Below are positions 1 through 64,000 of a stretch of DNA of 64,000 bases, one piece after another. The stretch spans positions 336 through 64,335 of the forward strand of contig CAYSJW010000031.1 in the NCBI GenBank assembly GCA_964431555.1, given 5' to 3'. The stretch comes from an uncultured Gammaproteobacteria bacterium. Lineage in GTDB: Bacteria > Patescibacteriota > Microgenomatia > UBA8517. Position 1 is the first letter of the stretch. Each line of letters starts with the position of its first letter. The position numbers and the translations under genes are program-made. Under the pieces are notes generated by a model. That model did not search any database and was not told where the DNA came from. It worked only from the letters and a program-made list of their open reading frames with translations.

Positions 1-370
1 TTTTTGATTCTTCTCGAAGCGATGAAGTAAATTCAGCTAATACTTCTACCATCCTTCTAGGAGTACCTTCATAATTAGCATCTGTAAGATCCAAGCCAAG
101 ATTCGCCAAAAGTTCTTTAGCTGTAGACTCTGCTTTAGTAAAGTCTAATGTTTTTTTCATCATCCTCATTACTAAAAAAATCAAACCCTTGATACAACTG
201 GGTTCTAACGCAAAATTATATCGTTACTAATTGTATTTTTCAACTATTATAGGTAATTTATACCGCTAATGATTCTGTTTTTTGTTCAATCGATACCATT
301 TTAATTCAAACTATGGGGAATTATAATCTTATTAAAGCACAAACTCAAATTAGCTGTTAAAATATATCGT

Positions 371-679
371 ATGGATGGAGCAATTGGAGTTGTATTTGAT
401 AATCGCCAAAGATTACTTCTTGTTAAACGACGAAATGTCCCTGTCTGGGTTTTTCCTGGAGGTGGTATAGAAAAAGGCAAAACTCCTGAAATGGTTGTGG
501 AAAGAGAAGTTTTTGAAGAAAGTGGTTACAAAGTAAAAATAGTAAAAAAGATTGCTGAATATAAATACAAAAGTGTAGAAAGGAAAAACCATGTTTTCGA
601 GTGTCGAATTTTGTCGGGGGACTCGAGAGTCAGCCCAGAATCTAAAGAGGTTGTTTTTTTGACTCTTCCCAAGCATTAA
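371..679 (+). CDS. NUDIX hydrolase
   Basis: Nudix box GGGIEKGKTPEMVVEREVFEESG (GX5EX7REUXEEXGU) in a 102-aa ORF. Confidence 0.75.
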   Translation: MDGAIGVVFDNRQRLLLVKRRNVPVWVFPGGGIEKGKTPEMVVEREVFEESGYKVKIVKKIAEYKYKSVERKNHVFECRILSGDSRVSPESKEVVFLTLPKH

Positions 680-720
680 GCCACGGGCTTTAGCCTCAAG
701 GAGTAAGCATAGTTTGTGGC
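680..720. repeat. Stem-loop GCCAC...GTGGC immediately after the NUDIX stop. Either a terminator or the left-end hairpin of the adjacent IS200/IS605 remnant.
   Basis: GCCAC at 680-684 is complementary to GTGGC at 716-720. There is an inner ggcTTTagcc palindrome and no T-run. Confidence 0.3.
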
Positions 721-774
721 ATAATTGATTGATGGGATTTAATTATTGGCATGGGGGGACATACAAAACATAGG

Positions 775-1068
775 CTTTCGTATCATATTGTTTGAGTACC
801 AAAGTACAGGAAAAGAGTATTACGAGGCAAGGTAGGAAAGAAGATTAAGGAATCAATATATCAAGCTTGTATAGTAAACAGATGGTAGGTTGAAGAACTA
901 AACGTCATGGTAGATCATGTTCATATGTTAATCCGAATACAACCAACATTAAGCATCTCGAAAGTAGTACAGATTATCAAAGGTAAAACAAGCATGATCT
1001 TAAGAACAGAATACCCTGAATTGGAAGAATTTATCTGGGGTGATAGCTTTTGAAAAGAAGGCTACAAA
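775..1068 (+). mobile_element. IS200/IS605-family Y1 transposase (tnpA) remnant. It has three in-frame stops and is treated as a pseudogene.
   Basis: The translation reads SYHIV*VPKYRKRVLRGKV ... NVMVDHVHMLIRIQPTLSISKVVQIIKGKTSMILRTEYPELEEF IWGDSF*KEGYK. It matches the TnpA motifs YHxVWxxKYRR, the HUH motif DHVHLL and the C-terminal FWSRGYF. TGA sits at 793-795 and 1051-1053, both exactly at conserved Trp positions. TAG is at 886-888. Confidence 0.65.
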
Positions 1069-1070
1069 TA

Positions 1071-1111
1071 GGTTCAAACCCGTCGGGTTGAATAGGTTTG
1101 AACCTTTCGGG
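1071..1111. repeat. Tandem palindromic sub-terminal repeat GGTTYRAACCYKTCGGG, in two copies. It is the probable right-end hairpin of the IS200/IS605 remnant.
   Basis: ggttcaaacccgtcggg (1071-1087) and ggtttgaacctttcggg (1095-1111). Each contains the near-palindrome GGTTYRAACC and lies directly downstream of the tnpA remnant. Confidence 0.4.
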
Positions 1112-1202
1112 TGTTAACAAAGTTTGACTTCATACTCACCAATTAATTCTAAAAAGAAAAATATTCAATGAAAGAAAGAGAAATGAAAATACAAACCCAA
1201 GG

Positions 1203-1232
1203 TGTGAAGCCATTTCACCTCTAAGGTGTGAT
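1203..1232 (+). repeat. 30-bp direct repeat, copy 1: tgtgaagccatttcacctctaaggtgtgat.
   Basis: An identical 30-mer recurs at 6165-6194 in the same orientation. It contains the internal hairpin gtgaa-gccat-ttcac. Confidence 0.8.
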
Positions 1233-1316
1233 CTACAGTCTTTTGGCAATATCTTCTGGTCTAACCCCAGACCTGGATAACTCAAATGCCAATCCACAAA
1301 CACCCACGTTTTTCAT
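1233..1316 (-). CDS. Small ORF of 27 aa, MKNVGVCGLAFELSRSGVRPEDIAKRL, with a strong SD. It is hypothetical.
   Basis: GGAGGTGA sits 4 nt upstream of the ATG at 1316. The stop codon abuts direct-repeat copy 1. The ORF is too short for the ORF track and I recognise no homology. Confidence 0.25.
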   Translation of the reverse strand: MKNVGVCGLAFELSRSGVRPEDIAKRL

Positions 1317-1436
1317 AGTATCACCTCCTTTTTAGTCTATTTTACAAGCTGAAGTGATACTATTGTCTCATCTTAAATGAGAAATATCGTCTCAGCTAAT
1401 TTTCAGCTTAGCTTTGTAGAATTCACCCGTATAAAT

Positions 1437-2675
1437 ATGATAATTAGTGTTTTAAAAAAGTTTAAGACTCTAAAAATTTGGTTTTTAAAACAGTCGGTTC
1501 CTACCAAAATCGCTTTCGTTGTTGTAATCTTAGGAGTTAGTTGGTTTACCTTTTATAAGTTTACCGGCAGTAACCAACTCCAAACTCAAATCACAACAGC
1601 AAAGGTTGAAAGAGGAACGATAGTCTCAACAGTTTCTGCTTCTGGTAATATTATTTCCTCTAATTTTATCTCAATTGATACTAACGCAACCGGAATAGTT
1701 AGTAAAGTTTTTGTCAAGGAAGGGGACAAGGTTTATAAAGGCCAAAAAATTGCCGAAATTGAACTCGATTTGGAAGGCCAGCAACGTTTAGCGTCAGCCT
1801 ATTCAAGCCTGGTTTCTGCAAAAAACTCTCTTGCCGCTGCGGAGAATAATCTTCGCCTTGCAGAAGCCTCTTTGGAAAAAGTTTATGATGAGGTTAAAGG
1901 GCACGAGAAAGATGAAACTTTTGCCATAAAGGAAACGAGAACAAAAGCTGAGGTTACAAAAGATAACGCTTATAATAGCCTAGCTACTGCTAAGGCGAAT
2001 CTTTCTCTGGCGTCTATTAATTATCAATTGTCTTCTCCTATTATTATTGCTCCTTCATCAGGGATAATCGGAAGTATAAATGTAGTTCCGGGACTGGTTC
2101 TGGGAACTTCTTCTAATCAATCTTCCACCGCCACAAGTAGCCAAAACAACCTGGGAATGATTATTAAAGAAGGCAATCCTCTGGCTTCTTTCAACGTCTC
2201 TGAAATTGACACTCCTCAAGTTAAAGAGGGACAAAAGGTAACAATTACTTTAGACTCTATTCCCGACAAAACTTTTACAGGGAAAGTTGTAAGTGTTAAT
2301 AGGATGGGAACAGTAACTAACAATGTAACTAACTATCCTGTTATCGTGCAATTTGACACTTTCTCTAAAGAAATTTTAGCCAATATGGCAGCTTCAGCAA
2401 ATATTGTTATTCAAGTTAAAGACAATTGTTTATTAGTCCCTTCATCGGCAATACAAAAAGGTTCTGGCGGACAAATTGTAACTGTTTTAGAAAACAAAAA
2501 AGAAGTACAAAAAGTAGTAGAAACCGGTATTTCCTCGGACACACAAACAGAAATTATTTCCGGTCTTTCCGAAGGAGAAGTTGTTGTTATTACTAGAAGC
2601 AGTGGAACGAAAGTTCAAAGCGGAGGTTCTCCTTTTGGAGTACCAATTGGAGGTACTGGAAGGTTTGTAAGATAA
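1437..2675 (+). CDS. Efflux transporter periplasmic adaptor of the HlyD/MacA family (membrane-fusion protein).
   Basis: It has an N-terminal TM helix, long coiled-coil Ala/Leu-rich segments and C-terminal beta-barrel-like VxV motifs. It sits in an operon with a MacB-type ABC ATPase and an FtsX-like permease. An alternative start lies at 1377. Confidence 0.7.
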   Translation: MIISVLKKFKTLKIWFLKQSVPTKIAFVVVILGVSWFTFYKFTGSNQLQTQITTAKVERGTIVSTVSASGNIISSNFISIDTNATGIVSKVFVKEGDKVYKGQKIAEIELDLEGQQRLASAYSSLVSAKNSLAAAENNLRLAEASLEKVYDEVKGHEKDETFAIKETRTKAEVTKDNAYNSLATAKANLSLASINYQLSSPIIIAPSSGIIGSINVVPGLVLGTSSNQSSTATSSQNNLGMIIKEGNPLASFNVSEIDTPQVKEGQKVTITLDSIPDKTFTGKVVSVNRMGTVTNNVTNYPVIVQFDTFSKEILANMAASANIVIQVKDNCLLVPSSAIQKGSGGQIVTVLENKKEVQKVVETGISSDTQTEIISGLSEGEVVVITRSSGTKVQSGGSPFGVPIGGTGRFVR

Positions 2676-2677
2676 AG

Positions 2678-3385
2678 ATGAGTCTAATTTCTCTATCCCA
2701 CATTTCCAAAATTTACCAAAGCGGTGAAGTGAAAGTTAAGGCCTTAGATGACATTTCTTTTGAAATTGAAAAAGGCGAATTCGTGGCGATTATGGGGCCA
2801 TCTGGATCAGGTAAGTCAACATTAATGCATATTTTAGGTCTTCTGGACAAGCCTACTAGTGGTAAATATCTCTTGGAAGGTATAGATATCTCGAAATTCT
2901 CAGAAGAAGATTTAGCAAAAACCAGAAATAAAAAAATAGGTTTTGTCTTTCAGTTTTTCAATCTCCTGCCAAGAACTTCGGCTTTAAGAAATGTGATGGT
3001 GCCTATGATTTATGGTGGAGTTAAACAAGAGGAAAGAGAAAAAAGGGCAAGAAAGCTTTTAGAAACAGTCGGTTTAAAAGAACGAATTTATCACACATCA
3101 TCTCAATTATCTGGAGGAGAACAGCAGCGTGTAGCAATTGCTCGAGCTTTAACCATGAACCCGGAAATTATTCTGGCTGATGAACCAACAGGAAATGTTG
3201 CCACCAATCAGGCTGAAGAAATAATGAAGATTCTTCAAAGTCTAAACCGGGAGGGTCATACTGTAGTTCTTATTACCCACGAACAAGACATAGCTAGGTA
3301 CGCCAAGAGAATCATCCTTCTTCGCGATGGAAAAATTGTAAAAGACGAGCTAAACGGCAAGCAAAAAATTTTGATAAAAAGATGA
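2678..3385 (+). CDS. ABC transporter ATP-binding protein, MacB/LolD-like.
   Basis: Walker [13 protein letters not shown] signature LSGGEQQR and Walker B ILADEPT. Its TGA stop overlaps the next start as ATGA. Confidence 0.85.
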
Positions 3386-4602
3386 AAATAGAAATTAAAG
3401 AATTGATATCTGAAAGTCTAATCACCTTTAAGGCTAATAAGGTTCGTACTGGCCTGGCTGCCTTGGGGGTGGTAATCGGAATTGCCAGTGTCATTGCACT
3501 TCTATCTTTAGGTCAAGCGTCACAACACTTAATCGAAAGTCAAATTGAATCATTAGGCTCGAATCTACTAACAATTATGCCAGGAAGAATTTCTCAAAGA
3601 GGAATAAGCGGAGCACTCGGTGGAGCAACAACCCTAACCTACAATGACGCACAGGCTATTTCAAAAATTAGCACGGTCAAAACTGTTTCTCCTGAGTTTT
3701 CTCGAAGTACCCAAGTGACTGCCGGTAAAACTAATACCAATACCCAAATTTATGGGATAACCCCGGCTTATTTTCCTGTACGCAAGGTTGATATTGAAAA
3801 AGGGGTAGGAATTTCTCAACACGACGTTGACGCAATGGGCAAAGTGGCAGTTTTAGGTCCCCAAGTCGTTACCAACCTTTTTGGTGAAGGAACAAATCCG
3901 ATTGGAGAAGCTATAAGAATCAATAAAATTGCTTTCAGGGTAGTTGGAGTAACAAAAGGTAAAGGTGGAACTGGATTTTTTAGCCAAGACGACAGAATTT
4001 TTATTCCTTTAACCACTGCACAAAAAATTGTTTTTGGTGCTGAGTATTTAAGCACCATTGCAGTAGAGGCTACCAGCAAAGAAGTAATGACTGAAACACA
4101 AAACCAAATTGGCTATCTATTGCTGGATAGACATCGGATTTCTGACCCTACCGCTGCCGATTTTCAAATTATGTCCCAAGAGGATATTTTGAGTACTGCC
4201 ACCCAGGTAACCGAGACCTTTACTTATCTTTTGGCTGGAATCGCCACTATTTCTCTGTTGGTTGGAGGTATTGGTATTATGAACATTATGCTGGTAACAG
4301 TGACCGAAAGAACGCGGGAGATAGGTTTGCGCAAAGCTTTGGGAGCAACCAGGCAAATTATCATTACTCAGTTTTTAGTAGAAGCAGTAATAATTACCTT
4401 TAGCGGCGGAATTATTGGAATCTTACTGGGAGTGGGAATTTTTGCAATTTTAGCTAAGACAATGAGTTTGCCTTTTTTGATTTCTCCCTCGTCAGTAATA
4501 TTGGCTTTTGCTGTTTCTACCGCAGTTGGAGTCTTATTCGGCTGGTATCCTGCCCGCAAAGCCTCGAGTATGGAACCGATAGAAGCTTTACGGTATGAAT
4601 AA
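3382..4602 (+). CDS. ABC transporter permease of the FtsX/MacB family.
   Basis: It has an N-terminal TM helix, a large periplasmic loop and three C-terminal TM helices (MacB_PCD/FtsX topology). It is translationally coupled to the ATPase. Confidence 0.8.
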   Translation: MKIEIKELISESLITFKANKVRTGLAALGVVIGIASVIALLSLGQASQHLIESQIESLGSNLLTIMPGRISQRGISGALGGATTLTYNDAQAISKISTVKTVSPEFSRSTQVTAGKTNTNTQIYGITPAYFPVRKVDIEKGVGISQHDVDAMGKVAVLGPQVVTNLFGEGTNPIGEAIRINKIAFRVVGVTKGKGGTGFFSQDDRIFIPLTTAQKIVFGAEYLSTIAVEATSKEVMTETQNQIGYLLLDRHRISDPTAADFQIMSQEDILSTATQVTETFTYLLAGIATISLLVGGIGIMNIMLVTVTERTREIGLRKALGATRQIIITQFLVEAVIITFSGGIIGILLGVGIFAILAKTMSLPFLISPSSVILAFAVSTAVGVLFGWYPARKASSMEPIEALRYE

Positions 4603-4653
4603 ATTAAGTTTATCTAAAAAAACTTTAGGTTTTTTGTTTAAGGAGGTGATAAT

Positions 4654-5079
4654 ATGAAAAAAAGCTTAGTTACCACAATTGTTGTTACACTCCTTGTTGG
4701 CAGTGTTTGTTTTTTTGCAGGAATAAAATACCAGCAGAATAAACAAAGAGCTTTTACCAGACAATTCGTTGGTCAAATGGGAGGTAGACAGGGAAATGGA
4801 GCTAACCGTTTAGGTCTCAGTCCAGTTAACGGTGAGATTATCAGTGTTGATGACAAGAGTATCACAGTCAAACTTGCCGATAACAGCAGTAAAATTATCC
4901 TTTTAACTGAAACTACAGTTCTAAACAAGTCATCCGAAGCGTCAAAGAAGGATTTGAAAATAGGAGAGAAAGTGACTGCTTTCGGCACAGAAAATTCAGA
5001 CGGAAGCATTACGGCCCAAAACATCCAGCTTAATCCTATTCTGCGGAATTTGCCTGATACTAAATCCTCGACAAACTAG
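4654..5079 (+). CDS. Small secreted or membrane-anchored protein, hypothetical.
   Basis: It has a strong SD (AAGGAGGTGA) and an N-terminal signal/TM segment KKSLVTTIVVTLLVGSVCFFAG. There are no recognisable catalytic motifs. Confidence 0.45.
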   Translation: MKKSLVTTIVVTLLVGSVCFFAGIKYQQNKQRAFTRQFVGQMGGRQGNGANRLGLSPVNGEIISVDDKSITVKLADNSSKIILLTETTVLNKSSEASKKDLKIGEKVTAFGTENSDGSITAQNIQLNPILRNLPDTKSSTN

Positions 5080-5414
5080 AGTCTGTAAACCCTGTAAGTT
5101 GTACTAGACAGATAAATAAAACGGGTTCTCTAACTGCTTCTAAAAACCTATTTAAGTTCTTTGGCTGCAATTCAGTCTGGAATGCAAACTTCTGCCAAAA
5201 ATTTCTCAACTAGACGACTTATAAATAAATTACCTTTGTAACTTAATTTTTTTGACATTGGGAAATTTATCTACTCAAGTGCTAGAATTATCTTGATGAC
5301 TAAACAGGCCAATGGTCGAATCCGTCTACCAAAAGTTTTTTTGATAGATTTAGCCAAATTCTTTTTACCCTTCGGGAAGCTTTTGGGCTTTCCTATAAAA
5401 TTGATCCATAACTT

Positions 5415-6169
5415 TTGATAACCGCTCTTCTATTAAATGCCGTTTGGGGTCTTACTACTGTTCCTTCTTTTTATATAGATAGGCTGTTGATTGATAATCT
5501 AATTTTATTTGTTGGAAATTCTAATCTTAACCTTCTTTTAAGGCTAATTTTTCTGCTTCTTTTCCTAAGATTTTTTCTTGAGTTTTTTAGAAATGCCTTG
5601 AGCTCTTTTTTAAGCTATTTAAGGTATATGCTTTCAAGGAAAGTCTCAAACCAACTTGATATCTTAATTGGTGAAAAAATCTCCTCTCTTCCTTTAAAAA
5701 CTATTGAGGATCCTGATTTCCGTGACAAATTCAACAAAATTGAGAGGGAATCAGGAAGAAGGGTGTGGGGTCTTATGGTGCCTATATCAAATATTCCCAA
5801 CTATCTTTTGGTCTAATATCTTCAGTAGGTCTACTCTTACTTTTGGGTCCTTATGTAGTTTTAGAAGTCTTTGTCTTTTCTTTTCCAACAATTATGATGG
5901 ATAAGAAATTTATAAAGAAGGATTACGAGCTAAATACAAAATTATCCCCTTTATACAGAGTTTGGGCGTGGCTTAATTATTATTTGACAAGGAACAGAAA
6001 TTTTATGGAAATGAAGATTTTAGGACTTCCTGATTATTTGTCTGAGAAGCTTAGGAAGTTACAAGAAGAAGAATTTAGACAGAAACTGTCTCTTGAAAAA
6101 CAAAGACAGAAATCAAGATTTTTGAGCGTTGTGCCCTCTGCTGTTTTTAATTTTCTGGTAACTTTGTGA
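5415..6169 (+). pseudogene. Frameshifted remnant of a membrane protein. It resembles the transmembrane domain of an ABC exporter (MsbA/ATM1-type), and no nucleotide-binding domain follows.
   Basis: Two overlapping ORFs (5415-5816 and 5765-6169) lie in different frames. Together they read like one TMD: ...SLPLKTIEDPDFRDKFNKIERESGRRVWGLM.../...YGAYIKYSQLSFGLISSVGLLLLLGPYVVLEVF.... The region ends at direct-repeat copy 2. Confidence 0.3.
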
Positions 6170-6194
6170 AGCCATTTCACCTCTAAGGTGTGAT
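6165..6194 (+). repeat. 30-bp direct repeat, copy 2: tgtgaagccatttcacctctaaggtgtgat.
   Basis: It is identical to 1203-1232. A partial extra copy, ttaaggtgtaa, follows it. Confidence 0.8.
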
Positions 6195-6252
6195 TTAAGG
6201 TGTAATTTTACAAACTATACCCTATTACGTTAAAAAGATATATCATAGATTT

Positions 6253-7461
6253 ATGTCAGATCAAGAACCTTCAGGAGAAATAGGAATCTCAAACAGGAAT
6301 CAAGAAAAAATAAATAAATTGAAAGATAAAACTCAACATCCGGAGCTTGTTTCAAAATATGTTAATCAATCAATTCCTGAAGATGTCGCTCGAAGACTTG
6401 CAGCTCGGGACTTATTACTTGAAAGAGCTCGTAAACGAAATAAAGAACTCGAAGAATTAGCACTAAAAGATACACTTACCCGTTTAAGTAGACGAGATAT
6501 CGCGATACCAGATATTGAACACCAAATAGATTTATTCAAAAAAGGAGAGGTTAATACAATCATTATTGGCCTTACTGACATTGATTATTTCAGTAGATGG
6601 AATGATCTTTTCAGAAGCCACAAACTCGGAGATCAGGGGTTAATCGGTTTTGCTGAAATATTAAAGGAAATTTTAAGAGAAGAGGATATGGTTTCCCGGT
6701 TTGGTGGTGAAGAATTTGTAATAAGGTTATCCGTGGAAAAAAACCTAACACCGGAAGAGGCGGAAAAACTTGCAGAAAGAATAAGTGTAGAACTCGGGAA
6801 AAAAGTAATGGAAACACTTTTGGATAGAGTACTGGTAGATAATATCTTGAACGGTCAAAGAAGAGTTAAGATTGACAAATGGGATGAAAATGGTAATAGA
6901 CTAAGTGAACGAGAAGGTACAGTCGTACTTAGAGAATATGCGAAAAATTTTCTTCAAATGAGATCAAATGAAGACGAAGTAGAAAGTGTTGTAATGAACG
7001 GAAAAGGATCTGAAGAAGAAAAAAAAGAACTTTTAAAAATTATTCAATCTATAGACCTAAGTTACTACGAAGAATATCTTTCTGACGAAAGAGTTATCGA
7101 TGAATTTCAGATTGACAAAGACAATCCAGACTCGGAAGATGCTCAGAAGCTTTCGAGAAGACGTGAGATAGAAAGGAAATTGATCGATGATATTCGACGA
7201 GTTTTAAAAACAGGTACATGCAGTTCCGGTTTTCTAGTACTAACCCCTGAAGACAGAGACGAAGTTAATTCAGCTGACCAGCTTAAGAGCATTGCAGATA
7301 GCTTAATGTATCAGGCAAAATCATCAGGTAGAAACAGAGTAGCTTTACAGGTAGGTACTGAAGGTAAACAACCCAAAATTATCCCAATAGAAGGAAAAGA
7401 AAATCAACTTTCACCTGGCACTTCTTCCACCGAACCAACTACCAACTCACCATCTCCATAA
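6253..7461 (+). CDS. Diguanylate cyclase (GGDEF domain, GGEEF active site) with a roughly 150-aa insertion inside the catalytic domain.
   Basis: The motifs present are DIDYFSRWND...H..GDQ, RFGGEEFVI and the C-terminal MYQAKSSGRNRVAL. Between the GGEEF strand and the terminal helix lies a charged insert (Lys/Glu-rich, ~150 aa). Confidence 0.75.
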   Translation: MSDQEPSGEIGISNRNQEKINKLKDKTQHPELVSKYVNQSIPEDVARRLAARDLLLERARKRNKELEELALKDTLTRLSRRDIAIPDIEHQIDLFKKGEVNTIIIGLTDIDYFSRWNDLFRSHKLGDQGLIGFAEILKEILREEDMVSRFGGEEFVIRLSVEKNLTPEEAEKLAERISVELGKKVMETLLDRVLVDNILNGQRRVKIDKWDENGNRLSEREGTVVLREYAKNFLQMRSNEDEVESVVMNGKGSEEEKKELLKIIQSIDLSYYEEYLSDERVIDEFQIDKDNPDSEDAQKLSRRREIERKLIDDIRRVLKTGTCSSGFLVLTPEDRDEVNSADQLKSIADSLMYQAKSSGRNRVALQVGTEGKQPKIIPIEGKENQLSPGTSSTEPTTNSPSP

Positions 7462-7826
7462 ACACTAAAAACATACTTTCTAGACGGGAAAACAATATAG
7501 ATATTTCCAGTTTGTGCATCAATTTCTACCAAACTTAACCCAAATGATGCAAATATAGATTTTATTATTTCCGCAACAAATTCAGTTAATTCCTCACCAG
7601 TTTTCTCACTACGTTTAATGTACTCATCATCTTCGCGAAGCGCCCATTCCAATTCTCCTCCAACCGGCATTGGATTTTGCTCAACAACTAATGAAAAATT
7701 ACTTTTTGGATCAGAAAAAATTATTGAATTATTACCAAATCTTAATTTTTCCGGAAAATTTTCAATTTTACCAATTACTGATTCAACATCAGATTTAAAT
7801 TGAAAAAATGGATTTTCAGCGGACAT
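7404..7826 (-). CDS. Hypothetical protein.
   Basis: A 140-aa ORF. Its 3' end overlaps the 3' end of the GGDEF gene convergently by 58 nt. No motifs were recognised. Confidence 0.35.
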   Translation of the reverse strand: MSAENPFFQFKSDVESVIGKIENFPEKLRFGNNSIIFSDPKSNFSLVVEQNPMPVGGELEWALREDDEYIKRSEKTGEELTEFVAEIIKSIFASFGLSLVEIDAQTGNIYIVFPSRKYVFSVYGDGELVVGSVEEVPGES

Positions 7827-7907
7827 ATCAGTATTTTAAAATCATTTTGAGATTTAAACAACCAGTCTGCTTTCTCATTCAAATTCTATAAAGTTCCAAC
7901 CTGATAG

Positions 7908-7934
7908 ATTGAATAAGTTTAAACCTTTCGGGAG
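7908..7934. repeat. Solitary copy of the IS-end-like palindromic motif attgaataagtttaaacctttcgggag.
   Basis: It matches 1088-1113 (ttgaataggtttgaacctttcgggtg) at about 85% identity. It lies in an intergenic region between two minus-strand genes. Confidence 0.35.
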
Positions 7935-7995
7935 CTAATTTCGTAATCAAATTTCAAAAGAAAGTGAAAATCCAAATTGAGAAATTTTTTAATCT

Positions 7996-9045
7996 TTAAG
8001 GGGTAATTTCAAATTCCACTTTATATTCATCTGCCAGAGCACCAAATTCTTCAAGAATTATCTTCTCAAGAGAATCTATTTCCACAAGCAACTCTTTTAT
8101 TTTTGACTTCTCAATCTTTTCTTCTGTCAATCTTTGTCTGGCATTGTCCCGCTCAACATTTCTTTGCGAAAAATTCATAATTTCAACAATAAAATTTTCA
8201 TCATCTTCTGTAGTATTTGACAATAAGTATCCATGCAATTTTTTCATTGTCTCTGAAAGATCATTGTGATATCCCTTCATCAGCTCATAATAATCAAGTT
8301 CGGTTTCGGGAATATCTTTTATATTATCAAATCTAAATGATGCTTCATTTGAAAGATCCACAAGATCCGAAAGAATTTCAGTCCATTTTTCTTTGTCTGA
8401 AACATTATTTTTAACAAGATTATCCAGTTCTTTAAGTTTGTTATTAAGATTCACTCCTGACGCTTCAAGCATTGTCATTTGGAAACGCTCGAAAGAGTAA
8501 AGTAGATTCAACGATTCTTCCGACTTATGATAATACTCGTTAAGTTTTGTATCAAAAGATTCCAATTCCTCTGGCACTTCGAGCTGCTCTCTTGTTTCTT
8601 GAGCTTTATGAATTAGGTCAAGAGTGGAACTAATATCAATAACGTCCTGCTTCGTATCTTCAAGCGCTGAAAAATAATCTCTGGGTGTAATAATTTCATA
8701 AAAAGCACCTTTACTAGTTTGTAAGGACTTGGATACTTCGATAAATGAACCTTTGAAGTAATCAATTTTATAGGTAATATCTTTTAAATCACCAGCAACA
8801 GCTTGCAGATATTCCTGTGCTTTTACATCAGGTGCTTTTTGCAGAAATTTAACTATAACTAAAATAGAAACAATCAAAGCGAGAATAATAGTAACTAAAA
8901 AATGTAAAATCCTGGATTTTCGAGAATTGTTTCGAATGGAAACTTGTAATTGAGGTAATTCGGTAAGTGCACTTTGTCTTTCCAAAGGTGCTTCAATAAT
9001 ATCAATTTGAGATATCTGCTGGTTTTCTATCTGATCTTTATCCAC
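7996..9045 (-). CDS. Single-pass membrane protein with a coiled-coil, hypothetical.
   Basis: A TM helix FLVTIILALIVSILVIV lies near the N-terminus. The rest is a long acidic, coiled-coil-like region. Confidence 0.4.
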   Translation of the reverse strand: MDKDQIENQQISQIDIIEAPLERQSALTELPQLQVSIRNNSRKSRILHFLVTIILALIVSILVIVKFLQKAPDVKAQEYLQAVAGDLKDITYKIDYFKGSFIEVSKSLQTSKGAFYEIITPRDYFSALEDTKQDVIDISSTLDLIHKAQETREQLEVPEELESFDTKLNEYYHKSEESLNLLYSFERFQMTMLEASGVNLNNKLKELDNLVKNNVSDKEKWTEILSDLVDLSNEASFRFDNIKDIPETELDYYELMKGYHNDLSETMKKLHGYLLSNTTEDDENFIVEIMNFSQRNVERDNARQRLTEEKIEKSKIKELLVEIDSLEKIILEEFGALADEYKVEFEITP

Positions 9046-9134
9046 AATTAAATCTTATCTAAAAAATGGGGAGTATTTCAATAAAAGCTGACAGAGATAT
9101 TTTTTATAAAGTCTTTAAAAGATTGCATTTTGAT

Positions 9135-10430
9135 CTATCCAAACATCAATAATTCCGGTCTAAAGATTAGAAGAAGCCCAATTATTATCATCAAAATTCC
9201 TCCAATAAGATGAGAGTAACGGGAATATTTTGTGCTTATCCCGGTCACCTCCAAAGTTACCATTGCTGTTAAAAAGACAAAAAGATCATCTAACATAAAT
9301 ACGAAAATATAAAGAATCATATACAAATAGTACTGAAACCTAGTCAAATTACTCAAAGCTAAAACCTGTGTAAAAACAACAGGTAAACCTGCAGAGCAAA
9401 TAAGTTCAACCAGATTTACGGCAAAGGCAAGCAAAACTATTCCACCCAAAGCCAGTAAAAATTTTTTCTCTTGAGTAATATTTTTAAGTCTATCAAATAC
9501 TTTTTGCCTTTTTTCATCACTTGTAACCTTACAACCACTATCTTTATTGACAATATATTCCCTTAGGTTATAACCCCCTCCACTCAACGCAACCAAACCA
9601 ATCAAAACCCTTACCCAAATAATAAAACCGATAAACAAAATTAGATTCAACCACGCGGCCATAAATAAAAGGTAAACAAATGCGGAAGAGAAAATAAAAA
9701 CACTACCCAAAATCCAGCGTCTTTTTTTATCCTTCATGCCAAGAAGCAAACTTATTAAAAAAAGAAGAGTCCACATTGCGCAGGGGTTAAAGCCGTCCAA
9801 CGCTCCCAATAGAATTGCCATAGCCGGAAGAGAAAGGTCTTTGATATTAATACTACCGAGCAAGGGAATATTTATATTCTTAGGTATCTGAATACTTTTA
9901 TCAATTGAATTACCCTCAACTAAATCGTCTGCTTGAATTGGAGTAACTGTTTCTGTAATTGTACTTGTAAGAATAGGGGTGTCTGTCAGCTGCTCGAGTA
10001 TAGGGGTGGGTGTATTTTTTACTCCCTCAAGCTCCCGGATTATGGCGCCAACAAGATCCGGGTCACCTTTCTCAACATATTTTTCATATAGATTTGTTAT
10101 AGTTTTTCCTGTTATCTCGTCATTATAATAACCAACAAAATAACCTTTACCAACAATGGTAATCGGTACTCCGCTCGTTTCTATTTTGAATTTTTCACCT
10201 ACTGTACGAAGTATAAAATTGCTTTGCGGATCACTAATCTCATAGTAATGAACTAATAAGTTCGGGTAATTAGGTGAAATTTTTTGGAGAAATTCCTTTT
10301 CTCTTGCGCAATGAGGGCACGTTTTTGACCAGAAAAGATAAAGGTTAACCTGATTTTCCCGGGCAAAAATAATATTAGGGAACAAAAAGCATACACTAAA
10401 AAATATAAATACTACAATTTTTTTCAACAT
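9135..10430 (-). CDS. Thiol:disulfide interchange protein. An N-terminal DsbA/TlpA-like thioredoxin domain (CPHC) is fused to a CcdA/DsbD-like transmembrane domain.
   Basis: A signal peptide and WSKTCPHCAREKEFL mark the thioredoxin domain. The TM domain carries Cys-containing motifs GFNPCAMWTL and ELICSAGLP, typical of the DsbD/CcdA electron-transfer core. Confidence 0.6.
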   Translation of the reverse strand: MLKKIVVFIFFSVCFLFPNIIFARENQVNLYLFWSKTCPHCAREKEFLQKISPNYPNLLVHYYEISDPQSNFILRTVGEKFKIETSGVPITIVGKGYFVGYYNDEITGKTITNLYEKYVEKGDPDLVGAIIRELEGVKNTPTPILEQLTDTPILTSTITETVTPIQADDLVEGNSIDKSIQIPKNINIPLLGSINIKDLSLPAMAILLGALDGFNPCAMWTLLFLISLLLGMKDKKRRWILGSVFIFSSAFVYLLFMAAWLNLILFIGFIIWVRVLIGLVALSGGGYNLREYIVNKDSGCKVTSDEKRQKVFDRLKNITQEKKFLLALGGIVLLAFAVNLVELICSAGLPVVFTQVLALSNLTRFQYYLYMILYIFVFMLDDLFVFLTAMVTLEVTGISTKYSRYSHLIGGILMIIIGLLLIFRPELLMFG

Positions 10431-10433
10431 AAT

Positions 10434-10718
10434 TTACTTTTCTTTATTCTCATTAATCACCCTAACTAGTTCTTCTTTATCTACTTCACCCGTTAATCGT
10501 AAAAATTCCTTACCCTCTTTATCCAAAAAAATAAAAACGGGTAAGTTTCCGCTTTCAATATCATACTTTTTTATTTTTTCTTTATCATTATCAAAATCAA
10601 AATATTCCGTTTCCAGCCAGGGATTTTCCTTTTCAATCTCCTGCCAACGTGGACGCATAACAAGACACCCAGAACACCAGACAGCTCCGATTTTCAATAC
10701 TTTCATGAACTTTCTCAC
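10434..10718 (-). CDS. Thioredoxin-family protein.
   Basis: A 94-aa thioredoxin fold with the WCSGC active site. Confidence 0.65.
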   Translation of the reverse strand: MRKFMKVLKIGAVWCSGCLVMRPRWQEIEKENPWLETEYFDFDNDKEKIKKYDIESGNLPVFIFLDKEGKEFLRLTGEVDKEELVRVINENKEK

Positions 10719-10731
10719 CTCCTTTCAAGTT

Positions 10732-10932
10732 TTAACCATTGCAATTACAACGGACGGGGTTTTTACCGTCTTTTTTAATAAAATAAATATTTTTTAAAGA
10801 CTGTACTATCTTCTTAGAGTGGCACTTCGGACAATAAAATTTTTTTGGATCTTTTCTGTCATATTCTCCAAAACTTGCATTCAGATCAAAATTGTTTTTA
10901 CACTTCTGGCAGATAAAACTATATGCTGGCAT
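10732..10932 (-). CDS. FmdB-family regulatory zinc-ribbon protein.
   Basis: MPAYSFICQKCKNNFD...YCPKCHS is the FmdB pattern MPxYxYxCxxC...CPxC. I chose the start at the internal Met so that it does not overlap the upstream ccdA. Confidence 0.65.
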   Translation of the reverse strand: MPAYSFICQKCKNNFDLNASFGEYDRKDPKKFYCPKCHSKKIVQSLKNIYFIKKDGKNPVRCNCNG

Positions 10933-10934
10933 AC

Positions 10935-11648
10935 TTAAAATAAAACCCATTTAACCAAAAACTGTAAATAATAAATTCCTGTTAAAAGAAAAATACTGGC
11001 AATCATTTTCCTACTCGCCTCCTCAATTTTCTGCACTACCGAAAAAGCTTTTCCAACTTTTTGTATACTGAAAGCTATAAGAAATGAAAAAACAATTACC
11101 GGAAGTCCTGTTCCAATAGCAAAAAATGGAGCAAGTAAAAGCGCTTCACTTGATGCCAAAACCATCGGAATAAGCACACCGAAAAACAACACACCGCTAT
11201 AAGGACAAAAAGCCAAAGCAAAAAGCATCCCCAGAAGTATCGATCCTAAATATCCTTTTGAAGCCAAATGTTCTTTTAGTTTTTCAATCTTCTCATTTTT
11301 ACTGCCGAAATCTATTTTTATAACGCCGAGCATAATCAGTCCTATGATAATTAAAACAGGCCCCAAAATTTTATCGCCCCATCCTTGAAAGATACGGGAA
11401 ATCTCAAATGAAGATAAGCCAAAGTAAATTAAAGTTGCCAGAACTGTATAGCTAATTCCCCGACCAAGCGTATAAAATAAACCGTTCAAGAGAGTGTAGC
11501 GAGAGGTATTTATATCCTTGGAAATATAAGCAATAGCAGTGATGTTGGTTGCCAAGGGGCAAGGACTAATGGAAGTTAAGATACCAATAAGGAATGCCGT
11601 TAAGACTGGAATGTTATATACATCAATAAGATAGTTTATGTAATCCAT
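10935..11648 (-). CDS. ccdA: Cytochrome c-type biogenesis / disulfide-bond electron-transport membrane protein of the CcdA/DsbD family.
   Basis: It has six TM helices. The SPCPL motif is in TM1 and a second conserved Cys, AFCPYSG, is in TM4. Confidence 0.7.
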   Translation of the reverse strand: MDYINYLIDVYNIPVLTAFLIGILTSISPCPLATNITAIAYISKDINTSRYTLLNGLFYTLGRGISYTVLATLIYFGLSSFEISRIFQGWGDKILGPVLIIIGLIMLGVIKIDFGSKNEKIEKLKEHLASKGYLGSILLGMLFALAFCPYSGVLFFGVLIPMVLASSEALLLAPFFAIGTGLPVIVFSFLIAFSIQKVGKAFSVVQKIEEASRKMIASIFLLTGIYYLQFLVKWVLF

Positions 11649-11650
11649 AA

Positions 11651-12145
11651 TTATTTCCCCAATAGTGTCTTTAATTTATTCTCAAAATAATTACTGAATT
11701 GTTTTTCATTACCAACCAACCTCCAGACGGTAACATCTTCTTCAATGTTATCTTTTTCCCCCCGAATAGCATTTAGAAAAAGAGACGGACCACGAGCTTT
11801 GTATTTCATTACGATATCTTTATTTTCAACCGATTCACCATTAATATCCATATAAACAATTTTTCCTGATTCATATTCGTTTGGAAACTTTTCTTTAATA
11901 GTCTTTAAGGCGTATTCACCAACAGTGATACATGACCAGCACTGTTGCGTGCCGTGGAAATGGATAACTTCTATTTTATCGGCAGGAGCAATAGACTGCG
12001 GAGCGTTAGAAACTGTATTTAGACCGGAATTTCCCAAGACAGGCTGCGTTTTGTTAATTTCTTTGTATTTGGAATTTTTATTAATCACAAAAAAGCCAGA
12101 TATACCCAAGATTATTAAAATAATAACTACAACATTTTTTCTCAC
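11651..12145 (-). CDS. Membrane-anchored CxxC protein (thioredoxin-like fold, CWSC).
   Basis: An N-terminal TM helix and the motif HFHGTQQCWSC. Its operon context is the thiol-redox genes. Confidence 0.4.
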   Translation of the reverse strand: MRKNVVVIILIILGISGFFVINKNSKYKEINKTQPVLGNSGLNTVSNAPQSIAPADKIEVIHFHGTQQCWSCITVGEYALKTIKEKFPNEYESGKIVYMDINGESVENKDIVMKYKARGPSLFLNAIRGEKDNIEEDVTVWRLVGNEKQFSNYFENKLKTLLGK

Positions 12146-12153
12146 ATTATTAT

Positions 12154-13308
12154 CTAAACCATGCCATAAAAAAATCCCGCTAAAGTAGTCAGAATTATAA
12201 TTGAAACTGCATAAACAAGCATCTTCTTAGAGCCTATAAGTTTTCTAATAACTAGTAATCCCTGCAAAGATAAAACAGGATCGGCTAAAAGATAAGCCAT
12301 TAAAGGTCCCTTATTCATCCCCAGTTTCATGAAATTTTCAGCAATTGGCACTTCCACCAAAGCAGGAAAATAAGCCAAAGCACCAAACATAACGGCAATA
12401 AAATTGGTAAGCAATGTATTCTTACTTGCTAAGGTTTGAAACTCCTCCCTCGGAATAAGTCGGGTAATCGCAGCAGCAAAAAACACACCAACTAAAAGCA
12501 AGGGAATGATCTGACTTATAAACTTAATTGTTTCATCCCACCAAGCAGTCCTTCTTGTTTTAGAGAGCCAGGAAAAAGCCATAAAAAGCAGCAAAAGTAC
12601 TAACGGCAAAATTAAACTGTATCGTAAACTACTGTCAATAGGAGCAGTACCAACTACCAATATAGCAACCAGTGTTCCCCAAAACCAAAAAGTTTTTTTA
12701 CCCTGAAGTTTATCTAAATCTTGGGCAACAACCTGAAAATTTCCATCTTCTTTACCATCGCCGAAAATTCTCTCCATAATCAGACCTACCAAAATAGCAA
12801 AGATGACAGATAAGACAAATCTTGCAAGACTAAAACTCCAGCCTAAACGCTGGCCTGTTAAAATTAAAGCCACGATATTGAAAGCAGGGCCAGCATAAAG
12901 CAAGGTCGTGGCAATTCCCAAACCAGCTCCTTTCTTCCAAACACCAGCAAAAAGCGGTAAAATTGTGCAGGAACAAACTTCAATTAAAAAGCCAGCTGTG
13001 ACTGCAATAGCATAAGCCAACCATTTTTTTGTTTTTCCTGAAAGATATTTAAGAACCGATTGAGAATCAACCAAACTGTTAATCGCTCCGGCAATAAAAA
13101 AAGCGGGTACTAAACAAAAAAGAACATGAGCTGAAAGATAATCAACTAATCCTAGCCAGCCTTGATAAACTGCCTGACCAATGAGATTCTGCACTTGCTC
13201 GGAAGCTAAAAAGCTTTCTATCTGACTTTGCCAAAGATAGATTACTAAATAAGAACCTCCCAAAAACCCCAAAGCCCAGTTTTTCTTAAACATTTTAATA
13301 ATCTTCAT
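12154..13308 (-). CDS. Permease of the DUF318/COG0701 family (two-CxxC-type predicted permease; paired with ArsR and a thioredoxin-like protein).
   Basis: A polytopic membrane protein with the internal Cys motif IEVCSCTILPLFAG. Its gene neighbourhood is the classic ArsR / redox-active disulfide protein 2 / COG0701 permease arrangement. Confidence 0.65.
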   Translation of the reverse strand: MKIIKMFKKNWALGFLGGSYLVIYLWQSQIESFLASEQVQNLIGQAVYQGWLGLVDYLSAHVLFCLVPAFFIAGAINSLVDSQSVLKYLSGKTKKWLAYAIAVTAGFLIEVCSCTILPLFAGVWKKGAGLGIATTLLYAGPAFNIVALILTGQRLGWSFSLARFVLSVIFAILVGLIMERIFGDGKEDGNFQVVAQDLDKLQGKKTFWFWGTLVAILVVGTAPIDSSLRYSLILPLVLLLLFMAFSWLSKTRRTAWWDETIKFISQIIPLLLVGVFFAAAITRLIPREEFQTLASKNTLLTNFIAVMFGALAYFPALVEVPIAENFMKLGMNKGPLMAYLLADPVLSLQGLLVIRKLIGSKKMLVYAVSIIILTTLAGFFYGMV

Positions 13309-13311
13309 AGG

Positions 13312-13557
13312 TCATTTCTCTTGTGATTCCTTAATAAGAGCTTTAATTTTCTCAATATCCGGAGTAAAGCCAACCATCACCGGTTTTCCATTAACTGCAA
13401 GAACTGGACTGCCTACTACACCCATTTCCACAATCTTTGATACATCTGTAACATACCCAATCTCTTCGTCTAAACCTAATTCTTTGACTGCCTGCTGAGT
13501 TAATTCATATAACTTCTTGCAAGTTGGACAACCAGAACCTAATACCTGAATTTTCAT
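13312..13557 (-). CDS. Redox-active disulfide protein 2 (small thioredoxin-fold protein, CPTC).
   Basis: An 81-aa protein, MKIQVLGSGCPTCKKL..., with the MTH895/TIGR00412-like architecture. Confidence 0.7.
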   Translation of the reverse strand: MKIQVLGSGCPTCKKLYELTQQAVKELGLDEEIGYVTDVSKIVEMGVVGSPVLAVNGKPVMVGFTPDIEKIKALIKESQEK

Positions 13558-13883
13558 AGTTCCACCTCCTCCTGCGGAATGCTAAACAGCAAATTAGCAA
13601 TATATCTACCCTTAATAGTAAGTGAGTAATATACCCTTAAGCCCCGTTTCTCATCAGTAACCAAACCGGCATTTTTTAGATCTTTGAGATGATGGGAAAT
13701 AAGGCTTTGGGACATGCCAACATGCTCCATCAGCTCGCAGACGCAATGTTTTCCATTTTGGAGAATACACAAAAGTTTCAATCTGCTTTCTTCTGAAACT
13801 AATCTTAAAAGATTTGATAGAGAACTAACTTTCTTTGAACTATTGGCAGATAAAGAACAACAACTATATGAACCCATATTCAT
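13554..13883 (-). CDS. ArsR/SmtB-family metalloregulatory transcriptional repressor.
   Basis: The HTH is CELMEHVGMSQSLISHHLKDLKNAGLV. A metal-sensing Cys pair CVC precedes it. It is the first gene of the minus-strand redox operon. Confidence 0.75.
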   Translation of the reverse strand: MNMGSYSCCSLSANSSKKVSSLSNLLRLVSEESRLKLLCILQNGKHCVCELMEHVGMSQSLISHHLKDLKNAGLVTDEKRGLRVYYSLTIKGRYIANLLFSIPQEEVEL

Positions 13884-13940
13884 ATATATTAGGTGAAGAA
13901 TTATTTATAAGCAATAGTTATTTTGAATGTAGTTAGTTTT

Positions 13941-14123
13941 TTAATACCTTACTTTGAAGTTGAATATCTTTAACCTGTAATCTTCAATTTTCATCATTTG
14001 ATCTGCTGTTAATCCCTTAAAATATTTTATTATTGGACGAATGGAATTGCTGTGAGCAACTATCAAAACATTAATCTTTTCATTTCTCATTTTTTGGATA
14101 ACCTCTTTAATGAAAGAAAGCAC
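13941..14123 (-). pseudogene. C-terminal fragment of a histidine phosphatase (phosphoglycerate mutase GpmA-like).
   Basis: NVLIVAHSNSIRPIIKYFKGLTADQMMKIEDYRLKIFNF aligns with the GpmA C-terminus [38 protein letters not shown]. A possible short upstream piece starts with an ATG near 14273 in a shifted frame (MRKTIIEKRNF...). The total is far too short for an intact enzyme. Confidence 0.4.
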
Positions 14124-14383
14124 CCTTTTTTCAACTTCAATTATACTCTCCTTTCCAAGAAGATTTAGCTATTAACTCTTTAAAATCCAATATTTTTCTA
14201 CAAAACGAAAATCTCAGTTTCTTATCTATTAACCTCACAGGGAAATTTCTTTTTTCAATAATTGTCTTTCTCATACAGTCTGTGTATTTATTTACCTCAC
14301 TCAAATTCTATTAACCAATTCTTAGAAACAGCTGAAATTATACATAATAAAAAAAGACCTTGTAATTAAGTTGAGAAAATTCT

Positions 14384-14389
14384 TATAAT
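14384..14389 (+). promoter_or_regulatory. A TATAAT -10 box, 10 nt upstream of the ATG of the giant gene. This suggests a leaderless or very short-leader transcript.
   Basis: tcttATAATaaaaatataaATG. There is no SD. It lies in an AT-rich upstream tract. Confidence 0.3.
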
Positions 14390-14399
14390 AAAAATATAA

Positions 14400-17300
14400 A
14401 TGCAACCGGAAAACAATCTATCAATAGAAAATAATATCTTTAAAGAAGACTATCAAGCTAGTGAAAATTTTTTCAAAAAGATACTTTCTAAAATAAAAAA
14501 CATCTTTACTTTAGCTTTCATTAGAATAAAAACAGCCTGGCTGAGTATACCCAAAAAAACTAGGTTTATCATATCCCCGCTGATTATTCTTACACTTGCA
14601 CTACTTATACTCACGTTGGTATCAAAAAAGTTCAAACCCATAGATAGCATAAGGCGAATCACTCAAGAGGATATCATTAAACAATATTCTGAAGGATGGT
14701 CAAAACTTCAAATTCCCCAAAGAGAACCTGCTTTTTTCACTCTTAAACCGCAAACTCAAAGCAGATACGGCATCCTTCCCAAAGAGACATTTACACTAAA
14801 AACTAAAGAAGCTCTTGAGGAATCTTACATAAAAGAGAATTTAAACTCAAATATCCCAATTAAAATTACATCCGTTTCCAGTACCGAATTCAGAATTACA
14901 AGCGAAAAAGTTTTAGGAAATGACGAAATTGTTTCATTTAACTTACCGGTTAAAAACAAGAAAATCAGCAATCATACTTTTGACAGAAACTACGGATGGA
15001 CATTTCAGACTCAAGGCAAATTTAGAGTTACATCCACTATTCCCGGAAACGAGAAAAAGGACGTTCCACTAAATACTGGAATAGAAATTGTCTTCAGTCA
15101 AGATGATTACAAAGACCCGAAAGACTATATTACGATTACACCTGACATTGAATGGAGGGGGGAAAGACATGGAGAAACTTACGCAATCATTCCCATTAAA
15201 AAACTTAAAGCAAAAACAATCTATACAGTAACACTTAAAAAGGGGTTAAATTTGGAATCACGAAACGATCCAATTGGAGAGGATTTTACTTTTTCCTTCC
15301 AGACACAAGAGTTGGCTGATCCTCAAATGACTACAAGATCTCCAAGAATATCTTTAAATGAAAACTTCATACAAGTTTCAACAAATGAACAACCACCAGC
15401 TGTCAGTGTCTACACATCAAATTGGAAGAACGATTTAAGTCTTAAAACAAAAATCTATAAATTTCCAAACAGCACTCTATTTATCGAATCTAGAAAAAAA
15501 ATAGATGAAGCATCTTCAAATTGGTGGTCATATTTTGCAGAAGACCAAGAAATTTCAACCGAAAACTTAGCCAAAGTTGCTGAAATGGATCTCAAACTCC
15601 AAGAAAAGGATAATGTTGACTACATCCAACTTCCAGAAACTCTGCCTGAAGGCATGTATCTTGTCCAATTTTGGTATGAAGACGGTAAAAAACTCGAGCA
15701 GCTCTGGCTTCAATCAACAAATATTTCCGGATATATATCCGTAGGACGAAAACAAACACTTGTCTGGGTAAATGATGTTGCATCGGGAGAACCGGTAAAA
15801 AGCGCTCAGATAATACCTATTGGAACTAGTTTAAATTATTCAACAAGTGACAATGGAATTGCCGTCTTCTCAACTCCTCAAATTTTTTACGACAAACTAA
15901 TTCATTATATTAAAGTAGCTTCCGATAAAGGCGAGTTAATTTTACCCGTAAATTCGCTTAAAGGATATACCAAACCACAAGAAAAAAATTCCAATGATTA
16001 CTGGTCCTATCTTTACCACGAAAGACGTCTTTATAAACCGGAAGACACAGTTTATTTCTGGGGAGTAATAAAAGAAAGAGACACCGGTCTTATTCCCTCA
16101 AATATAAAAGTAAGTCTTACCAGCGGATATTACTATTACCCACCAAACGAAAATCTCCCGCTTAAATCCGTGGATATTACTCCCGATACCAATGGTTCTT
16201 TTATTGGTAATATAACATTGACAAATATTCCAAAAGGATATTATGAACTTTCCCTAACAGTGAATGAGGTCTGGATTGAAAGCAGTTACCTTCAAATTAC
16301 AGAGTATGAAAAACCCGAAATGAAAATTGAGGTTACTTCTGAAAAGAAAGCCATTTTTTCAACAGAAAAAAACAACTTTACTGCAAAAGTAAGCTTTTAC
16401 GACGAAACCCCAGCAAAAGGGGTTCCTCTAAACATATATAAATCGTTATACTCAAGTGGAGATAAAATTGAATTAAAAACTGACGCAAAAGGAGAAATAA
16501 AATACACTTATCAACCTCAATACGAAAAAGAAAGCAGTAATTACTCATATTATCCACGATATGAAAGTATAACAATTAGTCCTGCGCTAGCGGAGGAATC
16601 CAACATTGAAGGTTTTGGAAGCGTTTACGTTTATGGTTCAAAGCTGATGATCACATCAAAATCCAAACAAGAAGGGAATAAGGCATATCTTTCCGCAACA
16701 GTGAATAAAGTCAACTTAGATAACATAAATAAAGGAATCTCATCTGATGTAAAAGGAGATATTATTCCCAATAAAGAAGTCAGTATGAATATTACAAAAA
16801 CATGGTGGGAGAAAATTGAAGAAGGAACTTATTATGATTTCATCGAAAAAACCACCAGACCTTCCTATAAATATCAAAGACACGACGAAAAAATTGTTGA
16901 CACCAAATTAAAAACAAACGGAAATGGGGAAATTTCATTCGAGTTTAACATGGAAAATGATAAGTCCTATCATTTAATCTTGTCTACTAGTGATGAGGAT
17001 AATCACAAAACTTACGCGAATGAATATTACTATTACCATAAAGGTGATCAAGACTATTCTTTTTATAATGAGTCATATGAGTCCAGATATTCTGGTCTTA
17101 CTTTAGATAAGAAAGAAAACACTTACTCCGTAGGAGAAGATGTTAACTTAAGCATTAAACTAAAAGGTGAAAACTTCCCTGACAATGAAAAAAATAGATT
17201 CCTTTTTATATTAGCCCAAAGAGGAAATCAAGACTTTTTCGTTGAAGAAGGACCAAAATTCAGTTTTACCTTCGAGAAAAAACACATACCCGCTATCTAT

Positions 17301-19643
17301 GCAGCAGCCGTGATCTTTACCGGAAAACACTACCAAATTGTAAGTCATTACTGTTCCTGGGATTGGGCGTGTTCGTATAATTACAATTATTATAATTACT
17401 TCCCTTCTCTGGCAATTTATTATAAAAACAGCGATAGCAAATTAGAATTAGAGTTATCCTCAGACAAAGAAAAATACAAACCGGGAGATAACGCAAAAAT
17501 ATCCGTTTCTGTTAAAAAAGACGGTCAATTTGTTTCCAATGTACAAGTTAATTTAGTCTTAGTTGACCTTGCACTGGAAGCAATAGGAGGAGTTAAAAAA
17601 CCTTCAATTTTAGGTAGTCTTTATAGACCAGTTCCCGCTGAAATCTACTACGAGTATTACTCTCATAAACCATTCTTTCCGTATCCCCCAGAAGCTGAAC
17701 GTGGAGGAGGAGGAGGGGGAGATTACAGAGAAATCTTTAAAGACACGCCTTTTTTTGGATCAGCAAAAACAAATGAAGAAGGCATTGCCAATTTTGAATT
17801 TAAACTACCTGACAATATAACTACATGGTCAATTTACGCCCAAGGACTTTCAGAAAACTTTGACGCAGGGCAAACTGAAGGTAAAATAATATCGAGCAAA
17901 GAATTCTTTGTCACTAGCAACTTCCCTAAAGAATATCTGCAAAAAGACATAAGTTTCATAACGGGAAACGGGTTCGGAAACGCCATAGAGCAAAACCAAA
18001 CAATTTCCTATGAAGTAACGATATTAAAAGGCGATAATCAAATAGATAAAAAATCCGGCGAAGGAAAGACACTGAAAGACAAATCATTCCAACTTCCCTA
18101 CTTACAAACAGGCGAATATAGGGCTTGGCTGAAGGGAACCGCAAATAATCTTGTTGACGGAGTCGTCTATCCTTTTAAGGTAATCGAATCAAGGCTGGAT
18201 TTGCAAATGAACAAAAAGTACAAAATCGAAAAGGGAAACTCACTCGAGAGTATAAGCATCCCAGCCTTAAATAGTAAAAAACCTGTGAGACTTATCTTAA
18301 GTGACATTGGCAGAGGACAATATTACCTCCAGCTTTTCACTTTTTGCAATCTATACAGCAATCGTATTGAGAAAAGATTGGCAAAATCAAAAGCTAATTC
18401 TTTAATTTTAGAAAAATTTAACGAACAACCCTGTAAGGTAAGAAGTGAGGATTTAGTTGTTTATCAAAATTATGATGGTGGTATCTCGCAAGTTCCCTGG
18501 GGAGGAAGTGTACTTGAAACAACAGTCTGGGCAGTTTTAGTTGACCCAAACGCCTTTGATAAAGAAAAACTCACAAAATTCTTTGAAGGAAAATTAAATA
18601 ATAATCAAGGGGGAGACATCCAGAAAATATATTCACTATGGGGACTAACTCTTTTAGGCAAACCACATATAAATGAACTACTTACATTGGCTCAAAATTC
18701 AAAAGAATTTCAGGAAAAGATAATAAGCGCCTTGGCTTTGGCAAGCATCGGTGAAATAGAAATTCCCAGAGAGATTTATTATGACTTATTAGCAGATTTT
18801 GCTTACACGAATAAACCCTATATCCGCATTCAAACTCCCCTTAATAACAACAAAACCGTTGATGAATATGTCAAAAATACAGGTTTAATGCTTCTTTTAG
18901 GAAGCATGGTTGAAAAGGAATACAACGAGGGATTATATCTCTATATTAGAGATTATCAAAATCAAGTTGAAGACATAGTTATCGACCTTGGTAAAATCGC
19001 ATTTATCAGCGAAGAGTTAAGTAAACTCCCCGCTGAGGATACTCAAATAATTTTCAAATCCGCTTCCCGCGAAGAGTTAATTGATCTTTCAAAAGGGATG
19101 AGTAAAAGTATATTACTTCTTGAAGGAGAAATTGACACGACAAAATTAACTATCAATTCAGGCAAGGCCGAAGTTTTAGTTAATTATTTTGTTACCCCTG
19201 ATATCTTTAATCAAATTACTCAAGATAACAGACTTGAAATAAAAAGAGAGTATAAAAAAGTTAAAGGAGAAGGGAACACCATTAATCCGGGAGATATAGT
19301 TGAAATAAAAGTAAGTTTTGGTCTAGATTCAAAAGAAGCGCCACTTGGAAGTTACACAATAACAGATCACCTACCCTCAGGTTTAACATATATCAAAAAC
19401 CCCATAATCTACGGACTTGAAAAAAAGGGCTGGGCTGAAGAGGAAACAAATAACGTAATTAAATACAATTTCTACAATTCAACTTGGTGGCAAAAATACA
19501 GTGAAAGATTCTTCACTTATTATGCCAGAGCAACAGCAGTTGGAACATATGTTGCCGAACCTTGTATAATACAATCTAACTTGGACTTATCTGTAATCAA
19601 AAGTACATCAGAAGAAAAAGTTACAATAGAAAGCAAAAATTAA
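14400..19643 (+). CDS. Large protein of the alpha-2-macroglobulin family, of the thioester-less bacterial MagD/YfaS type. It has an N-terminal TM anchor and is 1747 aa.
   Basis: A TM helix lies at about aa 55-75. The A2M-domain signature FKDTPFFGSAKTNEEGIANFEFKLPDNITTWSIYAQGLSE matches FxETAFFxPxLxTDxxGxxxFxFxLPDSLTxWR. The downstream motif YQNYDGGISQVPWGGSVLETTVWAVLV matches the A2M TED-like motif YQxxDGsFxxW...WLTA. No CxEQ thioester motif was found. Confidence 0.6.
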   Translation: MQPENNLSIENNIFKEDYQASENFFKKILSKIKNIFTLAFIRIKTAWLSIPKKTRFIISPLIILTLALLILTLVSKKFKPIDSIRRITQEDIIKQYSEGWSKLQIPQREPAFFTLKPQTQSRYGILPKETFTLKTKEALEESYIKENLNSNIPIKITSVSSTEFRITSEKVLGNDEIVSFNLPVKNKKISNHTFDRNYGWTFQTQGKFRVTSTIPGNEKKDVPLNTGIEIVFSQDDYKDPKDYITITPDIEWRGERHGETYAIIPIKKLKAKTIYTVTLKKGLNLESRNDPIGEDFTFSFQTQELADPQMTTRSPRISLNENFIQVSTNEQPPAVSVYTSNWKNDLSLKTKIYKFPNSTLFIESRKKIDEASSNWWSYFAEDQEISTENLAKVAEMDLKLQEKDNVDYIQLPETLPEGMYLVQFWYEDGKKLEQLWLQSTNISGYISVGRKQTLVWVNDVASGEPVKSAQIIPIGTSLNYSTSDNGIAVFSTPQIFYDKLIHYIKVASDKGELILPVNSLKGYTKPQEKNSNDYWSYLYHERRLYKPEDTVYFWGVIKERDTGLIPSNIKVSLTSGYYYYPPNENLPLKSVDITPDTNGSFIGNITLTNIPKGYYELSLTVNEVWIESSYLQITEYEKPEMKIEVTSEKKAIFSTEKNNFTAKVSFYDETPAKGVPLNIYKSLYSSGDKIELKTDAKGEIKYTYQPQYEKESSNYSYYPRYESITISPALAEESNIEGFGSVYVYGSKLMITSKSKQEGNKAYLSATVNKVNLDNINKGISSDVKGDIIPNKEVSMNITKTWWEKIEEGTYYDFIEKTTRPSYKYQRHDEKIVDTKLKTNGNGEISFEFNMENDKSYHLILSTSDEDNHKTYANEYYYYHKGDQDYSFYNESYESRYSGLTLDKKENTYSVGEDVNLSIKLKGENFPDNEKNRFLFILAQRGNQDFFVEEGPKFSFTFEKKHIPAIYAAAVIFTGKHYQIVSHYCSWDWACSYNYNYYNYFPSLAIYYKNSDSKLELELSSDKEKYKPGDNAKISVSVKKDGQFVSNVQVNLVLVDLALEAIGGVKKPSILGSLYRPVPAEIYYEYYSHKPFFPYPPEAERGGGGGGDYREIFKDTPFFGSAKTNEEGIANFEFKLPDNITTWSIYAQGLSENFDAGQTEGKIISSKEFFVTSNFPKEYLQKDISFITGNGFGNAIEQNQTISYEVTILKGDNQIDKKSGEGKTLKDKSFQLPYLQTGEYRAWLKGTANNLVDGVVYPFKVIESRLDLQMNKKYKIEKGNSLESISIPALNSKKPVRLILSDIGRGQYYLQLFTFCNLYSNRIEKRLAKSKANSLILEKFNEQPCKVRSEDLVVYQNYDGGISQVPWGGSVLETTVWAVLVDPNAFDKEKLTKFFEGKLNNNQGGDIQKIYSLWGLTLLGKPHINELLTLAQNSKEFQEKIISALALASIGEIEIPREIYYDLLADFAYTNKPYIRIQTPLNNNKTVDEYVKNTGLMLLLGSMVEKEYNEGLYLYIRDYQNQVEDIVIDLGKIAFISEELSKLPAEDTQIIFKSASREELIDLSKGMSKSILLLEGEIDTTKLTINSGKAEVLVNYFVTPDIFNQITQDNRLEIKREYKKVKGEGNTINPGDIVEIKVSFGLDSKEAPLGSYTITDHLPSGLTYIKNPIIYGLEKKGWAEEETNNVIKYNFYNSTWWQKYSERFFTYYARATAVGTYVAEPCIIQSNLDLSVIKSTSEEKVTIESKN

Positions 19644-20452
19644 TGTTTAAAAAAATTATCGCATTAACTCTTTCAGTTATAATCATACTAACTCTTTCGC
19701 TGATAACACTAAAACAAATAAATAATCAAAAAAGAGTTGCCGGAGTTAATACAAATTTTGAAAAACAGAAAATAAAAGGAGTCATTATCCCTCATCATGA
19801 TCTGGCAAAGCAATATATTGAAGAGTCATTAAATCGAATTTCCCAAATTCAAAATCCACTAAACATAGTTGTTATCGGGCCAAACCACTTCCAAGAGGGA
19901 GAAACCAGATTTATTTCTACTGACCAGCTTTTTAATTACCCAATTCTAAAAGAATTTGTTTACAAACTTCAAAATGAGAGCTTAGTCGCTTTAAGCAAAG
20001 AAACAGTTGAAAGTGAACACTCGATAACGGTTCCAATTTTATACCTTCATAATTACTTTCCCAATGCAAATTTTATACCTCTAATTGCACCGAGGTATTT
20101 TGACAGAAGCGATATTTCTCAAATTGCAACATTTCTTAAAACTAGTTTACCAGAGGATACACTATATGTTGCGAGTGTCGACTTCTCCCACAACAAAATG
20201 CTTTTAGAAGCTATGAATAAAAACAAAGAGTCGGAAAGTGCAATTGCCAACTTCAACTATGAAAAGATATATAAATTTCAGGACGATTATACTGATTCTC
20301 CTGCTACTTTAGGACTTCTTCTTCAAATTATGCAAAGGTTGGGTGCAACCAAATGGGAAAAATGGTACGAAAGCCACGGAGCTTTAATCGCGGAAAAATT
20401 AGACCTCCAAGGAACCAGCTATATTATTGGCATTTTTAAAAAAGATCAATAA
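19643..20452 (+). CDS. Protein of the MEMO1 / AmmeMemoRadiSam-system protein B family (LigB-like), membrane-anchored.
   Basis: Its start overlaps the stop of the giant gene (TAATG). It has an N-terminal TM helix. The motifs IIPHHDLAKQY, VIGPNHF, SEHSITVPILY and VASVDFSHN align with MEMO1 ICPHAGYTYCG, ILGPSHH, DEHSIEMHLPY and VVSSDFCHWG. Confidence 0.65.
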   Translation: MFKKIIALTLSVIIILTLSLITLKQINNQKRVAGVNTNFEKQKIKGVIIPHHDLAKQYIEESLNRISQIQNPLNIVVIGPNHFQEGETRFISTDQLFNYPILKEFVYKLQNESLVALSKETVESEHSITVPILYLHNYFPNANFIPLIAPRYFDRSDISQIATFLKTSLPEDTLYVASVDFSHNKMLLEAMNKNKESESAIANFNYEKIYKFQDDYTDSPATLGLLLQIMQRLGATKWEKWYESHGALIAEKLDLQGTSYIIGIFKKDQ

Positions 20453-20612
20453 ACTAATCCAAAAAATCGATAAAATCCCTTCTAAATATCATCTAATAAA
20501 TAGCATAATTTTAAGCACTTATTCTACTAAATCGATTATAAAAACAAATGAATTATTTAATTTTTTATCCATTAAATACAAAAAATGAAATTTTTGAGTT
20601 AAAATACAAGAT

Positions 20613-21749
20613 ATGACATCAATAACCAAAATTAAATGCCCAAACTGTGGAAAATATTTTGAGCCCAGCGAAGCTTTTAAACATCAACTCGAAAAAGAAT
20701 TACTTTCAGCTGAAAGAGCTAAACACGAAAAAGAACTGGAAAAAGTCAAAAGCGAAGCAGAAAATATCGCCTATGAGAAAATCAAAACTGAATATGAGAT
20801 TCAATTAAAACAGCTGCAAAAGGATTCCCTTGAAGAAAAAGAACGAAACAAAAGACTTCTCAAACAACTTGAAGATATGAATGAAGAATTAAGGCAGTTA
20901 AGAAGAAAGGATGAAGAACGTGAGTTCGAAATGAAAAAAAGACTCGCGGAGGAGGAGGAAAATATAAGACAGGAGGCAAGAAAAAAGACTCTAGAAGAAC
21001 ATGAACTAAAAGACAAAGAAAAAGACAAACAATTAAAAGATGCCCTAAAACAGATCGAAGAATTAAAAGCAAAAATGCAAAGAGGTTCTTCACAAATGCA
21101 AGGAGAAGTTTTAGAACTTGAAATTGAAGAAATCCTAAAAAGAGAATTTCCATTAGATATAATCGAGGAAATTAAAAAGGGTCAGCGTGGTGCTGATGTC
21201 TTACAGAAGGTTTTTGACAAAAGGAATCGAAACTGTGGAACTATACTTTGGGAATCTAAAAATGCCCAGTGGAGCAATTCCTGGATTGCAAAACTTAAAG
21301 AAGATCAAAGACAAGCAAAGGCTGATTTAGCAGTTTTAGTTGTAACCGACCCGCCAGAAGATTTGGAAACTTTCTCATATAAAGAAGGTGTCTGGCTGGT
21401 TGTTAGAAAAATGATAGTTCCCCTGGCATTAGCATTAAGATTCGATCTTGTAAGGGTTAATTACGAAAAACTTGCCAATATAGGTAGAAACAAAAAAACA
21501 GAAATTCTCTACCAATATGTAACCAGTTCTGAATTCAAACAAAGGATAGAAGCAATTGTCGAAGCGTTCGGCTCTATGCAAGATGAAATAGAAAAAGAAA
21601 AAAGATGGTTTATGACAAAATGGGCTAGACAAGAAAAACAACTAAGAAAAGTAATTGATCATACCCAAGGAATGTACGGAGACCTTCAGGGAGTTGTCGG
21701 AAAATCACTTCCCGACCTTAAATCTCTTCAACTAGAATCCGGCGAATAA
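20613..21749 (+). CDS. DUF2130-domain protein. It has an N-terminal zinc ribbon, a long coiled-coil and a C-terminal DUF2130 region.
   Basis: An N-terminal zinc-ribbon half-site KIKCPNCGKYF is followed by a 150-aa Lys/Glu-rich coiled-coil. The C-terminus reads QRGADVLQKVFD...GTILWESKNAQWSNSWIAKLKEDQRQAKADLAVLV, which is typical of DUF2130. Confidence 0.55.
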   Translation: MTSITKIKCPNCGKYFEPSEAFKHQLEKELLSAERAKHEKELEKVKSEAENIAYEKIKTEYEIQLKQLQKDSLEEKERNKRLLKQLEDMNEELRQLRRKDEEREFEMKKRLAEEEENIRQEARKKTLEEHELKDKEKDKQLKDALKQIEELKAKMQRGSSQMQGEVLELEIEEILKREFPLDIIEEIKKGQRGADVLQKVFDKRNRNCGTILWESKNAQWSNSWIAKLKEDQRQAKADLAVLVVTDPPEDLETFSYKEGVWLVVRKMIVPLALALRFDLVRVNYEKLANIGRNKKTEILYQYVTSSEFKQRIEAIVEAFGSMQDEIEKEKRWFMTKWARQEKQLRKVIDHTQGMYGDLQGVVGKSLPDLKSLQLESGE

Positions 21750-21858
21750 CAAAATAAATTCAAAGAAAATCATTTCTAAAAAATCAAAGATTTATTTAAT
21801 AAACCAAAGCATAATCTTTAGCTCTTATAAGCTAATTCATTATAATAAATTAAAAGTA

Positions 21859-21864
21859 TATAAT
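21859..21864 (+). promoter_or_regulatory. A TATAAT -10 box, 9 nt upstream of the ATG (leaderless-type promoter).
   Basis: aaagtaTATAATcatattaacATG. There is no SD. Confidence 0.3.
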
Positions 21865-21873
21865 CATATTAAC

Positions 21874-22098
21874 ATGCGGGGAAATAGGACGCTACGCCAT
21901 TTCACTGCCTATATTAAAAGACTGCCCTTTCTCTCATTAAAAGAAAAGTACATTCTATCCAAAAGAGCACAAGGATTAACTTTAGAAAAGATTGGTAAGA
22001 AATTTGGAGTTACTGAAGGACGTATTCGCCAAATAGAAAAAAAAGCAATCAGTAAAATAAAAATCGGTGTTTATCAGCTGAAACTTTTTGATAAATAA
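21874..22098 (+). CDS. Stand-alone sigma-70 region 4 (HTH) mini-protein.
   Basis: LSLKEKYILSKRAQGLTLEKIGKKFGVTEGRIRQIEKKAISKIK matches sigma-70 region 4.2 (LSxRExxVLxLRFGL...[28 protein letters not shown]). The protein is only 74 aa, with no region 2 or 3. Confidence 0.6.
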   Translation: MRGNRTLRHFTAYIKRLPFLSLKEKYILSKRAQGLTLEKIGKKFGVTEGRIRQIEKKAISKIKIGVYQLKLFDK

Positions 22099-22111
22099 AA
22101 AATTTATAAAT

Positions 22112-22372
22112 TTAGATATTTTTCTTTCTCTTTCCTAGAACAATATCACTTCTTCTATTAAAAGGGCTATTTAAATTTTTAAATTGACTTATCAACATTT
22201 CTCTTGCATCATTATCTTTTTTTAATTGCTTTTCAACAATTCTCTGACAATCAGGGTCCGGACACCGGGTAGTCGTCGTTGTAACCCAAGAACCATTAAT
22301 AAGCTCCCTTTTAGTTTTTACAACTATCCTTTGTTTTCCACACCTAATACAAGGGTTTTTAACAAAAATCAT
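22112..22372 (-). CDS. Small zinc-ribbon protein, hypothetical.
   Basis: Cys pairs CIRCGK ... CPDPDC. Confidence 0.35.
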   Translation of the reverse strand: MIFVKNPCIRCGKQRIVVKTKRELINGSWVTTTTTRCPDPDCQRIVEKQLKKDNDAREMLISQFKNLNSPFNRRSDIVLGKRKKNI

Positions 22373-22384
22373 TGAAATTTCTTT

Positions 22385-22747
22385 CTATCTAAAATTGCCT
22401 CTCATTCTACCTCCTCTTACTGACCCACTTCTCCTTTGTCTTCTATCTTTTATAAACCGTCTACCACCCGAGTCAAACCTTCTAGGCTTTCTCTCTTCAA
22501 TCGGTCTAGCCAGATTCACTACAATAGTCCTTCCTTCAAGCTTTGATTGATTCAGACTTTCTATGGCTTCATCTGCCTGTTTTTCATCAGCCATTTCAAC
22601 AAAACCAAAACCTTTACTCCGTCCAGTAAATTTGTCAGATATAACAACTGCAGAAATTACTTCACCAAACTTGGCAAACATTTCTTCCAACTGAGAGTTT
22701 GAAACACTATATGGGAGTCCACCCACAAACAATCTTTTTGACACCAT
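22385..22747 (-). CDS. RRM-type (RNP-1/RNP-2) RNA-binding protein with a C-terminal Arg/Gly-rich tail.
   Basis: RNP-2 LFVGGL and RNP-1 KGFGFVEM. The tail is RRFDSGGRRFIKDRRQRRSGSVRGGRMRG. An SD AAGGTGGTGA lies upstream. Confidence 0.8.
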   Translation of the reverse strand: MVSKRLFVGGLPYSVSNSQLEEMFAKFGEVISAVVISDKFTGRSKGFGFVEMADEKQADEAIESLNQSKLEGRTIVVNLARPIEERKPRRFDSGGRRFIKDRRQRRSGSVRGGRMRGNFR

Positions 22748-22905
22748 CTATCACCACCTTCTTCAACTTCACTTTTTAAATAGGTCAAAAAGAATACCTT
22801 ACAAAGAAGAATTATCTTTTCCTACCTAAAATAAAGTTGAAATCATACTATGAGAGTATGTTATATATACTTTACCACAAATAAAAATTAAAGATACTAG
22901 CAAAA

Positions 22906-23382
22906 TCAATTTAACAAAAAAACAGCTAAGTTAAGAAACGAGGCAAAACTAACCCACAAAAGATAAGGGATCATAAGTAACCCTGAAATTTTTTCAACCT
23001 TATAAAAAGACTTTAAAGTTAAAAAAATAAAAAACCACAAAACAACTATTTCAATAAAGGCTACAAAAAGAAGTTTGTAACCAAAAAAAAGATAAGACCA
23101 AAGAATATTTAGAGTAAGTTGGATTATAAAAAAATAAAGTGCTTTCTTTACTTCCTTCCTAAATAATCCTTTCTGGTAAACTAGACTTGCCGATATTCCC
23201 ATTAGCAGAAAAAGAAGCGTCCAAACCGGCGCAAAAATCCAATTTGGTGGTGTAAAAAAGGGTTTATTCAAATAAACATACCAATTTCTAATTGCAGGAG
23301 TGGTTGCGACTGCTCCAATCAAACCAGCCAATTGAGATATTAATATAAAAAACAACAAACTAAAATAGTTTAAGCGTTTCAT
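22906..23382 (-). CDS. tspO: TspO/MBR family tryptophan-rich sensory protein.
   Basis: WYVYLNKPFFTPPNWIFAPVWTLLFLLMGISASLVY matches the TspO signature. There are five TM helices and the protein is Trp-rich. Confidence 0.8.
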   Translation of the reverse strand: MKRLNYFSLLFFILISQLAGLIGAVATTPAIRNWYVYLNKPFFTPPNWIFAPVWTLLFLLMGISASLVYQKGLFRKEVKKALYFFIIQLTLNILWSYLFFGYKLLFVAFIEIVVLWFFIFLTLKSFYKVEKISGLLMIPYLLWVSFASFLNLAVFLLN

Positions 23383-23518
23383 TTCAATTAATGATTACCA
23401 TAACAAATAATAAAATAAAGATCAAAGAAAAAAATAACAAGGAATAAAAGTTTAAAATACCTTTAATCATCTTGTCTCAGATCAAGTTTAGTAACTTATA
23501 TAATATACAATTTTTTAT

Positions 23519-23890
23519 TTACTTCTCCGTTGGCTCTTGAACTTCATCTTCAGTCTCTAGATTTTCATCAAATCTTTTCTCTTCAGGTTCTTCCGCTAAT
23601 GAAGGAGTAACTGAAGTTCCTTGAGAAGAAACCTCTCCTCTAGGCGCTTGTGGTCTCGCATCATTGACAGAAATATTTCTTCCATCTAATACCTGACCGT
23701 TCAGTTTTTTAGCTTCCTCTGCTTCTTCTTCAGTTGACATTTCTACAAAACCAAAGCCTCTGCTTCTTCCCGTATATTTATCTTTAATAACATTTGCAGA
23801 GATAACCTTTCCTGCACTCGAAAAGAAATTCCTTAAAGAATTATCTGTTGTGTCCCAGGAAAGTCCCCCAACAAAAAGTTTTGTTGCCAT
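23519..23890 (-). CDS. RRM-type RNA-binding protein, second copy, with an acidic C-terminal tail.
   Basis: MATKLFVGGLSWDTT...RSRGFGFVEM. I placed the start at the internal ATG with the GGTGAG SD. The ORF-track start at 23953 is probably an N-terminal over-extension. Confidence 0.8.
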   Translation of the reverse strand: MATKLFVGGLSWDTTDNSLRNFFSSAGKVISANVIKDKYTGRSRGFGFVEMSTEEEAEEAKKLNGQVLDGRNISVNDARPQAPRGEVSSQGTSVTPSLAEEPEEKRFDENLETEDEVQEPTEK

Positions 23891-24029
23891 TTTTCTCACC
23901 CCCTTTTTGTTCAAAACTATTAGGAACTTTCTTGATCTTCTAAAACTTGCCATTGAAATGGGGTTATACGAAGACTCATCAGTCCTACTTAAGTTTTAAC
24001 CAATTTTATTATATACTAAATATACCCTT

Positions 24030-24605
24030 ATGCAACCAATAACATATAATCAAAAAGTGAAGACATTTCCTAAAAAACAAAAATCACTTTCCGCATTTAC
24101 TCTCATAGAACTTTTAATAGTTATCTCGATATTGGGTGTGCTTGCAGTTGTGCTTCTTATATTAATTAAGCCGGGTGAAAAATTAGCTCAATCAAGAGAT
24201 ATTGGAAGAATATCAAGTGTTGCCCAACTGGGAAGAGCTATAAGCAGATATTTCGTAATGCACGAACAAACATACCCAAATCCATTAACTTGGAATAATG
24301 ATTTAATGCAAACAGGAGAGATAAAGAATTTTCCATCGGGAATCGAGTATAGACTAAACTCGGTAACACCATGTATAACAAATGCGGAACCTGAAATTAA
24401 TCCAACCTTTTGTTACGCTTTGGATGTTGTAAATGACAATGGTGCATTAATTTTTTCAAAACTCGAAGCAACTATCGAAGTAGAAAAATGTCCCATCGGT
24501 GATACCTATATAGTCTATTCCACTGCGGACGGAAGAACGGGAACTATCTGTTCAGATGGTGATCCTACTCCCTGGGAACCGGGTACAAAGAATTACCTTG
24601 ACTAA
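24030..24605 (+). CDS. Type IV pilin or pseudopilin-like protein with an atypical prepilin leader.
   Basis: The N-methylation/TM motif FTLIELLIVISILGVLAVV is present. The leader is 22 residues long with Ala, not Gly, at -1 (KSLSA|FTLIE). The C-terminal domain has four Cys. Confidence 0.7.
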   Translation: MQPITYNQKVKTFPKKQKSLSAFTLIELLIVISILGVLAVVLLILIKPGEKLAQSRDIGRISSVAQLGRAISRYFVMHEQTYPNPLTWNNDLMQTGEIKNFPSGIEYRLNSVTPCITNAEPEINPTFCYALDVVNDNGALIFSKLEATIEVEKCPIGDTYIVYSTADGRTGTICSDGDPTPWEPGTKNYLD

Positions 24606-24608
24606 AAC

Positions 24609-24920
24609 TTATCTTTTAAAAAATCTCGCTAATAGATCACCCAACCCACTTCTTTTCTTATTTCTCGCTTTGCCAGATAGGCAATTTTTCTCCCAAACTG
24701 ATAAAATCAACCATTGACCTTTTTCATTTTTCCTGGCTGCTACTTCGATTTTTCTACCACCCAAGTTTTGAAAATAAACCCAAACAGATTTACTTCTTAT
24801 ATACTTCGATTTTTCAGGATTATGCCAAGTTAAATAAGCATCTAACTGTTTAATACCCCGTTCACGCATGCGATAAATCGCGTGACTGGTCCAAATTAGA
24901 CCTTTATAATTTGGCTTCAT
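24609..24920 (-). CDS. DUF4258-like toxin-type small protein.
   Basis: WTSHAIYRMRERGI matches the DUF4258 signature (HAxxRMxERGI). Its start abuts the stop of the upstream small gene. Confidence 0.5.
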   Translation of the reverse strand: MKPNYKGLIWTSHAIYRMRERGIKQLDAYLTWHNPEKSKYIRSKSVWVYFQNLGGRKIEVAARKNEKGQWLILSVWEKNCLSGKARNKKRSGLGDLLARFFKR

Positions 24921-25246
24921 CAGATTTGAGTTTTAAAAACCTCCAATATTTCTTCTTCCAATGAAACTAACTTATTTCCAATTAATTCCTCCATATCCTC
25001 TCCTATTTTCTCATTTAGATACTCGATTATTTTGCGATCATAAGGGTAAGTAAAAAACATGTCTAAAAAATAACTATGATCTTCAACCGGAAGTTTTTCA
25101 AAAAGACAAATCAAAACATGATATTGAACAATTTCATCAATCAGTTTCCATAACTCTTCTCTTTCTTCAGGATTTACAACAACTCTCTTAATCTCTAAAT
25201 CAATCTTCTCGAGGACAATCAAATGGTCAAAAAATAACTTACTCAT
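24920..25246 (-). CDS. Small acidic protein, putative partner or antitoxin of the DUF4258 protein.
   Basis: 108 aa, immediately upstream of and overlapping the DUF4258 gene. Confidence 0.3.
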   Translation of the reverse strand: MSKLFFDHLIVLEKIDLEIKRVVVNPEEREELWKLIDEIVQYHVLICLFEKLPVEDHSYFLDMFFTYPYDRKIIEYLNEKIGEDMEELIGNKLVSLEEEILEVFKTQI

Positions 25247-25257
25247 AACTACTTTAC

Positions 25258-26208
25258 TTAATAAGATATAACCGAACTTAACTTTTTTTCTGCTTCAACA
25301 GGTCCTAAGGGAACTTCATTTTCAGGATCATCTACAAAAAAAAGCAAAACTCTACCCTTTTTATAGTCATCTCCACCCAGAGAAATCATAACTTCAGGAC
25401 TTGCTCCAAACTGTTTTCCAGTCCACGCAGCTGGACCCGAATCCGCAATTGCCGCTACAACCGCTCTACCGTTATCTACATTAACGATAATAACTTTTCT
25501 ATACTTATACCAGTTTTTAAGATATGGCTGTCTTTTACTCCAATCAGGAAGATACAGAGTTTGAACGACTGCATACCATCTTTCAACATTTTCCAGATAC
25601 TCATCCATTTCATCTTTAGAAGGAGCAAAATAACCCCAGGCCGAAAGACCTGGAGCTAAACCTTCTCTAAGAACCTTTCCCTCCCCGTGATATGAAAGTT
25701 TATCTTTAGGATAACGTCTCAAATGCTGTTCTATTCCTATAAAACCATAGGTGGTATTAAGATGTTCCCCTTCCAAAGAAGCCTTGGCTGAAATATTGTA
25801 AAAATTTTTGAAAATTTGTTCCAAAAACTTTTCTTCGCTCCTTAACAAAGGTCTTGGTTTTTCTGGTAAAACCGATTTTAAAATATTAACCAATATGCCC
25901 TTTTCATCAGAAAGTGTCAAGCTTTTGTCATCTTTTAATTTTAAAATTATTTCATGGGGTGAGGATAAAAACTTAACTTCGTCCCCAGGAGGTAACAAAA
26001 AAAGACTTCCCGTAATCAACCCTGTACCCAAAAGTTTCGCTGAGTGTTCCCTTATCTTTGAAATGTCAAGATTTTTTTCAAGAAAATAATTATTTACATG
26101 AGGATACTTATCTAAAATAGTACTTCTCAATTCTAAACTCTTTAATTTGAGCTTACGTCTTAAATTTTCTGAATCCAAAGTTTTAACTTTTATTTTATGA
26201 GCAGGCAT
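25258..26208 (-). CDS. Membrane-anchored protein with a C-terminal RlpA-like double-psi beta-barrel (DPBB) domain.
   Basis: An N-terminal TM helix LLGTGLITGSLFLL. The C-terminal VIIVNVDNGRAVVAAIADSGPAAWTGKQFGASPEVMISLG matches the RlpA DPBB core (VxVxNxxNGksVvVRINDRGPf...DLSxaAaxxLG). Confidence 0.5.
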   Translation of the reverse strand: MPAHKIKVKTLDSENLRRKLKLKSLELRSTILDKYPHVNNYFLEKNLDISKIREHSAKLLGTGLITGSLFLLPPGDEVKFLSSPHEIILKLKDDKSLTLSDEKGILVNILKSVLPEKPRPLLRSEEKFLEQIFKNFYNISAKASLEGEHLNTTYGFIGIEQHLRRYPKDKLSYHGEGKVLREGLAPGLSAWGYFAPSKDEMDEYLENVERWYAVVQTLYLPDWSKRQPYLKNWYKYRKVIIVNVDNGRAVVAAIADSGPAAWTGKQFGASPEVMISLGGDDYKKGRVLLFFVDDPENEVPLGPVEAEKKLSSVISY

Positions 26209-26241
26209 AATTTCTGTATTTTACAAAAAATCACCCTCTGT

Positions 26242-27597
26242 CTATAAATTTAAGATTCTTTTTATGCGCAAAAGAGAATTTTTCTTACCTATAAATTTCA
26301 TCGATTCATTTATCGGTGGAGTAACATCGCTTGAAAAAATCGCAATACGCAAGCTCATAAAAAAATCTCCCGTTTTAAATCCACTATCAGACACCAACTT
26401 CAAAAGTATATCATCTAGTTTAGATTTCCATTCCTTATCATTCAGTTTTTCTAGTACCTCGAGTGCCTTTCTCAGATGTACCTTATTTACCTTTATAAGA
26501 AGGTTATCATCTGGAGATTTTGGATTCTCGAATAATGGAAGGGCAATATTTCTGAAATCGGAAAGTTTTTTAATTCTAGTTTTTACTAAAGGTGCCGTAA
26601 TTTCCAAATCCTTTATTGAGGTACAAAAGGGAGCGTACTTTTTGACTTTTTCTGCAAATTCTTTATCAGACAATTTACTAATATAAACACCATTCATCCA
26701 GAGAAGTTTGTCCTTCAAAAACTTAGGATTGGCTTCCTGAAAACCATTAATATCAAAGTTCTCAACAAATTCTTCCAATGTAAAAAATTCCCTATTGTCT
26801 TTAGGTGCCCATCCTAAAAGCATAACAAAATTTAAAAGAGCTTCTGGTAAATATCCTTCCTCTAAAAATTGCTCAACAAAAACAGAATCCTTCCTTTTAG
26901 AAAGTTTCTTACCCGTTTCTGCAGACAGAATATCAGTAAGATGGCCTATTTCAGGTCTTTCTCCTTGAAGATATTCAAAAACTAAAAGATGAATAGGTGT
27001 TGAAGGAAGCCAATCATGACCCCTTAAAATATGAGTAATCCCCATATCCAAATCGTCAACACAAACAGCGAGGTGATATGTAGGGAATCCATCTGATTTC
27101 AAAAGAGTGGCATCGTAAACATCTTTTGTATTCCAGGAAATTTCCTTTTTGTGAACAAAATCGTAGTAAGAAACAATTTTATTATCAGGCACCATTAATT
27201 TGATTGCACCCGATGAAAAATTCTTTGATCTACAAGGATCACGAAGAATTCTTGTAAAACCTTCTTCTTTCGCATTTCTCGCAGGACAATTACAAAAAAA
27301 AGCTTTACCCTTTTTAACCAACTCCTCCGCCTTTTTTTGATAAATTCCCTCCTCTTTTCTTTTAGATTGGATATATAAAGGGCCATCCCAAAATAGCTTG
27401 AATTTTTTAAGGATCTCCTGCAAAGCAATGTCTGCTCCTTCAACTTTTCTCTTTTGATCAGTATCTTCTATCCTTAAGTAAAAATCCCCACCAAAATGCT
27501 TTGCCAAAGCATAGGAATAAAGTGCTGTCCTTAAACTTCCAATATGCAAAAATCCTGTAGGACTCGGGGCAAAACGCGTTCTAACCTTCTTTTTCAT
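26242..27597 (-). CDS. gltX: Glutamate--tRNA ligase.
   Basis: RFAPSPTGFLHIGSLRTALYSYALA (HIGH region), KLSKRK (KMSKS) and overall GluRS architecture. Confidence 0.95.
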   Translation of the reverse strand: MKKKVRTRFAPSPTGFLHIGSLRTALYSYALAKHFGGDFYLRIEDTDQKRKVEGADIALQEILKKFKLFWDGPLYIQSKRKEEGIYQKKAEELVKKGKAFFCNCPARNAKEEGFTRILRDPCRSKNFSSGAIKLMVPDNKIVSYYDFVHKKEISWNTKDVYDATLLKSDGFPTYHLAVCVDDLDMGITHILRGHDWLPSTPIHLLVFEYLQGERPEIGHLTDILSAETGKKLSKRKDSVFVEQFLEEGYLPEALLNFVMLLGWAPKDNREFFTLEEFVENFDINGFQEANPKFLKDKLLWMNGVYISKLSDKEFAEKVKKYAPFCTSIKDLEITAPLVKTRIKKLSDFRNIALPLFENPKSPDDNLLIKVNKVHLRKALEVLEKLNDKEWKSKLDDILLKLVSDSGFKTGDFFMSLRIAIFSSDVTPPINESMKFIGKKNSLLRIKRILNL

Positions 27598-27858
27598 CCT
27601 AAATGAATTCTACAATTAAAAACTACAATTATCTACACCTTTACTTTGATTAAATTTAGAACCAACACTTGAATTGGCCAGAATTAGCCTAACTTTCGCA
27701 AAAGAAACCAGACCCAAAAAAAGTAAAGATATTAAAATTATCCACAATTTCCTTCCTATCTTCAAATCTCAAATATTTCTACAATCTCTTATAAAGGATT
27801 TCTAGATCACCTTATAATAATTTACAATTTTAATATTTCTTAACACCTAGAAATTTTA

Positions 27859-27864
27859 TATAAT
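27859..27864 (+). promoter_or_regulatory. A TATAAT -10 box, 7 nt upstream of the ATG (leaderless-type promoter).
   Basis: aaattttaTATAATctttaccATG. There is no SD. Confidence 0.3.
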
Positions 27865-27871
27865 CTTTACC

Positions 27872-28738
27872 ATGTCAAAGATAGCTCTAGTCAAAAGTTT
27901 AGATTCATATAATGGAGTAACAAAATCCCTAAAGATGATTAGTCAGGAAGTTAAATCCCGTCTTAAAAAAATTAACAAGATAATTATAAAAATAAATTTT
28001 GTTACTACAAAAAACGAACTAGCAACTACCCCATTTCCATCTGTGAAAGCATTTATTGACTTTATAAAACCTTTCTACAAAGGCAGGATAATTATCGCAG
28101 AAGAAGCTACATTAGGAGATACAACTAAAGGATTTAATACCTTCGGATTCTCTAATTTAACCAAAGAAAAAGGAATAAAAACCTTTGATTCTGGAAAGGA
28201 TAAATCTGTAAAAATATCTCTACAAAGAAAAACGATAAATCTTGCAAAAATCTATACAAAACCTTCATTTGTTGTATCTATTTGCAGACCAAAAACTCAC
28301 GACACCGTTGTGGTAACTTTATCAATAAAAAATTTATTAATCGGCGCCATTAAACACGGACTTTTCAAAAAGAGGTTCCAACTTCCACACGACAAAAGAC
28401 TTAATTATATTATGGCAGACATCGCAGATTATACATTCCCCTCTCTTTCAATAATTGACGGAACTATTGGAATGGAAGGTAACGGCCCTGCTAACGGAAA
28501 TCCAATTAAATCAGGGTGGGTTGTAACTGGTTTTGATGCCTTGGCTTGTGATTCTTTAGCCTGCTATCTAATGGGCTTTGATATTGATGACGTTGGTTAT
28601 CTTAACTTAATGCGAGACAAAAAGTTAGGTAAATTATATCCCAAAGACGATATCAAAATCATAGGCGAAAACCCAGTCTCTCTTGTCAAAAAATTTAAAC
28701 CTCACCGAACTTTCCAAAAACAAAGACTTTGGAAATAA
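27872..28738 (+). CDS. DUF362-domain protein.
   Basis: CRPKTHDTVVVTLSIKNLLIGAIKH matches the DUF362 core (KTH...T...KNxxG). Confidence 0.5.
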   Translation: MSKIALVKSLDSYNGVTKSLKMISQEVKSRLKKINKIIIKINFVTTKNELATTPFPSVKAFIDFIKPFYKGRIIIAEEATLGDTTKGFNTFGFSNLTKEKGIKTFDSGKDKSVKISLQRKTINLAKIYTKPSFVVSICRPKTHDTVVVTLSIKNLLIGAIKHGLFKKRFQLPHDKRLNYIMADIADYTFPSLSIIDGTIGMEGNGPANGNPIKSGWVVTGFDALACDSLACYLMGFDIDDVGYLNLMRDKKLGKLYPKDDIKIIGENPVSLVKKFKPHRTFQKQRLWK

Positions 28739-28918
28739 ACCAGAACATACTGTCATAACATTATTCCTGATAGTATAAATATTTATAATAACCGAGCGCT
28801 TAAAACAAAGGTCTTATTCTAATAGATGATTCAAAAGAGAATCTAGACGAAATCGGAAATTGAAGTTAGAAAACTATAACGCTATACTCAAAGATAAGAT
28901 CTATTCTAACTATTTAAA

Positions 28919-29977
28919 ATGGCATCTCTTACCGAAATTTCAATAATCTCACGCAAAATTATCCGCTACTCCATATATACAGTAATCCTGATTATCATTG
29001 CTAGGTTTTCAATAAACATAGGAGGAAAAATTTACAAAATTCTATTTCCCCCAAAACCAGAACCTCCCACTGTTTCCTTTGGCAAGCTTTCGGCCATGCC
29101 CTTTCCAGAAAGACCAAAGTATGATTTCAAATACAAATTAGAACTACCGGAAGGCAAGCTCCCCATATTTCCTGACAGAGCAGAGGTTTACAAAATGCCT
29201 AAACCTCAATCAAATATCAAGGTATTAGACAATGCTAAAACTAAAGCTCAAAGTTTGGGCTTTGATCCGAATGGAAGACTTCTGGATGAAAAAATACCGA
29301 ATGTTTACATCTTCTCCAAAAAAGGACTTCCTTCCAGTTTAACCATGAATATAATAACCGGATTATTCTCAATCAGCTATAACCTGGAGGATGATCCTTT
29401 GGTTTTAAGAGATATTCCACCTTCCGCAGAAGCGGCCATTGCTCAAGCACTCAACTTTTTAAATGCTGGAGGACTTTTGAATGATGACCTAAGAAACGGA
29501 AAACCAACCCACCTATATCTCAAGGTCGAAGGTGGCAAATTTATTCCTGCTGTCTCATTATCGGATGCACAAATAACAAAAGTTAATATTTTCAGAAAAG
29601 CCTATGGTAAGGATGGCAATCTGGTTGCTGTGACTCCAAAAATGCCCCAGGCAAATATTTGGTTTATTATTTCCGGCGGGCGTGGAAAGCAAATCATAGC
29701 CGGAGAATACCATTACTATCCAGTCGACAAAAATAATCCCGCCACCTATCCGATAATAACTTCAGATCAAGCCTGGGAAGAATTAACTAAAAACAATGCA
29801 TTTATAGCCAATCCCGGAGAAAATCCAGACGGAAATATTACCATAAGAAAAGTTTACTTGGGTTACTACGATCCCGGGCAGTACTCAGAATATTACCAAC
29901 CTGTTGTAGTTTTTGAGGGAGACAATGACTTTTATGCTTACGTGCCAGCTGTCACCAGTGAATATTATCCAAAATAA
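28919..29977 (+). CDS. Membrane-anchored extracytoplasmic protein, hypothetical.
   Basis: An N-terminal TM helix IYTVILIIIARFSI. The rest is Pro/Tyr-rich with no motif I recognise. Confidence 0.35.
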   Translation: MASLTEISIISRKIIRYSIYTVILIIIARFSINIGGKIYKILFPPKPEPPTVSFGKLSAMPFPERPKYDFKYKLELPEGKLPIFPDRAEVYKMPKPQSNIKVLDNAKTKAQSLGFDPNGRLLDEKIPNVYIFSKKGLPSSLTMNIITGLFSISYNLEDDPLVLRDIPPSAEAAIAQALNFLNAGGLLNDDLRNGKPTHLYLKVEGGKFIPAVSLSDAQITKVNIFRKAYGKDGNLVAVTPKMPQANIWFIISGGRGKQIIAGEYHYYPVDKNNPATYPIITSDQAWEELTKNNAFIANPGENPDGNITIRKVYLGYYDPGQYSEYYQPVVVFEGDNDFYAYVPAVTSEYYPK

Positions 29978-29989
29978 TTCATTAAGTTT

Positions 29990-30943
29990 CTAATCTTCAT
30001 CCCACGAATAATTTTTAAAAACCCAATCGATTATCTTTTTGGTATCACCAAATCTGTCTTGGCTATTTAAAACCACGACAATAATCTTTCTTCCATTCCT
30101 ATCCAAAAAGGTGACCAAATTTTCTTTTGCATTTTCCGTCCAACCGGTTTTTACCCCAAGAACACCTTCCACCTCACCAATAAGCTTATTAATATTTTTT
30201 AACCTATGAGCAATTTCCGCATTATAACTTCCCACAATAATTTCTTTTGTCCCAACAACATCCCTAAAAAAATTATTCTTCATAGCATAATCGGTAATCT
30301 TTGTTAAATCAAAAGCGGTAGTATACTGCATTTCCCCATCAAAACCAGAAGGGTTCTCAAAAAAAGTATTCTCCAAACCCATTTCCTCAACCTTCAAATT
30401 CATAGCCTTAACAAAAGATTGCTTCCCTCCAGGATAACTACTAGCTAAAACTTCCGCTGCATCATTTGCACTATAAACCAAAAGACCGTATATCAGATTT
30501 CTAACAGAAATTTGCTCGCCGGGAATTAAGTTCATCTTCTGGCCTTCCACATTTAATTCCGGAACAGTCAGAATACTATCCAAAGAATAATAATCCAAAG
30601 CAACTAAAGCGGTAACTATTTTTGTCGTCGAGGCGGGGAGAAGTCTAATTGAGGAGTTCTTTTCATACAAAACAAATCTAGATTCTACATCCGTAACCAA
30701 AACACTGAAAGCAGATATTTCCGGAAAGGGATCTTCTCCTTTTAATTTGGGAATTGGAACAGATTTATTATAAGACTTAACCATTACGGTTTTTTCCCGA
30801 TATTTGGCAGATTTATGTTTTCCTAAAGCAAAAACACTAATCATTAATGTCGCCTGAGCAATCAGAATAAAGGAGAAAATGCAGAGATAAAAAAAGTGTT
30901 TCCGCATTAAAAAATTATCATAAAATCTATTCCTCTTTTTCAT
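29990..30943 (-). CDS. D-alanyl-D-alanine carboxypeptidase (PBP5/DacA-like, peptidase S11).
   Basis: SxxK ASTTKIVTALVAL, SxN YSANDAA and KTG GVKTGWT. I used the start at MKKRNRF; the ORF-track start at 31015 overlaps aspS by 89 nt. Confidence 0.8.
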   Translation of the reverse strand: MKKRNRFYDNFLMRKHFFYLCIFSFILIAQATLMISVFALGKHKSAKYREKTVMVKSYNKSVPIPKLKGEDPFPEISAFSVLVTDVESRFVLYEKNSSIRLLPASTTKIVTALVALDYYSLDSILTVPELNVEGQKMNLIPGEQISVRNLIYGLLVYSANDAAEVLASSYPGGKQSFVKAMNLKVEEMGLENTFFENPSGFDGEMQYTTAFDLTKITDYAMKNNFFRDVVGTKEIIVGSYNAEIAHRLKNINKLIGEVEGVLGVKTGWTENAKENLVTFLDRNGRKIIVVVLNSQDRFGDTKKIIDWVFKNYSWDED

Positions 30944-32276
30944 TTTTTCGGGATAAAAGAAAATCAACACGTTCCATATCTCTTGGAAAAAGAGAAGCTT
31001 CCCTGACATTACCAAGCCCGAGAATTTGCATGGTCATTCTTTCCAAACCAAAAGAAAATCCTCCTTCTGGGGGCATCCCGTATTTAAATGCTTGAAGATA
31101 CATTTCAAAGTCCTCGGGATCCATACCTTTTTCTTTTATCGTCTTAACAAGCTGATCATAGTTATTAATTCTTTGACTTCCGCTTAAAATTTCTAAACCC
31201 TTATAGATCAAATCGTAGCTTAATGAATATTCAGGATTATTTGGATCCGGCATTGTATAAAAAGCTCGCTTTTTCGTAGGATAATGGGTCACAGTAACTA
31301 AATCCGAACCAAATTCCTCCAAAGCCCATTTACTTAACTCCCTTTCATCAAACGGGTCCAAGTCCAATTCATTTGTATGGTCAATACCAGTTCTTTCTTT
31401 TATTAATTTTTGTGCATCTCTCATCTTTATACGAGGTATTTTCATACCAACTTTAGGTTCTTCAACATGGAACTCTTTTAAAATATCTTTATTCCTTTCA
31501 GCTACATACTTTAAAATCTCGCCTCCAATATACTCTAACGCATCTAAAAGATCATTAAAGTTCACAAATCCAAATTCACAATCCATTTGTATTGATTCTG
31601 AAAGATGTCTGGTTGTAACCGAGGGTTCAGATCTATAAGCATGAGAGACAAGGTACACCCTTTCGAAAACAGGAACTAAAATTTGCTTATAAAGTTGAGG
31701 ACTCTGTATAAGATAAGCTTGATTATCATAATATTTAATCTTGAAAACTTCAGCTCCTCCTTCGGTAGCAGAAGCTGATATTGTTGGAACAAAAACTTCT
31801 GTACATCCCAATTCTTGTGACGCTCTTCTAAATCCCTCCATAATCGCTTCCTGCACTTTAAAAATCTTCGCAACCTTTGGATGTCTTAATGTGAGAGCCC
31901 TGTAATCCAAAAGTGTAGGAAGCTGAAGTCCCAAATCTGGTTTGGCCATATCAAAAGGAAGTACATCTGCTTTTGCTAACAAATTCACTTTATCAGCCTC
32001 GATTTCAATAGTTCCCGTTTCTATATCTTTGTTGACCAAATTATCTGGGCGCTTTTTAACCAAACCCTCTATTTCAACTACAGATTCCTGCGTAAGGTCA
32101 GAAAATAAACCCTCATATCCTACTATTTGAATTAATCCACTTCTATCACGTAAGTCAATAAAAGAAACTTTTCCATGATCTCTCTTAGTACAAATCCAAC
32201 CACCAATTTTAACTTTTTGGTCAATTTTATTTAAAGTTTCCCTGATTAAGATTCTTTTCATATTCGCCAAAACCAA
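30927..32276 (-). CDS. aspS: Aspartate--tRNA ligase, archaeal/class IIb type, possibly non-discriminating.
   Basis: An N-terminal OB fold GGWICTKRDHGKVSFIDLRDRSGLIQIV, motif 2 and motif 3 YGMPPEGGFSFGLERMTM. The length of 449 aa fits the archaeal-type AspRS. Confidence 0.75.
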   Translation of the reverse strand: MVLANMKRILIRETLNKIDQKVKIGGWICTKRDHGKVSFIDLRDRSGLIQIVGYEGLFSDLTQESVVEIEGLVKKRPDNLVNKDIETGTIEIEADKVNLLAKADVLPFDMAKPDLGLQLPTLLDYRALTLRHPKVAKIFKVQEAIMEGFRRASQELGCTEVFVPTISASATEGGAEVFKIKYYDNQAYLIQSPQLYKQILVPVFERVYLVSHAYRSEPSVTTRHLSESIQMDCEFGFVNFNDLLDALEYIGGEILKYVAERNKDILKEFHVEEPKVGMKIPRIKMRDAQKLIKERTGIDHTNELDLDPFDERELSKWALEEFGSDLVTVTHYPTKKRAFYTMPDPNNPEYSLSYDLIYKGLEILSGSQRINNYDQLVKTIKEKGMDPEDFEMYLQAFKYGMPPEGGFSFGLERMTMQILGLGNVREASLFPRDMERVDFLLSRKNEKEE

Positions 32277-32319
32277 CTAATCATAACTCAGTCACTTTTT
32301 TAATCTCTTTATTTTAACA

Positions 32320-32574
32320 TTAAGAGATTAGCCTTAAATAAAACTTCCTAAGAATATTCAAACAAAGCATAAATTCCTCTTCCCTAAGCTTCCAATATTT
32401 GGGATTATTGCTTGAATACTTCCTAACTAAAAAAACCAATTCAATTTCTCTTAAAAGCCCAGGATATAAAATCTTTAAATCTAAAAAAATTCTTTTGGCA
32501 TTGGCAATTTTTCCCTTTGCCAAAATCATATATCTAACACACCTAAAAATATGCTTAAGAACATCTTTTTGCAA
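32320..32574 (-). CDS. Small basic protein, hypothetical, third gene of the kinase/NTase operon.
   Basis: 84 aa, starting 4 nt after the NTase stop. No motif was recognised; a HEPN assignment was considered but is not supported. Confidence 0.3.
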   Translation of the reverse strand: MQKDVLKHIFRCVRYMILAKGKIANAKRIFLDLKILYPGLLREIELVFLVRKYSSNNPKYWKLREEEFMLCLNILRKFYLRLIS

Positions 32575-32577
32575 CCT

Positions 32578-33048
32578 TTAATCTATCTTTATACCCTTAA
32601 TTGCAAACTTCCTATATTCCGTCAAAATTTTCTCTAACTTGACCACAACACTTTGATAAACCAAATCCTTATCTATCTTAATATCGCTAAAGGGGTTTTT
32701 TCCATACAAAACAATAGATCTTTGAAGTTCCCAGATTAAAAAATGTCCATTACCTTTATGACTTGCAAAAGATTCGTCCTTAAATTTTAACTCATCCAAC
32801 CACTTGACACTCAAAGATAACCCTAAAGGCCTATACTTGGCATAAACATTTTTTAAGTAAATAAAATCTCCTAAAGAATAATTTTTTAAAACAATCCAAA
32901 GATCCACGTCGCTTTCAGGGTTTTCAAAACCTGCCGAATAACTACCAAAAAGCAAAATACACTCTACGCGCTTTTTCGTAAAAAACTTAAAAACATCATT
33001 GATAAATTCGTCAATAAAACCAATCTTTTCAAAAGTACTCTTTTTCAT
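32578..33048 (-). CDS. Minimal nucleotidyltransferase of the Pol-beta superfamily (MNT/KNTase-like).
   Basis: LLFGSYSAGFENPESDVDLWIV matches GSxaxGxxxxxSDxDL. Its start forms an ATGA overlap with the stop of the upstream kinase-like gene, confirmed on the sequence at 33045-33048. Confidence 0.7.
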   Translation of the reverse strand: MKKSTFEKIGFIDEFINDVFKFFTKKRVECILLFGSYSAGFENPESDVDLWIVLKNYSLGDFIYLKNVYAKYRPLGLSLSVKWLDELKFKDESFASHKGNGHFLIWELQRSIVLYGKNPFSDIKIDKDLVYQSVVVKLEKILTEYRKFAIKGIKID

Positions 33049-33605
33049 ATCTTTCCCAAAATATCCCAAAAAAGATCATCCAGTTTATTCTCTCCATCAA
33101 GAATCACTGAATTGGAAGGTAAGTATCTCGAATACAAATCATTCAAAATAGCTATTTCTTCTATGTTAAAAAGTGAGACTTTTCCTCTTAATAAATTCCT
33201 TTCTCGAGAAATTTCAGGTTTCAAAATCAAAAAAAACACTTGATCTATAGAGGGTAAAAACCTCTTAAGAATGATTAGTAAAAAATTATAATCATGGTTG
33301 CGGATAACTTTCTTTATCCTGTAAAACTCTATATAAACCAGACGATCCCAAAAACCTCTATCCAAAAAAAGATAGTCCAATTTTATATCCGAATTTACAA
33401 CTTTCAAAATTCTATTTCCAAGTGTAAAAACGGTCCAAAGCTGCTGGTCAAAAACGCAATCTTTCCTATCCTTAAAGCTACAACTTCGAAACCCTTCATT
33501 GATAATTTCAGAAACCATACCTTTTTCCTTTAGATAAAAATCCAGCTTCTTGATTAGAGCTGATTTACCTGATTTTGACGTTCCAGTAAACTCAATTATT
33601 TTCAT
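33045..33605 (-). CDS. P-loop kinase-like protein, resembling deoxynucleoside or nucleotide kinases.
   Basis: A Walker A motif at the N-terminus, FTGTSKSGKSAL, and a DRG/DR-type motif FLDRGFWDRLVYIEF as in the dNK/dCK family. 186 aa. Confidence 0.5.
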   Translation of the reverse strand: MKIIEFTGTSKSGKSALIKKLDFYLKEKGMVSEIINEGFRSCSFKDRKDCVFDQQLWTVFTLGNRILKVVNSDIKLDYLFLDRGFWDRLVYIEFYRIKKVIRNHDYNFLLIILKRFLPSIDQVFFLILKPEISRERNLLRGKVSLFNIEEIAILNDLYSRYLPSNSVILDGENKLDDLFWDILGKI

Positions 33606-33628
33606 AAATATTTCATTATTCTACATTC

Positions 33629-35119
33629 TTACGATTTTCTTCTCAAATATTGATTTATCTTCTGTCTAGCCAAACTTGTAACAACGAAATTTAACCAATC
33701 GGGATTGGGAGGTCTGGGATTTTTAGATTTAACAATCTCAACAACCTGTCCGCTTGTCAACTTAAAATCCAAGGGGACAATCTTTCCATCAACTTTAGCC
33801 GTTTTAATATACTCGGCAAGATTGGTATGCACCGCGTAAGCAAAATCAATTGGAGTTGCATCCTCTGGAAGATCAAAGACATCTCCCTTGGGAGAAAAGA
33901 CAAAAATTCTTTTGGAAAACGTATCCAATTTGACAGTTTGTAAATATTCCTTAGCATCTTTTACTCGATTTTGCCATTCCGCAAGTTGCTTAACCCAACT
34001 TAACTTATCAACAATGGTTACAACATGGTTACTTAGGTCTCCTGATATTTTTGATGCTCTCTTACTTTTTACTTCACTATAAGCCCAATGGGCTGCAATA
34101 CCAAATTCAGATTGTCTATGCATTTCCAAAGTTCTTATCTGTATTTCTAGAATTTTTCCTCCCGGCCCAAAAACTTTGGTGTGAATAGATTGATAACCAT
34201 TAGGTTTAGGTTGAGCTATAAAATCAGAAATTCCCAAATGAGGAACCGGTTTATAACATTTATGAACTACCCCAAGGCTAATATAACATTCAGGAATTGT
34301 AACAACGATTATTCTTAATGCTACAATATCATATATTTTCGAAAAATCCCACTTTACATTCGGTCTTTCCAGTTTCTTCCAAAGTGAAAAAAGGTGCTTT
34401 TTCCTACCGTCTATCCTCGCCTTAATCCCTTCTTCAGCTAAACTCCTTAAAAGATTTCTCTTAACCCTTTTTATATATTCTTCCGCTTTCCTATAATAAA
34501 TTTTAGATTCACTTTTTACCCTCTTAAATTCTTCAGGATAAATGTAGGGAAAAGCTAAATCATCCAATTCCGCTTTTATTTCTCCCATCCCAAGCCTTTC
34601 CGCTAGTGGTGCGTAAATCTCAATGGTTTCAGAGGAAATTCTTATCCTTTTCTCTTTCGGTAAAGCGTAAAGAGTACGCATGTTATGAAGTCTATCGGCT
34701 AGTTTAACAAGAACAACTCTTAGATCCTTTGCCATAGCAAAAAACATTTTCCTCAAGTTTTCAACAAATTCCTCCTCTTTGCTTCCGCGAAGTTTTATAT
34801 TAGAAACTTTAGTCACACCATCCACCAAAAAAGAAACATCCTCGCCAAACCTTTCCTCAATGTCCTTTAAGGTCGCTGCTCCGTCTTCAACACTATCATG
34901 TAAAAGCCCTGCCAAAATCGCGCTTAAATCAAGTTTCCATGAGGCTAAAATTTTGGCTGTCTCTAGCCCATGCATAACGTAAGGCTCCCCCGTTAATCTC
35001 CTCTGTCCAGAATGAGCCAGTTTCGCAAAATCCCAAGCTCTTTTCAATGAAGCCAAAACTTTTTCCTTATCTTCCCAAGACTCAAAAATTTTTAGAAAAT
35101 CTCTAAATTCTTTTTCCAT
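33629..35119 (-). CDS. rel: (p)ppGpp synthetase/hydrolase of the RelA/SpoT family. It has HD, synthetase and TGS domains and no ACT domain.
   Basis: HD motif LHDSVEDG, synthetase motifs YQSIHTKV and GIAAHWAY, and a C-terminal TGS domain. It is 496 aa. Confidence 0.9.
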   Translation of the reverse strand: MEKEFRDFLKIFESWEDKEKVLASLKRAWDFAKLAHSGQRRLTGEPYVMHGLETAKILASWKLDLSAILAGLLHDSVEDGAATLKDIEERFGEDVSFLVDGVTKVSNIKLRGSKEEEFVENLRKMFFAMAKDLRVVLVKLADRLHNMRTLYALPKEKRIRISSETIEIYAPLAERLGMGEIKAELDDLAFPYIYPEEFKRVKSESKIYYRKAEEYIKRVKRNLLRSLAEEGIKARIDGRKKHLFSLWKKLERPNVKWDFSKIYDIVALRIIVVTIPECYISLGVVHKCYKPVPHLGISDFIAQPKPNGYQSIHTKVFGPGGKILEIQIRTLEMHRQSEFGIAAHWAYSEVKSKRASKISGDLSNHVVTIVDKLSWVKQLAEWQNRVKDAKEYLQTVKLDTFSKRIFVFSPKGDVFDLPEDATPIDFAYAVHTNLAEYIKTAKVDGKIVPLDFKLTSGQVVEIVKSKNPRPPNPDWLNFVVTSLARQKINQYLRRKS

Positions 35120-35124
35120 AATAA

Positions 35125-36843
35125 CTAAGTTAATCTGAGATCCTTAACTTTCAACTGAAGTTTTTGATTTCCATTCCAAATGTCTTTTGACAAATTATAG
35201 GCAACATCTATATAAATATCTGGCTCAAGTTTTTGCAAGTAATGGGCCATTCCAAAAGCAATTCCTTCAAATCTAACTCCATTATTTTCAAGAAACAATC
35301 TTAAATGAGTAGAATCTGACCCAACAATTTTCGCATCAACTAATCTCACATTCCTGGTTACAAACAAAGGCGCGGGGTTACCCAAACCTGTAGGTTCGAA
35401 TTCATCAATTTTGTTGCAAAGCTCTAAACTCAAATTATCAAAATCTAACTCCAAATCTGCATATAGTTTTTTTCTTAACAAATCTTCATCTAAAAGCTCT
35501 GAAGCATACTTTTCAAATCTTTTTTTAAAAACTTCCAGCTTTGAAGTTTCAATAGAAAATCCAGCTGCCATTGGGTGTCCACCTCCACCTAAAATAAGGT
35601 TTTCAAACTTTCTAATTGATTCAATAATATTAAAACCGGAAATCGAGCGGGCTGACGCTTTGGATATTTTTTCTCCCTTGGAAAAAACTATTGTAGGTCT
35701 CCAAAATTCCTCAACCAACTTTGACGCTGCCAAACCTATAACACCCTCATGATATCTTTCATGCGCAACTATAATCGCTTTTTTCAACTTCTCCTTCAAA
35801 ACTTGTCCTCTTACATGAAATAATACTTCATCTACAATCCTTTGACGCTCTTGATTAACTCTTCCCAACAAACTCGCAAGTTCATAGGCTTTTCTTTCAT
35901 CTCTTGTGCATAAAAGCCGTAAAGAATCAATTGCGTTTTTAACACGACCCATAGCATTTATTCTCGGTGCTATAATAAATCCCACCTCATAAGTACCAAT
36001 CTTAACCAAATTTCTATCAGAAAAACCACCTTTAACTAAACCAGCTTCATCCAATAACGCCAATAGACCAATCCTTTTTGTATTATTCAAAGAAAAAAGA
36101 CCATGTTTGGCAAAAGATCGATTGGTTTGAATCAAAGACATTTGATCCGCAACGGTTCCTATTGCCACAAGATCTAAACCGTCACTCATAAATTTCGAAT
36201 CCGAAATACCAAACTCTTTTTTAATTTCTCTAGACAAAATCCAAGCAATCGCCGAACCGCTTATCTTATTTGTATGAATTATTGAATCAGCTTTGGGAAT
36301 CCTTTCTTGTTTTTGATGATGATCCGTTATTATCACCTTCAAACCCAAAGACAATGCCTTATCAACCGCTTCATAAGCAACAATTCCGTTATCCACAGTT
36401 ATTATTAGTTTTACTTGGGGGTAGCGCGATTTGAGATTTTCTATACTTGACAGATTTATTCCATAACCTTCTTCAAACCTGTCTGGCAGATAAGGATAAA
36501 CATTTTTGGATAATGAATATAAAGTTTCCCACAATATGGCTGTAGCACAAATTCCATCGGCATCATAATCTCCAAAAATAACTATTTGTTGATTTTCCCT
36601 AATCGCCTTCTTTATTACTTTCAAAGCTTTTTTTACTTGATTAACTTCAATATTCAAATCGGCTAATTTTAATTGGTAAGGCGAAGTTGGATTAAAAAAC
36701 TCCGCCTTTTGCTTTTCCGTCTTCAAACCTCGATTTTTCAAGAGGATGTTTACAATATCGGAGGTCTTTATTTTTTTAGATCCCCGATTAGCAACTCTAC
36801 CTAAAATCTCCCATTTTAAATCTTTTGTCCTCATAATATTCAT
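35125..36843 (-). CDS. recJ: Single-stranded-DNA-specific exonuclease RecJ.
   Basis: DHH motifs IVIFGDYDADGICA and ITDHHQ, plus the DHHA1 GGGHPMAAG. Confidence 0.9.
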   Translation of the reverse strand: MNIMRTKDLKWEILGRVANRGSKKIKTSDIVNILLKNRGLKTEKQKAEFFNPTSPYQLKLADLNIEVNQVKKALKVIKKAIRENQQIVIFGDYDADGICATAILWETLYSLSKNVYPYLPDRFEEGYGINLSSIENLKSRYPQVKLIITVDNGIVAYEAVDKALSLGLKVIITDHHQKQERIPKADSIIHTNKISGSAIAWILSREIKKEFGISDSKFMSDGLDLVAIGTVADQMSLIQTNRSFAKHGLFSLNNTKRIGLLALLDEAGLVKGGFSDRNLVKIGTYEVGFIIAPRINAMGRVKNAIDSLRLLCTRDERKAYELASLLGRVNQERQRIVDEVLFHVRGQVLKEKLKKAIIVAHERYHEGVIGLAASKLVEEFWRPTIVFSKGEKISKASARSISGFNIIESIRKFENLILGGGGHPMAAGFSIETSKLEVFKKRFEKYASELLDEDLLRKKLYADLELDFDNLSLELCNKIDEFEPTGLGNPAPLFVTRNVRLVDAKIVGSDSTHLRLFLENNGVRFEGIAFGMAHYLQKLEPDIYIDVAYNLSKDIWNGNQKLQLKVKDLRLT

Positions 36844-36866
36844 ATCCTAATCATCACTATCTGAAG

Positions 36867-36872
36867 TATAAT
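36867..36872 (+). promoter_or_regulatory. A TATAAT -10 box, 9 nt upstream of the cca ATG (leaderless-type promoter).
   Basis: gaagTATAATaatatcatcATG. There is no SD. Confidence 0.3.
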
Positions 36873-36881
36873 AATATCATC

Positions 36882-38300
36882 ATGGAAATTAAATTACCTA
36901 AAAAAGTCAAAGAAGTTTTGGATAAATTCAATGACGAAGGATACGAAATTTATATTGTCGGCGGAGCTGTAAGAGATATATTAATGAACAAATTGGTTTA
37001 CGATTGGGATTTCACCACCAACGCAACCCCTGACAAAATATTAAAAATATTCAAAGAAGCTTACTACACAAACGATTTTGGCACCGTTGGAATCCCTAAT
37101 GAAAACAAAAGAGAAAGACCATTCGAAATAACCACCTTCAGAAAAGAATACGGATACTCTGATTCACGAAGACCTGACAGAGTCGAATGGGGAAAAACAC
37201 TTGAAGATGACCTGCAAAGGCGTGATTTTACCATTAATGCAATGGCACTTCAGGAAGAAAAAAGAGAAAAGGCAAAAAAAGAAAATAAAGATGAATACTC
37301 TTCTGACTTTATTAGTTGCAATATGAAACTCATAGATTTTTTTAATGGTCAGGCCGATCTAAGGAATAAAATCATCCGAGCTGTTGGTAATCCTGACGAA
37401 CGGATTTCAGAAGATGCTCTACGCATGATGCGGGCTATAAGAATTGCCTCTGAATTAAATTTTAAAATTGAAGAAAAAACATTTAACGCAATAATAAAAA
37501 ATGCTAGTTTAATAAATAAAATTAGCAAAGAAAGAGTAAGAGATGAACTCTTTAAACTTCTAAAATCACCATATCCCCACAAAGGAATTCTACTTTTAAA
37601 AAATTCCCTGCTTATGCAAAAAATTTTACCGGAAATGGAAAAAACATTCGGGGTAGAACAAAAATCACCCGGCAGACACCACATCTTTGAAGTTGGTTTA
37701 CATAGTCTTAACTCACTTAAATTTATAGCCGAAAGAAATGAAGATCCGATAGTTCGTCTAGCTACCTTAATTCATGATATTGGAAAACCCCAAACATTCA
37801 AAAAACTGGAAAATGGTACAATTACCTTCTACAATCATGAAATTATCGGTGCCCAAATAGCCAAAAGAATTGCCGAAAGGCTTCATTTCTCCAAAAAACA
37901 GAAAGAAAAACTATTCAAACTAGTAAGGTATCATCAATTTTCAGTAGATGAGAGACAAACAGACTCGGCAATCCGCAGATTTATTCGGAAAGTGGGAATA
38001 GAAAATCTGAAAGATATCTTGGATTTACGCGTAGGTGACAGGTTAGGAGGAGGGGCTAGAGAAACTTCATGGAGACTTGAGGAATTTAAAAGACGTCTAA
38101 TAGAAGTACAAAAACAACCGTTTACCGTACATGATCTTAAAATAACAGGTTATGATGTTATGAAAATACTCAACATCCAACCAGGACCAAAAGTGGGTGA
38201 AATTTTGGATAAACTTTTTGAAGAAGTCATCAATCATAAAATTGAAAACAACAAACTAGTGTTAATTAAAAGATTAGAAGAAATAAAAAATGAAAGATAA
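36882..38300 (+). CDS. cca: CCA-adding tRNA nucleotidyltransferase with an HD domain.
   Basis: PolyA-polymerase head YIVGGAVRD and the HD motif LIHDIGKP. Confidence 0.85.
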   Translation: MEIKLPKKVKEVLDKFNDEGYEIYIVGGAVRDILMNKLVYDWDFTTNATPDKILKIFKEAYYTNDFGTVGIPNENKRERPFEITTFRKEYGYSDSRRPDRVEWGKTLEDDLQRRDFTINAMALQEEKREKAKKENKDEYSSDFISCNMKLIDFFNGQADLRNKIIRAVGNPDERISEDALRMMRAIRIASELNFKIEEKTFNAIIKNASLINKISKERVRDELFKLLKSPYPHKGILLLKNSLLMQKILPEMEKTFGVEQKSPGRHHIFEVGLHSLNSLKFIAERNEDPIVRLATLIHDIGKPQTFKKLENGTITFYNHEIIGAQIAKRIAERLHFSKKQKEKLFKLVRYHQFSVDERQTDSAIRRFIRKVGIENLKDILDLRVGDRLGGGARETSWRLEEFKRRLIEVQKQPFTVHDLKITGYDVMKILNIQPGPKVGEILDKLFEEVINHKIENNKLVLIKRLEEIKNER

Positions 38301-38325
38301 TTTAGAGAAGCTAGATTTCAAGGAC

Positions 38326-39213
38326 TTATTTTTTAAATAACTTAATCTTTTTTTCTCTTATTTCCTCCCAATAAACAACCAAAGGAACTGCCACAAAGGG
38401 TGAAGAATAAGTTCCCAAGATAGTTCCAATAAGAAGGGCCAAAGAAAACCACCTTATTGTAGATCCTCCCAAAAGTATCAAGGCTATAAGCATAAATATA
38501 ATTGTAAAAGAATTATTTAAAGACCTAACCATAGTTTCTGTTATAGCCCGATTCGCAATTTGATACAACGAACCACCAGCTTTTGCTTGAGTTTCCCTAA
38601 TCCTGTCATAGACAACAATCGTATCATGAACAGAAAAAGACAAAGTGGTTAAAAAGGCAGTCACAAAAAGAAAATCAACTTCCGCTCCAAAGAAATGTCC
38701 AATAATTGAAAAAATTCCCAAAAGACAAAAACTATCATGAAACATTGCAAATATTGCTGAAACACCGTACTTCAAACTTTTAAACTGGATAGCCACCCAG
38801 AGCATTATAGAAAAAGATGAAATCGCAATAGCATAAATAGTCTTCTTAATGAGCTCAGGCCCAATGGAAGGTCCGACAATTTCATACCTTAATTCCTCAA
38901 TTTGGCCTTTATCTTTAAAACTTTCAATTATTTTTTTTACCTTATCCTGATCTCCAACCTCAAGAACAGGCAAACGAAAGAAATATTTGTTATCTGAAGT
39001 CTCCTGGATAGAAAAAACATTTATTCCCTCTTCCTCAAATTTTTTAGAAATATCATCTTTAGAAATACCCTCTCCAAAGGAATACTCCGCAATCGTCCCA
39101 CCCTTAAAATCTATTCCCAAGTTCAAACCCCAATTAACCAAACCAAAAATTCCAGAAGCAATCAAAATTCCAGAAATAATTAAATATATAATTCTAAATT
39201 TCATCCAGTCCAT
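38326..39213 (-). CDS. secF: Protein translocase subunit SecF.
   Basis: GLNLGIDFKGGT and six TM helices, located downstream of secD. Confidence 0.9.
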   Translation of the reverse strand: MDWMKFRIIYLIISGILIASGIFGLVNWGLNLGIDFKGGTIAEYSFGEGISKDDISKKFEEEGINVFSIQETSDNKYFFRLPVLEVGDQDKVKKIIESFKDKGQIEELRYEIVGPSIGPELIKKTIYAIAISSFSIMLWVAIQFKSLKYGVSAIFAMFHDSFCLLGIFSIIGHFFGAEVDFLFVTAFLTTLSFSVHDTIVVYDRIRETQAKAGGSLYQIANRAITETMVRSLNNSFTIIFMLIALILLGGSTIRWFSLALLIGTILGTYSSPFVAVPLVVYWEEIREKKIKLFKK

Positions 39214-39283
39214 AATATTTAAGAATTCAAGATAATAAGAATTACGAGAATAAAATTATTCACCATTCTCCAAAATCTTTTAT

Positions 39284-40612
39284 TTATCTATCCCTATCTC
39301 TAATAAATACTCTTAATAAATTCCTGCTGACTACTATTCCTGTAAATAAACTTATAGCAATCCCCATCGCCAAAGTCACCGCAAAACCTCTCACCGATCC
39401 TGAAGTGTGTAAAAAATTAAAATCCAAAGGATTAGCCAAAACAAACGCTGTAACTAATGTTGCAATATTCGCATCTCTTATCGAATCCCAAGCTCTGCCA
39501 AAAGAAACTTCCAACGCATCGGCTAAATTTCTTTTGTATTTCTCTTCTTTAAAACGCTCAAAAATCAAAATGTTAGAATCCACAGCCATTCCTACAGACA
39601 AAAGAAATCCCGCGATTCCCGGTAAAGTAAGAACAACAGGTATAAGTTTATACAAGGCAAGAGTTAATACTCCAAAAATTATAAGTGCAATATCAGCAAC
39701 CAAACCTAATTTACCATAACTTAATAACATAAAAACCATAACCATAACCAACCCTACTAAACCTGCCTTTATACTCCTGGCAATAGACTCCGTGCCCAAA
39801 ATTGCACCAATAGTTCTTTGTTCAACCAATTTAACAGGTGCCGGAAGAGCACCAGCATTAAGCTGGATTGATAAATTTTTAGCTTCCTTTAAGTCGAAAT
39901 CGCCACTTATTTGAGCAGAACCCCCCGAAATTTTTTCCTGAACCACTGGAGCCGAAACTAACTCCTGATCTAAAAGAATAGCTAAAGGTTTTCCAATATT
40001 CTTTTCAGAAATCATTTCAAATTTTTTGGCACCCTCTTCATTAAATTGCAAAAGAACAACCGGTTTACCTGTGGACTTGTCAAAACCTACATCAGAACTT
40101 TTTAAATCCGCACCTGTCAAGTCAGTCAAATTCAAACCCGGTTTATCCTCTTCTCCTACTTCGGCAAAGTAAAGTTGCGCAGTTTTTCCGATAATCTCTA
40201 TTGCTTCCTGTGTTTCCTTAACACCCGGAAGTTCCACAATCACTCTGTCCTTGTCCTGAAAAGATGATGTTTGAACATTAGGCTCGCTAACACCAAAAAG
40301 ATTAACTCTTTTTTCCATAACCTTTCTTACGGCATCTACAGCAACCTTTCTCCTTCCCTCCTCAATACCAGTAGTATCCACTTCAAAAACCAAATGAGAT
40401 CCACCCGCGAGATCAAGTCCTAAAACCAAATCAAAATTCTTCTTGATATAAAATTTACCCAGATGAAAATCAAGGTCATACCTTTTAAAAACTTTATCTA
40501 TCTTGAAACTTTTAAGGCTCAATTTTACTGGAATTTCTTTAGGCAGACTTATGTAAGTAGAGGTTAAGGAAAGTAAAAGTATAAGGAAAAGTTTTAAGAA
40601 GTTTTTACGCAT
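39284..40612 (-). CDS. secD: Protein translocase subunit SecD.
   Basis: A periplasmic domain followed by a C-terminal six-TM RND-like core (FERFKEEKYKRNLADALEVSF). Confidence 0.9.
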   Translation of the reverse strand: MRKNFLKLFLILLLSLTSTYISLPKEIPVKLSLKSFKIDKVFKRYDLDFHLGKFYIKKNFDLVLGLDLAGGSHLVFEVDTTGIEEGRRKVAVDAVRKVMEKRVNLFGVSEPNVQTSSFQDKDRVIVELPGVKETQEAIEIIGKTAQLYFAEVGEEDKPGLNLTDLTGADLKSSDVGFDKSTGKPVVLLQFNEEGAKKFEMISEKNIGKPLAILLDQELVSAPVVQEKISGGSAQISGDFDLKEAKNLSIQLNAGALPAPVKLVEQRTIGAILGTESIARSIKAGLVGLVMVMVFMLLSYGKLGLVADIALIIFGVLTLALYKLIPVVLTLPGIAGFLLSVGMAVDSNILIFERFKEEKYKRNLADALEVSFGRAWDSIRDANIATLVTAFVLANPLDFNFLHTSGSVRGFAVTLAMGIAISLFTGIVVSRNLLRVFIRDRDR

Positions 40613-41197
40613 TTATGAAACCAATTCTTCTTCATCTCCAATTATCATAATCCTACTACCGGAAAGTATACTTGTCAAAAATGGGTCTCTTCTTTTTTTT
40701 CGAAAGTCAAGCTCTTCTTTACTCATCACCGTGTAGTTAATCTCCTTTCCTCTCTTTGATTCCTCCCGTCTTATCAATGCGGCAAGCTCCGGCAAAACTA
40801 TATCTCCGACAACAAGTATATCTACATCATCATCCCTTTTTCCAGGTTTTCTTCTAACAAATCTTCCTGAAAACATAACGTAACCAACTTTACCTATTTT
40901 ATTCCTATTTTGCCATATTTCTGCTCCCAAACCTTTTGTTTTCGCAACCAAAGAAAGTAAATCGTTGAAAAAAGGATAATCTTGTCTAGGCCAGTAATAC
41001 AACCTATTTCCTCGTTTTTCACTTTTTAAAATTCCAGCCCCTTCCAACTTTTCAAGCTCTCTCCTTACGGCGTTTATTTCCTCTTTTACTTCCCTTACAA
41101 TCCCTCTAACATGGTACATCTCTGTAATATCAGAAAAGAAAAGCTCTAAAATCTTTATCCTTACTTTGGAAGTGATTATATCCTCTAAACTAGCCAT
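40613..41197 (-). CDS. Winged-helix DNA-binding protein with a C-terminal nucleotidyltransferase-like region, hypothetical.
   Basis: An N-terminal wHTH (KVRIKILELFF...VRGIVREV). The C-terminus reads DDDVDILVVGD. It lies immediately upstream of secD. Confidence 0.35.
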   Translation of the reverse strand: MASLEDIITSKVRIKILELFFSDITEMYHVRGIVREVKEEINAVRRELEKLEGAGILKSEKRGNRLYYWPRQDYPFFNDLLSLVAKTKGLGAEIWQNRNKIGKVGYVMFSGRFVRRKPGKRDDDVDILVVGDIVLPELAALIRREESKRGKEINYTVMSKEELDFRKKRRDPFLTSILSGSRIMIIGDEEELVS

Positions 41198-41229
41198 TTA
41201 TTTTAGGGGCAGACAAAAATGAAAGTAAG

Positions 41230-42450
41230 CTAATTATAGCTTATTTTATTCCCTTCTGGAACAGCCTCAATCCACGTCTCACCTCTGACCAAACTAATCT
41301 CTTTCCCCTCCTCGTCAAAAAAAGCCAAATTCTCTTCTTTAACCCTTTTTCTCCAAACTCCTTTAATTACATCACCATTTTGAAAAACCAGTAATTTTCC
41401 CTCACCAATTGTTGTATAAAACATATGTCCTTCATTGTCAACAGGTCCTTCCTCCTTAACAAATAGAATAACTACATTTTTAGCGAAAAGTTGCTGCTTG
41501 TTTTCATAATCAATATGCTCCTTTCCCCCATTGAATCTTAAATATCTATTTCCTCCCTTTTCATATTTCCACAAAACATTATAATCTCCTTTATTTCTCC
41601 AAAACTCAAAAGATATTTGGGTAGCGGAAGGAGAATCTAAAGGTTCGTCTTCTTTAAATTTCCAAGATATATAATTTTCATTCCAGGCCTCTCCTTTCGA
41701 ATTTCTAAAAGCAAAACCTCTTTTTTCCGCCTCCTCAAATATCTTATCGGTGAATCCCGCAACTGAATGCTCCCAAGCCGATTTTTCTCCCAAACGGTAT
41801 TGATCTCTAATAATCACAGGATAACCGATATTAGTCCCTCCATCGAAAGCATTACCTTTAGGTGATCTCCAACTCATTCTTTCAAGAAGCCTAAATGCGT
41901 CAACTTTACTGGCGGTATAACCTGCTGGTTTAACACCCCCGGGACAGCTTCCACAAATATTGTTTGCGCCGCCAACATGAACAAATATTGGCTTGTCTCC
42001 ATATGCAGCTGCCCAATTTATAAAATAAACCCTCGCACTTCTTATAGGTGCAATTTTTACATCCTCAGCCGATACACCACAATAGAAAATAGACAAAAAC
42101 CTAGTAATTCCACCTTCAGAAACCGCTTCGTATACCACATCTGCCTTGGAAATCCCAGATTGGGGTCTTGAGTCTTGATGATTCTCAATTATTGCGGCTA
42201 TTGGACGCCTGGTTTCCCAAATCTCGCGCTCTGGCTTACTGTAAAGTTTCCCATTTATGGGACATGTTTCCGTCTTTGGAAGATTAGGATCTATTTTCCC
42301 CTTCGTAGAAGAGAAATCATCAGACTTGTAAGGTTCTTTAAGATAGGAAAACAAAGCCCAAGAAGTACCTGTTGCCAAAAAATAAACACCAAGGAAGGAA
42401 ACAATAACCATAAATTTTTTACCCGAGAAGATTTCAAATATTTTTTTCAT
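41230..42450 (-). CDS. DUF3048-domain protein (YerB-like).
   Basis: An N-terminal TM helix and ADVVYEAVSEGGITRFLSIFY, which matches the DUF3048 signature VYExxVEGGITRF. Confidence 0.6.
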   Translation of the reverse strand: MKKIFEIFSGKKFMVIVSFLGVYFLATGTSWALFSYLKEPYKSDDFSSTKGKIDPNLPKTETCPINGKLYSKPEREIWETRRPIAAIIENHQDSRPQSGISKADVVYEAVSEGGITRFLSIFYCGVSAEDVKIAPIRSARVYFINWAAAYGDKPIFVHVGGANNICGSCPGGVKPAGYTASKVDAFRLLERMSWRSPKGNAFDGGTNIGYPVIIRDQYRLGEKSAWEHSVAGFTDKIFEEAEKRGFAFRNSKGEAWNENYISWKFKEDEPLDSPSATQISFEFWRNKGDYNVLWKYEKGGNRYLRFNGGKEHIDYENKQQLFAKNVVILFVKEEGPVDNEGHMFYTTIGEGKLLVFQNGDVIKGVWRKRVKEENLAFFDEEGKEISLVRGETWIEAVPEGNKISYN

Positions 42451-42481
42451 ACTTAAAAGATATCCATTTCAACTATCATAC

Positions 42482-42943
42482 CTAAAAAAATTTATTCTTT
42501 AAAGCCATATTCAGGGCTTTTTTTTCCTCATCAGATAATTCTAAATTACTTTTACCCTTTTTGACACCTTTTAGATAAATCCTAGTACGTTCTCGCGTAT
42601 GTAAACCGGTAATAATAAAGCCGTTATCCTCGCCATCCAAAATTGCCAAAGAAAAACTGTGATTACCTCCAACATCCCCAAACGGATTGTATCTAATCAG
42701 ACCTTTTTTTTGTAAATGTGATCTAGCCTTTTGTTCAAATTCCAAAATCTCTTTCTCTACCCTCTTTAAAGATTTAGAAAAATTTTCTTCCTTATTTATG
42801 ACACTTTCCAAAACTTTAATTAAATTTCCTTTTTCAACACCTTTGGAAAGATTACGAAAATATCTAATAATTAAAGTAAAAGCTAATGTTAAAACAAAAA
42901 GCCAAAAAATAACAATCCCAAAAAAATAATACTCCACAGTCAT
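42482..42943 (-). CDS. DUF4446-family protein.
   Basis: An N-terminal TM helix and a coiled-coil. GLIRYNPFGDVGGNHSFSLAILDGEDNGFIITGLHTRERTRIY is the DUF4446 core. Confidence 0.55.
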   Translation of the reverse strand: MTVEYYFFGIVIFWLFVLTLAFTLIIRYFRNLSKGVEKGNLIKVLESVINKEENFSKSLKRVEKEILEFEQKARSHLQKKGLIRYNPFGDVGGNHSFSLAILDGEDNGFIITGLHTRERTRIYLKGVKKGKSNLELSDEEKKALNMALKNKFF

Positions 42944-43397
42944 GCAACTCTATAATTGTACAAAATACATCACCTTTATTCAAACAGAAAATTAAGACTC
43001 GAACATTTTTGCATATCCAATTTACTTTTTTCAAGACACAATCTAAAATGTTTGTCAAATGTCTAATAAAAAGAGAAGAACAAAAAAAGAGAAAATAAAT
43101 CCAAAATACAACTTTTTAATAAGTTGGAAACCTTCAGAAGATGAGGCTAAAAAATCAAATTTTGAAGCTAATGTCAATAGGGATTTATCCAAAGATAAAA
43201 TTCGATATTCTAAAAGTCAAAAAAGTATTTTTATTGCCAAAGATACGGGAAAATATAATGATATTAAAGCTATCAAAAGAGATTTATTAAAAAGTCTCTT
43301 ATACTTTCACCTGATTATAGCTTCAGAAATAATGATATACTTACTTTGGTATAAAAAATAGTTTCAATCTGTCCTAGGAAGGGAGGTGAATGTAAAA

Positions 43398-43535
43398 ATG
43401 TATTGTGTCAAATGTAGAGCAAAGAGAGAAGGTAAAAATAAAGAAGTTGTAACCACAAAGAACGGCAAGAAAGCCCAAAAGGCAGTTTGTGAAGTTTGTG
43501 GTACGAAAATGTTCAAAATTCTAGGCAATGCTTAA
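43398..43535 (+). CDS. Small Cys4 zinc-ribbon protein of 45 aa (MYCVKCRAKREG...CEVCGTKMFKILGNA). It is not in the ORF track.
   Basis: A strong SD, GGAAGGGAGGTGA, 8 nt upstream. The motifs CxxC...CxxC are present. Confidence 0.45.
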   Translation: MYCVKCRAKREGKNKEVVTTKNGKKAQKAVCEVCGTKMFKILGNA

Positions 43536-43581
43536 ATTTTGCCTTCCCGAAAAGAGATCCAAGAGTAGCCTATAAAAGTAA

Positions 43582-44223
43582 ATGAAAGGCTTCTCTTGGT
43601 TTAAAATTAAATTTAAAATGTCCCCAAATTTCCAAAATGTCTTCAAGGTTTTTAAAAGATACTACAAAAAAATTCCGCTGGAAATTTTTGGAAAAAATTC
43701 CTATAAAACTTTAGTGTCTACTATTCTGTCTTCAAGAACAAAAGATGAAATCACACTCGTTGCTTCAAAAAGACTTTTTAAAAAAGCAGATAATATTTTC
43801 AAACTAGATCAATTGGATCAATCTGAAATTAGAAACCTGATATATCCTGTTGGCTTTTACAAAACCAAAGCAGAATATCTTAAAAAAATAGCTAAGATAA
43901 TCACAACTAGATACAAAGGTAAAATACCAAGGACTAAAAATCAACTTCTTCGTCTACCTGGAGTTGGAAGTAAAACAGCCAATCTAGTTCTTAACAGAGC
44001 CTTTAAAATCCCCGCAATTGCAGTTGATACTCATGTCCACAGAATTTCAAATATCCTAAAATGGGTTAGTACAAAAACACCGGAACAAACAGAAAAAGAA
44101 TTAGTAAAAATTTTACCAAAGAAATACTGGAGTGATATAAATAGACTCTTCGTATCGATCGGCCGCCAGTTTACATCAAAGAAGAAACTGATAAATTTTC
44201 TTAAAAAGAATAAGCTTATTTAA
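43582..44223 (+). CDS. HhH-GPD base-excision DNA glycosylase (endonuclease III-like) lacking the C-terminal 4Fe-4S cluster cysteines.
   Basis: The HhH-GPD motif LLRLPGVGSKTANLVLNRAFKIPAIAVDTHVHRISNIL is present. There is no Cys-x6-C-x2-C-x5-C at the C-terminus. Confidence 0.7.
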   Translation: MKGFSWFKIKFKMSPNFQNVFKVFKRYYKKIPLEIFGKNSYKTLVSTILSSRTKDEITLVASKRLFKKADNIFKLDQLDQSEIRNLIYPVGFYKTKAEYLKKIAKIITTRYKGKIPRTKNQLLRLPGVGSKTANLVLNRAFKIPAIAVDTHVHRISNILKWVSTKTPEQTEKELVKILPKKYWSDINRLFVSIGRQFTSKKKLINFLKKNKLI

Positions 44224-44586
44224 AAAGCAAGAAAATAAAAAATTGTAAGAACTGCAGATCATATAATAGGAATTGCTCAAATATTCGTAACCTTAACTTT
44301 TTCTTAATTCCCCGCATACAAAGTCTTTACCAAGATACGGCGCTTGAAATCGAATTTTCTCCTATTAAAGCATATACACCACCACTACTAAGTTTTTTCA
44401 TGGATATTTTAGGAGTTTATTTATGACATAAATTATCTTCATCCAAAGATAATTAGCTTGGAAAATATTTTACAATATCAATCATTTATCTTTCTGCCAC
44501 CTTTATAACTGCCGGGATAGTAACTAAATTATCAGTTTTGACTGCAATTATACCTTCATGTCATATAAACCAAGTCACTCGTTAAA

Positions 44587-45285
44587 TTAAATATCTTCTG
44601 AAAAATCATTATCAATAATATGACCCTCTTCTACATCTGAATTACCCAATCTTTTAAAAATTTTTGCAATTAGATATCCTGATATAAATCCTCCAACATG
44701 AGCCCAAAAGGCAATACCGCCACTTTGCATATCAACTATCGAGCCCACACCGGAAAAAAGTTGAGTAAAAAACCAATAAACCAGCATAAAATATGAAGAA
44801 ACATCAATTGTCGTCCAGTAAAAACCAATTGGAATTAAAGTGGTAATCTTATGATTTGGAAAAAAAACAAGATAGGCACCCAAAATACCCGCCACAGCAC
44901 CGGAGGCCCCTAGCATGGGTACATTTGACGAAGAAGAAAAAAGGTATTGCATAAGTCCTCCAAAAACTCCCGAAACCAGATATACAATTAAAAATAAAAA
45001 CGAGCCGAATTTTTCTTCAACATTATCTCCAAATATTTTCAAAAACCACATATTCGAAATAATATGCAAAAATCCAGCGTGTAAAAACTGGCTGGTTATA
45101 AATAATTTCAAACTGGAATAATAGTAAAAATTTACTTTTGAAGGAATTAAAGCATAATTTTCTATCAAAAATTCGGGATTTATTAAAATAATTTCAATAA
45201 TAAAAATCAAAACATTTATTAAAATTAACAACATTGTTACCAGCGGGAATCTATAAGTAGGATTGCTATCTTTAAGTGGAAACAT
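44587..45285 (-). CDS. Rhomboid-family intramembrane serine protease.
   Basis: GASGAVAGILGAY (GxSG) and WAHVGGFISG (catalytic His), with six TM helices. Confidence 0.85.
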   Translation of the reverse strand: MFPLKDSNPTYRFPLVTMLLILINVLIFIIEIILINPEFLIENYALIPSKVNFYYYSSLKLFITSQFLHAGFLHIISNMWFLKIFGDNVEEKFGSFLFLIVYLVSGVFGGLMQYLFSSSSNVPMLGASGAVAGILGAYLVFFPNHKITTLIPIGFYWTTIDVSSYFMLVYWFFTQLFSGVGSIVDMQSGGIAFWAHVGGFISGYLIAKIFKRLGNSDVEEGHIIDNDFSEDI

Positions 45286-45324
45286 ATTAAGATAAACTCA
45301 AAATTAAAATTTCAAAAATCAAAA

Positions 45325-45978
45325 TTAATACGCGGTTATGGCAACTGCAAAGGTGTTTTGGGCATAAATACAACCCCAGACATACTCACCACCATTTAAT
45401 ATTTTTTTATGTCCTAAAGTGTTATCCCACAAAGAAACTGTTTCTTGAGGGGTTTCCCCTCCCATCGCTAAAAATTCGGCAATTACTGAATATTTTTCAA
45501 AAATCCAATTTAAATCCGGTCTTCTCTCCTTCAAATTACTAAACCCCTCATGACCATCGAGCTTGCCAATTTCCAGTAATTCATTTAAACGAATTGAAGC
45601 AATTGTGCAAAGATCATCTTTCTGATTTAAGGGATTAACGCCATACTCCTGCCTTTTTTTATTCACTTCTAACCAAAGCTCAGGCCCACCCCATGAAACT
45701 TTAGGTTTAACAGTTATTATTGTTGGCATCGGTTTCGTGGATGGAGTCGCTGTATTTTTGGGAATTAAAGTAGAGAAGGGTGTGGGTGTGATTTCAACCT
45801 TTTCACTGGATAAACTCCTCAAAGATTTTTCAATATCCTCGAAAGCTTTATAGTAGCCACTCCAAAAACCGGCAAAATAACCAAAGATGACCAAAAAAGA
45901 AAGCAAAACAAAAGCAAAGCTTAATAGAAAGACTTTAAGTATGTCCAGCCAAAAAATTTTTTTTATCTTAATAATCAT
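45325..45978 (-). CDS. CAP/SCP (YkwD-like) domain protein with an N-terminal TM anchor.
   Basis: HEGF...WDNTLGHKKILNGGEYVWGCIY matches the CAP motifs (HEGF; WxNSxGHRxNIL). Confidence 0.5.
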   Translation of the reverse strand: MIIKIKKIFWLDILKVFLLSFAFVLLSFLVIFGYFAGFWSGYYKAFEDIEKSLRSLSSEKVEITPTPFSTLIPKNTATPSTKPMPTIITVKPKVSWGGPELWLEVNKKRQEYGVNPLNQKDDLCTIASIRLNELLEIGKLDGHEGFSNLKERRPDLNWIFEKYSVIAEFLAMGGETPQETVSLWDNTLGHKKILNGGEYVWGCIYAQNTFAVAITAY

Positions 45979-46418
45979 AATTCACAAATAATCGTAACCG
46001 GACCGTCCAAAACTGCGCTAATTTCCATATATGAACCAAATTCTCCAGTTTCCACCTTCAAACCAAATGATCTTAAACTCCTGACAAACTCCTCAATTAC
46101 CTTCCGAGCATCTTCAGGCATTGCTGCGTCAATGAAAGAGGGCCTCCTGCCACCGGAAGTATCCGCATACAATGTGAATTGAGAAACAACCAAAACCTCC
46201 GAATTCGTTTCAGATACTGACAGGTTCATTTTTCCCTTATTGTCAGCCATTATTCTTAGCTTGGATAATTTTTCTGCCAAAACTCTAGCCTTCGAAAAAT
46301 CATCTCCTCTTCCAACACCCACCAAAACTAAAATACCTTTATTTATTTCACCAACTTTGATTTTTTTCTGGACAACTTCTACCTTCGCCTTTTTTACTCT
46401 TTGAATTACTAGTTTCAT
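45975..46418 (-). CDS. dtd: D-aminoacyl-tRNA deacylase.
   Basis: MKLVIQRV..., SQFTLYAD and GPVT motifs. 147 aa. Confidence 0.85.
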   Translation of the reverse strand: MKLVIQRVKKAKVEVVQKKIKVGEINKGILVLVGVGRGDDFSKARVLAEKLSKLRIMADNKGKMNLSVSETNSEVLVVSQFTLYADTSGGRRPSFIDAAMPEDARKVIEEFVRSLRSFGLKVETGEFGSYMEISAVLDGPVTIICEL

Positions 46419-46469
46419 TTATAATCTTTAAAGGTAAATTTTAGAATTATTTATATAAAAAGCTTTTTA

Positions 46470-46691
46470 TTACTTATTTCTTCTTGATTCACCTTTCTCA
46501 AGCAATTCCCAGAAATATTTAACAATAAAAAATACCCATAACAAGGCAATCAATAAAAAAATCAGATTAAATAATAAACCCTGGGGACTAATAAAAGCAT
46601 ATAAAAAACCAACAACAAAGATAAAAAGAAAACCTACAAAAAATATAAAATATTCTGCAAAGAGTTTAATCAATTTTGATATAACACCCAT
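46470..46691 (-). CDS. Small membrane protein with two TM helices, hypothetical.
   Basis: 73 aa and hydrophobic. Confidence 0.3.
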   Translation of the reverse strand: MGVISKLIKLFAEYFIFFVGFLFIFVVGFLYAFISPQGLLFNLIFLLIALLWVFFIVKYFWELLEKGESRRNK

Positions 46692-46706
46692 AACAACTTT
46701 CTAATT

Positions 46707-47867
46707 TTAAACCTTAATTCTTTCATTTAACAATAAACGAAAAGTTAAAAGATAAAAAATTAAAGCACCCCAAAGCGCATGATGTTTCAACAATAAGGGC
46801 AGATTAACTGAATTTTTAAAATTTAAAGTCATTAAAAAATAGGACAAAAATAAAAATAAATAGTAGCGAAAATCATTAACTTCTTCTCTTAAATATTCCA
46901 CCACCGAAAAAAGAGGAATCAGCATCCAAACAAAATGATGTTTCCATGAATTGTTAACAACTAAAATACTAAAATTAGAAAGAAATCCAAAAAAAAGCAA
47001 TTTAAACATGTAATTCATTCTATTAAATTTACAAAAATATATAATTGGCAAAAGTAAAACTATATAAAATATATATTTAATGAAAATAAAAAATTGACCA
47101 TTCCCTAATAATTCATTAATAAAACCGGGAAGAGATTGGTTATAATAAGCCAAAGCAACACTAGAAAAAAGATTTGGCAAGGTATTGGAAAAATAGTAAA
47201 GATAAATTTCCTCACCTAAAAAAGGAAAGGATAAAATCAGCAAAGAAAAACTAAAAACAAAAAATGATAATAAAGTTTTCCGATTCCTTTCCAAAAAGGG
47301 AATCAAAAGTAAAAGCAAAGGCCATACCTTTAGAATTGAAGCCAGACTTATAAATAATCCCGAATATACATATTCATCTTTAACATAAAAATAAATAAAT
47401 AAAATAACTGCCAATAAAACAAAATTATTTATTTGTCCCATTCCGAGTGTGAATTTTGTTGGAAAAAAATTAAAAGCAATTATTAAAAGAAACATTCCTA
47501 AATTTGAAAAAGGCCCTATTTTAACAATTTTAAAAAGTAAATACAAAGAAAAAATAAGACAAAATATTGAAATACCAGTAAAAACCTTGCCTGCAACCGA
47601 CAAAGGCAAGAAAGATAAAAAAATAAAAAGAAAAAGTGAAGGGGGTGGATAAAGAAACAAGCCAAAATCCTTACCCCGGTCAAGGTATGGATTCCCCTTC
47701 TCCATGAATGTATAAGCCGCGTAATAATAACTAGTAAAATCGGGAAAATTATTATAAAACAAGGGTTTGAGAATCAGCGAAAAAGAAAAAAATAATACAA
47801 TAAGCAGTATTAATTTAACCAAAAAATCGTATTTTCCGTTCTTATCCAACAACCTCTTTGACCTCAT
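46707..47867 (-). CDS. Polytopic membrane protein, DUF2029/GT87-like putative glycosyltransferase (GT-C fold).
   Basis: About 11 TM helices. The motif FNFFPTKFTLGMGQINNFVLL resembles the DUF2029 core. Confidence 0.4.
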   Translation of the reverse strand: MRSKRLLDKNGKYDFLVKLILLIVLFFSFSLILKPLFYNNFPDFTSYYYAAYTFMEKGNPYLDRGKDFGLFLYPPPSLFLFIFLSFLPLSVAGKVFTGISIFCLIFSLYLLFKIVKIGPFSNLGMFLLIIAFNFFPTKFTLGMGQINNFVLLAVILFIYFYVKDEYVYSGLFISLASILKVWPLLLLLIPFLERNRKTLLSFFVFSFSLLILSFPFLGEEIYLYYFSNTLPNLFSSVALAYYNQSLPGFINELLGNGQFFIFIKYIFYIVLLLPIIYFCKFNRMNYMFKLLFFGFLSNFSILVVNNSWKHHFVWMLIPLFSVVEYLREEVNDFRYYLFLFLSYFLMTLNFKNSVNLPLLLKHHALWGALIFYLLTFRLLLNERIKV

Positions 47868-47933
47868 TATTTATATTAGCATTTTAAACAATCCAGATTG
47901 ACAACAAGTATTTAGACTAACTAAACTTAAATT

Positions 47934-49910
47934 GTGAAAAGATTTCCCTTTTTCAATACAGTTACTGTGCTTTTTCCTCTCTTAATCTTTTTATCAATTT
48001 TCTCAATAACCCTAAGCCAGATTTTTCTTTTAGAACCAAAAATGGTCAAGAAAACTACTTTACCTAATCAACTAGCAGGTCGGGTAATTTCTTCAACTTG
48101 CCATGAACCAATGAGTGGGTGTGGCAGTAATTACTATTGGGATTCACAGACCTGCTCTTGTAAATGTGTTACGAGTAATACCTGTCCAACTAATTATTAT
48201 TGGAATACAACCTCATGTTCGTGTGTTCCTCAAACAACCACCAATAAAACAACTTGTGACCCGCAATACTGCGGGATCAATCGTTACTGGGATGAATCTT
48301 CATGCTCGTGTAAATGCGCATCCTTCACTGCCTGCCCGACGGATCAGTACTGGGATGTTGCATCCTGCAGTTGCTTGCCTTCTACATCAGCAAACTTTAC
48401 CCCCACTCCTACAACCAAAACTTCCCCAACTACCACAAGCAGTATCACTGATTGTACCCAGCAATATTGTGGTTTAAACCGCTACTGGGATCACGCATCT
48501 TGTTCATGCAAATGTGCATCATATACTGCCTGTCTAACAAATTACTTCTGGGATACCTCATCCTGTAGTTGTCTTCCTTTAACCGAAACGAATACCAAAA
48601 CTACTTCAGAACCATCAAGTTGCACAACACCAACTTCGGATTGTCCTGCAAATTATTATTGGGACAGCAAAACTTGCTCCTGCAAATATTTGATAACAAA
48701 TCTTGACAGACTTGCCCATGAAACTCCCGAAGTAACCACATGTGTCAAATCAAAGTTGGCAGATTACGAGTATCAAAGATTTAGATATTTTATACCCACC
48801 ACCCAGCAAGATTTTGATGAAATAGAAAATCTCCACGATAGAGTTTTAGATTGTTGGAGATTAGAAATATCAGCTTCTGAAACAGCTCAAATTAAAACTA
48901 CATTAATTGAAAAAGAAAAATGTCTCATCAATTCCATCGGAGAAAATGCATACCGTCAAATTTATGAAGGAAAAAGGTCCCCCACCCAAAATGAGCATTT
49001 GTGGTTTGAAAAATGCTTCGGAAATATTCCAGCAAGTACGGTTGTTTTCCTTGATAAGGATGAGAATCTCTCAAAGGAAACTATTTCCTGCCTCAAAAAA
49101 ACACTTGGGCCAGATTTATATCAAAAGGTGTATTCTCAAAAGGCTCAAGTACCAGCCAACCTACAAAAGGGGGTTGAAATTTGTTTCGGGGCAAAATCAC
49201 AACCGTTTGAAATTGGTTCCGTATACAAAATTCCTGAATCCGTAAGAAACTGCTTAACACAAAACTTAGGGGAAGTAAAAATTGACATGTTAATTGAGGG
49301 TGTAGCCCAGTTAACTGAAGACAAAAAGGAAAAAGCCGTATCATGTTTTGAAATGATTAACCAATCCCAGAAAAAATTTCTTCCGCCCCCACCCGAACAA
49401 ATTCCCTTTATCAAAGAAAGTGATTCTATAAAAGTTACAAACGTAAAACAGGAGAAAAAAACCATAAAGAAAAAGACCTATGGAGGCAAAATAACGCTGG
49501 AGGGCAGAGCTACACCAAATAGCATCGTCAATCTCTATTTCTTTTCAGAGCCAATCGTCGTCACCACAAAAACCGATGAAAACGGCGACTGGATTTTTGA
49601 AATGCAAAAGCCGATGGATGAGGGAAAACATATTGTTTATGCTATGACAAAAACCGAAGAGGGTAATTTGATTAGATCATCAATTTTAAGTTTTGAAGTC
49701 ATCGCGGCAGAAAAGGTATCAACTCCCCAAATTTTTCTTGAAGAAGACAAAGTTACAAGTGTAACAAAAGATTTCATATACTATTCTTTAGCCGCAATAC
49801 TGATAATATCTTTAATTATTTCTGGAAGTATTTTTTACATTCAAACAAGCAAAAAAATAAATAAAATGGGAGAAAATGAATTAAACAGGAATAGTAAAAC
49901 TAAACCTTGA
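47934..49910 (+). CDS. Secreted, C-terminally membrane-anchored protein. It has about seven tandem Cys-rich repeats (C...YYWD...CSC), a C-terminal Ig-like domain and a GTG start.
   Basis: A signal peptide is present. The repeats alternate CxxQYCGxNRYWDxxSCSCKCASxTA with CxTNYYWxTxSCSC[LV]P between aa 60 and 265. A Big-like domain follows (GRATPNSIVNLYFFSEPIVVTTKTDENGDW) and then a C-terminal TM helix. Confidence 0.6.
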   Translation: MKRFPFFNTVTVLFPLLIFLSIFSITLSQIFLLEPKMVKKTTLPNQLAGRVISSTCHEPMSGCGSNYYWDSQTCSCKCVTSNTCPTNYYWNTTSCSCVPQTTTNKTTCDPQYCGINRYWDESSCSCKCASFTACPTDQYWDVASCSCLPSTSANFTPTPTTKTSPTTTSSITDCTQQYCGLNRYWDHASCSCKCASYTACLTNYFWDTSSCSCLPLTETNTKTTSEPSSCTTPTSDCPANYYWDSKTCSCKYLITNLDRLAHETPEVTTCVKSKLADYEYQRFRYFIPTTQQDFDEIENLHDRVLDCWRLEISASETAQIKTTLIEKEKCLINSIGENAYRQIYEGKRSPTQNEHLWFEKCFGNIPASTVVFLDKDENLSKETISCLKKTLGPDLYQKVYSQKAQVPANLQKGVEICFGAKSQPFEIGSVYKIPESVRNCLTQNLGEVKIDMLIEGVAQLTEDKKEKAVSCFEMINQSQKKFLPPPPEQIPFIKESDSIKVTNVKQEKKTIKKKTYGGKITLEGRATPNSIVNLYFFSEPIVVTTKTDENGDWIFEMQKPMDEGKHIVYAMTKTEEGNLIRSSILSFEVIAAEKVSTPQIFLEEDKVTSVTKDFIYYSLAAILIISLIISGSIFYIQTSKKINKMGENELNRNSKTKP

Positions 49911-51218
49911 CCCGGATCCATAAATCGACTCAACAGATATTCTTCCTCCCAAAGCTTCAACTATTTTTTTGGTAATCCATAAACCCAAACCAGTTCCTCT
50001 TACATTTTCGGTTTTCTTATCCTGAACCCGGTGGAATTTCGAAAAGAGTTTTACTATCTCATCTGGGGGTATTCCAATACCTGTATCCTTAACAGCTATT
50101 TCAATAAACTTATCCCTTTTTCTTGCACTAATTTCTATATTTCCCTCAAGAGTATATTTTATCGAATTACCTAAAAGATTAGTTATAATTTGACGCAATC
50201 TATTTCTATCAGTTTTTACAACAGGAAGATTTTCTTCTTGATAATTAATAATCAAACCTTTTGCATCAGCTGATGATTTCATGGTAGCAATAACATCCTG
50301 AATAACTTTATTAACATCAACTTCGGTTAGTTCATAGGTTAACCTACCCTGTTCAATTCTTGAAACATCCAAAAGATCTTCTATTAAATTTCTTAAATCA
50401 TCGGTTAAACTTTGCAAAAGAGAAATATCAGAAACAATTTTTTGAGCCTCTTGGGGAGAAATTTTTTTCTGCAAAAGATCTAAGTACCCTACCAATGCTG
50501 TAATTGGAGTTCTTAATTCATGGGCTGCCATTGACAAAAATTCATCCTTAAGCTTATCCACTTCTTCAAGTTGTCTTACTTTCTGAGCCTTTTGGTAAAA
50601 AATAAAGTGATTTATCAATAATGCCAAGGCAAATAAAATTAACAAAAAAAGTACAAGATAGGAATCTTTTGATGTTCTTTGTAGTATTTGATCTACCTTA
50701 TCAACCTTTAATTTTAAAAACATTATATAGTTTTTGCCGCTAACTTCACCTAAAGGAACTGAAACATTCCACAAATTCATACCAGCTTTGGGATCATAGC
50801 TTAAACCAGCAAAGGGCTCATTAAAACTCAAGGAGAGCTGGTTTAAACCTAAGTTACTAAAATCTTCAGTTTCATAATTTAAAGACGATGAAATAACAAG
50901 ATTAATTTTTTTGTTTTCCTGATAAAGTATGGAAATATCAAAAATATCACTATTCGAATTTACCGTTTTTTCAAGAGTATTTCTTAAAACATCCAAATTA
51001 CCGATGTTATCCAATACGTTAGGTTTTAATGTTTCAGCAATGCCCAAGGCATGATGGCGAATTAAAAAATTTATATCTCTACCAAATGAGCGCAAATTCC
51101 AGACTGTATTAAAAACCAAAAGAGAAGGTATAAAAAAAATTATGACAATTGGGTAAAAAACAAAAGAAAACTTCTTATAAGATTTCAACTTTTCAGAAAA
51201 ATTTGAAAAGATAAGCAT
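49881..51218 (-). CDS. Sensor histidine kinase.
   Basis: Two TM helices with a periplasmic sensor domain. H-box HELRTPITAL and HATPase GTGLGLWITKKIV. Confidence 0.85.
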   Translation of the reverse strand: MLIFSNFSEKLKSYKKFSFVFYPIVIIFFIPSLLVFNTVWNLRSFGRDINFLIRHHALGIAETLKPNVLDNIGNLDVLRNTLEKTVNSNSDIFDISILYQENKKINLVISSSLNYETEDFSNLGLNQLSLSFNEPFAGLSYDPKAGMNLWNVSVPLGEVSGKNYIMFLKLKVDKVDQILQRTSKDSYLVLFLLILFALALLINHFIFYQKAQKVRQLEEVDKLKDEFLSMAAHELRTPITALVGYLDLLQKKISPQEAQKIVSDISLLQSLTDDLRNLIEDLLDVSRIEQGRLTYELTEVDVNKVIQDVIATMKSSADAKGLIINYQEENLPVVKTDRNRLRQIITNLLGNSIKYTLEGNIEISARKRDKFIEIAVKDTGIGIPPDEIVKLFSKFHRVQDKKTENVRGTGLGLWITKKIVEALGGRISVESIYGSGSRFSFTIPV

Positions 51219-51264
51219 TTTCTATCAACGCTTTAGATAAACCCAAAATATTAATAAAACTAAT

Positions 51265-51684
51265 TTAAGAAATATATTTTTTTACAGTCTCGCTTAATTT
51301 ATCTAAAGAAATCTCGTTTTTAATAAGATACTCCAACACACCTAAATTTAAAACTTTACTTTTTTCCTCATCATCAGCAAGATTGGACCAGGCTATAATC
51401 TTCAAATTTCGGCCTTTTATATTTTTTCTAATTTTTTCTATCAATTCAGTACCTGAAAGCCGGGGAAGCATAATATCGGTTATTAAAAGATCTATTTTGT
51501 TATTTTGAAAAATTTCATAACCTTCTTCTCCATTACTGGATGATAAAACATTGTATCCATCCATCCTTAATCTTTGTTCATACATATTCCTCAACACCAC
51601 ATCATCTTCAACCAACAATATATTTTTGGGAGAAACTACATTTACTTTCTTTTCTTCTTCATTACTTTTATCCATAAAATCCAA
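51265..51684 (-). CDS. Stand-alone response-regulator receiver (CheY-like).
   Basis: LLVEDDVV ... DLLITDIMLP ... KIIAWSN. There is no output domain. Confidence 0.8.
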   Translation of the reverse strand: MDFMDKSNEEEKKVNVVSPKNILLVEDDVVLRNMYEQRLRMDGYNVLSSSNGEEGYEIFQNNKIDLLITDIMLPRLSGTELIEKIRKNIKGRNLKIIAWSNLADDEEKSKVLNLGVLEYLIKNEISLDKLSETVKKYIS

Positions 51685-51801
51685 TATTCATTTTACAAAA
51701 AGAAAAGACAACTAACAAGAAAAAAAGAGTTTAACAATTACCAAAAATCAATATAAAAGAAAATTTTATTTAATTTAAAACCAAAAAAACTTCTGCAAAC
51801 A

Positions 51802-52836
51802 TTATTTGACCATTTTCCTTACATCTTCAATTCTTATCCAACCGTTAGTTTCATCATCAAGAATCACTCTATACCATCCAGATGCTTTATCTATTACCTT
51901 TAGACCAGAATTTTTCCTAATTTCCCCAATAACCTCCGCCTGATCATTCGGCTTTGAATATAAATTAAGACCTTCCCCATTGTAGATAAAAATCAAATCA
52001 TACAAATTGCTCTGACTATGAAACCTCTGAAAATCGTCATAACCTTTAAACTTCTCAATCCAATTTGAGACAGGGACTAAAGATGAATAATTTTCAAAAA
52101 ATGTATATGAAAAACAAAAACCAATTCCCCAAGCACTTATTCCAATCATTAATAAAACTAAAATTCTCATTTCAAAACCTAACTTTATTTTTAACACCAA
52201 AGGTCTTTTAACCCTAATGAAAATTGCTGTCAAGAAAACCAATAAAAACAAAACTGTAAAAGGTAAAAGTGAGAATTTGAAATTATAAGAGGAAGTCCCC
52301 AAAACCTTGGATCTGCTTGGTAAATTTTCAATCAAGGTTTTTGAAGAAGCCAAAAGTTTATCTTCAGAATATACTTCAAAAGTCCCAACATAATATCCAT
52401 TTTTCAAGATGACCGGAAACTCAAGATCAATTTTTAAAGTTTCGCCACTTTTTACTCTTTCTTTCTTTTCTTTACTTGATATAACTTTATCAGAACCATC
52501 CAACTTAGATGCTATAAGTAAAACTCTGCTAATGTCTAAATCTTCACCACTTTTATTAAATAAAGTTATTGTCGCAAAAATATTCTCGTCAGAAACCAAT
52601 TCACCTAGACTGATATTTTTTATTTCAAGATAATCGCTTTCAAAATAATTCTCTTTTTCATTACCTTCACTAACCTGAATAGTATCTATGAAAAAATTGT
52701 CTAACCTTCCTTGAGCAAAACATACAAAATTCCTCCCTTTTCTCCATATAAAAGTTATTAATAAGATCCAAAAGGAAAAAATTAAAAAACTTATAAACAA
52801 AGGTAAAAAGATCTTTAAAAAAGTATTTTTCCGCAT
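51802..52836 (-). CDS. Membrane protein with a C-terminal bacterial SH3 (SH3b) domain.
   Basis: TM helices at the N-terminus and in the middle. The C-terminus reads YSKPNDQAEVIGEIRKNSGLKVIDKASGWYRVILDDETNGWIRIEDV. Confidence 0.45.
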   Translation of the reverse strand: MRKNTFLKIFLPLFISFLIFSFWILLITFIWRKGRNFVCFAQGRLDNFFIDTIQVSEGNEKENYFESDYLEIKNISLGELVSDENIFATITLFNKSGEDLDISRVLLIASKLDGSDKVISSKEKKERVKSGETLKIDLEFPVILKNGYYVGTFEVYSEDKLLASSKTLIENLPSRSKVLGTSSYNFKFSLLPFTVLFLLVFLTAIFIRVKRPLVLKIKLGFEMRILVLLMIGISAWGIGFCFSYTFFENYSSLVPVSNWIEKFKGYDDFQRFHSQSNLYDLIFIYNGEGLNLYSKPNDQAEVIGEIRKNSGLKVIDKASGWYRVILDDETNGWIRIEDVRKMVK

Positions 52837-52870
52837 AATCTTAATTTAATTAGATAAAAAAATACCCTAA

Positions 52871-54499
52871 TTACCACCCTGAAACATCACCTTTTACAGC
52901 TATCAAATAATTCGACCCAGAATAAATCCCAGCTACTGTATTTTCCGGAACTTTAATTCCCCAGTAAATGCTTTTTTCCCGAAACGTTTTAGTAGGTTTT
53001 TTCAAGTCAAGATCAAAATACTTCATCCCCTTCCCCAAAGGGAAGGCATCCCAGAAACAAATTTTAGATAGCGCATAACGTTGATTTTCCACTGATATTT
53101 TATATTCACCGGCATTAACAAGGTCAGTCCCATATAAAATTGCATCCAAACCAACATTGCTAAAAGATCTAATCTTAGTTTCTTTTGATAAGGGGTCTAT
53201 AACCTGGCCTATATTCAATTCCCCATATTCTATTCCAGAATCCAAATCAAAAGAAATAAGACTATTCATCTCAACTCCGATTGACACCTCCCTTTCCGAA
53301 ACAAAACCATTATCATCCTCAACTCGCAATGTTGCTTTCCAATCATCGGTAGAAAAAAAGGTTCCTTTATCAGTTGGGTCGGCATAATACCAGACCTCAA
53401 TATCACACTGGTAATTTAAAGTGGCATCCTTAGGATGTTCACAAAGCTCACCCTCAACTAAACTACAAGAAATACTAGGATAACAATAATTATTGTTAGC
53501 TTGGTAAATTGATTTGCAGCCCTGATAACCGACAGATGATCGATAAAGACTGGCTGTAACTGACTTTATTTCATCTTGACTACAGGAGTTTCTATCGCTG
53601 ACAGTTGCAGTAACTTTCACCAAAGTTTTTGTATTTGGAAAAAGATTGATATCCCTCCCCTGATTTAAAACCAAACTCATAGTTTCCGGATAGATATTAT
53701 TCACCCCGAAAGAACTCTCAACCCCCTGCAAACTAGATTGAGATTCCATACCATGTTCATCCACCAAAAAAACGTAAGCTTTATGGAGATTATCTTTCTC
53801 AATATCAGGAATCCTGTAACTGCAAGTCGGATTATTTGAAGACAATTCACTTTCGCAATATACTCCATCACTACATCTACCATTAGAAAAAGAAGGAGAA
53901 CTACAAACAAAAATTTTTGTCCTGTCTCTTCCCCCTATCACATCGGGGTCAAATGACTTAACACTCCAAACAATTAAACCACTAGGATAATCACTACCAT
54001 TATTGGTCACCGAAATAAATTCGGGAGGGTGATTTACATAAAACGGAGATCCTTGAGATCCTGAGCCTTGATAGGAATCTGAACAATAACCTGTTCCAAA
54101 ACTACAAAGAAAAGCAAACCAATCGTTCTCTTCAGAATCATCAATCCTTGCCATATACTCACATTTGGCATTATTTCCATTTTCCGTTAATTCGCTCATA
54201 CACCACATACCTTGAGGGCACGAAGGTGGATGTCCAGCATTTGAAATAATCTCGTCGGTTTTACATACAATAAAATAGTAACTGGGCGACTCCGGATCGT
54301 AAGCCTGGGCGTTAAAAATTATCTTTTCACCCGCATTTGTGGGCAGACCAACAGAGCTTTCAGGATCCTCCAGCGGACCATAAGTAAAGTGCGGAATATC
54401 CGCAACATAAACAACAACATTTACAGTTTGGGCATTAACCCTTGCAATAACAAAAGAAAAAAGAAAAAAGCCAAAAAAAATAGGCAGGGTTTTAAACAT
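52871..54499 (-). CDS. Secreted Cys-containing protein, paralog A1 of 56878-58590.
   Basis: A signal peptide. It shares two repeated Cys domains with the paralog (YYFIVCKT... and IFVCSSPSFSNGRCSD...CSYRIPD...YVFLVDEHG). The shared C-terminal motif is IYWGIKVPENTVAGIYSGSNYLIAV. Confidence 0.5.
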   Translation of the reverse strand: MFKTLPIFFGFFLFSFVIARVNAQTVNVVVYVADIPHFTYGPLEDPESSVGLPTNAGEKIIFNAQAYDPESPSYYFIVCKTDEIISNAGHPPSCPQGMWCMSELTENGNNAKCEYMARIDDSEENDWFAFLCSFGTGYCSDSYQGSGSQGSPFYVNHPPEFISVTNNGSDYPSGLIVWSVKSFDPDVIGGRDRTKIFVCSSPSFSNGRCSDGVYCESELSSNNPTCSYRIPDIEKDNLHKAYVFLVDEHGMESQSSLQGVESSFGVNNIYPETMSLVLNQGRDINLFPNTKTLVKVTATVSDRNSCSQDEIKSVTASLYRSSVGYQGCKSIYQANNNYCYPSISCSLVEGELCEHPKDATLNYQCDIEVWYYADPTDKGTFFSTDDWKATLRVEDDNGFVSEREVSIGVEMNSLISFDLDSGIEYGELNIGQVIDPLSKETKIRSFSNVGLDAILYGTDLVNAGEYKISVENQRYALSKICFWDAFPLGKGMKYFDLDLKKPTKTFREKSIYWGIKVPENTVAGIYSGSNYLIAVKGDVSGW

Positions 54500-55391
54500 T
54501 ATTCATCTTTTTCTTTTTTAAGCTAATAAAAAATGCTTTCAAAACTAAAAGGCTAATAATAAGCACTAAAAAAGACAATCCATAAAGTATTATTAAGTAG
54601 TTTTTGCCTCCAGTATCATACGTCTTTTCTGAAATACTCTCTTCCTTTTCTTTAACATTAAAAACCAATTTTTCTTCCCTCAAGGGTTTATCCTGAAATA
54701 CTACCGTAACAAAAGCGTAATATTCTCCCTCAATCAAATTATTCTTAAATTCGGCAGTTATATCCTTGGTCAAAGAAGGCTCAATACTTTCAAAATCCAA
54801 ATCCTCACCTTCAAAAAGCAAATTATTTGCAATGTCATAAACTTTAATTTCAATCTTTTGAGGTTTAGACTTCTTATTCCCTTGGTTCTCTATTGTGAGA
54901 ATCAAACGTATCGGATCCCCCTTCATTACGTTTGGCATTTCCATTTTTCTTACCAAAAGCCTATTTACTTCAATTTTCGTTGTTATAAGATTAACGGCAA
55001 TCCCAACTCCCTTAACCAGGGATACACCTGGTGTACCTTCACCTTCCAATATCTTTACAACAATAAATCCTTCATAGTTTCTTAAGGGAGCATCTTCCGG
55101 TATTGACACTTTTACCTTCATCTTCTTAGTTTTTTCTCCCCGCAAAATTGGAAAAGAAACACCCGGTTCAACCTTTATCCATTGATTTGCACCCTCAACA
55201 TCCGCCTCAATAACTATCCTTGCCTCTTTTTCACTTTCCGTTCTTGAAATAAGAAATTCTTTTTCTACTGTCTCACCGGGAATGATGTTTTCAAAAGTAA
55301 AATCAGACGGTGAAATTCCAAAAGAAGCATAAACGCAAGGCGGAAACAAGATAAAAAAGAAAAGACACAAAATTAGAGCATTTTTTTTCAT
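54492..55391 (-). CDS. Surface protein B1: signal peptide, two beta-rich domains (the second CARDB-like) and a C-terminal TM anchor.
   Basis: FGISPSDFTFENIIPGE... then KGDPIRLILTIENQGNKKSKPQKIEIKVYD (CARDB-like), then TM LIILYGLSFLVLIISLLVL. Confidence 0.5.
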   Translation of the reverse strand: MKKNALILCLFFFILFPPCVYASFGISPSDFTFENIIPGETVEKEFLISRTESEKEARIVIEADVEGANQWIKVEPGVSFPILRGEKTKKMKVKVSIPEDAPLRNYEGFIVVKILEGEGTPGVSLVKGVGIAVNLITTKIEVNRLLVRKMEMPNVMKGDPIRLILTIENQGNKKSKPQKIEIKVYDIANNLLFEGEDLDFESIEPSLTKDITAEFKNNLIEGEYYAFVTVVFQDKPLREEKLVFNVKEKEESISEKTYDTGGKNYLIILYGLSFLVLIISLLVLKAFFISLKKKKMNNV

Positions 55392-55439
55392 AACTTCACT
55401 ATTATAGTACTGGAAACTTCAACTTAACCAGAAGAGATA

Positions 55440-56825
55440 TCACTTTCTACTCTTAACACTTGTCTTATGAAGCCAACCAAAACTTCCATCATAAAGCATG
55501 ATATTATACCAATCTCCCTCTTTTTTAATCACCTCAAAAGTCTCTCCATCCTCTGCCTCATAAATAATTTTTGAAGTGAAAGTTGGTTTTTCATAAACTG
55601 GATATAGACCAGGCGTTCCAGGCTTACTCACCAAAAAGGGAGCATTTTTCTCCTCTAATTGAACTGAAACTCCTTTAACTTCCTTTTGGGGAGTGGGAGT
55701 AATTTGGACTTGAGTAGTAGGTGAGGGTGACAAAGTTGGACTAAGAATCTTTTCTTTCTCTACTACCTCACTTTCTACCACCTTATTTTGTCTAATCAGC
55801 TTCGGTGAAAAACCCAAAACCAAACCTACAAAAGTTATCAAAAAACTAGCCACCAGCAACAAAAGGGTTAACAACTTATTTTTATGAACCAAATCCGATA
55901 TCTTTTTTTCAAAATCAGATTCTCCTTTCTCCTTCCTTCGAAAATAGACAAAAAGCAAAATAGTCAAAATCAATAAACCAACGAAAGCCAGTATCAACCC
56001 TATCCAATTCATCAAACCAAAAGAGACAGGCTGAACCTGAAATATCTCTTCCTTTACCTTAGCTGGTTTTGCATTTACAGTCAAAACCATTTTCTGTCTA
56101 GCAATCTCTTCACCTTTAAAAACAACTGATGCGTCTATTCTATATTGACCTACATCCAAATTTGAATTAAATTCTGCCTTAATTTCCTTTGTTGTAAAAG
56201 GCTCAACTACCTCAAAAGATGAGTCCGATAAACTCTCCAAAGGTTTTTCAAAAAGATCCATAATTTCCAAATCAACTCTATCAGGCTTTGCCGGGGTATT
56301 ACCCAAATTCTCTATTTTTATAAAAAGACTGACAGGATCACCACTTTCTATACTGGGGGCATTTATTGAAAGAACTTTAAGAGAAGACAAGTCCTTATTT
56401 GTCGTTGTCAATTCCACCTGAAGAACTGCACCTTTAATCATCGTTACACCTTCGCTTGCTTTTTTATCAGACAAACCCTTAGCTACTATACTTCCCTTGT
56501 AAGTTTTAAGATCAATGTCTTTAGGAACATCAATTATTACCTTAAACTTAGTGGTATTCTCTCCCTTGGGAAAGGGAAATTCCATTCCAGGTTCAAACTT
56601 AAACCAACTTCCCATTTCACCCAAATCCGGCTCAAGCACAACATTCAGATTCTCGCTAACTTCCTTAGCCGGTCTGGTAACAAAAATTTCAGTTTCATAA
56701 TGACTTCCCGCTTTTAAATTTTTAACATTAATTTCAGCGGGTGTTACCCCAAAACCCGAAGCAATCCTTGGAGAAAAGAAAAAAACCAAAAGCAAAATAA
56801 AAAATAAAGTTAATTTCCTAAACAT
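55440..56825 (-). CDS. Surface protein B2, paralog of B1, with a C-terminal TM helix and an intracellular/extracellular SH3b-like tail.
   Basis: FGVTPAEINVKNLKAGS..., SGDPVSLFIKIENLGNTPAKPDRVDLEIMD, a TM helix, then GETFEVIKKEGDWYNIMLYDGSFGWLHKTSV. Confidence 0.5.
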   Translation of the reverse strand: MFRKLTLFFILLLVFFFSPRIASGFGVTPAEINVKNLKAGSHYETEIFVTRPAKEVSENLNVVLEPDLGEMGSWFKFEPGMEFPFPKGENTTKFKVIIDVPKDIDLKTYKGSIVAKGLSDKKASEGVTMIKGAVLQVELTTTNKDLSSLKVLSINAPSIESGDPVSLFIKIENLGNTPAKPDRVDLEIMDLFEKPLESLSDSSFEVVEPFTTKEIKAEFNSNLDVGQYRIDASVVFKGEEIARQKMVLTVNAKPAKVKEEIFQVQPVSFGLMNWIGLILAFVGLLILTILLFVYFRRKEKGESDFEKKISDLVHKNKLLTLLLLVASFLITFVGLVLGFSPKLIRQNKVVESEVVEKEKILSPTLSPSPTTQVQITPTPQKEVKGVSVQLEEKNAPFLVSKPGTPGLYPVYEKPTFTSKIIYEAEDGETFEVIKKEGDWYNIMLYDGSFGWLHKTSVKSRK

Positions 56826-56877
56826 TTTTAAATAATACTAAAATAATAAACTACAAAACCAGCAACTTTTATTATAT

Positions 56878-58590
56878 TTACCAATAACTTGGCCCACTAT
56901 AAATAGCCGCTAGAGTAGTTGTTCCTGTATAAGTTGCTGGGAACTGATCGTCCGGAATATTGATACCCCAATAAACATAATCCACTTCAGGAGAACTTGA
57001 TATGGTTGTTTTTGGTGTTCTAATCTCTACAGTCTGACCCGTCCCACTAAGAACAATTGAAGCTGAATCCCATTCAGTATTGTAAGTTTCATCGGCTCTC
57101 TGGTTATTGACAGCAATTGTGTGACCTTGACCATCGCTCATTGGAGCAGAACTTGAAACTTGCGTATTCAAGCCGGTATTTCCCGTATTGGTAACCTCGT
57201 TGGAATCTACCAAATAATCATCGTGCATTCCCGCTGACATACTTCCATAAGAAAGATTACCTGAATCCAGAGCCTGAAGCATGTTTAATTCCACCCCTGT
57301 TGCCGTATCATCCACCTCTTCCAAATCATCATCGGCAATTTCAAAATAAGAAAGCCAAGTATCATCGGACCAAGGAGTATTTTCAACTGTCGGATCTGTA
57401 TGATACTGCATAGCTGCAGTACAAGTATAGGTTACATCAACATCCGATCCCCCAGTGCAAGTGGAATTGGAATTACAGACAACTTTATAATCGCCGGAAT
57501 CACCAGTATAACAGTTATTAACATTTCCGCTACAAGATGATCCTCCAGAAACCGATGACCTATACATCACATAACTTGAAGGGTCATCCAAATCATTACA
57601 CCCATTATTGTCTTGAATTGAAACCACGAAACTTATATTTGTCGTTGAAGGATACTCTCCCCCTGTTAAAACAATCGCACTTCCCCCGTTTGTACTTATA
57701 CTTAATATAGTCGGTGCGACATTAGCTACATAATAACCCGATGAAGTGCTAACCGAAGGATCAAAACCGTGCTCATCGACAATGAAAGCATACGCACTAT
57801 AAGGGGATGAGTCATCATCGGTTCCTGCCGGAATTTGATAAGAACAGGTAGGGTTGGATGACTTTCCAATATCGTAACACAATGTTGTCGCCGCACACGA
57901 TCCATTAAATGAGTTTGTCGAACAAACATAAAGGCTTATCGTATCACCTGAATCGGTATCTGGATCACTTGCAACAGTAGTCCAGGTAACGTAATCTCCC
58001 GGATCATTTGGAGAACTTTCTCCTGCGTCATTTTGCACACTTGTTACATTTGGAGCATGATTAACCACTAAAGGTGACGCCTCATTTTGGCCAGTATTCC
58101 CCTGCGAAGTCGCCGAGCAAGTCTGATCTGTTGTATTTGCGTCACAAACTTTGGCATACCAAACCTGATTCTCATTATCTCCCTGCTGGGCTTGATAATT
58201 ACAACTTGCAACCTCACCATCATTTGTGGCTGATGAAACACAAATGGTTTGGCCTGTATCACAAGTTGGAGCACCAGAATTATTCTCATTAAAAACATTG
58301 GTTTTACAAACTATTAAATAGTATTGCTCTCCGTTTGGTTCATCAGCTGTTGCCCTGAAGGTAGTTGAAGAACCAACATTAACAGGGCTGGCAGTATATC
58401 TAGCAGGACTCTCACAAGGATAATTACCACAAACTGCATCAGTATCAAAATCCGGAGGATCGTTACCCACAGTAACGGAAGTCTCAATATTATCTGCTTT
58501 TGTTTGTTTAGAAAAACCCGGGATAAAACCAACTACTAATAAAACTGCCAAAATAAAAATTAAATAAATCCTTATTTTTTTAAATTTCAT
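56878..58590 (-). CDS. Secreted Cys-containing protein, paralog A2, rich in Ser/Thr/Asp.
   Basis: YYLIVCKTN...CNYQAQQGD...WYAKVCD...SPLVVNHAPNV and ISLYVCSTNSFNGSC...CSYQIPAG...YAFIVDEHG. The C-terminus reads VDYVYWGINIPDDQFPATYTGTTTLAAIYSGPSYW. Confidence 0.5.
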   Translation of the reverse strand: MKFKKIRIYLIFILAVLLVVGFIPGFSKQTKADNIETSVTVGNDPPDFDTDAVCGNYPCESPARYTASPVNVGSSTTFRATADEPNGEQYYLIVCKTNVFNENNSGAPTCDTGQTICVSSATNDGEVASCNYQAQQGDNENQVWYAKVCDANTTDQTCSATSQGNTGQNEASPLVVNHAPNVTSVQNDAGESSPNDPGDYVTWTTVASDPDTDSGDTISLYVCSTNSFNGSCAATTLCYDIGKSSNPTCSYQIPAGTDDDSSPYSAYAFIVDEHGFDPSVSTSSGYYVANVAPTILSISTNGGSAIVLTGGEYPSTTNISFVVSIQDNNGCNDLDDPSSYVMYRSSVSGGSSCSGNVNNCYTGDSGDYKVVCNSNSTCTGGSDVDVTYTCTAAMQYHTDPTVENTPWSDDTWLSYFEIADDDLEEVDDTATGVELNMLQALDSGNLSYGSMSAGMHDDYLVDSNEVTNTGNTGLNTQVSSSAPMSDGQGHTIAVNNQRADETYNTEWDSASIVLSGTGQTVEIRTPKTTISSSPEVDYVYWGINIPDDQFPATYTGTTTLAAIYSGPSYW

Positions 58591-58778
58591 AAATCTTCGT
58601 ATAAAAGTATTAAATAATTATTAAATAGTTCATAACCAAATTTCAATAGCAAATTAACCAACATCGTTTCTACTAGATTTTAGAATTTTTAAATACTATA
58701 AATATACTGGTATATTCGGTAAATATTAAGCTAATAGAATAAATTTATTGCACCTATAAAAATTAACCCCAAAGTTTG

Positions 58779-61700
58779 CTAAGGAGAAACTATACTGACA
58801 ATGGTATTACTTCCATAATAATTTCCCCAGGGAGTAGTTTGAGGAATACCTAAAATCCAATAAACATTCTTCGAGGAATTTGAAGGTATAACTTGCGATT
58901 TGGGAATATCTATATCCAAGGGTACAAGATCTTTTGAAAGCAAATTACCCTCACCATAAATAAAACTCGAAGAATCATATTCCTGGTTATCAACATTTAT
59001 CTTATCCCCAAGACAATCCGGATAATCTGTACACATATCATCCCCTGAAATACGCAAATCCAAAGTTCTATTTCCATGATTTTCAACCGGAGTTTGTTTT
59101 AGACCTGACGTCTTAGTGGGAAGAATTTTACCATAAGCAATAGATGATGAAGTACTTATTGTAAGAAGACTATTTACATCAACTACATCGGAAGGGCTGA
59201 TATTTTCCCCTGATTCGCTTTTAACATCTGTTGCCTTAATCCAAGCCAACCAATATTCAGATGAGTAATTCCCCGAATCTGTTGCATCAGAAAAAAAAGC
59301 TAAAGATACCTCACAGGTTGCCGTACAGGAATTTCCCGAACAACCTGAAAGAGTACAAGATGAATCATAATAACAGTTATTTAAATCCTCAACACACTCT
59401 TTCCCAACTCCCGACCTATATACCTTGCCTTCAACAACATCTATATCCGAAAATCCATTCTCGTCAGAAACAGTTGCTGTAAAATTCACTGCTTTGCTAC
59501 TATTTGGTGTCAAATCAATATCTAAACCTGAATTCAAAACTACATTTACCACTTCTGGTGCCGCATTAATGGTCACAACTCCTTCTGAATAATCACTTAC
59601 CTGGGGATTAATACCGTCACTGGTTATACCATATATATAATAAGTTCCAGGGGAAACTCCTGTTGTATCCCAATCACAAGTTTGATTTGAACCTTCAGGC
59701 TGGTCCTGGCAGCTTGAAATCGCAGTTCCGTCAAGACCGCTACCATCTGTGTCATAATAAAAATCGGCATAAACAGTATTATCACCATCACTAAGGTCAT
59801 ACTGGATTGTAAAAACAGATCCTTCAGAAATTACATCGTTAACTCCATCTGGTTCATCAATATTAAGAGAAGGCGGCTGATTTACCAAAGGAGTATATTG
59901 GATAACAATAATTCCCTGTTTCCCTGAAGAACCGGAACCTGCAGAATAACCCTTTCCCGAACCTCCCCCTCCTGCGCCGCCCGCACCATATTGACCAGAT
60001 GTGCCACCCCCGCCTCCGTTGTTATTTCGGCTTCCCCCGCCTCCTCCACCGCCACCACCTCCAGAACCGTGAGTAGAATCCCACTCGCTCCCATTACCTC
60101 CCGCCCCACCCGAAGAACTTGCCGGACCACCGCTTCCTCCGATTCCACCATAAGAACCGTCTCCTCTTCCTCCACTCCCTCCAGCACCTCCCGTATTTCC
60201 TGAAGCGGCAGAACCATTATTACCCGCATTTCCAGATGCATAAAGTCCACCAGCTCCACCGCCACCGCCACCCCCTCCACCGGCATTTGTAGAAGCCGCA
60301 CCTCCACTACCACCATTACCTCCTGAATAACCTGAACCAACCGAAGCTACACCCCCGGACCCCCCATTTGTTCCTGAACCTCCACCACCCCCTGTGGCAC
60401 AAACAGACGAGCTAGCACAACTTGAACCGTTGAAGTAAGTTGACCCCCCTGCGCTTCCTACCGAACCACCACTTCCTACTGCCAACGAAACGGAACTATT
60501 GGGAGTTAAATCCAAATTGGTAATTTTTGAATAGCCTCCACCACCCCCTCCTCCTCCGCCAAGACCTCCTGATGTTGATGAAGCTGTTCCATTTGCTCCT
60601 CCACCACCCCCGCCAACTACTTCAATAGAATTGTCATTATCATTCCAATCATTGGGTACTGTCCAACTCGTTCCCGAAGTTATATAAACAGTCGCATCCG
60701 AAGCTAATTGCCACTGACGAGTATCCCTGAAGGTCTGTTGAGCATCCATCGAAATCATCTCTAAAGGTCCAAGCAAAAAAACAAAGGGGGATAGTTTTGG
60801 AGCCTGATATTCATAAGCAAGTACTTTTTTCTCTTTTGCAGTAACATCCAAAATCCAAGAAATAAACTTTTCATTTTTTTCTTCAGTAATTGTGTAGTTA
60901 CCTTCTTTTATTTGAAAATCTTGCGGAACTTTTTCAATGAGGGTTCCTGAAAAACCAGACTTAGATTCCACTACAATCTTCATCGTATAAGAAGATTTAT
61001 AAGGATTTATACGCGTTGCTCCCACTCTTTCCAGCGAAAAAACAGGATCTTCCTCTACAGTAAACGCACCATTTATCGAAAAACCATTGGCAAGGTTGGT
61101 TAGAAAAAAATGATAGTTGCCAATCTCCTTCAGTTCATAATAAACAAAATAATCAGGTTTATCGGTGACATTATTATTTAGACAATAATCACTTATGGAG
61201 ATAGACCCATCCTCAACATAAAAACTTTTTACCTCCCCATTTGGCTTAACAATCAAAAGTTCCAAGTTGCTATCACAAACCGTGTGTCCATCATCCCCTA
61301 AAGAAGCCATCTGAATATAGGCGGTTTCACCTTTTGCAAAAACTGTTTTATTCAAATTAAGAGCCAGCACTCCATACAAAAAAGTCTGCTCAACAAAATT
61401 ACCCGTTTCATTATCTCTGACAGTAACAACATGTTTACCTGGTTTTATATTGCTAATCGGCACCTGCAATGTCAGATTTTTTAACTCAATATCCTTCTCA
61501 AGTTCCACATTCTTGTCAATGTCTTCAACAATCAGTTTTAAATTCGAGTCTTTTTGTGGTTTGTCAATTTTTTCATTCGACAATCCTAGTATTTTTTGCA
61601 ATACCCCCGATTGAGTTGAACCAACTGTCTCCTCAAAAACAACTTCCTCAATCTTGACTTCAGGCACTTCATCTGCTCTAAAATGAACTTTCGGCATTGA

Positions 61701-63935
61701 AACTTTAATTGTTTTATCTTTGGTATTTAAAATTCTTTCCTCCAACTTAAGATTTCCATAGCGCTCACTAGCCAAAAATTTACCCTTGGGCATCACCAAA
61801 TCTGGTCTAATTTCCCAAACCCTATCAACACCTTTTCCATCAATTACAACCGGGCCCAGATAATAGTTAGTCCAATCGCTTCCCAAATCACTAAATGTGT
61901 ATCTTAGGGTATAAGTTTTGCCTTTTATAAAATCTACATCCCAAATAATCTCTTGAATGCTTTCATTTTCCTTAACCACAAAGTCCTCTTTTAGAGAAAT
62001 TAAATCTTGGTTTTCTGACGACGTAACAAAATTACTATAGGGTTTAATGTAAAAGTTCTTTGGCAAGATATCTTTAACCTTTCCTTTATAATTACGGTTT
62101 GCTTTTATTTTTATCACAACAGGATAATCCTCACCTGGTCCCACCCTAATTGGAGCTCCTCTTGAAACTTCAAAATCTTCATCTACTCCTAAATCGTTAA
62201 CTACAAAGTCAGAAGATAACTCAAACATTTCATCAGCTTTTTCAAAAATAAGACTAACTTTATAATCACCTTTTTCAGTTACAATATACTTTGCTTCATA
62301 GTCTGCCTTGTTTGTTTTTTCTGATCTCTTACATTCATCATTTACTTTAATAGAACCATCAAATGTCGCTAAAATTGTCTTTTTGACCAAGTCCTTATTC
62401 TCTACAATCAAAAGTAAATTTGCGTCACAATATGGCTTACCTTGACTATCCATAACACTCATCGCAAATAATACCTCTTCACCAACTTTATAAGACGATT
62501 TATTGACATTCAAAGCGGCAATCCCCCAGCTAAATTTCTTAGTTACTAATCCTTCATTCTTTGATTCAAAATTCAGAGTGTATTCACCAGGTCTTAAACC
62601 ACTCGAGTCATCTACCCTTATTTCATATTCCCCTATGTCATTTTTTATGACTTTAAAACCGCTTACCTTTGTACCGCTAGAATCAAAAATATTCACTTTG
62701 GGTTCTTCTGGCTCAATCTCATAACTCACCCCCAAGACCTTTGACAGGCTACTTTGTGTTTTCTGAACCAATCCTATTTTCTTTTGAACAGTAAAAAGGG
62801 GCTTTTCTGTAACCAAATAATTCGTTTTACCCCTCACAATTAAATCTTTACTTTCTGATTTATAAACCACTTCTGAAAATTGCTCTTTCCCCTTTTTTAC
62901 ACTTTCTTCAGAAAAGGTAAAACTCTGTTTTAAAAAATAACCCTCCTCTTCTCTAATAAAAGATGGGGCAAAAATTAAAAATAAAATAAGTAAAGAATAA
63001 TAAAATAAGTAACTTGGACTATCTCTGAAGTAACCAATAAGTCTTAACGAAAAATTTTCCAATTCTGTTTTTACAAAAAGTGCTTTTGCAAAATCAACAA
63101 AAAAGTCAATGTTTTGAAGGATTGAAAACTTTAATGATATCAGGCGTTTTTTGAAAGAAGCTATAAAAGCAAAATAGTAATCAAGAATAAGTAAAGATAT
63201 CTTCTTTGAAGAAAATATAAAACTCGCTTTCAAAGCTTTTGGAATTTTACGAGTGAGTGCATAAAGAAGTTTAAGTCTATGCTCAATAAAGGAAAACGAA
63301 AGTGAAACTGTAATAACCGGTACTTTTTCTTGTCTTCTCCTCAAAAGCTTTTTAGCAAACAATATCCTTTTTTCTCTATTACTTAACTGGTACCGATTTA
63401 AAATGTTCCAGATAGTCCAAACGGAAACATTTAAACTTTCTGAAAGTTGACTGATTGAAAAGAAAGGATTATTTGCAACAAGCAATAAGAGTTTTTCTTC
63501 GATCCTCGGGTAGACAGCCAACGGATGGTCTTTACCTCTGACATATTCTTTCTTAAAAATTTCTACTTTGTCACTCTGTTTATTCCTGTACCGTTGGATC
63601 CAAGTATAAAGTGTTTTTCTGGCAATTCCATATCTTTTAGCCACATCTGTAATCCTTTCCCCGTTATTTACTACATGGAGTACCGCTTCTTTTCTCTTAT
63701 AAGCATATAAATTTTTACGCTTGTAGTTGTAAGAATACAAAATACGTTTTTCTTGAGTATTTAAATTATGTTTTTCAAGAATTTTCCAAGTAGTCCAAAC
63801 CGACAAAGGTACATATCTAGTTAATGAATTTATAGATAATTTTGGATGTTTAACAACTATTCTAAGAAGTTTTTCTTCTAATAAAGGATATTTAGCTCTC
63901 GGGTGTTTGTATCCTCTAACATACCTAGGAGTCAA
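58779..63935 (-). CDS. Giant 1718-aa protein. It has three transposase-like HTH domains at the N-terminus, two hydrophobic TM segments, a long extracellular region with a 250-aa poly-Gly/Ser tract, and a C-terminal paralog-A domain.
   Basis: aa 1-200 contain duplicated HPRAKYPLLEEKLLRIV...SVWTTWKILEKH and HPLAVYPRIEEKLLLLV...SVWTIWNILNRY (winged HTH) flanking RITDVAKRYGIARKTLYTWIQRYRN (IS3-OrfA-like HTH). TM helices lie at about 235-330. The Gly tract (...VVGGGGGGANGT...GGGGGGGGGGSRNNNGGGGG...) spans about aa 1090-1345. The C-terminal domain reads CQDQPEGSNQTCDWD...YYIYGITSDGINPQVSDYSEGVVTINAAPEVVNVV and YWILGIPQTTPWGNYYGSNTIV, shared with 52871 and 56878. Confidence 0.55.
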   Translation of the reverse strand: MTPRYVRGYKHPRAKYPLLEEKLLRIVVKHPKLSINSLTRYVPLSVWTTWKILEKHNLNTQEKRILYSYNYKRKNLYAYKRKEAVLHVVNNGERITDVAKRYGIARKTLYTWIQRYRNKQSDKVEIFKKEYVRGKDHPLAVYPRIEEKLLLLVANNPFFSISQLSESLNVSVWTIWNILNRYQLSNREKRILFAKKLLRRRQEKVPVITVSLSFSFIEHRLKLLYALTRKIPKALKASFIFSSKKISLLILDYYFAFIASFKKRLISLKFSILQNIDFFVDFAKALFVKTELENFSLRLIGYFRDSPSYLFYYSLLILFLIFAPSFIREEEGYFLKQSFTFSEESVKKGKEQFSEVVYKSESKDLIVRGKTNYLVTEKPLFTVQKKIGLVQKTQSSLSKVLGVSYEIEPEEPKVNIFDSSGTKVSGFKVIKNDIGEYEIRVDDSSGLRPGEYTLNFESKNEGLVTKKFSWGIAALNVNKSSYKVGEEVLFAMSVMDSQGKPYCDANLLLIVENKDLVKKTILATFDGSIKVNDECKRSEKTNKADYEAKYIVTEKGDYKVSLIFEKADEMFELSSDFVVNDLGVDEDFEVSRGAPIRVGPGEDYPVVIKIKANRNYKGKVKDILPKNFYIKPYSNFVTSSENQDLISLKEDFVVKENESIQEIIWDVDFIKGKTYTLRYTFSDLGSDWTNYYLGPVVIDGKGVDRVWEIRPDLVMPKGKFLASERYGNLKLEERILNTKDKTIKVSMPKVHFRADEVPEVKIEEVVFEETVGSTQSGVLQKILGLSNEKIDKPQKDSNLKLIVEDIDKNVELEKDIELKNLTLQVPISNIKPGKHVVTVRDNETGNFVEQTFLYGVLALNLNKTVFAKGETAYIQMASLGDDGHTVCDSNLELLIVKPNGEVKSFYVEDGSISISDYCLNNNVTDKPDYFVYYELKEIGNYHFFLTNLANGFSINGAFTVEEDPVFSLERVGATRINPYKSSYTMKIVVESKSGFSGTLIEKVPQDFQIKEGNYTITEEKNEKFISWILDVTAKEKKVLAYEYQAPKLSPFVFLLGPLEMISMDAQQTFRDTRQWQLASDATVYITSGTSWTVPNDWNDNDNSIEVVGGGGGGANGTASSTSGGLGGGGGGGGGYSKITNLDLTPNSSVSLAVGSGGSVGSAGGSTYFNGSSCASSSVCATGGGGGSGTNGGSGGVASVGSGYSGGNGGSGGAASTNAGGGGGGGGGAGGLYASGNAGNNGSAASGNTGGAGGSGGRGDGSYGGIGGSGGPASSSGGAGGNGSEWDSTHGSGGGGGGGGGGSRNNNGGGGGTSGQYGAGGAGGGGSGKGYSAGSGSSGKQGIIVIQYTPLVNQPPSLNIDEPDGVNDVISEGSVFTIQYDLSDGDNTVYADFYYDTDGSGLDGTAISSCQDQPEGSNQTCDWDTTGVSPGTYYIYGITSDGINPQVSDYSEGVVTINAAPEVVNVVLNSGLDIDLTPNSSKAVNFTATVSDENGFSDIDVVEGKVYRSGVGKECVEDLNNCYYDSSCTLSGCSGNSCTATCEVSLAFFSDATDSGNYSSEYWLAWIKATDVKSESGENISPSDVVDVNSLLTISTSSSIAYGKILPTKTSGLKQTPVENHGNRTLDLRISGDDMCTDYPDCLGDKINVDNQEYDSSSFIYGEGNLLSKDLVPLDIDIPKSQVIPSNSSKNVYWILGIPQTTPWGNYYGSNTIVSIVSP

Positions 63936-64000
63936 TAACTTTAAACTTTTATCTGAAGATTTCTGAACTATTTTAATTAAGCTGTATAAGGTTTTTCTGG

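Follow-up and report, generated by a model that had tools for sequence, protein, structure and literature searches.

Background

Little is known about the envelope and the host attachment of CPR/Patescibacteria beyond type IV pili and a few Saccharibacteria adhesins. A stretch of 64,000 nucleotides from this phylum, hereafter called the window, carries between positions 51802 and 63935 a group of minus-strand genes that a preliminary description had presented as a candidate novel surface or attachment apparatus. In this work we asked what the products of these genes are, whether the cluster recurs in other genomes, and which known surface system it resembles.

Gene content of the cluster

The cluster comprises six co-oriented open reading frames, at the coordinates first reported and with intergenic gaps of -8 to 188 nt, and the overlap already noted between 52871-54499 (g2) and 54492-55391 (g3) measures 8 nt. 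The six genes fall into two families only, three of them bearing a module named MOD (g2, g5 and the giant g6) and three being of a type named ANC (g3, g4 and g1). The features are the following, with the basis of each assignment in brackets.

49881..51684, minus strand: histidine kinase (49881-51218) and receiver-only response regulator (51265-51684), neighbours and not core
51802..52836, minus strand: g1, 344 aa, truncated ANC paralogue (hhalign against ANC alignment A5; Pfam; transmembrane (TM) segments)
52871..54499, minus strand: g2, 542 aa, MOD paralogue (BLASTP against g5)
54492..55391, minus strand: g3, 299 aa, short ANC (BLASTP against g4; TM segment)
55440..56825, minus strand: g4, 461 aa, long ANC (BLASTP against g3; AF2; Pfam SH3b)
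56878..58590, minus strand: g5, 570 aa, MOD prototype (AF2 model; homologue search)
58779..59558, minus strand: giant g6, C-terminal D3-D4 module, aa ~1460-1718 (BLASTP against g2 and g5)
59559..64000, minus strand: giant g6, remainder, with the 5' end beyond the window (Pfam HTH; TM; repeats; no upstream stop)
59568..59885, minus strand: giant g6, one 105-aa Ig unit
~59886..60638, minus strand: giant g6, Gly-rich low-complexity stretch
60591..62624, minus strand: giant g6, two copies of a ~275-aa beta-rich unit (internal and cross-locus repeats)
62955..63011, minus strand: giant g6, TM segment, aa 309-327 (TM prediction)
63336..64000, minus strand: giant g6, N-terminal, cytoplasmic HTH repeats of transposase type (Pfam HTH_23, HTH_28, HTH_Tnp_ISL3)

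The giant had been described as a protein of 1718 aa starting at 63935. Its reading frame is in fact open up to the edge of the window: no stop codon precedes the TTG at 63935, and the HTH repeat continues to the edge. The gene therefore extends beyond the window, and its start does not lie at 63935.

When the six proteins, 51 MOD members and 24 plus 76 ANC relatives were searched against Pfam and NCBIfam, SH3b and HTH were the only families found above threshold. Rfam gave no match in the window, and a promoter and terminator scan, in which the number of sites did not exceed chance, was uninformative on operon structure.

A histidine kinase, a receiver and a Cys-repeat protein do adjoin the cluster, as first observed, the Cys-repeat gene being convergent. 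The kinase and receiver genes are kept, at 63-71% identity, beside the cluster of L007 only, which is the closest relative with enough downstream sequence for this comparison, and they are absent beside the more distant clusters checked (L001, L004 and L005). They are not core parts of the cassette.

The MOD family and its C-terminal tail

The g2 and g5 proteins are similar across their full length (BLASTP 2e-65), and the C-terminus of the giant matches both g5 (1e-16) and g2 (3e-22). In g5 a signal peptide is followed by four tandem Ig-like domains, D1 (aa 45-178), D2 (179-292), D3 (293-432) and D4 (433-570), which contain 8, 4, 6 and 0 Cys residues, respectively, and the C-terminal residue is Trp; the AF2 model (pLDDT 88.3) arranges the four domains as a rod. 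The g2 protein likewise has a cleavable signal peptide and four Ig-like domains, with 17 Cys residues and a C-terminus reading ...GDVSGW. MOD proteins are Sec-exported rods of four Ig-like domains, in which Cys residues are limited to D1-D3.

None of the 159 g5 homologues found contains a Pfam domain. Neither g2 nor the MOD family matched Pfam or NCBIfam, and the family had no specific match in the PDB, where structure searches with MOD returned generic Ig-array matches only and sequence searches with MOD and ANC profiles returned matches at chance level or to SH3b. Conservation along the MOD domains is flat and highest in D1 (0.50, as against 0.40-0.42), so that D1-D2 are unlike a variable displayed passenger.

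A duplicated Cys domain with the signature YxIVCKT had been attributed to 52871, 56878 and the giant. The giant does not share this domain with the two smaller proteins: what it has in common with them is its last ~310 aa, starting from aa 234 of g5 or aa 215 of g2 and comprising the end of D2 together with D3-D4, so that it carries at its C-terminus only the D3-D4 half of MOD.

The existence of a common C-terminal tail was borne out, since the motif [YWF]W..[IV]P...G.Y.G is found in 48/51 family members; a terminal Trp is present in 38/51, and is kept in 44 of the 50 small MOD proteins. Its reading as a sorting signal did not hold. In the AF2 model the tail of g5 forms the last two strands of D4 (E535-544 and E558-564, block pLDDT 88-93), and the shared motif is accordingly modelled as the F-G hairpin of a CARDB-like beta-sandwich, the last hairpin of D4. 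A similar motif of the WGIxIP type gave weak matches to the N-terminal beta-sandwich domain of GH123. Searches of Pfam and NCBIfam with the C-termini of g2, g5 and g6 found no LPXTG/sortase, T9SS CTD or PEP-CTERM match, and no TM segment follows the tail. A detachable C-terminal sorting signal was ruled out on the folding of the tail and the lack of a sorting-signal profile match.

The ANC family and its relation to WxLIP

The paralogy proposed for g3 and g4 is confirmed (BLASTP 1e-48). In g3 two beta-sandwich domains follow the signal peptide, and the protein ends with one C-terminal TM helix (aa 266-284) and a basic tail. In g4, which also has a signal peptide, the two beta-sandwich domains span aa 30-142 and 149-251; after them come a TM hairpin, a linker that is disordered and rich in Pro and Thr, and the SH3b domain (nt 55455-55604). 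In g1 an N-terminal TM segment is followed by one CARDB-like beta-sandwich and a TM hairpin, after which comes the SH3b domain (nt 51817-51972), which is extracellular. Both SH3b domains, which had been noticed before, score above the Pfam gathering score, the test being made with PF08239 and PF06347: g1 matches SH3_3 at 6e-11 (42.7 bits), and g4 matches SH3_3 at 33.8 and SH3_4 at 32.4 bits, with aa 408-453 adopting an SH3-like beta fold in the AF2 model. In addition to being an SH3b protein, g1 is a truncated paralogue of g3 and g4, as hhalign aligned it with the ANC alignment A5 across D2, the TM hairpin and SH3b with a probability of 98.8%. The hairpin puts SH3b outside the cell in g4 and g1, and hairpin and SH3b are present together in 32/76 ANC relatives.

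The CARDB-like domain seen earlier in g3 and g4, the second domain of ANC, holds at the level of the fold; its Pfam match stays below threshold in the proteins of the window (g3 against PF07705, 14.5 bits with a cut-off of 22.7, besides a weak DUF7490 match). CARDB matches at E<=1 occur in 25 of the 76 relatives (best 7.3e-7), a likeness at fold level only. The family is large, with 1847 representatives at E<=1e-3 of clusters drawn at 50% identity; the mature N-terminus is a conserved FG[IV][ST]P, and the N-terminal domain D1 is better conserved than the second.

Profile-profile and fold comparisons indicate that ANC is a remote relative of WxLIP (DUF916-DUF3324), the membrane anchor of the WxL surface clusters of Firmicutes. 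The hhalign alignment is collinear and includes the signal peptide and the TM helix, both of which add to the full-length score. Both g3 and g4 have the WxLIP architecture of a signal peptide, two Ig-like beta-sandwiches, a C-terminal TM helix and a basic tail (AF2 for g4; hydropathy for g3 and g4). Matches to WxLIP_HBD (PF11797) were below threshold in 9/76 ANC relatives (best E 1.2e-5; P0248, 17.3 bits with a cut-off of 28.9) and absent at E<=1 from the proteins of the window. PF06030 (DUF916/PGBD) does not occur among the 25 families listed for the 76 ANC members, and full scans of 10 members did not find it either. The NQIDKxxxYFDLK motif of PGBD is absent from ANC; in the hhalign alignment its NQID..YFDL segment faces a gap.

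The MOD partner shows no such relation to the WxL domain, whose marks are two W-x-L motifs, D.R...GW.L and a C-terminal W.L..P. PF13731 matched none of the 51 MOD members at E<=1, hhalign of MOD domains against 14 WxL sequences remained below 1%, and two WxL motifs, or the terminal motif, were present in 0/51 members, as compared with 13/14 genuine WxL proteins.

Conservation in other genomes

GTDB genomes were scanned with an alignment of 9 sequences, and the 36 loci with enough sequence downstream of the MOD gene were counted. In 35 of these an ANC gene starts within ~110 nt after the MOD gene, making this a nearly invariant pair across the group; the loci are labelled mostly Dojkabacteria/WS6, together with other Patescibacteria. 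The triad of a large protein, a small four-Ig protein and a membrane anchor is found in six independent metagenomic loci (L001, L002, L004, L005, L006 and L007). Most clusters contain at least two MOD-bearing genes, the second protein being usually large and ending in the D3-D4 half of MOD, as in L001, L005, L006, L009, L017, L018 and others; in L048 and L049 the small protein consists of D3-D4 only, and the highest count is five MOD-bearing genes in L004.

Homologues scattered without synteny had been named beforehand as an argument against a dedicated apparatus; the gene order is instead conserved, and the triad and the pair agree with the original view of a dedicated, non-housekeeping envelope gene set. 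The apparatus is a surface gene set as proposed, but not a wholly novel one: since its CARDB-TM proteins, the ANC family, are remote relatives of WxLIP, it belongs as a variant to a type of system already known. We found no paper on this cassette, nor any tying WxL to CPR.

Proposed function and alternative readings

With slightly better than an even chance, in our estimation, the locus is a CPR/Patescibacteria cassette for cell-surface display and assembly, organised like the WxL (Csc) clusters of Firmicutes around a different displayed module, and the MOD-ANC pair probably holds the giant surface proteins of CPR on the cell. The ANC ectodomain would bind MOD and hold it at the membrane or cell-wall surface, as proposed for WxLIP with WxL, and SH3b could add a grip on peptidoglycan. 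Through the D3-D4 module, large proteins that vary between lineages and contain LamG, Fn3, DUF2341 or Gly-rich regions may be recruited to this platform, with either ANC as the docking site or the small MOD protein as the partner. The likely output would be a surface layer that lets an ultrasmall episymbiotic cell adhere or that protects it. In favour of this reading are the paralogy, export and topology of the proteins, the synteny, the organisation in common with WxL clusters and the size of the ANC family. Against it count that ANC stays below the Pfam thresholds for WxLIP_HBD and lacks the PGBD motif, that part of its full-length hhalign score is owed to the signal peptide and the TM helix, that MOD has no similarity to WxL, and that conservation in MOD is flat and highest in D1; moreover, the giant of the window has an N-terminal TM segment of its own as a further anchor, which counts against a need for docking.

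That the genes are a loose island of unrelated secreted Ig-domain proteins without joint function is hardly credible. Folds of the Ig-like and CARDB-like kind occur widely, and MOD found only generic matches in structure searches, but the order is kept in 35 of 36 loci at ~30-40% protein identity and paralogous families are shared within the cluster, so that synteny strongly disfavours this reading. A fibre or pilus built by strand exchange, with ANC as a membrane-tethered, PapD-like chaperone or platform polymerising MOD and the giant as tip or base, seems quite improbable. It could draw on the retention of the terminal Trp in the small MOD proteins and on the WxLIP strand predicted to insert into WxL (PMC10599100); however, the AF2 model gives each of the four MOD domains a complete sandwich with high confidence, Pfam and NCBIfam searches found no usher, sortase or LPXTG motif, and chaperone matches score below WxLIP. 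The combination that defines chaperone-usher pili, an usher gene with subunits lacking their last strand, was not found.

An S-layer, in which the small four-Ig MOD protein would form the lattice, ANC would be its stalk or anchor in the membrane, like SlaB for SlaA of Sulfolobales, and the giants would be S-layer-associated proteins that share the lattice-insertion module, appears rather unlikely, and overlaps with the display cassette without excluding it. The conserved and evenly constrained MOD, with its maximum in D1, is more like a structural subunit than like the tip of an adhesin, and the MOD-ANC pair is obligatory. SLH and CWB2 systems offer a precedent for an anchoring module that an S-layer protein shares with many paralogues. 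A survey reports S-layer proteins in Patescibacteria (10.1101/2024.05.28.596244). Against this stand the up to five MOD-bearing genes in one locus (L004) and the lack of any match to SLH or other S-layer models in Pfam and NCBIfam.

Returning to the display cassette, we would put forward tentatively, and with clearly less than even probability, that it is a phylum-wide, undescribed CPR platform, in which an ancient dock of WxLIP type has acquired a new partner, a four-Ig module specific to CPR, and mounts giant, lineage-variable host-attachment proteins or an S-layer. If so, the anchoring principle of WxLIP would have existed before Firmicutes and CPR diverged and would not depend on the WxL domain. 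The relation of ANC to WxLIP extends the WxLIP superfamily beyond Firmicutes, and a WxLIP-like anchor coupled to a non-WxL partner bears on how WxLIP itself works; a WxLIP structure now in the PDB, EfmWxLIP1 as chain C of entry 9i25, offers a structural precedent. The cassette is a testable candidate for the CPR envelope and host attachment, with the D3-D4 module marking giant proteins that are likely surface-mounted.

Comparison with known systems

The SLH (Bacillus) and CWB2 (Clostridioides) systems resemble the cassette in that one module occurs in a major structural protein and in many accessory surface proteins, and SlaA/SlaB of Sulfolobales in that a secreted multi-Ig protein goes together with a beta-sandwich stalk protein anchored in the membrane. 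The proteins of the cassette have no sequence or profile match to SLH, CWB2 or Sla proteins. In the VARTIG modules of Thermococcales (PMC8416519) a gene for a large multi-Ig protein is likewise followed by genes for smaller Ig- or CARDB-domain membrane proteins; identity with VARTIG was ruled out, however, as its C-terminal Ig domain is hypervariable, whereas the C-terminal module here is conserved and shared.

The WxL (Csc) clusters known from Lactobacillales, Listeria and Bacillus are defined by at least one WxLIP and at least two WxL proteins within four genes; in them a small and a large protein have the same domain at the C-terminus and are accompanied by a TM protein with two Ig domains (PMC10599100). 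Unlike in these, the common module here is a two- or four-Ig-domain unit without WxL motifs, the small LPXTG protein, the sortase and the Mga-type regulator are missing, many ANC proteins add the TM hairpin and SH3b, ANC lacks the NQIDK motif and stays below Pfam thresholds, and the host phylum is Patescibacteria. The HTH of the giant was discarded as a parallel to the HTH regulators of WxL clusters, those being of Mga type and the giant's of transposase type. The likeness lies in the organisation: two or more secreted proteins, of which one is small and another is large and variable in its N-terminal domains, share a C-terminal module and stand beside a WxLIP-type anchor, and in plasmid WxL clusters, as here, the module gene is followed by the anchor gene.

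Gene content of the cluster

The six co-oriented ORFs of the preliminary description are present, with spacings of -8 to 188 nt, and on sequence comparison they are assigned to just two families: MOD, a secreted rod of four Ig-like domains (D1 to D4), and ANC, made of a signal peptide, two beta-sandwich domains and a membrane anchor.

51802-52836, minus strand: g1, ANC
52871-54499, minus strand: g2, MOD
54492-55391, minus strand: g3, ANC
55440-56825, minus strand: g4, ANC
56878-58590, minus strand: g5, MOD
58779 onward, minus strand: g6, giant protein with a MOD C-terminus

g2 and g5 are similar over their full length (2e-65), and the C-terminus of g6 matches both g5 (1e-16) and g2 (3e-22). 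In the other family g4 is similar to g3 (1e-48), and g1 aligned with a profile of 76 ANC sequences with an hhalign probability of 98.8%, the alignment running from the second beta-sandwich through the TM hairpin into SH3b. The only Pfam and NCBIfam matches among the six were SH3b (g1 and g4) and a transposase-type HTH at the N-terminus of g6. No match was found for g2 or g5 in either database and, as judged from these searches, MOD has no curated family.

Another large envelope protein of the window, unrelated to the cluster, is a 1747-aa bacterial alpha-2-macroglobulin-like protein (14400-19643, plus strand; A2M_BRD, A2M, MG2, MG4, Big_5).

Structure of the two families

Export signals and membrane topology are evident in the cluster. 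In the AF2 model of g4 (pLDDT 75 overall, >85 in folded parts) a signal peptide is followed by two beta-sandwiches, at aa 30-142 and aa 149-251. Next come a TM hairpin whose loop is basic and a disordered linker rich in Pro and Thr, and the chain closes with an SH3b domain, which the modelled topology would place outside the cell. g3 ends after one TM helix and a Lys-rich tail.

The C-terminal tail common to the MOD proteins had been proposed as a possible sorting or assembly signal. In the high-confidence model it is instead the last hairpin of D4 (strands E535-544 and E558-564), the predicted final hairpin of a CARDB-like sandwich; the tail-type motif gave weak matches to the GH123 N-terminal beta-sandwich. 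Trp is the last residue (...KGExxxW-COOH) in 44 of 50 small MOD proteins, and this extension is kept where large proteins (loci L004 and L020) carry the full four-domain unit. Giants with D3-D4 only end about six residues sooner and lack it, a distribution which suggests that the terminal Trp is functional. Because conservation is flat across the domains and highest in D1, the small MOD protein looks structural rather than like a variable-tip adhesin, and an S-layer is therefore a possible alternative reading.

The giant protein

Position 63935 had been given as the start of the giant. There is no stop codon upstream of this TTG and the HTH repeat runs on to the window edge (region 63726-64000, minus strand), so g6 is cut by the window and the gene extends past it. 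The upstream codons (RKTLYSLIK...) continue the repeat and resemble the N-terminus of the orthologue in L006, where positions 1321-2082 match the HTH region by tblastn. Within the window g6 has its own N-terminal TM anchor, a caveat to the recruitment of giants proposed below. Three transposase-type HTH units (HTH_23, HTH_28 and ISL3-type), predicted to be cytoplasmic, are joined via one TM segment to the giant extracellular part (HTH units and TM segment together, 62955-64000, minus strand). The fusion may represent a DNA-binding protein tethered to the membrane, or else a transposase fragment that has been domesticated. The L007 orthologue (gene 1-3202, cut by the locus edge) has only faint or weak precomputed HTH matches, and in the giants of L001, L022 and L030 a simple signal or anchor sequence takes the place of HTH at the N-terminus.

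In g6 an Ig unit of 105 aa (aa 1351-1456; 59568-59885, minus strand) is single in the window and present in at least 12 tandem copies in L007 (2297-6115). The g6 orthologue there is broken up into five ORFs, the cause being either frameshifts or misassembly of the repeats. A Gly-rich low-complexity stretch (59886-60638, minus strand; GGGGG runs, aa ~1100-1350), for which no family match was found, raises local GC to 42% and produces a spurious overlapping ORF (59882-60340).

Distribution and gene order

Detectable homologues of g5 numbered 159, none with Pfam domains and one named Candidatus Dojkabacteria. On contigs around these homologues the order large protein, ~560-aa MOD, ~450-aa ANC is found in L001 and L005 to L007, with variant orders in L002, whose 5909-aa protein ends in a full MOD unit, and in L004, which has five MOD-bearing genes. 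When GTDB was scanned with each species represented by a single genome, 47 loci were recovered, most labelled Dojkabacteria/WS6 and others Shapirobacteria, WWE3, Doudnabacteria, Paceibacterota, Sungbacteria or similar. A few bin labels are implausible: L022, L033, L037 and L047 are labelled Pseudomonadales, Gammaproteobacteria or Dehalococcoidia, which probably reflects mislabelled or contaminated bins rather than true occurrence outside CPR.

The MOD and ANC genes are tightly coupled. ORFs were called in the loci and classified by BLAST. Of the 36 loci in which a complete MOD gene is followed by 1 kb or more of sequence, 35 have an ANC gene that begins, on the strand of the MOD gene, no more than ~110 nt beyond it; L022 is the exception. 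Most clusters contain a second MOD-bearing gene, usually of 600-2900 aa, whose last 260-300 aa are D3-D4; this module is thus common to small and giant proteins, and it alone forms the small protein of L048 and L049. The ANC ectodomain profile, searched against 1.84 billion cluster representatives, matched 1847 of them at E<=1e-3.

The histidine kinase, receiver and Cys-repeat protein previously described as neighbours accompany the cluster in L007 only. The convergent 658-aa Cys-repeat protein (47934-49910, plus strand) combines CxxxxYYWD-type repeats with a Big_13-like domain and is anchored by a C-terminal TM segment; its counterpart beside the kinase in L007 (15360-17423) is 47% identical. 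In the distant cluster L002 (6702-9280, 13172-17424) the MOD-ANC pair has as neighbours an ABC transporter of the MacB/FtsX type and proteins that give cohesin and faint dockerin matches.

Relation to WxL clusters

The literature search found no description of the cassette and no link between WxL and CPR. The cassette is of interest chiefly as a way into the organisation of the CPR envelope and into attachment to host cells.

The layout recalls the Firmicute WxL/Csc clusters. These encode two WxL proteins, one small and one large with its WxL domain at the C-terminus, together with the WxL-interacting protein WxLIP, in which a signal peptide precedes DUF916, DUF3324 and a TM helix (PMC10599100). 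Genuine WxL clusters were found on plasmids via peptides in the supplement of that paper, with a match of 3.5e-42 between 9i1y and one of the WxLIPs they encode. The kinship of ANC with WxLIP is seen in the hhalign comparison of the 76 ANC sequences with 8 WxLIPs (probability 97.8%, E 1e-12, 291 collinear columns). After removal of the signal peptide and TM helix the alignment still spans both domains (76.5%, P 2.2e-5, 209 columns), compared with 0.4% for the reversed control and at most 13.3% for 20 block-shuffled ones. Sub-threshold WxLIP_HBD matches in 9 of 76 ANC relatives point the same way. Against full membership, ANC scored below the thresholds of the WxLIP Pfam models, lacks the NQIDK..YFDLK motif and did not retrieve 9i1y in PDB sequence searches. 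ANC is thus a remote member of the WxLIP superfamily, outside the curated families. MOD itself is not a WxL protein, with hhalign probabilities <1% for every domain and WxL motifs absent in 51 of 51 members.

EfmWxLIP1 is also chain C of a second PDB entry, 9i25, possibly a complex, whose partner could reveal the surface through which WxLIP binds, against which ANC could then be compared. We propose that ANC would hold MOD proteins at the surface, that SH3b would tie the complex to peptidoglycan, and that the D3-D4 module would recruit giant, variable proteins to this platform, the first of these roles being analogous to that proposed for WxLIP and WxL proteins.

Follow-up and report, generated by a model that had tools for sequence, protein, structure and literature searches.

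A duplicated transposase-type DNA-binding tail fused to a predicted membrane-anchored surface fibre in a probable member of the Patescibacteria

Proteins of the ToxR, TcpP, CadC and TfoS/ChiS class carry out gene regulation while staying in the membrane (PMC11856585). The ToxR-like regulators of Vibrio and enterobacteria follow a single plan, in which a cytoplasmic N-terminal DNA-binding domain is joined through one transmembrane (TM) helix to an extracytoplasmic C-terminus. RodZ is likewise bitopic: its HTH is N-terminal and cytoplasmic, and a single TM helix connects it to a C-terminal part outside the cytoplasm. HTH domains of bitopic membrane proteins can also be protein-binding adaptors, and RodZ binds MreB. 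Bacteria of the candidate phyla radiation live attached to other cells and have very few recognisable regulators, and to our knowledge no mechanism of contact sensing has been described in them.

Here we analyse a stretch of DNA of 64,000 nucleotides (the window) that encodes most of a giant protein with the same overall plan as the ToxR-like regulators, although both of its ends differ from theirs. The organism is known from metagenomes only, and named relatives suggest that it belongs to the Patescibacteria/Microgenomates. In place of the OmpR/PhoB winged helix, the giant protein carries a duplicated transposase-type bipartite HTH, and Pfam searches with either the whole protein or aa 1-260 gave no match to Trans_reg_C. 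In place of a compact sensor, it has a predicted fibre of ~1390 aa made of about ten beta-sandwiches and a glycine-rich module. RodZ, in turn, has only one HTH, of Xre type, and its C-terminal domain is small; we found no significant Pfam match to Xre-type or RodZ-family models and detected no sequence relationship. A search of the literature returned no paper on this HTH-TM-fibre architecture. The features of the locus are listed in Table 1.

Table 1. Features of the giant-protein gene and its operon partners, in window coordinates
Feature	Position	Strand	Description
Giant-protein CDS	58779..64000	-	aa 34-1772 of 1772, plus stop codon at 58779-58781
HTH unit 1	63714..64000	-	aa 1-128, in the window only aa 34-128; bipartite, IS481/IS630-type
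HTH unit 2	63330..63713	-	aa 129-256; HTH_23/28-type HTH, linker, HTH_32/ISL3/RED-type HTH
Juxtamembrane region	63024..63329	-	aa 257-358; basic, amphipathic, net charge +10
Single transmembrane helix (predicted)	62949..63023	-	aa 359-383, core YLFYYSLLILFLIFAPSFI
Extracellular stalk (predicted)	60693..62948	-	aa 384-1135; two homologous repeats of ~350 aa
TNF-like + glycine-rich (Gly_rich_2) module (predicted)	59823..60692	-	aa 1136-1425
C-terminal region	58782..59822	-	aa 1426-1772; weak Big_7-like domain, then two Ig-like sandwiches
570-aa operon partner	56878..58590	-	signal peptide; C-terminal domain paralogous to that of the giant protein
461-aa operon partner	55440..56825	-	signal peptide, beta-rich domain, membrane segments, C-terminal SH3_3; syntenic
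299-aa operon partner	54492..55391	-	paralogue of the N-terminal part of the 461-aa protein; C-terminal TM helix
542-aa operon partner	52871..54499	-	secreted; paralogue of the 570-aa protein; has the shared C-terminal domain

The locus is one genuine gene. A reading made earlier from the sequence alone (the sequence-only reading) had described an uninterrupted frame, and this was borne out on the minus strand from the stop codon onwards. The frame is still open at base 64000, so that the window truncates the gene at its 5' end and the TTG at 63935, which had been taken as the start, is not the start codon. A near-identical contig from ENA (L001) places the true ATG 97 nt beyond base 64000, and the product is therefore 1772 aa long and ATG-started, not 1718 aa as had been proposed. 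Between aa 1 and aa 546 the protein contains no Met. We compared three assemblies from different sources, namely the NCBI-derived window, the JGI contig L005 and the ENA contig L001. The DNA of L005 is identical to the window, L001 differs from it by 3 mismatches in 17.1 kb, and the DNA of the glycine tract is unchanged in both. That the fusion is an artefact, produced by joining during assembly, by a frameshift or by a recently inserted IS, might be suspected from the length of the gene, its GC-rich glycine region and a transposase-like HTH ORF upstream of it. However, this explanation is effectively refuted by the agreement of the assemblies, by the glycine region, in which we found no DNA tandem repeat, and by the one-ORF architecture, which is preserved in relatives at 32-47% identity and in numerous loci from metagenomes.

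Relatives of the giant protein support a true fusion of the HTH module with the membrane and surface parts, as had been supposed: the one frame is kept in them, the operon is syntenic and the assemblies are concordant. HTH, TM helix and ectodomain stand in one frame in P0003 (2396 aa, 40% identity), P0013 (3137 aa, 32% identity), P0004, P0001, L006 and L007; relatives at 32-47% identity keep all three in one ORF, and in no related locus were HTH and TM found to be separated by a stop codon or a gene boundary. At the metagenome loci L004 and L006-L014, the HTH runs into TM segments in one frame wherever the sequence suffices, and most of these frames go on into an ectodomain or a GT2 domain. 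GT2 polysaccharide-synthase membrane proteins begin with the same HTH module as well. In every case the module stands at the very N-terminus. Among the top 150 family representatives, 16 carry the same HTH unit(s), a TM helix and the ectodomain in one ORF, while 82 have a plain N-terminal signal-anchor. Other members of the ectodomain family have HTH_17/MerR-type modules (often duplicated) or a treble-clef zinc finger before the TM helix, and three different nucleic-acid-binding-type modules have been recruited to the same N-terminal position. The family was revealed by a full HMMER scan and not by word-indexed homologue searches, which returned one fragment with the N-terminal 433 aa as query and nothing with an alignment of the HTH unit. 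A profile scan of genome contigs gave a single locus, of the GT2 type, and the taxonomic spread of the family is thus poorly sampled.

The N-terminal tail consists of two tandem copies of a ~125-aa bipartite DNA-binding unit of the IS481/IS630 transposase type. The internal duplication that had been noticed in this region is real (aa 2-128 versus 128-254, 38.6% identity, E 4e-24). However, the region had been credited with three HTHs, of which one was typed as IS3-OrfA-like; there are four, arranged as two bipartite units, with the first HTH truncated at the window edge, and they are of the IS481/IS630 (paired-like) type. With both the whole protein and aa 1-260 as queries, the Pfam families listed were HTH_23/28/29/32, ISL3, Tnp_1 and IS630-type only, with 62.8 bits for HTH_28, 57 bits for HTH_23 and 52.8 bits for HTH_Tnp_ISL3. 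The match covers positions 2-113 of the NCBIfam IS481 model (E 3e-9) and positions 2-116 of the IS630 model (E 6e-9), at a score of 36.8 against a full-length cut-off of 224 bits for these transposase models. A profile of the HTH unit matches the DNA-binding fragment of the Sleeping Beauty transposase (5unk_A, E 4e-4), and real rve transposases were recovered with the same HTH query. No Pfam match to an rve or DDE_3 catalytic domain was obtained anywhere in the 1739/1772 aa, and a repeat and inverted-repeat search upstream of the gene found no convincing terminal inverted repeats, only AT-rich chance matches. As judged from these homologies, the tail is a descendant of the N-terminus of IS481/IS630-type transposases without the catalytic domain.

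The giant protein therefore has its N-terminal bipartite HTH DNA-binding domain in common with the IS481 and IS630-Tc1-mariner transposases, but it differs from them in that the catalytic domain and terminal inverted repeats are lacking and in that the unit has been duplicated and fused to a membrane protein. Moreover, unlike an IS element, its gene sits in a conserved chromosomal operon. The suggestion that an IS-derived cassette had joined the 5' end was correct as to ancestry, the tail being homologous to the N-terminus of rve IS481-type proteins, but not as to a recent insertion: the HTH unit is kept in proteins that share only about 30% identity, a result that points to ancient domestication. 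Invariant positions of the unit include R33, Y37, H64, L106 and R117, the linker of unit 2 contains a conserved Y-x-G-K-x-H-P, and all 16 HTH modules are basic, with a pI of 9.6-10.5. In the fibre group, the two HTH units are equally alike and each lies nearer to the second unit of the GT2 group; the duplication in tandem seems to have occurred more than once.

A tail of this kind could be an evolutionary relic without present function, carried along because it supplies a promoter, a start codon and a positive-inside signal for the anchor. The 82 of 150 family members that manage with a plain signal-anchor would fit such a relic, whose main visible effect could be simply a basic cytoplasmic segment. 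We nevertheless consider it very unlikely, because 256 aa remain recognisable as domains at about 30% identity across two architectures with invariant positions kept, because of the apparently repeated tandem duplication, and because nucleic-acid-binding-type modules of three kinds have come to occupy the same position.

The tail is followed by a juxtamembrane region whose motif, RRRE..VPV...SF.Y..H...LL.A.TRKIPK, is kept in close relatives, and by a single predicted TM helix (Kyte-Doolittle 2.02, Hessa-type sum 0.2). The sequence-only reading had seen two long hydrophobic segments, of which aa 359-383 form this helix, whereas aa ~299-316 are amphipathic and fall below threshold; a second TM helix was rejected there on hydrophobicity. 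Two helices would also place the acidic, cysteine-rich Ig-type region in the cytoplasm. The N-terminal side of the protein has a net charge of +39 and the C-terminal side one of -63, and all 16 Cys lie in the acidic C-terminal 1390 aa. This asymmetry in charge and cysteines underlies the predicted N-in/C-out topology and indicates that the giant protein is a bitopic type II membrane protein. A ToxR/CadC-like topology, as had been proposed, fits these predictions, but the DNA-binding fold is not of ToxR's OmpR/PhoB type.

In structure models and domain profiles, the ectodomain (~1390 aa) is a fibre composed of a macroglobulin (MG)-like stalk, a TNF-like/glycine-rich module and tandem Ig-like domains. 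Each stalk repeat comprises three MG/Ig-like beta-sandwiches (six in all), and the stalk ends in the family motif W-Q-L-A-S-D-A. An AF2 model of aa 790-1140 reached a pLDDT of 88.7; its best Foldseek matches were A2ML1, C3, A2M and TEP1 (E ~1e-8), further top matches were CVF and bacterial A2M, and Pfam MG2 matches the giant protein weakly. MG-like beta-sandwiches are thus held in common with A2M and complement C3, and the stalk-like repetition is as in fibrillar adhesins. Membership in the A2M family was rejected, as Pfam detected no bait region, thioester domain or A2M receptor-binding domain. A2M, A2M_BRD and TED have no matches in the giant protein and are all present in a true A2M-like gene elsewhere in the window (14400..19643).

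The stalk leads into the glycine-rich stretch, which is real but not 'nearly pure' as had been claimed: over 261 aa it is 41% Gly and 72% G+S+A+N, and the Gly runs measure 5-10 residues, not 9-11. The region uses mixed Gly codons and is conserved as a domain in homologues. A profile built from eight copies matches gp24, the tail fibre of cyanophage Pam3, at E 1.2e-9, and 4 of the 8 aligned copies, all from homologues, match Pfam PF21722 (Gly_rich_2; best E 7.8e-13); the window copy alone gave no match to PF21722 at E <= 1. In Pam3, the module is described as a TNF-like and glycine-rich part that recognises the host receptor and is similar to the ALK ectodomain, namely to its ligand-binding domain (PMC9608196). 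AF2 modelled strands over the first ~110 residues of our module at pLDDT 55-85, falling to ~30 at the glycine motifs; fold searches with this model were dominated by Ig domains, and a BFVD search added little. On the profile evidence, the glycine region turns out to be a putative folded domain of receptor-binding type, and not junk or an assembly problem.

Phage tail-fibre tips (Pam3 gp24, S16 gp38) and ALK/LTK show the same pairing of a TNF-like with a glycine-rich domain and a similar alternation of GGGGxGG-type motifs. The module described here, in contrast, is part of a cellular membrane-anchored protein rather than of a kinase or a trimeric fibre of a phage. It exceeds them in length (~290 aa) and in the number of glycine motifs, and its copy in the window lies below Pfam thresholds. 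A prophage origin of the module was rejected, because it is embedded in a conserved cellular operon. The Ig-like tandem at the C-terminal end (aa ~1509-1772) was modelled by AF2 at pLDDT >90 and is common to secreted operon neighbours. That the C-terminal domain has paralogues within the window, as had been pointed out, holds for 52874..54502 (E 3e-20) and 56881..58617 (E 6e-12). The downstream operon is syntenic in relatives, and the position of the 570-aa partner is kept in L002, L003 and L007. On the other side of the giant gene, contig L001 ends with the transposase-like HTH ORF, ~2.6 kb upstream.

An almost invariant 20-nt promoter element, TTAGGATGGTTGGTAACACT, whose pattern is also written TTGACA-N4-TTAGKATGGTTGGTAACAMT, precedes HTH-membrane genes. 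It stands before 17 of these genes at <=4 mismatches, is also present in a Woesebacteria genome, and is 100% identical upstream of genes whose proteins share 32-50% identity. In the 64-kb window, no copy was found at <=3 mismatches. The element is absent upstream of two HTH-less or other-HTH relatives, and also from 41 of the 42 loci that match the first HTH only, where 28 encode an rve (IS481-type) transposase domain. Degenerate copies only were seen at an HTH-GT2 paralogue (L184, 3979) and at L004. Viral contigs scanned with the 15-nt core gave chance matches inside phage genes only (for example in a portal-like ORF, L163), none of them followed by an HTH unit, and an Rfam scan of three loci reported nothing at the conserved element.

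The candidate operator of the HTH tail would most likely be this 20-bp element in its own promoter. The element is itself a core promoter (TTGACA, 17 nt, TGn-TAACAM), so that part of its conservation needs no operator, and other factors could bind the spacer, for example those encoded by small divergent MerR-type genes beside the Woesebacteria paralogues. The HTH_28 recognition-helix signature, ARKTxYxW, is common in transposases with other target sites, and its conservation is thus no tie to the 20-nt element; between the element variants TTAGG and TTCCC and the recognition-helix sequences we found no link. The start codon follows the TAACAM hexamer after 6-7 nt in six loci, which implies leaderless transcripts, and after 16-34 nt in seven more.

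These short distances, the extreme N-terminal position of the module and its transposase ancestry would all suit a tail that acts only in cis and co-translationally, with no signalling role in the mature protein. Transposases are known for cis-preference and for binding their ends co-translationally. Emerging first from a leaderless or short-leader mRNA, such a tail would bind its own promoter, and slow synthesis and membrane insertion would hold the locus at the membrane, with about one product per promoter at a time. We regard this as quite unlikely: the idea is purely inferential, the distance from TAACAM to the start is 65-80 nt in L002 and L006, and in L015 the element is separated from the gene by an entire small ORF.

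With the architecture of the giant protein firmly established, what we infer is its function. We tentatively favour a membrane-tethered DNA-binding surface fibre, that is, a transmembrane regulator in the broad ToxR/TcpP sense that is possibly self-regulating. Membership in this class is assigned from architecture, and the evidence for a regulator is circumstantial, in that the conserved promoter element accompanies HTH-membrane genes. The basic tail with its four HTHs would reach the nucleoid of a very small cell and bind a specific site there, most likely the nearly invariant 20-bp element of the promoter from which the gene itself is expressed. Production of the fibre would thereby feed back on transcription, as possibly would its ligand, contact or assembly state. 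Since tail and promoter module are also found in GT2 synthases of the same lineage, they would represent a general envelope-to-DNA link and not a one-off fusion.

The presence of the same tail on two unrelated envelope classes, MG-stalk fibres and GT2 synthases, would also be expected if it were a non-transcriptional tether that anchors chromosomal DNA non-specifically to envelope machines, or a protein-binding adaptor, and served to position fibres and synthases in the cell. Unrelated N-terminal modules in the family fit such a generic cytoplasmic handle, the very basic tail suits non-specific nucleic-acid binding too, and RodZ offers the precedent of an HTH-TM-ectodomain protein that uses its HTH for protein contact. 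We find this explanation rather doubtful, because the bipartite unit keeps features of sequence-specific transposase DNA binding, including the conserved linker, and because a strictly conserved DNA element goes with the genes. Moreover, the conserved operon offers no evident partner protein; its other products are without exception predicted to lie outside the cytoplasm.

The favoured regulator could be extended to a direct surface-to-genome transducer of ultra-small Patescibacteria, with a fibre on the 40-nm scale outside, bearing a receptor-binding module of the phage-tail-fibre/ALK type, and a domesticated, duplicated transposase DNA-binding domain inside, although in this form we think it unlikely. 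The tail would bind the 20-bp element of its own promoter, which is often leaderless, and perhaps that of further promoters, and host contact, fibre assembly or the assembly of GT2-made exopolysaccharide would lead to a transcriptional change with no intermediary. A transposase and its inverted repeat would then have been domesticated together as regulator and operator.

Together, these results describe a conserved family in which a DNA-binding tail is predicted to be linked directly to either a surface fibre of receptor type or a polysaccharide synthase. If the proposed function holds, the family would clearly exemplify, in bacteria, the domestication of a transposase DNA-binding domain along with its DNA site, and would offer candidate-phyla-radiation bacteria a simple sensing route in which surface events may be wired directly to DNA through the HTH tail.

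The giant gene is one gene. Its long minus-strand frame, as read from the sequence, runs to the stop codon with no interruption. The sequence-only reading had placed the start at 63935; this TTG proved to be an edge effect: the same frame stays open to base 64000, and the intervening codons read '...RKTLYSLIK...', the end of another helix-turn-helix (HTH). An ENA contig (L001), recovered through a look-up of the downstream 570-aa neighbour, has 3 mismatches to the window over 17.1 kb and supplies an ATG start 97 nt past the window end, giving a product of 1772 aa. A JGI contig (L005) is identical to the window over 4250 nt, including the entire glycine region, and a cluster look-up found the protein in both NCBI and ENA records. 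The glycine region holds no DNA tandem repeat and uses all four Gly codons (GGT 43, GGA 38, GGG 16, GGC 11). Given the matching contigs, the lack of a tandem repeat and the mixed Gly codons, an assembly error is not realistic, and we consider it extremely improbable that the fusion is an artefact.

The proposed fusion of HTH, membrane and surface parts was borne out in related loci, where it is kept as one ORF and where the HTH part is in no case split from the membrane part. Among the best 150 ectodomain-family representatives, 16 carry the same HTH unit N-terminally within one ORF. The unit is doubled in the closest relatives (P0003, 2396 aa, 40% identity; P0004; P0001) and single in P0013 (3137 aa, 32% identity, NCBI genome), and the order of four HTHs, TM helix and ectodomain is repeated in metagenome loci L006 and L007. 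The architecture of the giant protein is conserved, and so is its operon: loci L002, L003 and L007 keep the gene order giant, ~570-aa secreted paralogue, ~461-aa SH3 protein, ~299-aa protein and ~542-aa paralogue. The secreted 570-aa and 542-aa proteins are paralogues that both carry the tandem Ig domain of the giant's C-terminus. The 461-aa and 299-aa proteins are also paralogous to each other; they have a signal peptide, a beta-rich domain of ~250 aa and membrane segments. Two operon proteins terminate in SH3_3 domains. The operon products could form a co-assembling surface structure. Directly downstream of the operon lie genes for a stand-alone 139-aa receiver protein with no output domain and a 445-aa histidine kinase with two TM helices; this pair does not adjoin the orthologous operon in L003. 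The L002 operon contains a gene matching 23S_rRNA_IVP.

Coordinates and properties of the features discussed
Feature	Location	Strand	Properties
Giant gene, part in window	window 58779..64000	minus	stop 58779-58781
Operon downstream of giant gene	window 51802-58590	minus	
Receiver and histidine kinase genes	window 49881-51684	minus	
Second giant gene	window 14400-19643	plus	
Tail	aa 1-256		net charge +39, pI 10.5, 0 cysteines
Juxtamembrane region	aa 257-358		net charge +10, 0 cysteines
Ectodomain	aa 384-1772		net charge -63, pI 4.6, all 16 cysteines
Promoter element TTAGGATGGTTGGTAACACT	L001:2854-2873 (~window 64125-64144)		~125-144 nt past window end
Promoter element, further loci	L002:7-26, L003:9954-9973, L006:7523-7542, L010:5240-5259, L184:9947-9966		
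23S_rRNA_IVP-matching gene	L002:15596-15814		
Transposase-like ORF, 5' part	L001:2-310	minus	contig end
Small inserted ORF	L015:348-780		
Woesebacteria paralogue locus	L184:1-20530		

The cytoplasmic tail has a transposase origin. The internal duplication described earlier stands, and the count of three HTHs does not: residues 1-256 are two tandem ~125-aa units, four HTHs in all, with aa 2-128 and 128-254 sharing 38.6% identity in a self-comparison (E 4e-24). Each unit consists of an HTH_23/HTH_28-type HTH, a conserved linker (Y-x-G-K-x-H-P) and a second HTH of HTH_32/ISL3/Tc3 type. The unit aligns with positions 2-113 of the IS481 and 2-116 of the IS630 transposase models (NCBIfam), with scores far under the full-length cut-offs. 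A profile built from 21 units matches 5unk_A, a Sleeping Beauty transposase fragment of 62 residues (E 4e-4) that corresponds to RED, the second half of its paired-like DNA-binding domain. The search patterns for the tail also retrieve true transposases, such as L017 (HTH_28, HTH_32 and rve), and 28/42 weaker loci, those matching the first HTH only, have an rve-like domain. This makes the tail a domesticated transposase DNA-binding domain. The giant protein itself is ruled out as a transposase, since it has no DDE domain. The reading of its N-terminal HTH region as a relic is ranked fourth, and we judge it improbable. Upstream of the giant gene, ~2.6 kb away, L001 ends within a transposase-like ORF, of which it includes the 5' part. 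This ORF matches HTH_28/HTH_29 and shows no detectably greater similarity to the giant's tail than other HTH_28 proteins do; the contig end probably falls inside an IS copy.

The protein has a single membrane anchor. Of two hydrophobic segments noted earlier, only aa 359-383 reaches the hydrophobicity of a TM helix (Kyte-Doolittle 2.02, Hessa-type sum 0.2); the second (aa ~299-316) is amphipathic with lysines on its flanks and was dropped. The TM helices of the giant protein and its counterparts P0003 and P0004 open on a similar tyrosine pair (YLFYYS, YSAYYV, VALYYT), and P0013 and P0135 each have a single strong hydrophobic segment. The distribution of charge and cysteines fits the predicted N-in/C-out topology. 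The tail might serve as a non-transcriptional tether or RodZ-like adaptor, a reading ranked second that we regard as rather unlikely; a purely cis, co-translational role, ranked third, seems less probable again.

The ectodomain consists of a macroglobulin (MG) stalk, a Gly_rich_2 module and Ig domains. Stalk residues ~396-800 are homologous to 801-1150, making two repeats. The AF2 model for aa 790-1140, which drew on 44 homologues, shows three beta-sandwiches (pLDDT 88.7, pTM 0.84). In the PDB it matches best to A2ML1, C3/C3b, cobra venom factor, A2M, TEP1 and bacterial A2M (E ~1e-8). As modelled, the stalk sandwiches are macroglobulin-type domains. The giant protein is ruled out as an A2M, since Pfam scans found no bait or thioester domains in it. 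A second giant gene in the window (1747 aa) has true alpha-2-macroglobulin features, matching A2M_BRD, A2M, MG2, Big_5 and, weakly, bMG10. The ~300-aa stalk unit belongs to a very large family (2132 matches, 866 under 1e-30), mostly proteins of 400-6500 aa, and terminates in the motif W-Q-(I/L)-A-S-D-A, after which the 'payload' domains vary among relatives.

The giant protein carries a glycine-rich region as its payload (aa ~1136-1425; 41% Gly, Gly runs of 5-10); this aligns well with seven homologues and shows 25 invariant positions. A profile of its copies matches the cyanophage Pam3 tail-fibre protein (7yfw_a/7ypx_A, E 1.2e-9), and 4/8 copies match Pfam PF21722 Gly_rich_2 (best E 7.8e-13). 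The Pam3 part comprises a TNF-like domain and a glycine-rich domain whose extended GGGGxGG motifs are stacked into a lattice; it serves host receptor recognition and is similar to gp38 of phage S16 and to the ligand-binding domain of ALK (PMC9608196). AF2 gave moderate confidence for the first ~110 residues of the module only and did not model the lattice, so that the fold assignment of the module rests on sequence. The last ~260 residues form two Ig-like sandwiches (AF2 pLDDT >90) with generic structural matches only (RbmA, integrin alpha legs, pilus adhesins), and this domain also occurs in Patescibacteria proteins, in Levybacteria and Paceibacterota records.

The same tail is found on a second group of membrane proteins (P0005, 7, 9, 34-37, 54, 55, 140 and L004, L008-L013), where it is followed by two TM helices and a GT2 glycosyltransferase domain, then by further TM helices and, in many cases, the ectodomain unit. 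Source names are glycosyltransferase [Candidatus Woesebacteria] or cellulose/PNAG-synthase-like. Pairwise identities are suggestive, and only that, of independent unit duplications in the fibre and GT2 groups. A Candidatus Woesebacteria locus (L184, CP065002.1) encodes, one after another, three such giant GT2 paralogues with four HTHs each (2578, 1323 and 3509 aa). A small divergent MerR/HTH_17-type gene precedes the second and third, those whose upstream region lies inside the locus, and a ~190-aa gene follows each of the first two. Other family members (P0010, P0011, P0022, P0027, P0074, P0050, P0085, P0101, P0137, P0138, P0139, P0032, P0082) carry HTH_17/MerR-type domains, often tandemly duplicated, or a treble-clef zinc finger (zf_Tbcl_2) before the TM helix. 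That all these modules stand at one position indicates that the cytoplasmic end has repeatedly recruited modules of nucleic-acid-binding type.

The HTH-membrane genes come with a conserved promoter element. The 20-mer TTAGGATGGTTGGTAACACT is common to the upstream regions of three orthologues, and base-shuffled copies had far fewer common words. It is 100% identical in L001/L005, L002, L003, L006 and the GT2-type L010, whose proteins are only 32-50% identical. At <=4 mismatches it lies upstream of 17 HTH-membrane genes, plus a Woesebacteria gene, always on the coding strand and with the core ATGGT(T/A)GGTAACA in 17/17 copies; L004 and one Woesebacteria paralogue have degenerate copies. At <=3 mismatches the 64-kb window has no copy. 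The element is also missing from L182 and L183, two relatives that lack this HTH type, and from 41/42 loci matching the first HTH only, 28 of which encode the rve (IS481-type) domain. An Rfam scan of three loci gave no match at the element.

In context the element reads TTGACA-N4-TTAGGATGGTTGG-TAACAM-T, where a 17-nt spacer separates the -35 hexamer from a weak -10 hexamer with a TGn extension. The ATG follows at 6-7 nt in six loci, which suggests leaderless mRNAs there, at 16-34 nt in seven, and farther away in the remaining four (L002, L006, L008, L015); in L015 the element and the HTH gene are separated by an inserted small ORF. The element's conservation is accounted for in part by its role as a promoter, and the invariant positions in the spacer suggest that a factor binds there. 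The obvious candidate for this factor is the tail encoded by the gene itself, and the ancestral logic would be that of a transposase that binds its own end and promoter; the divergent MerR-type proteins of the Woesebacteria locus are alternative candidates for the spacer. We infer that the tail binds DNA and that the giant protein may autoregulate or signal. A membrane-tethered DNA-binding regulator is our first-ranked reading, held at slightly less than even confidence. Such a protein would be like ToxR-type transmembrane regulators in plan, but it lacks that family's defining DNA-binding fold. In the literature covered, which is incomplete, we found no account of giant Patescibacteria surface proteins, or of GT2 synthases, with HTH tails of transposase type. 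Both the architecture and the fact that it recurs are well established, and both are unusual.
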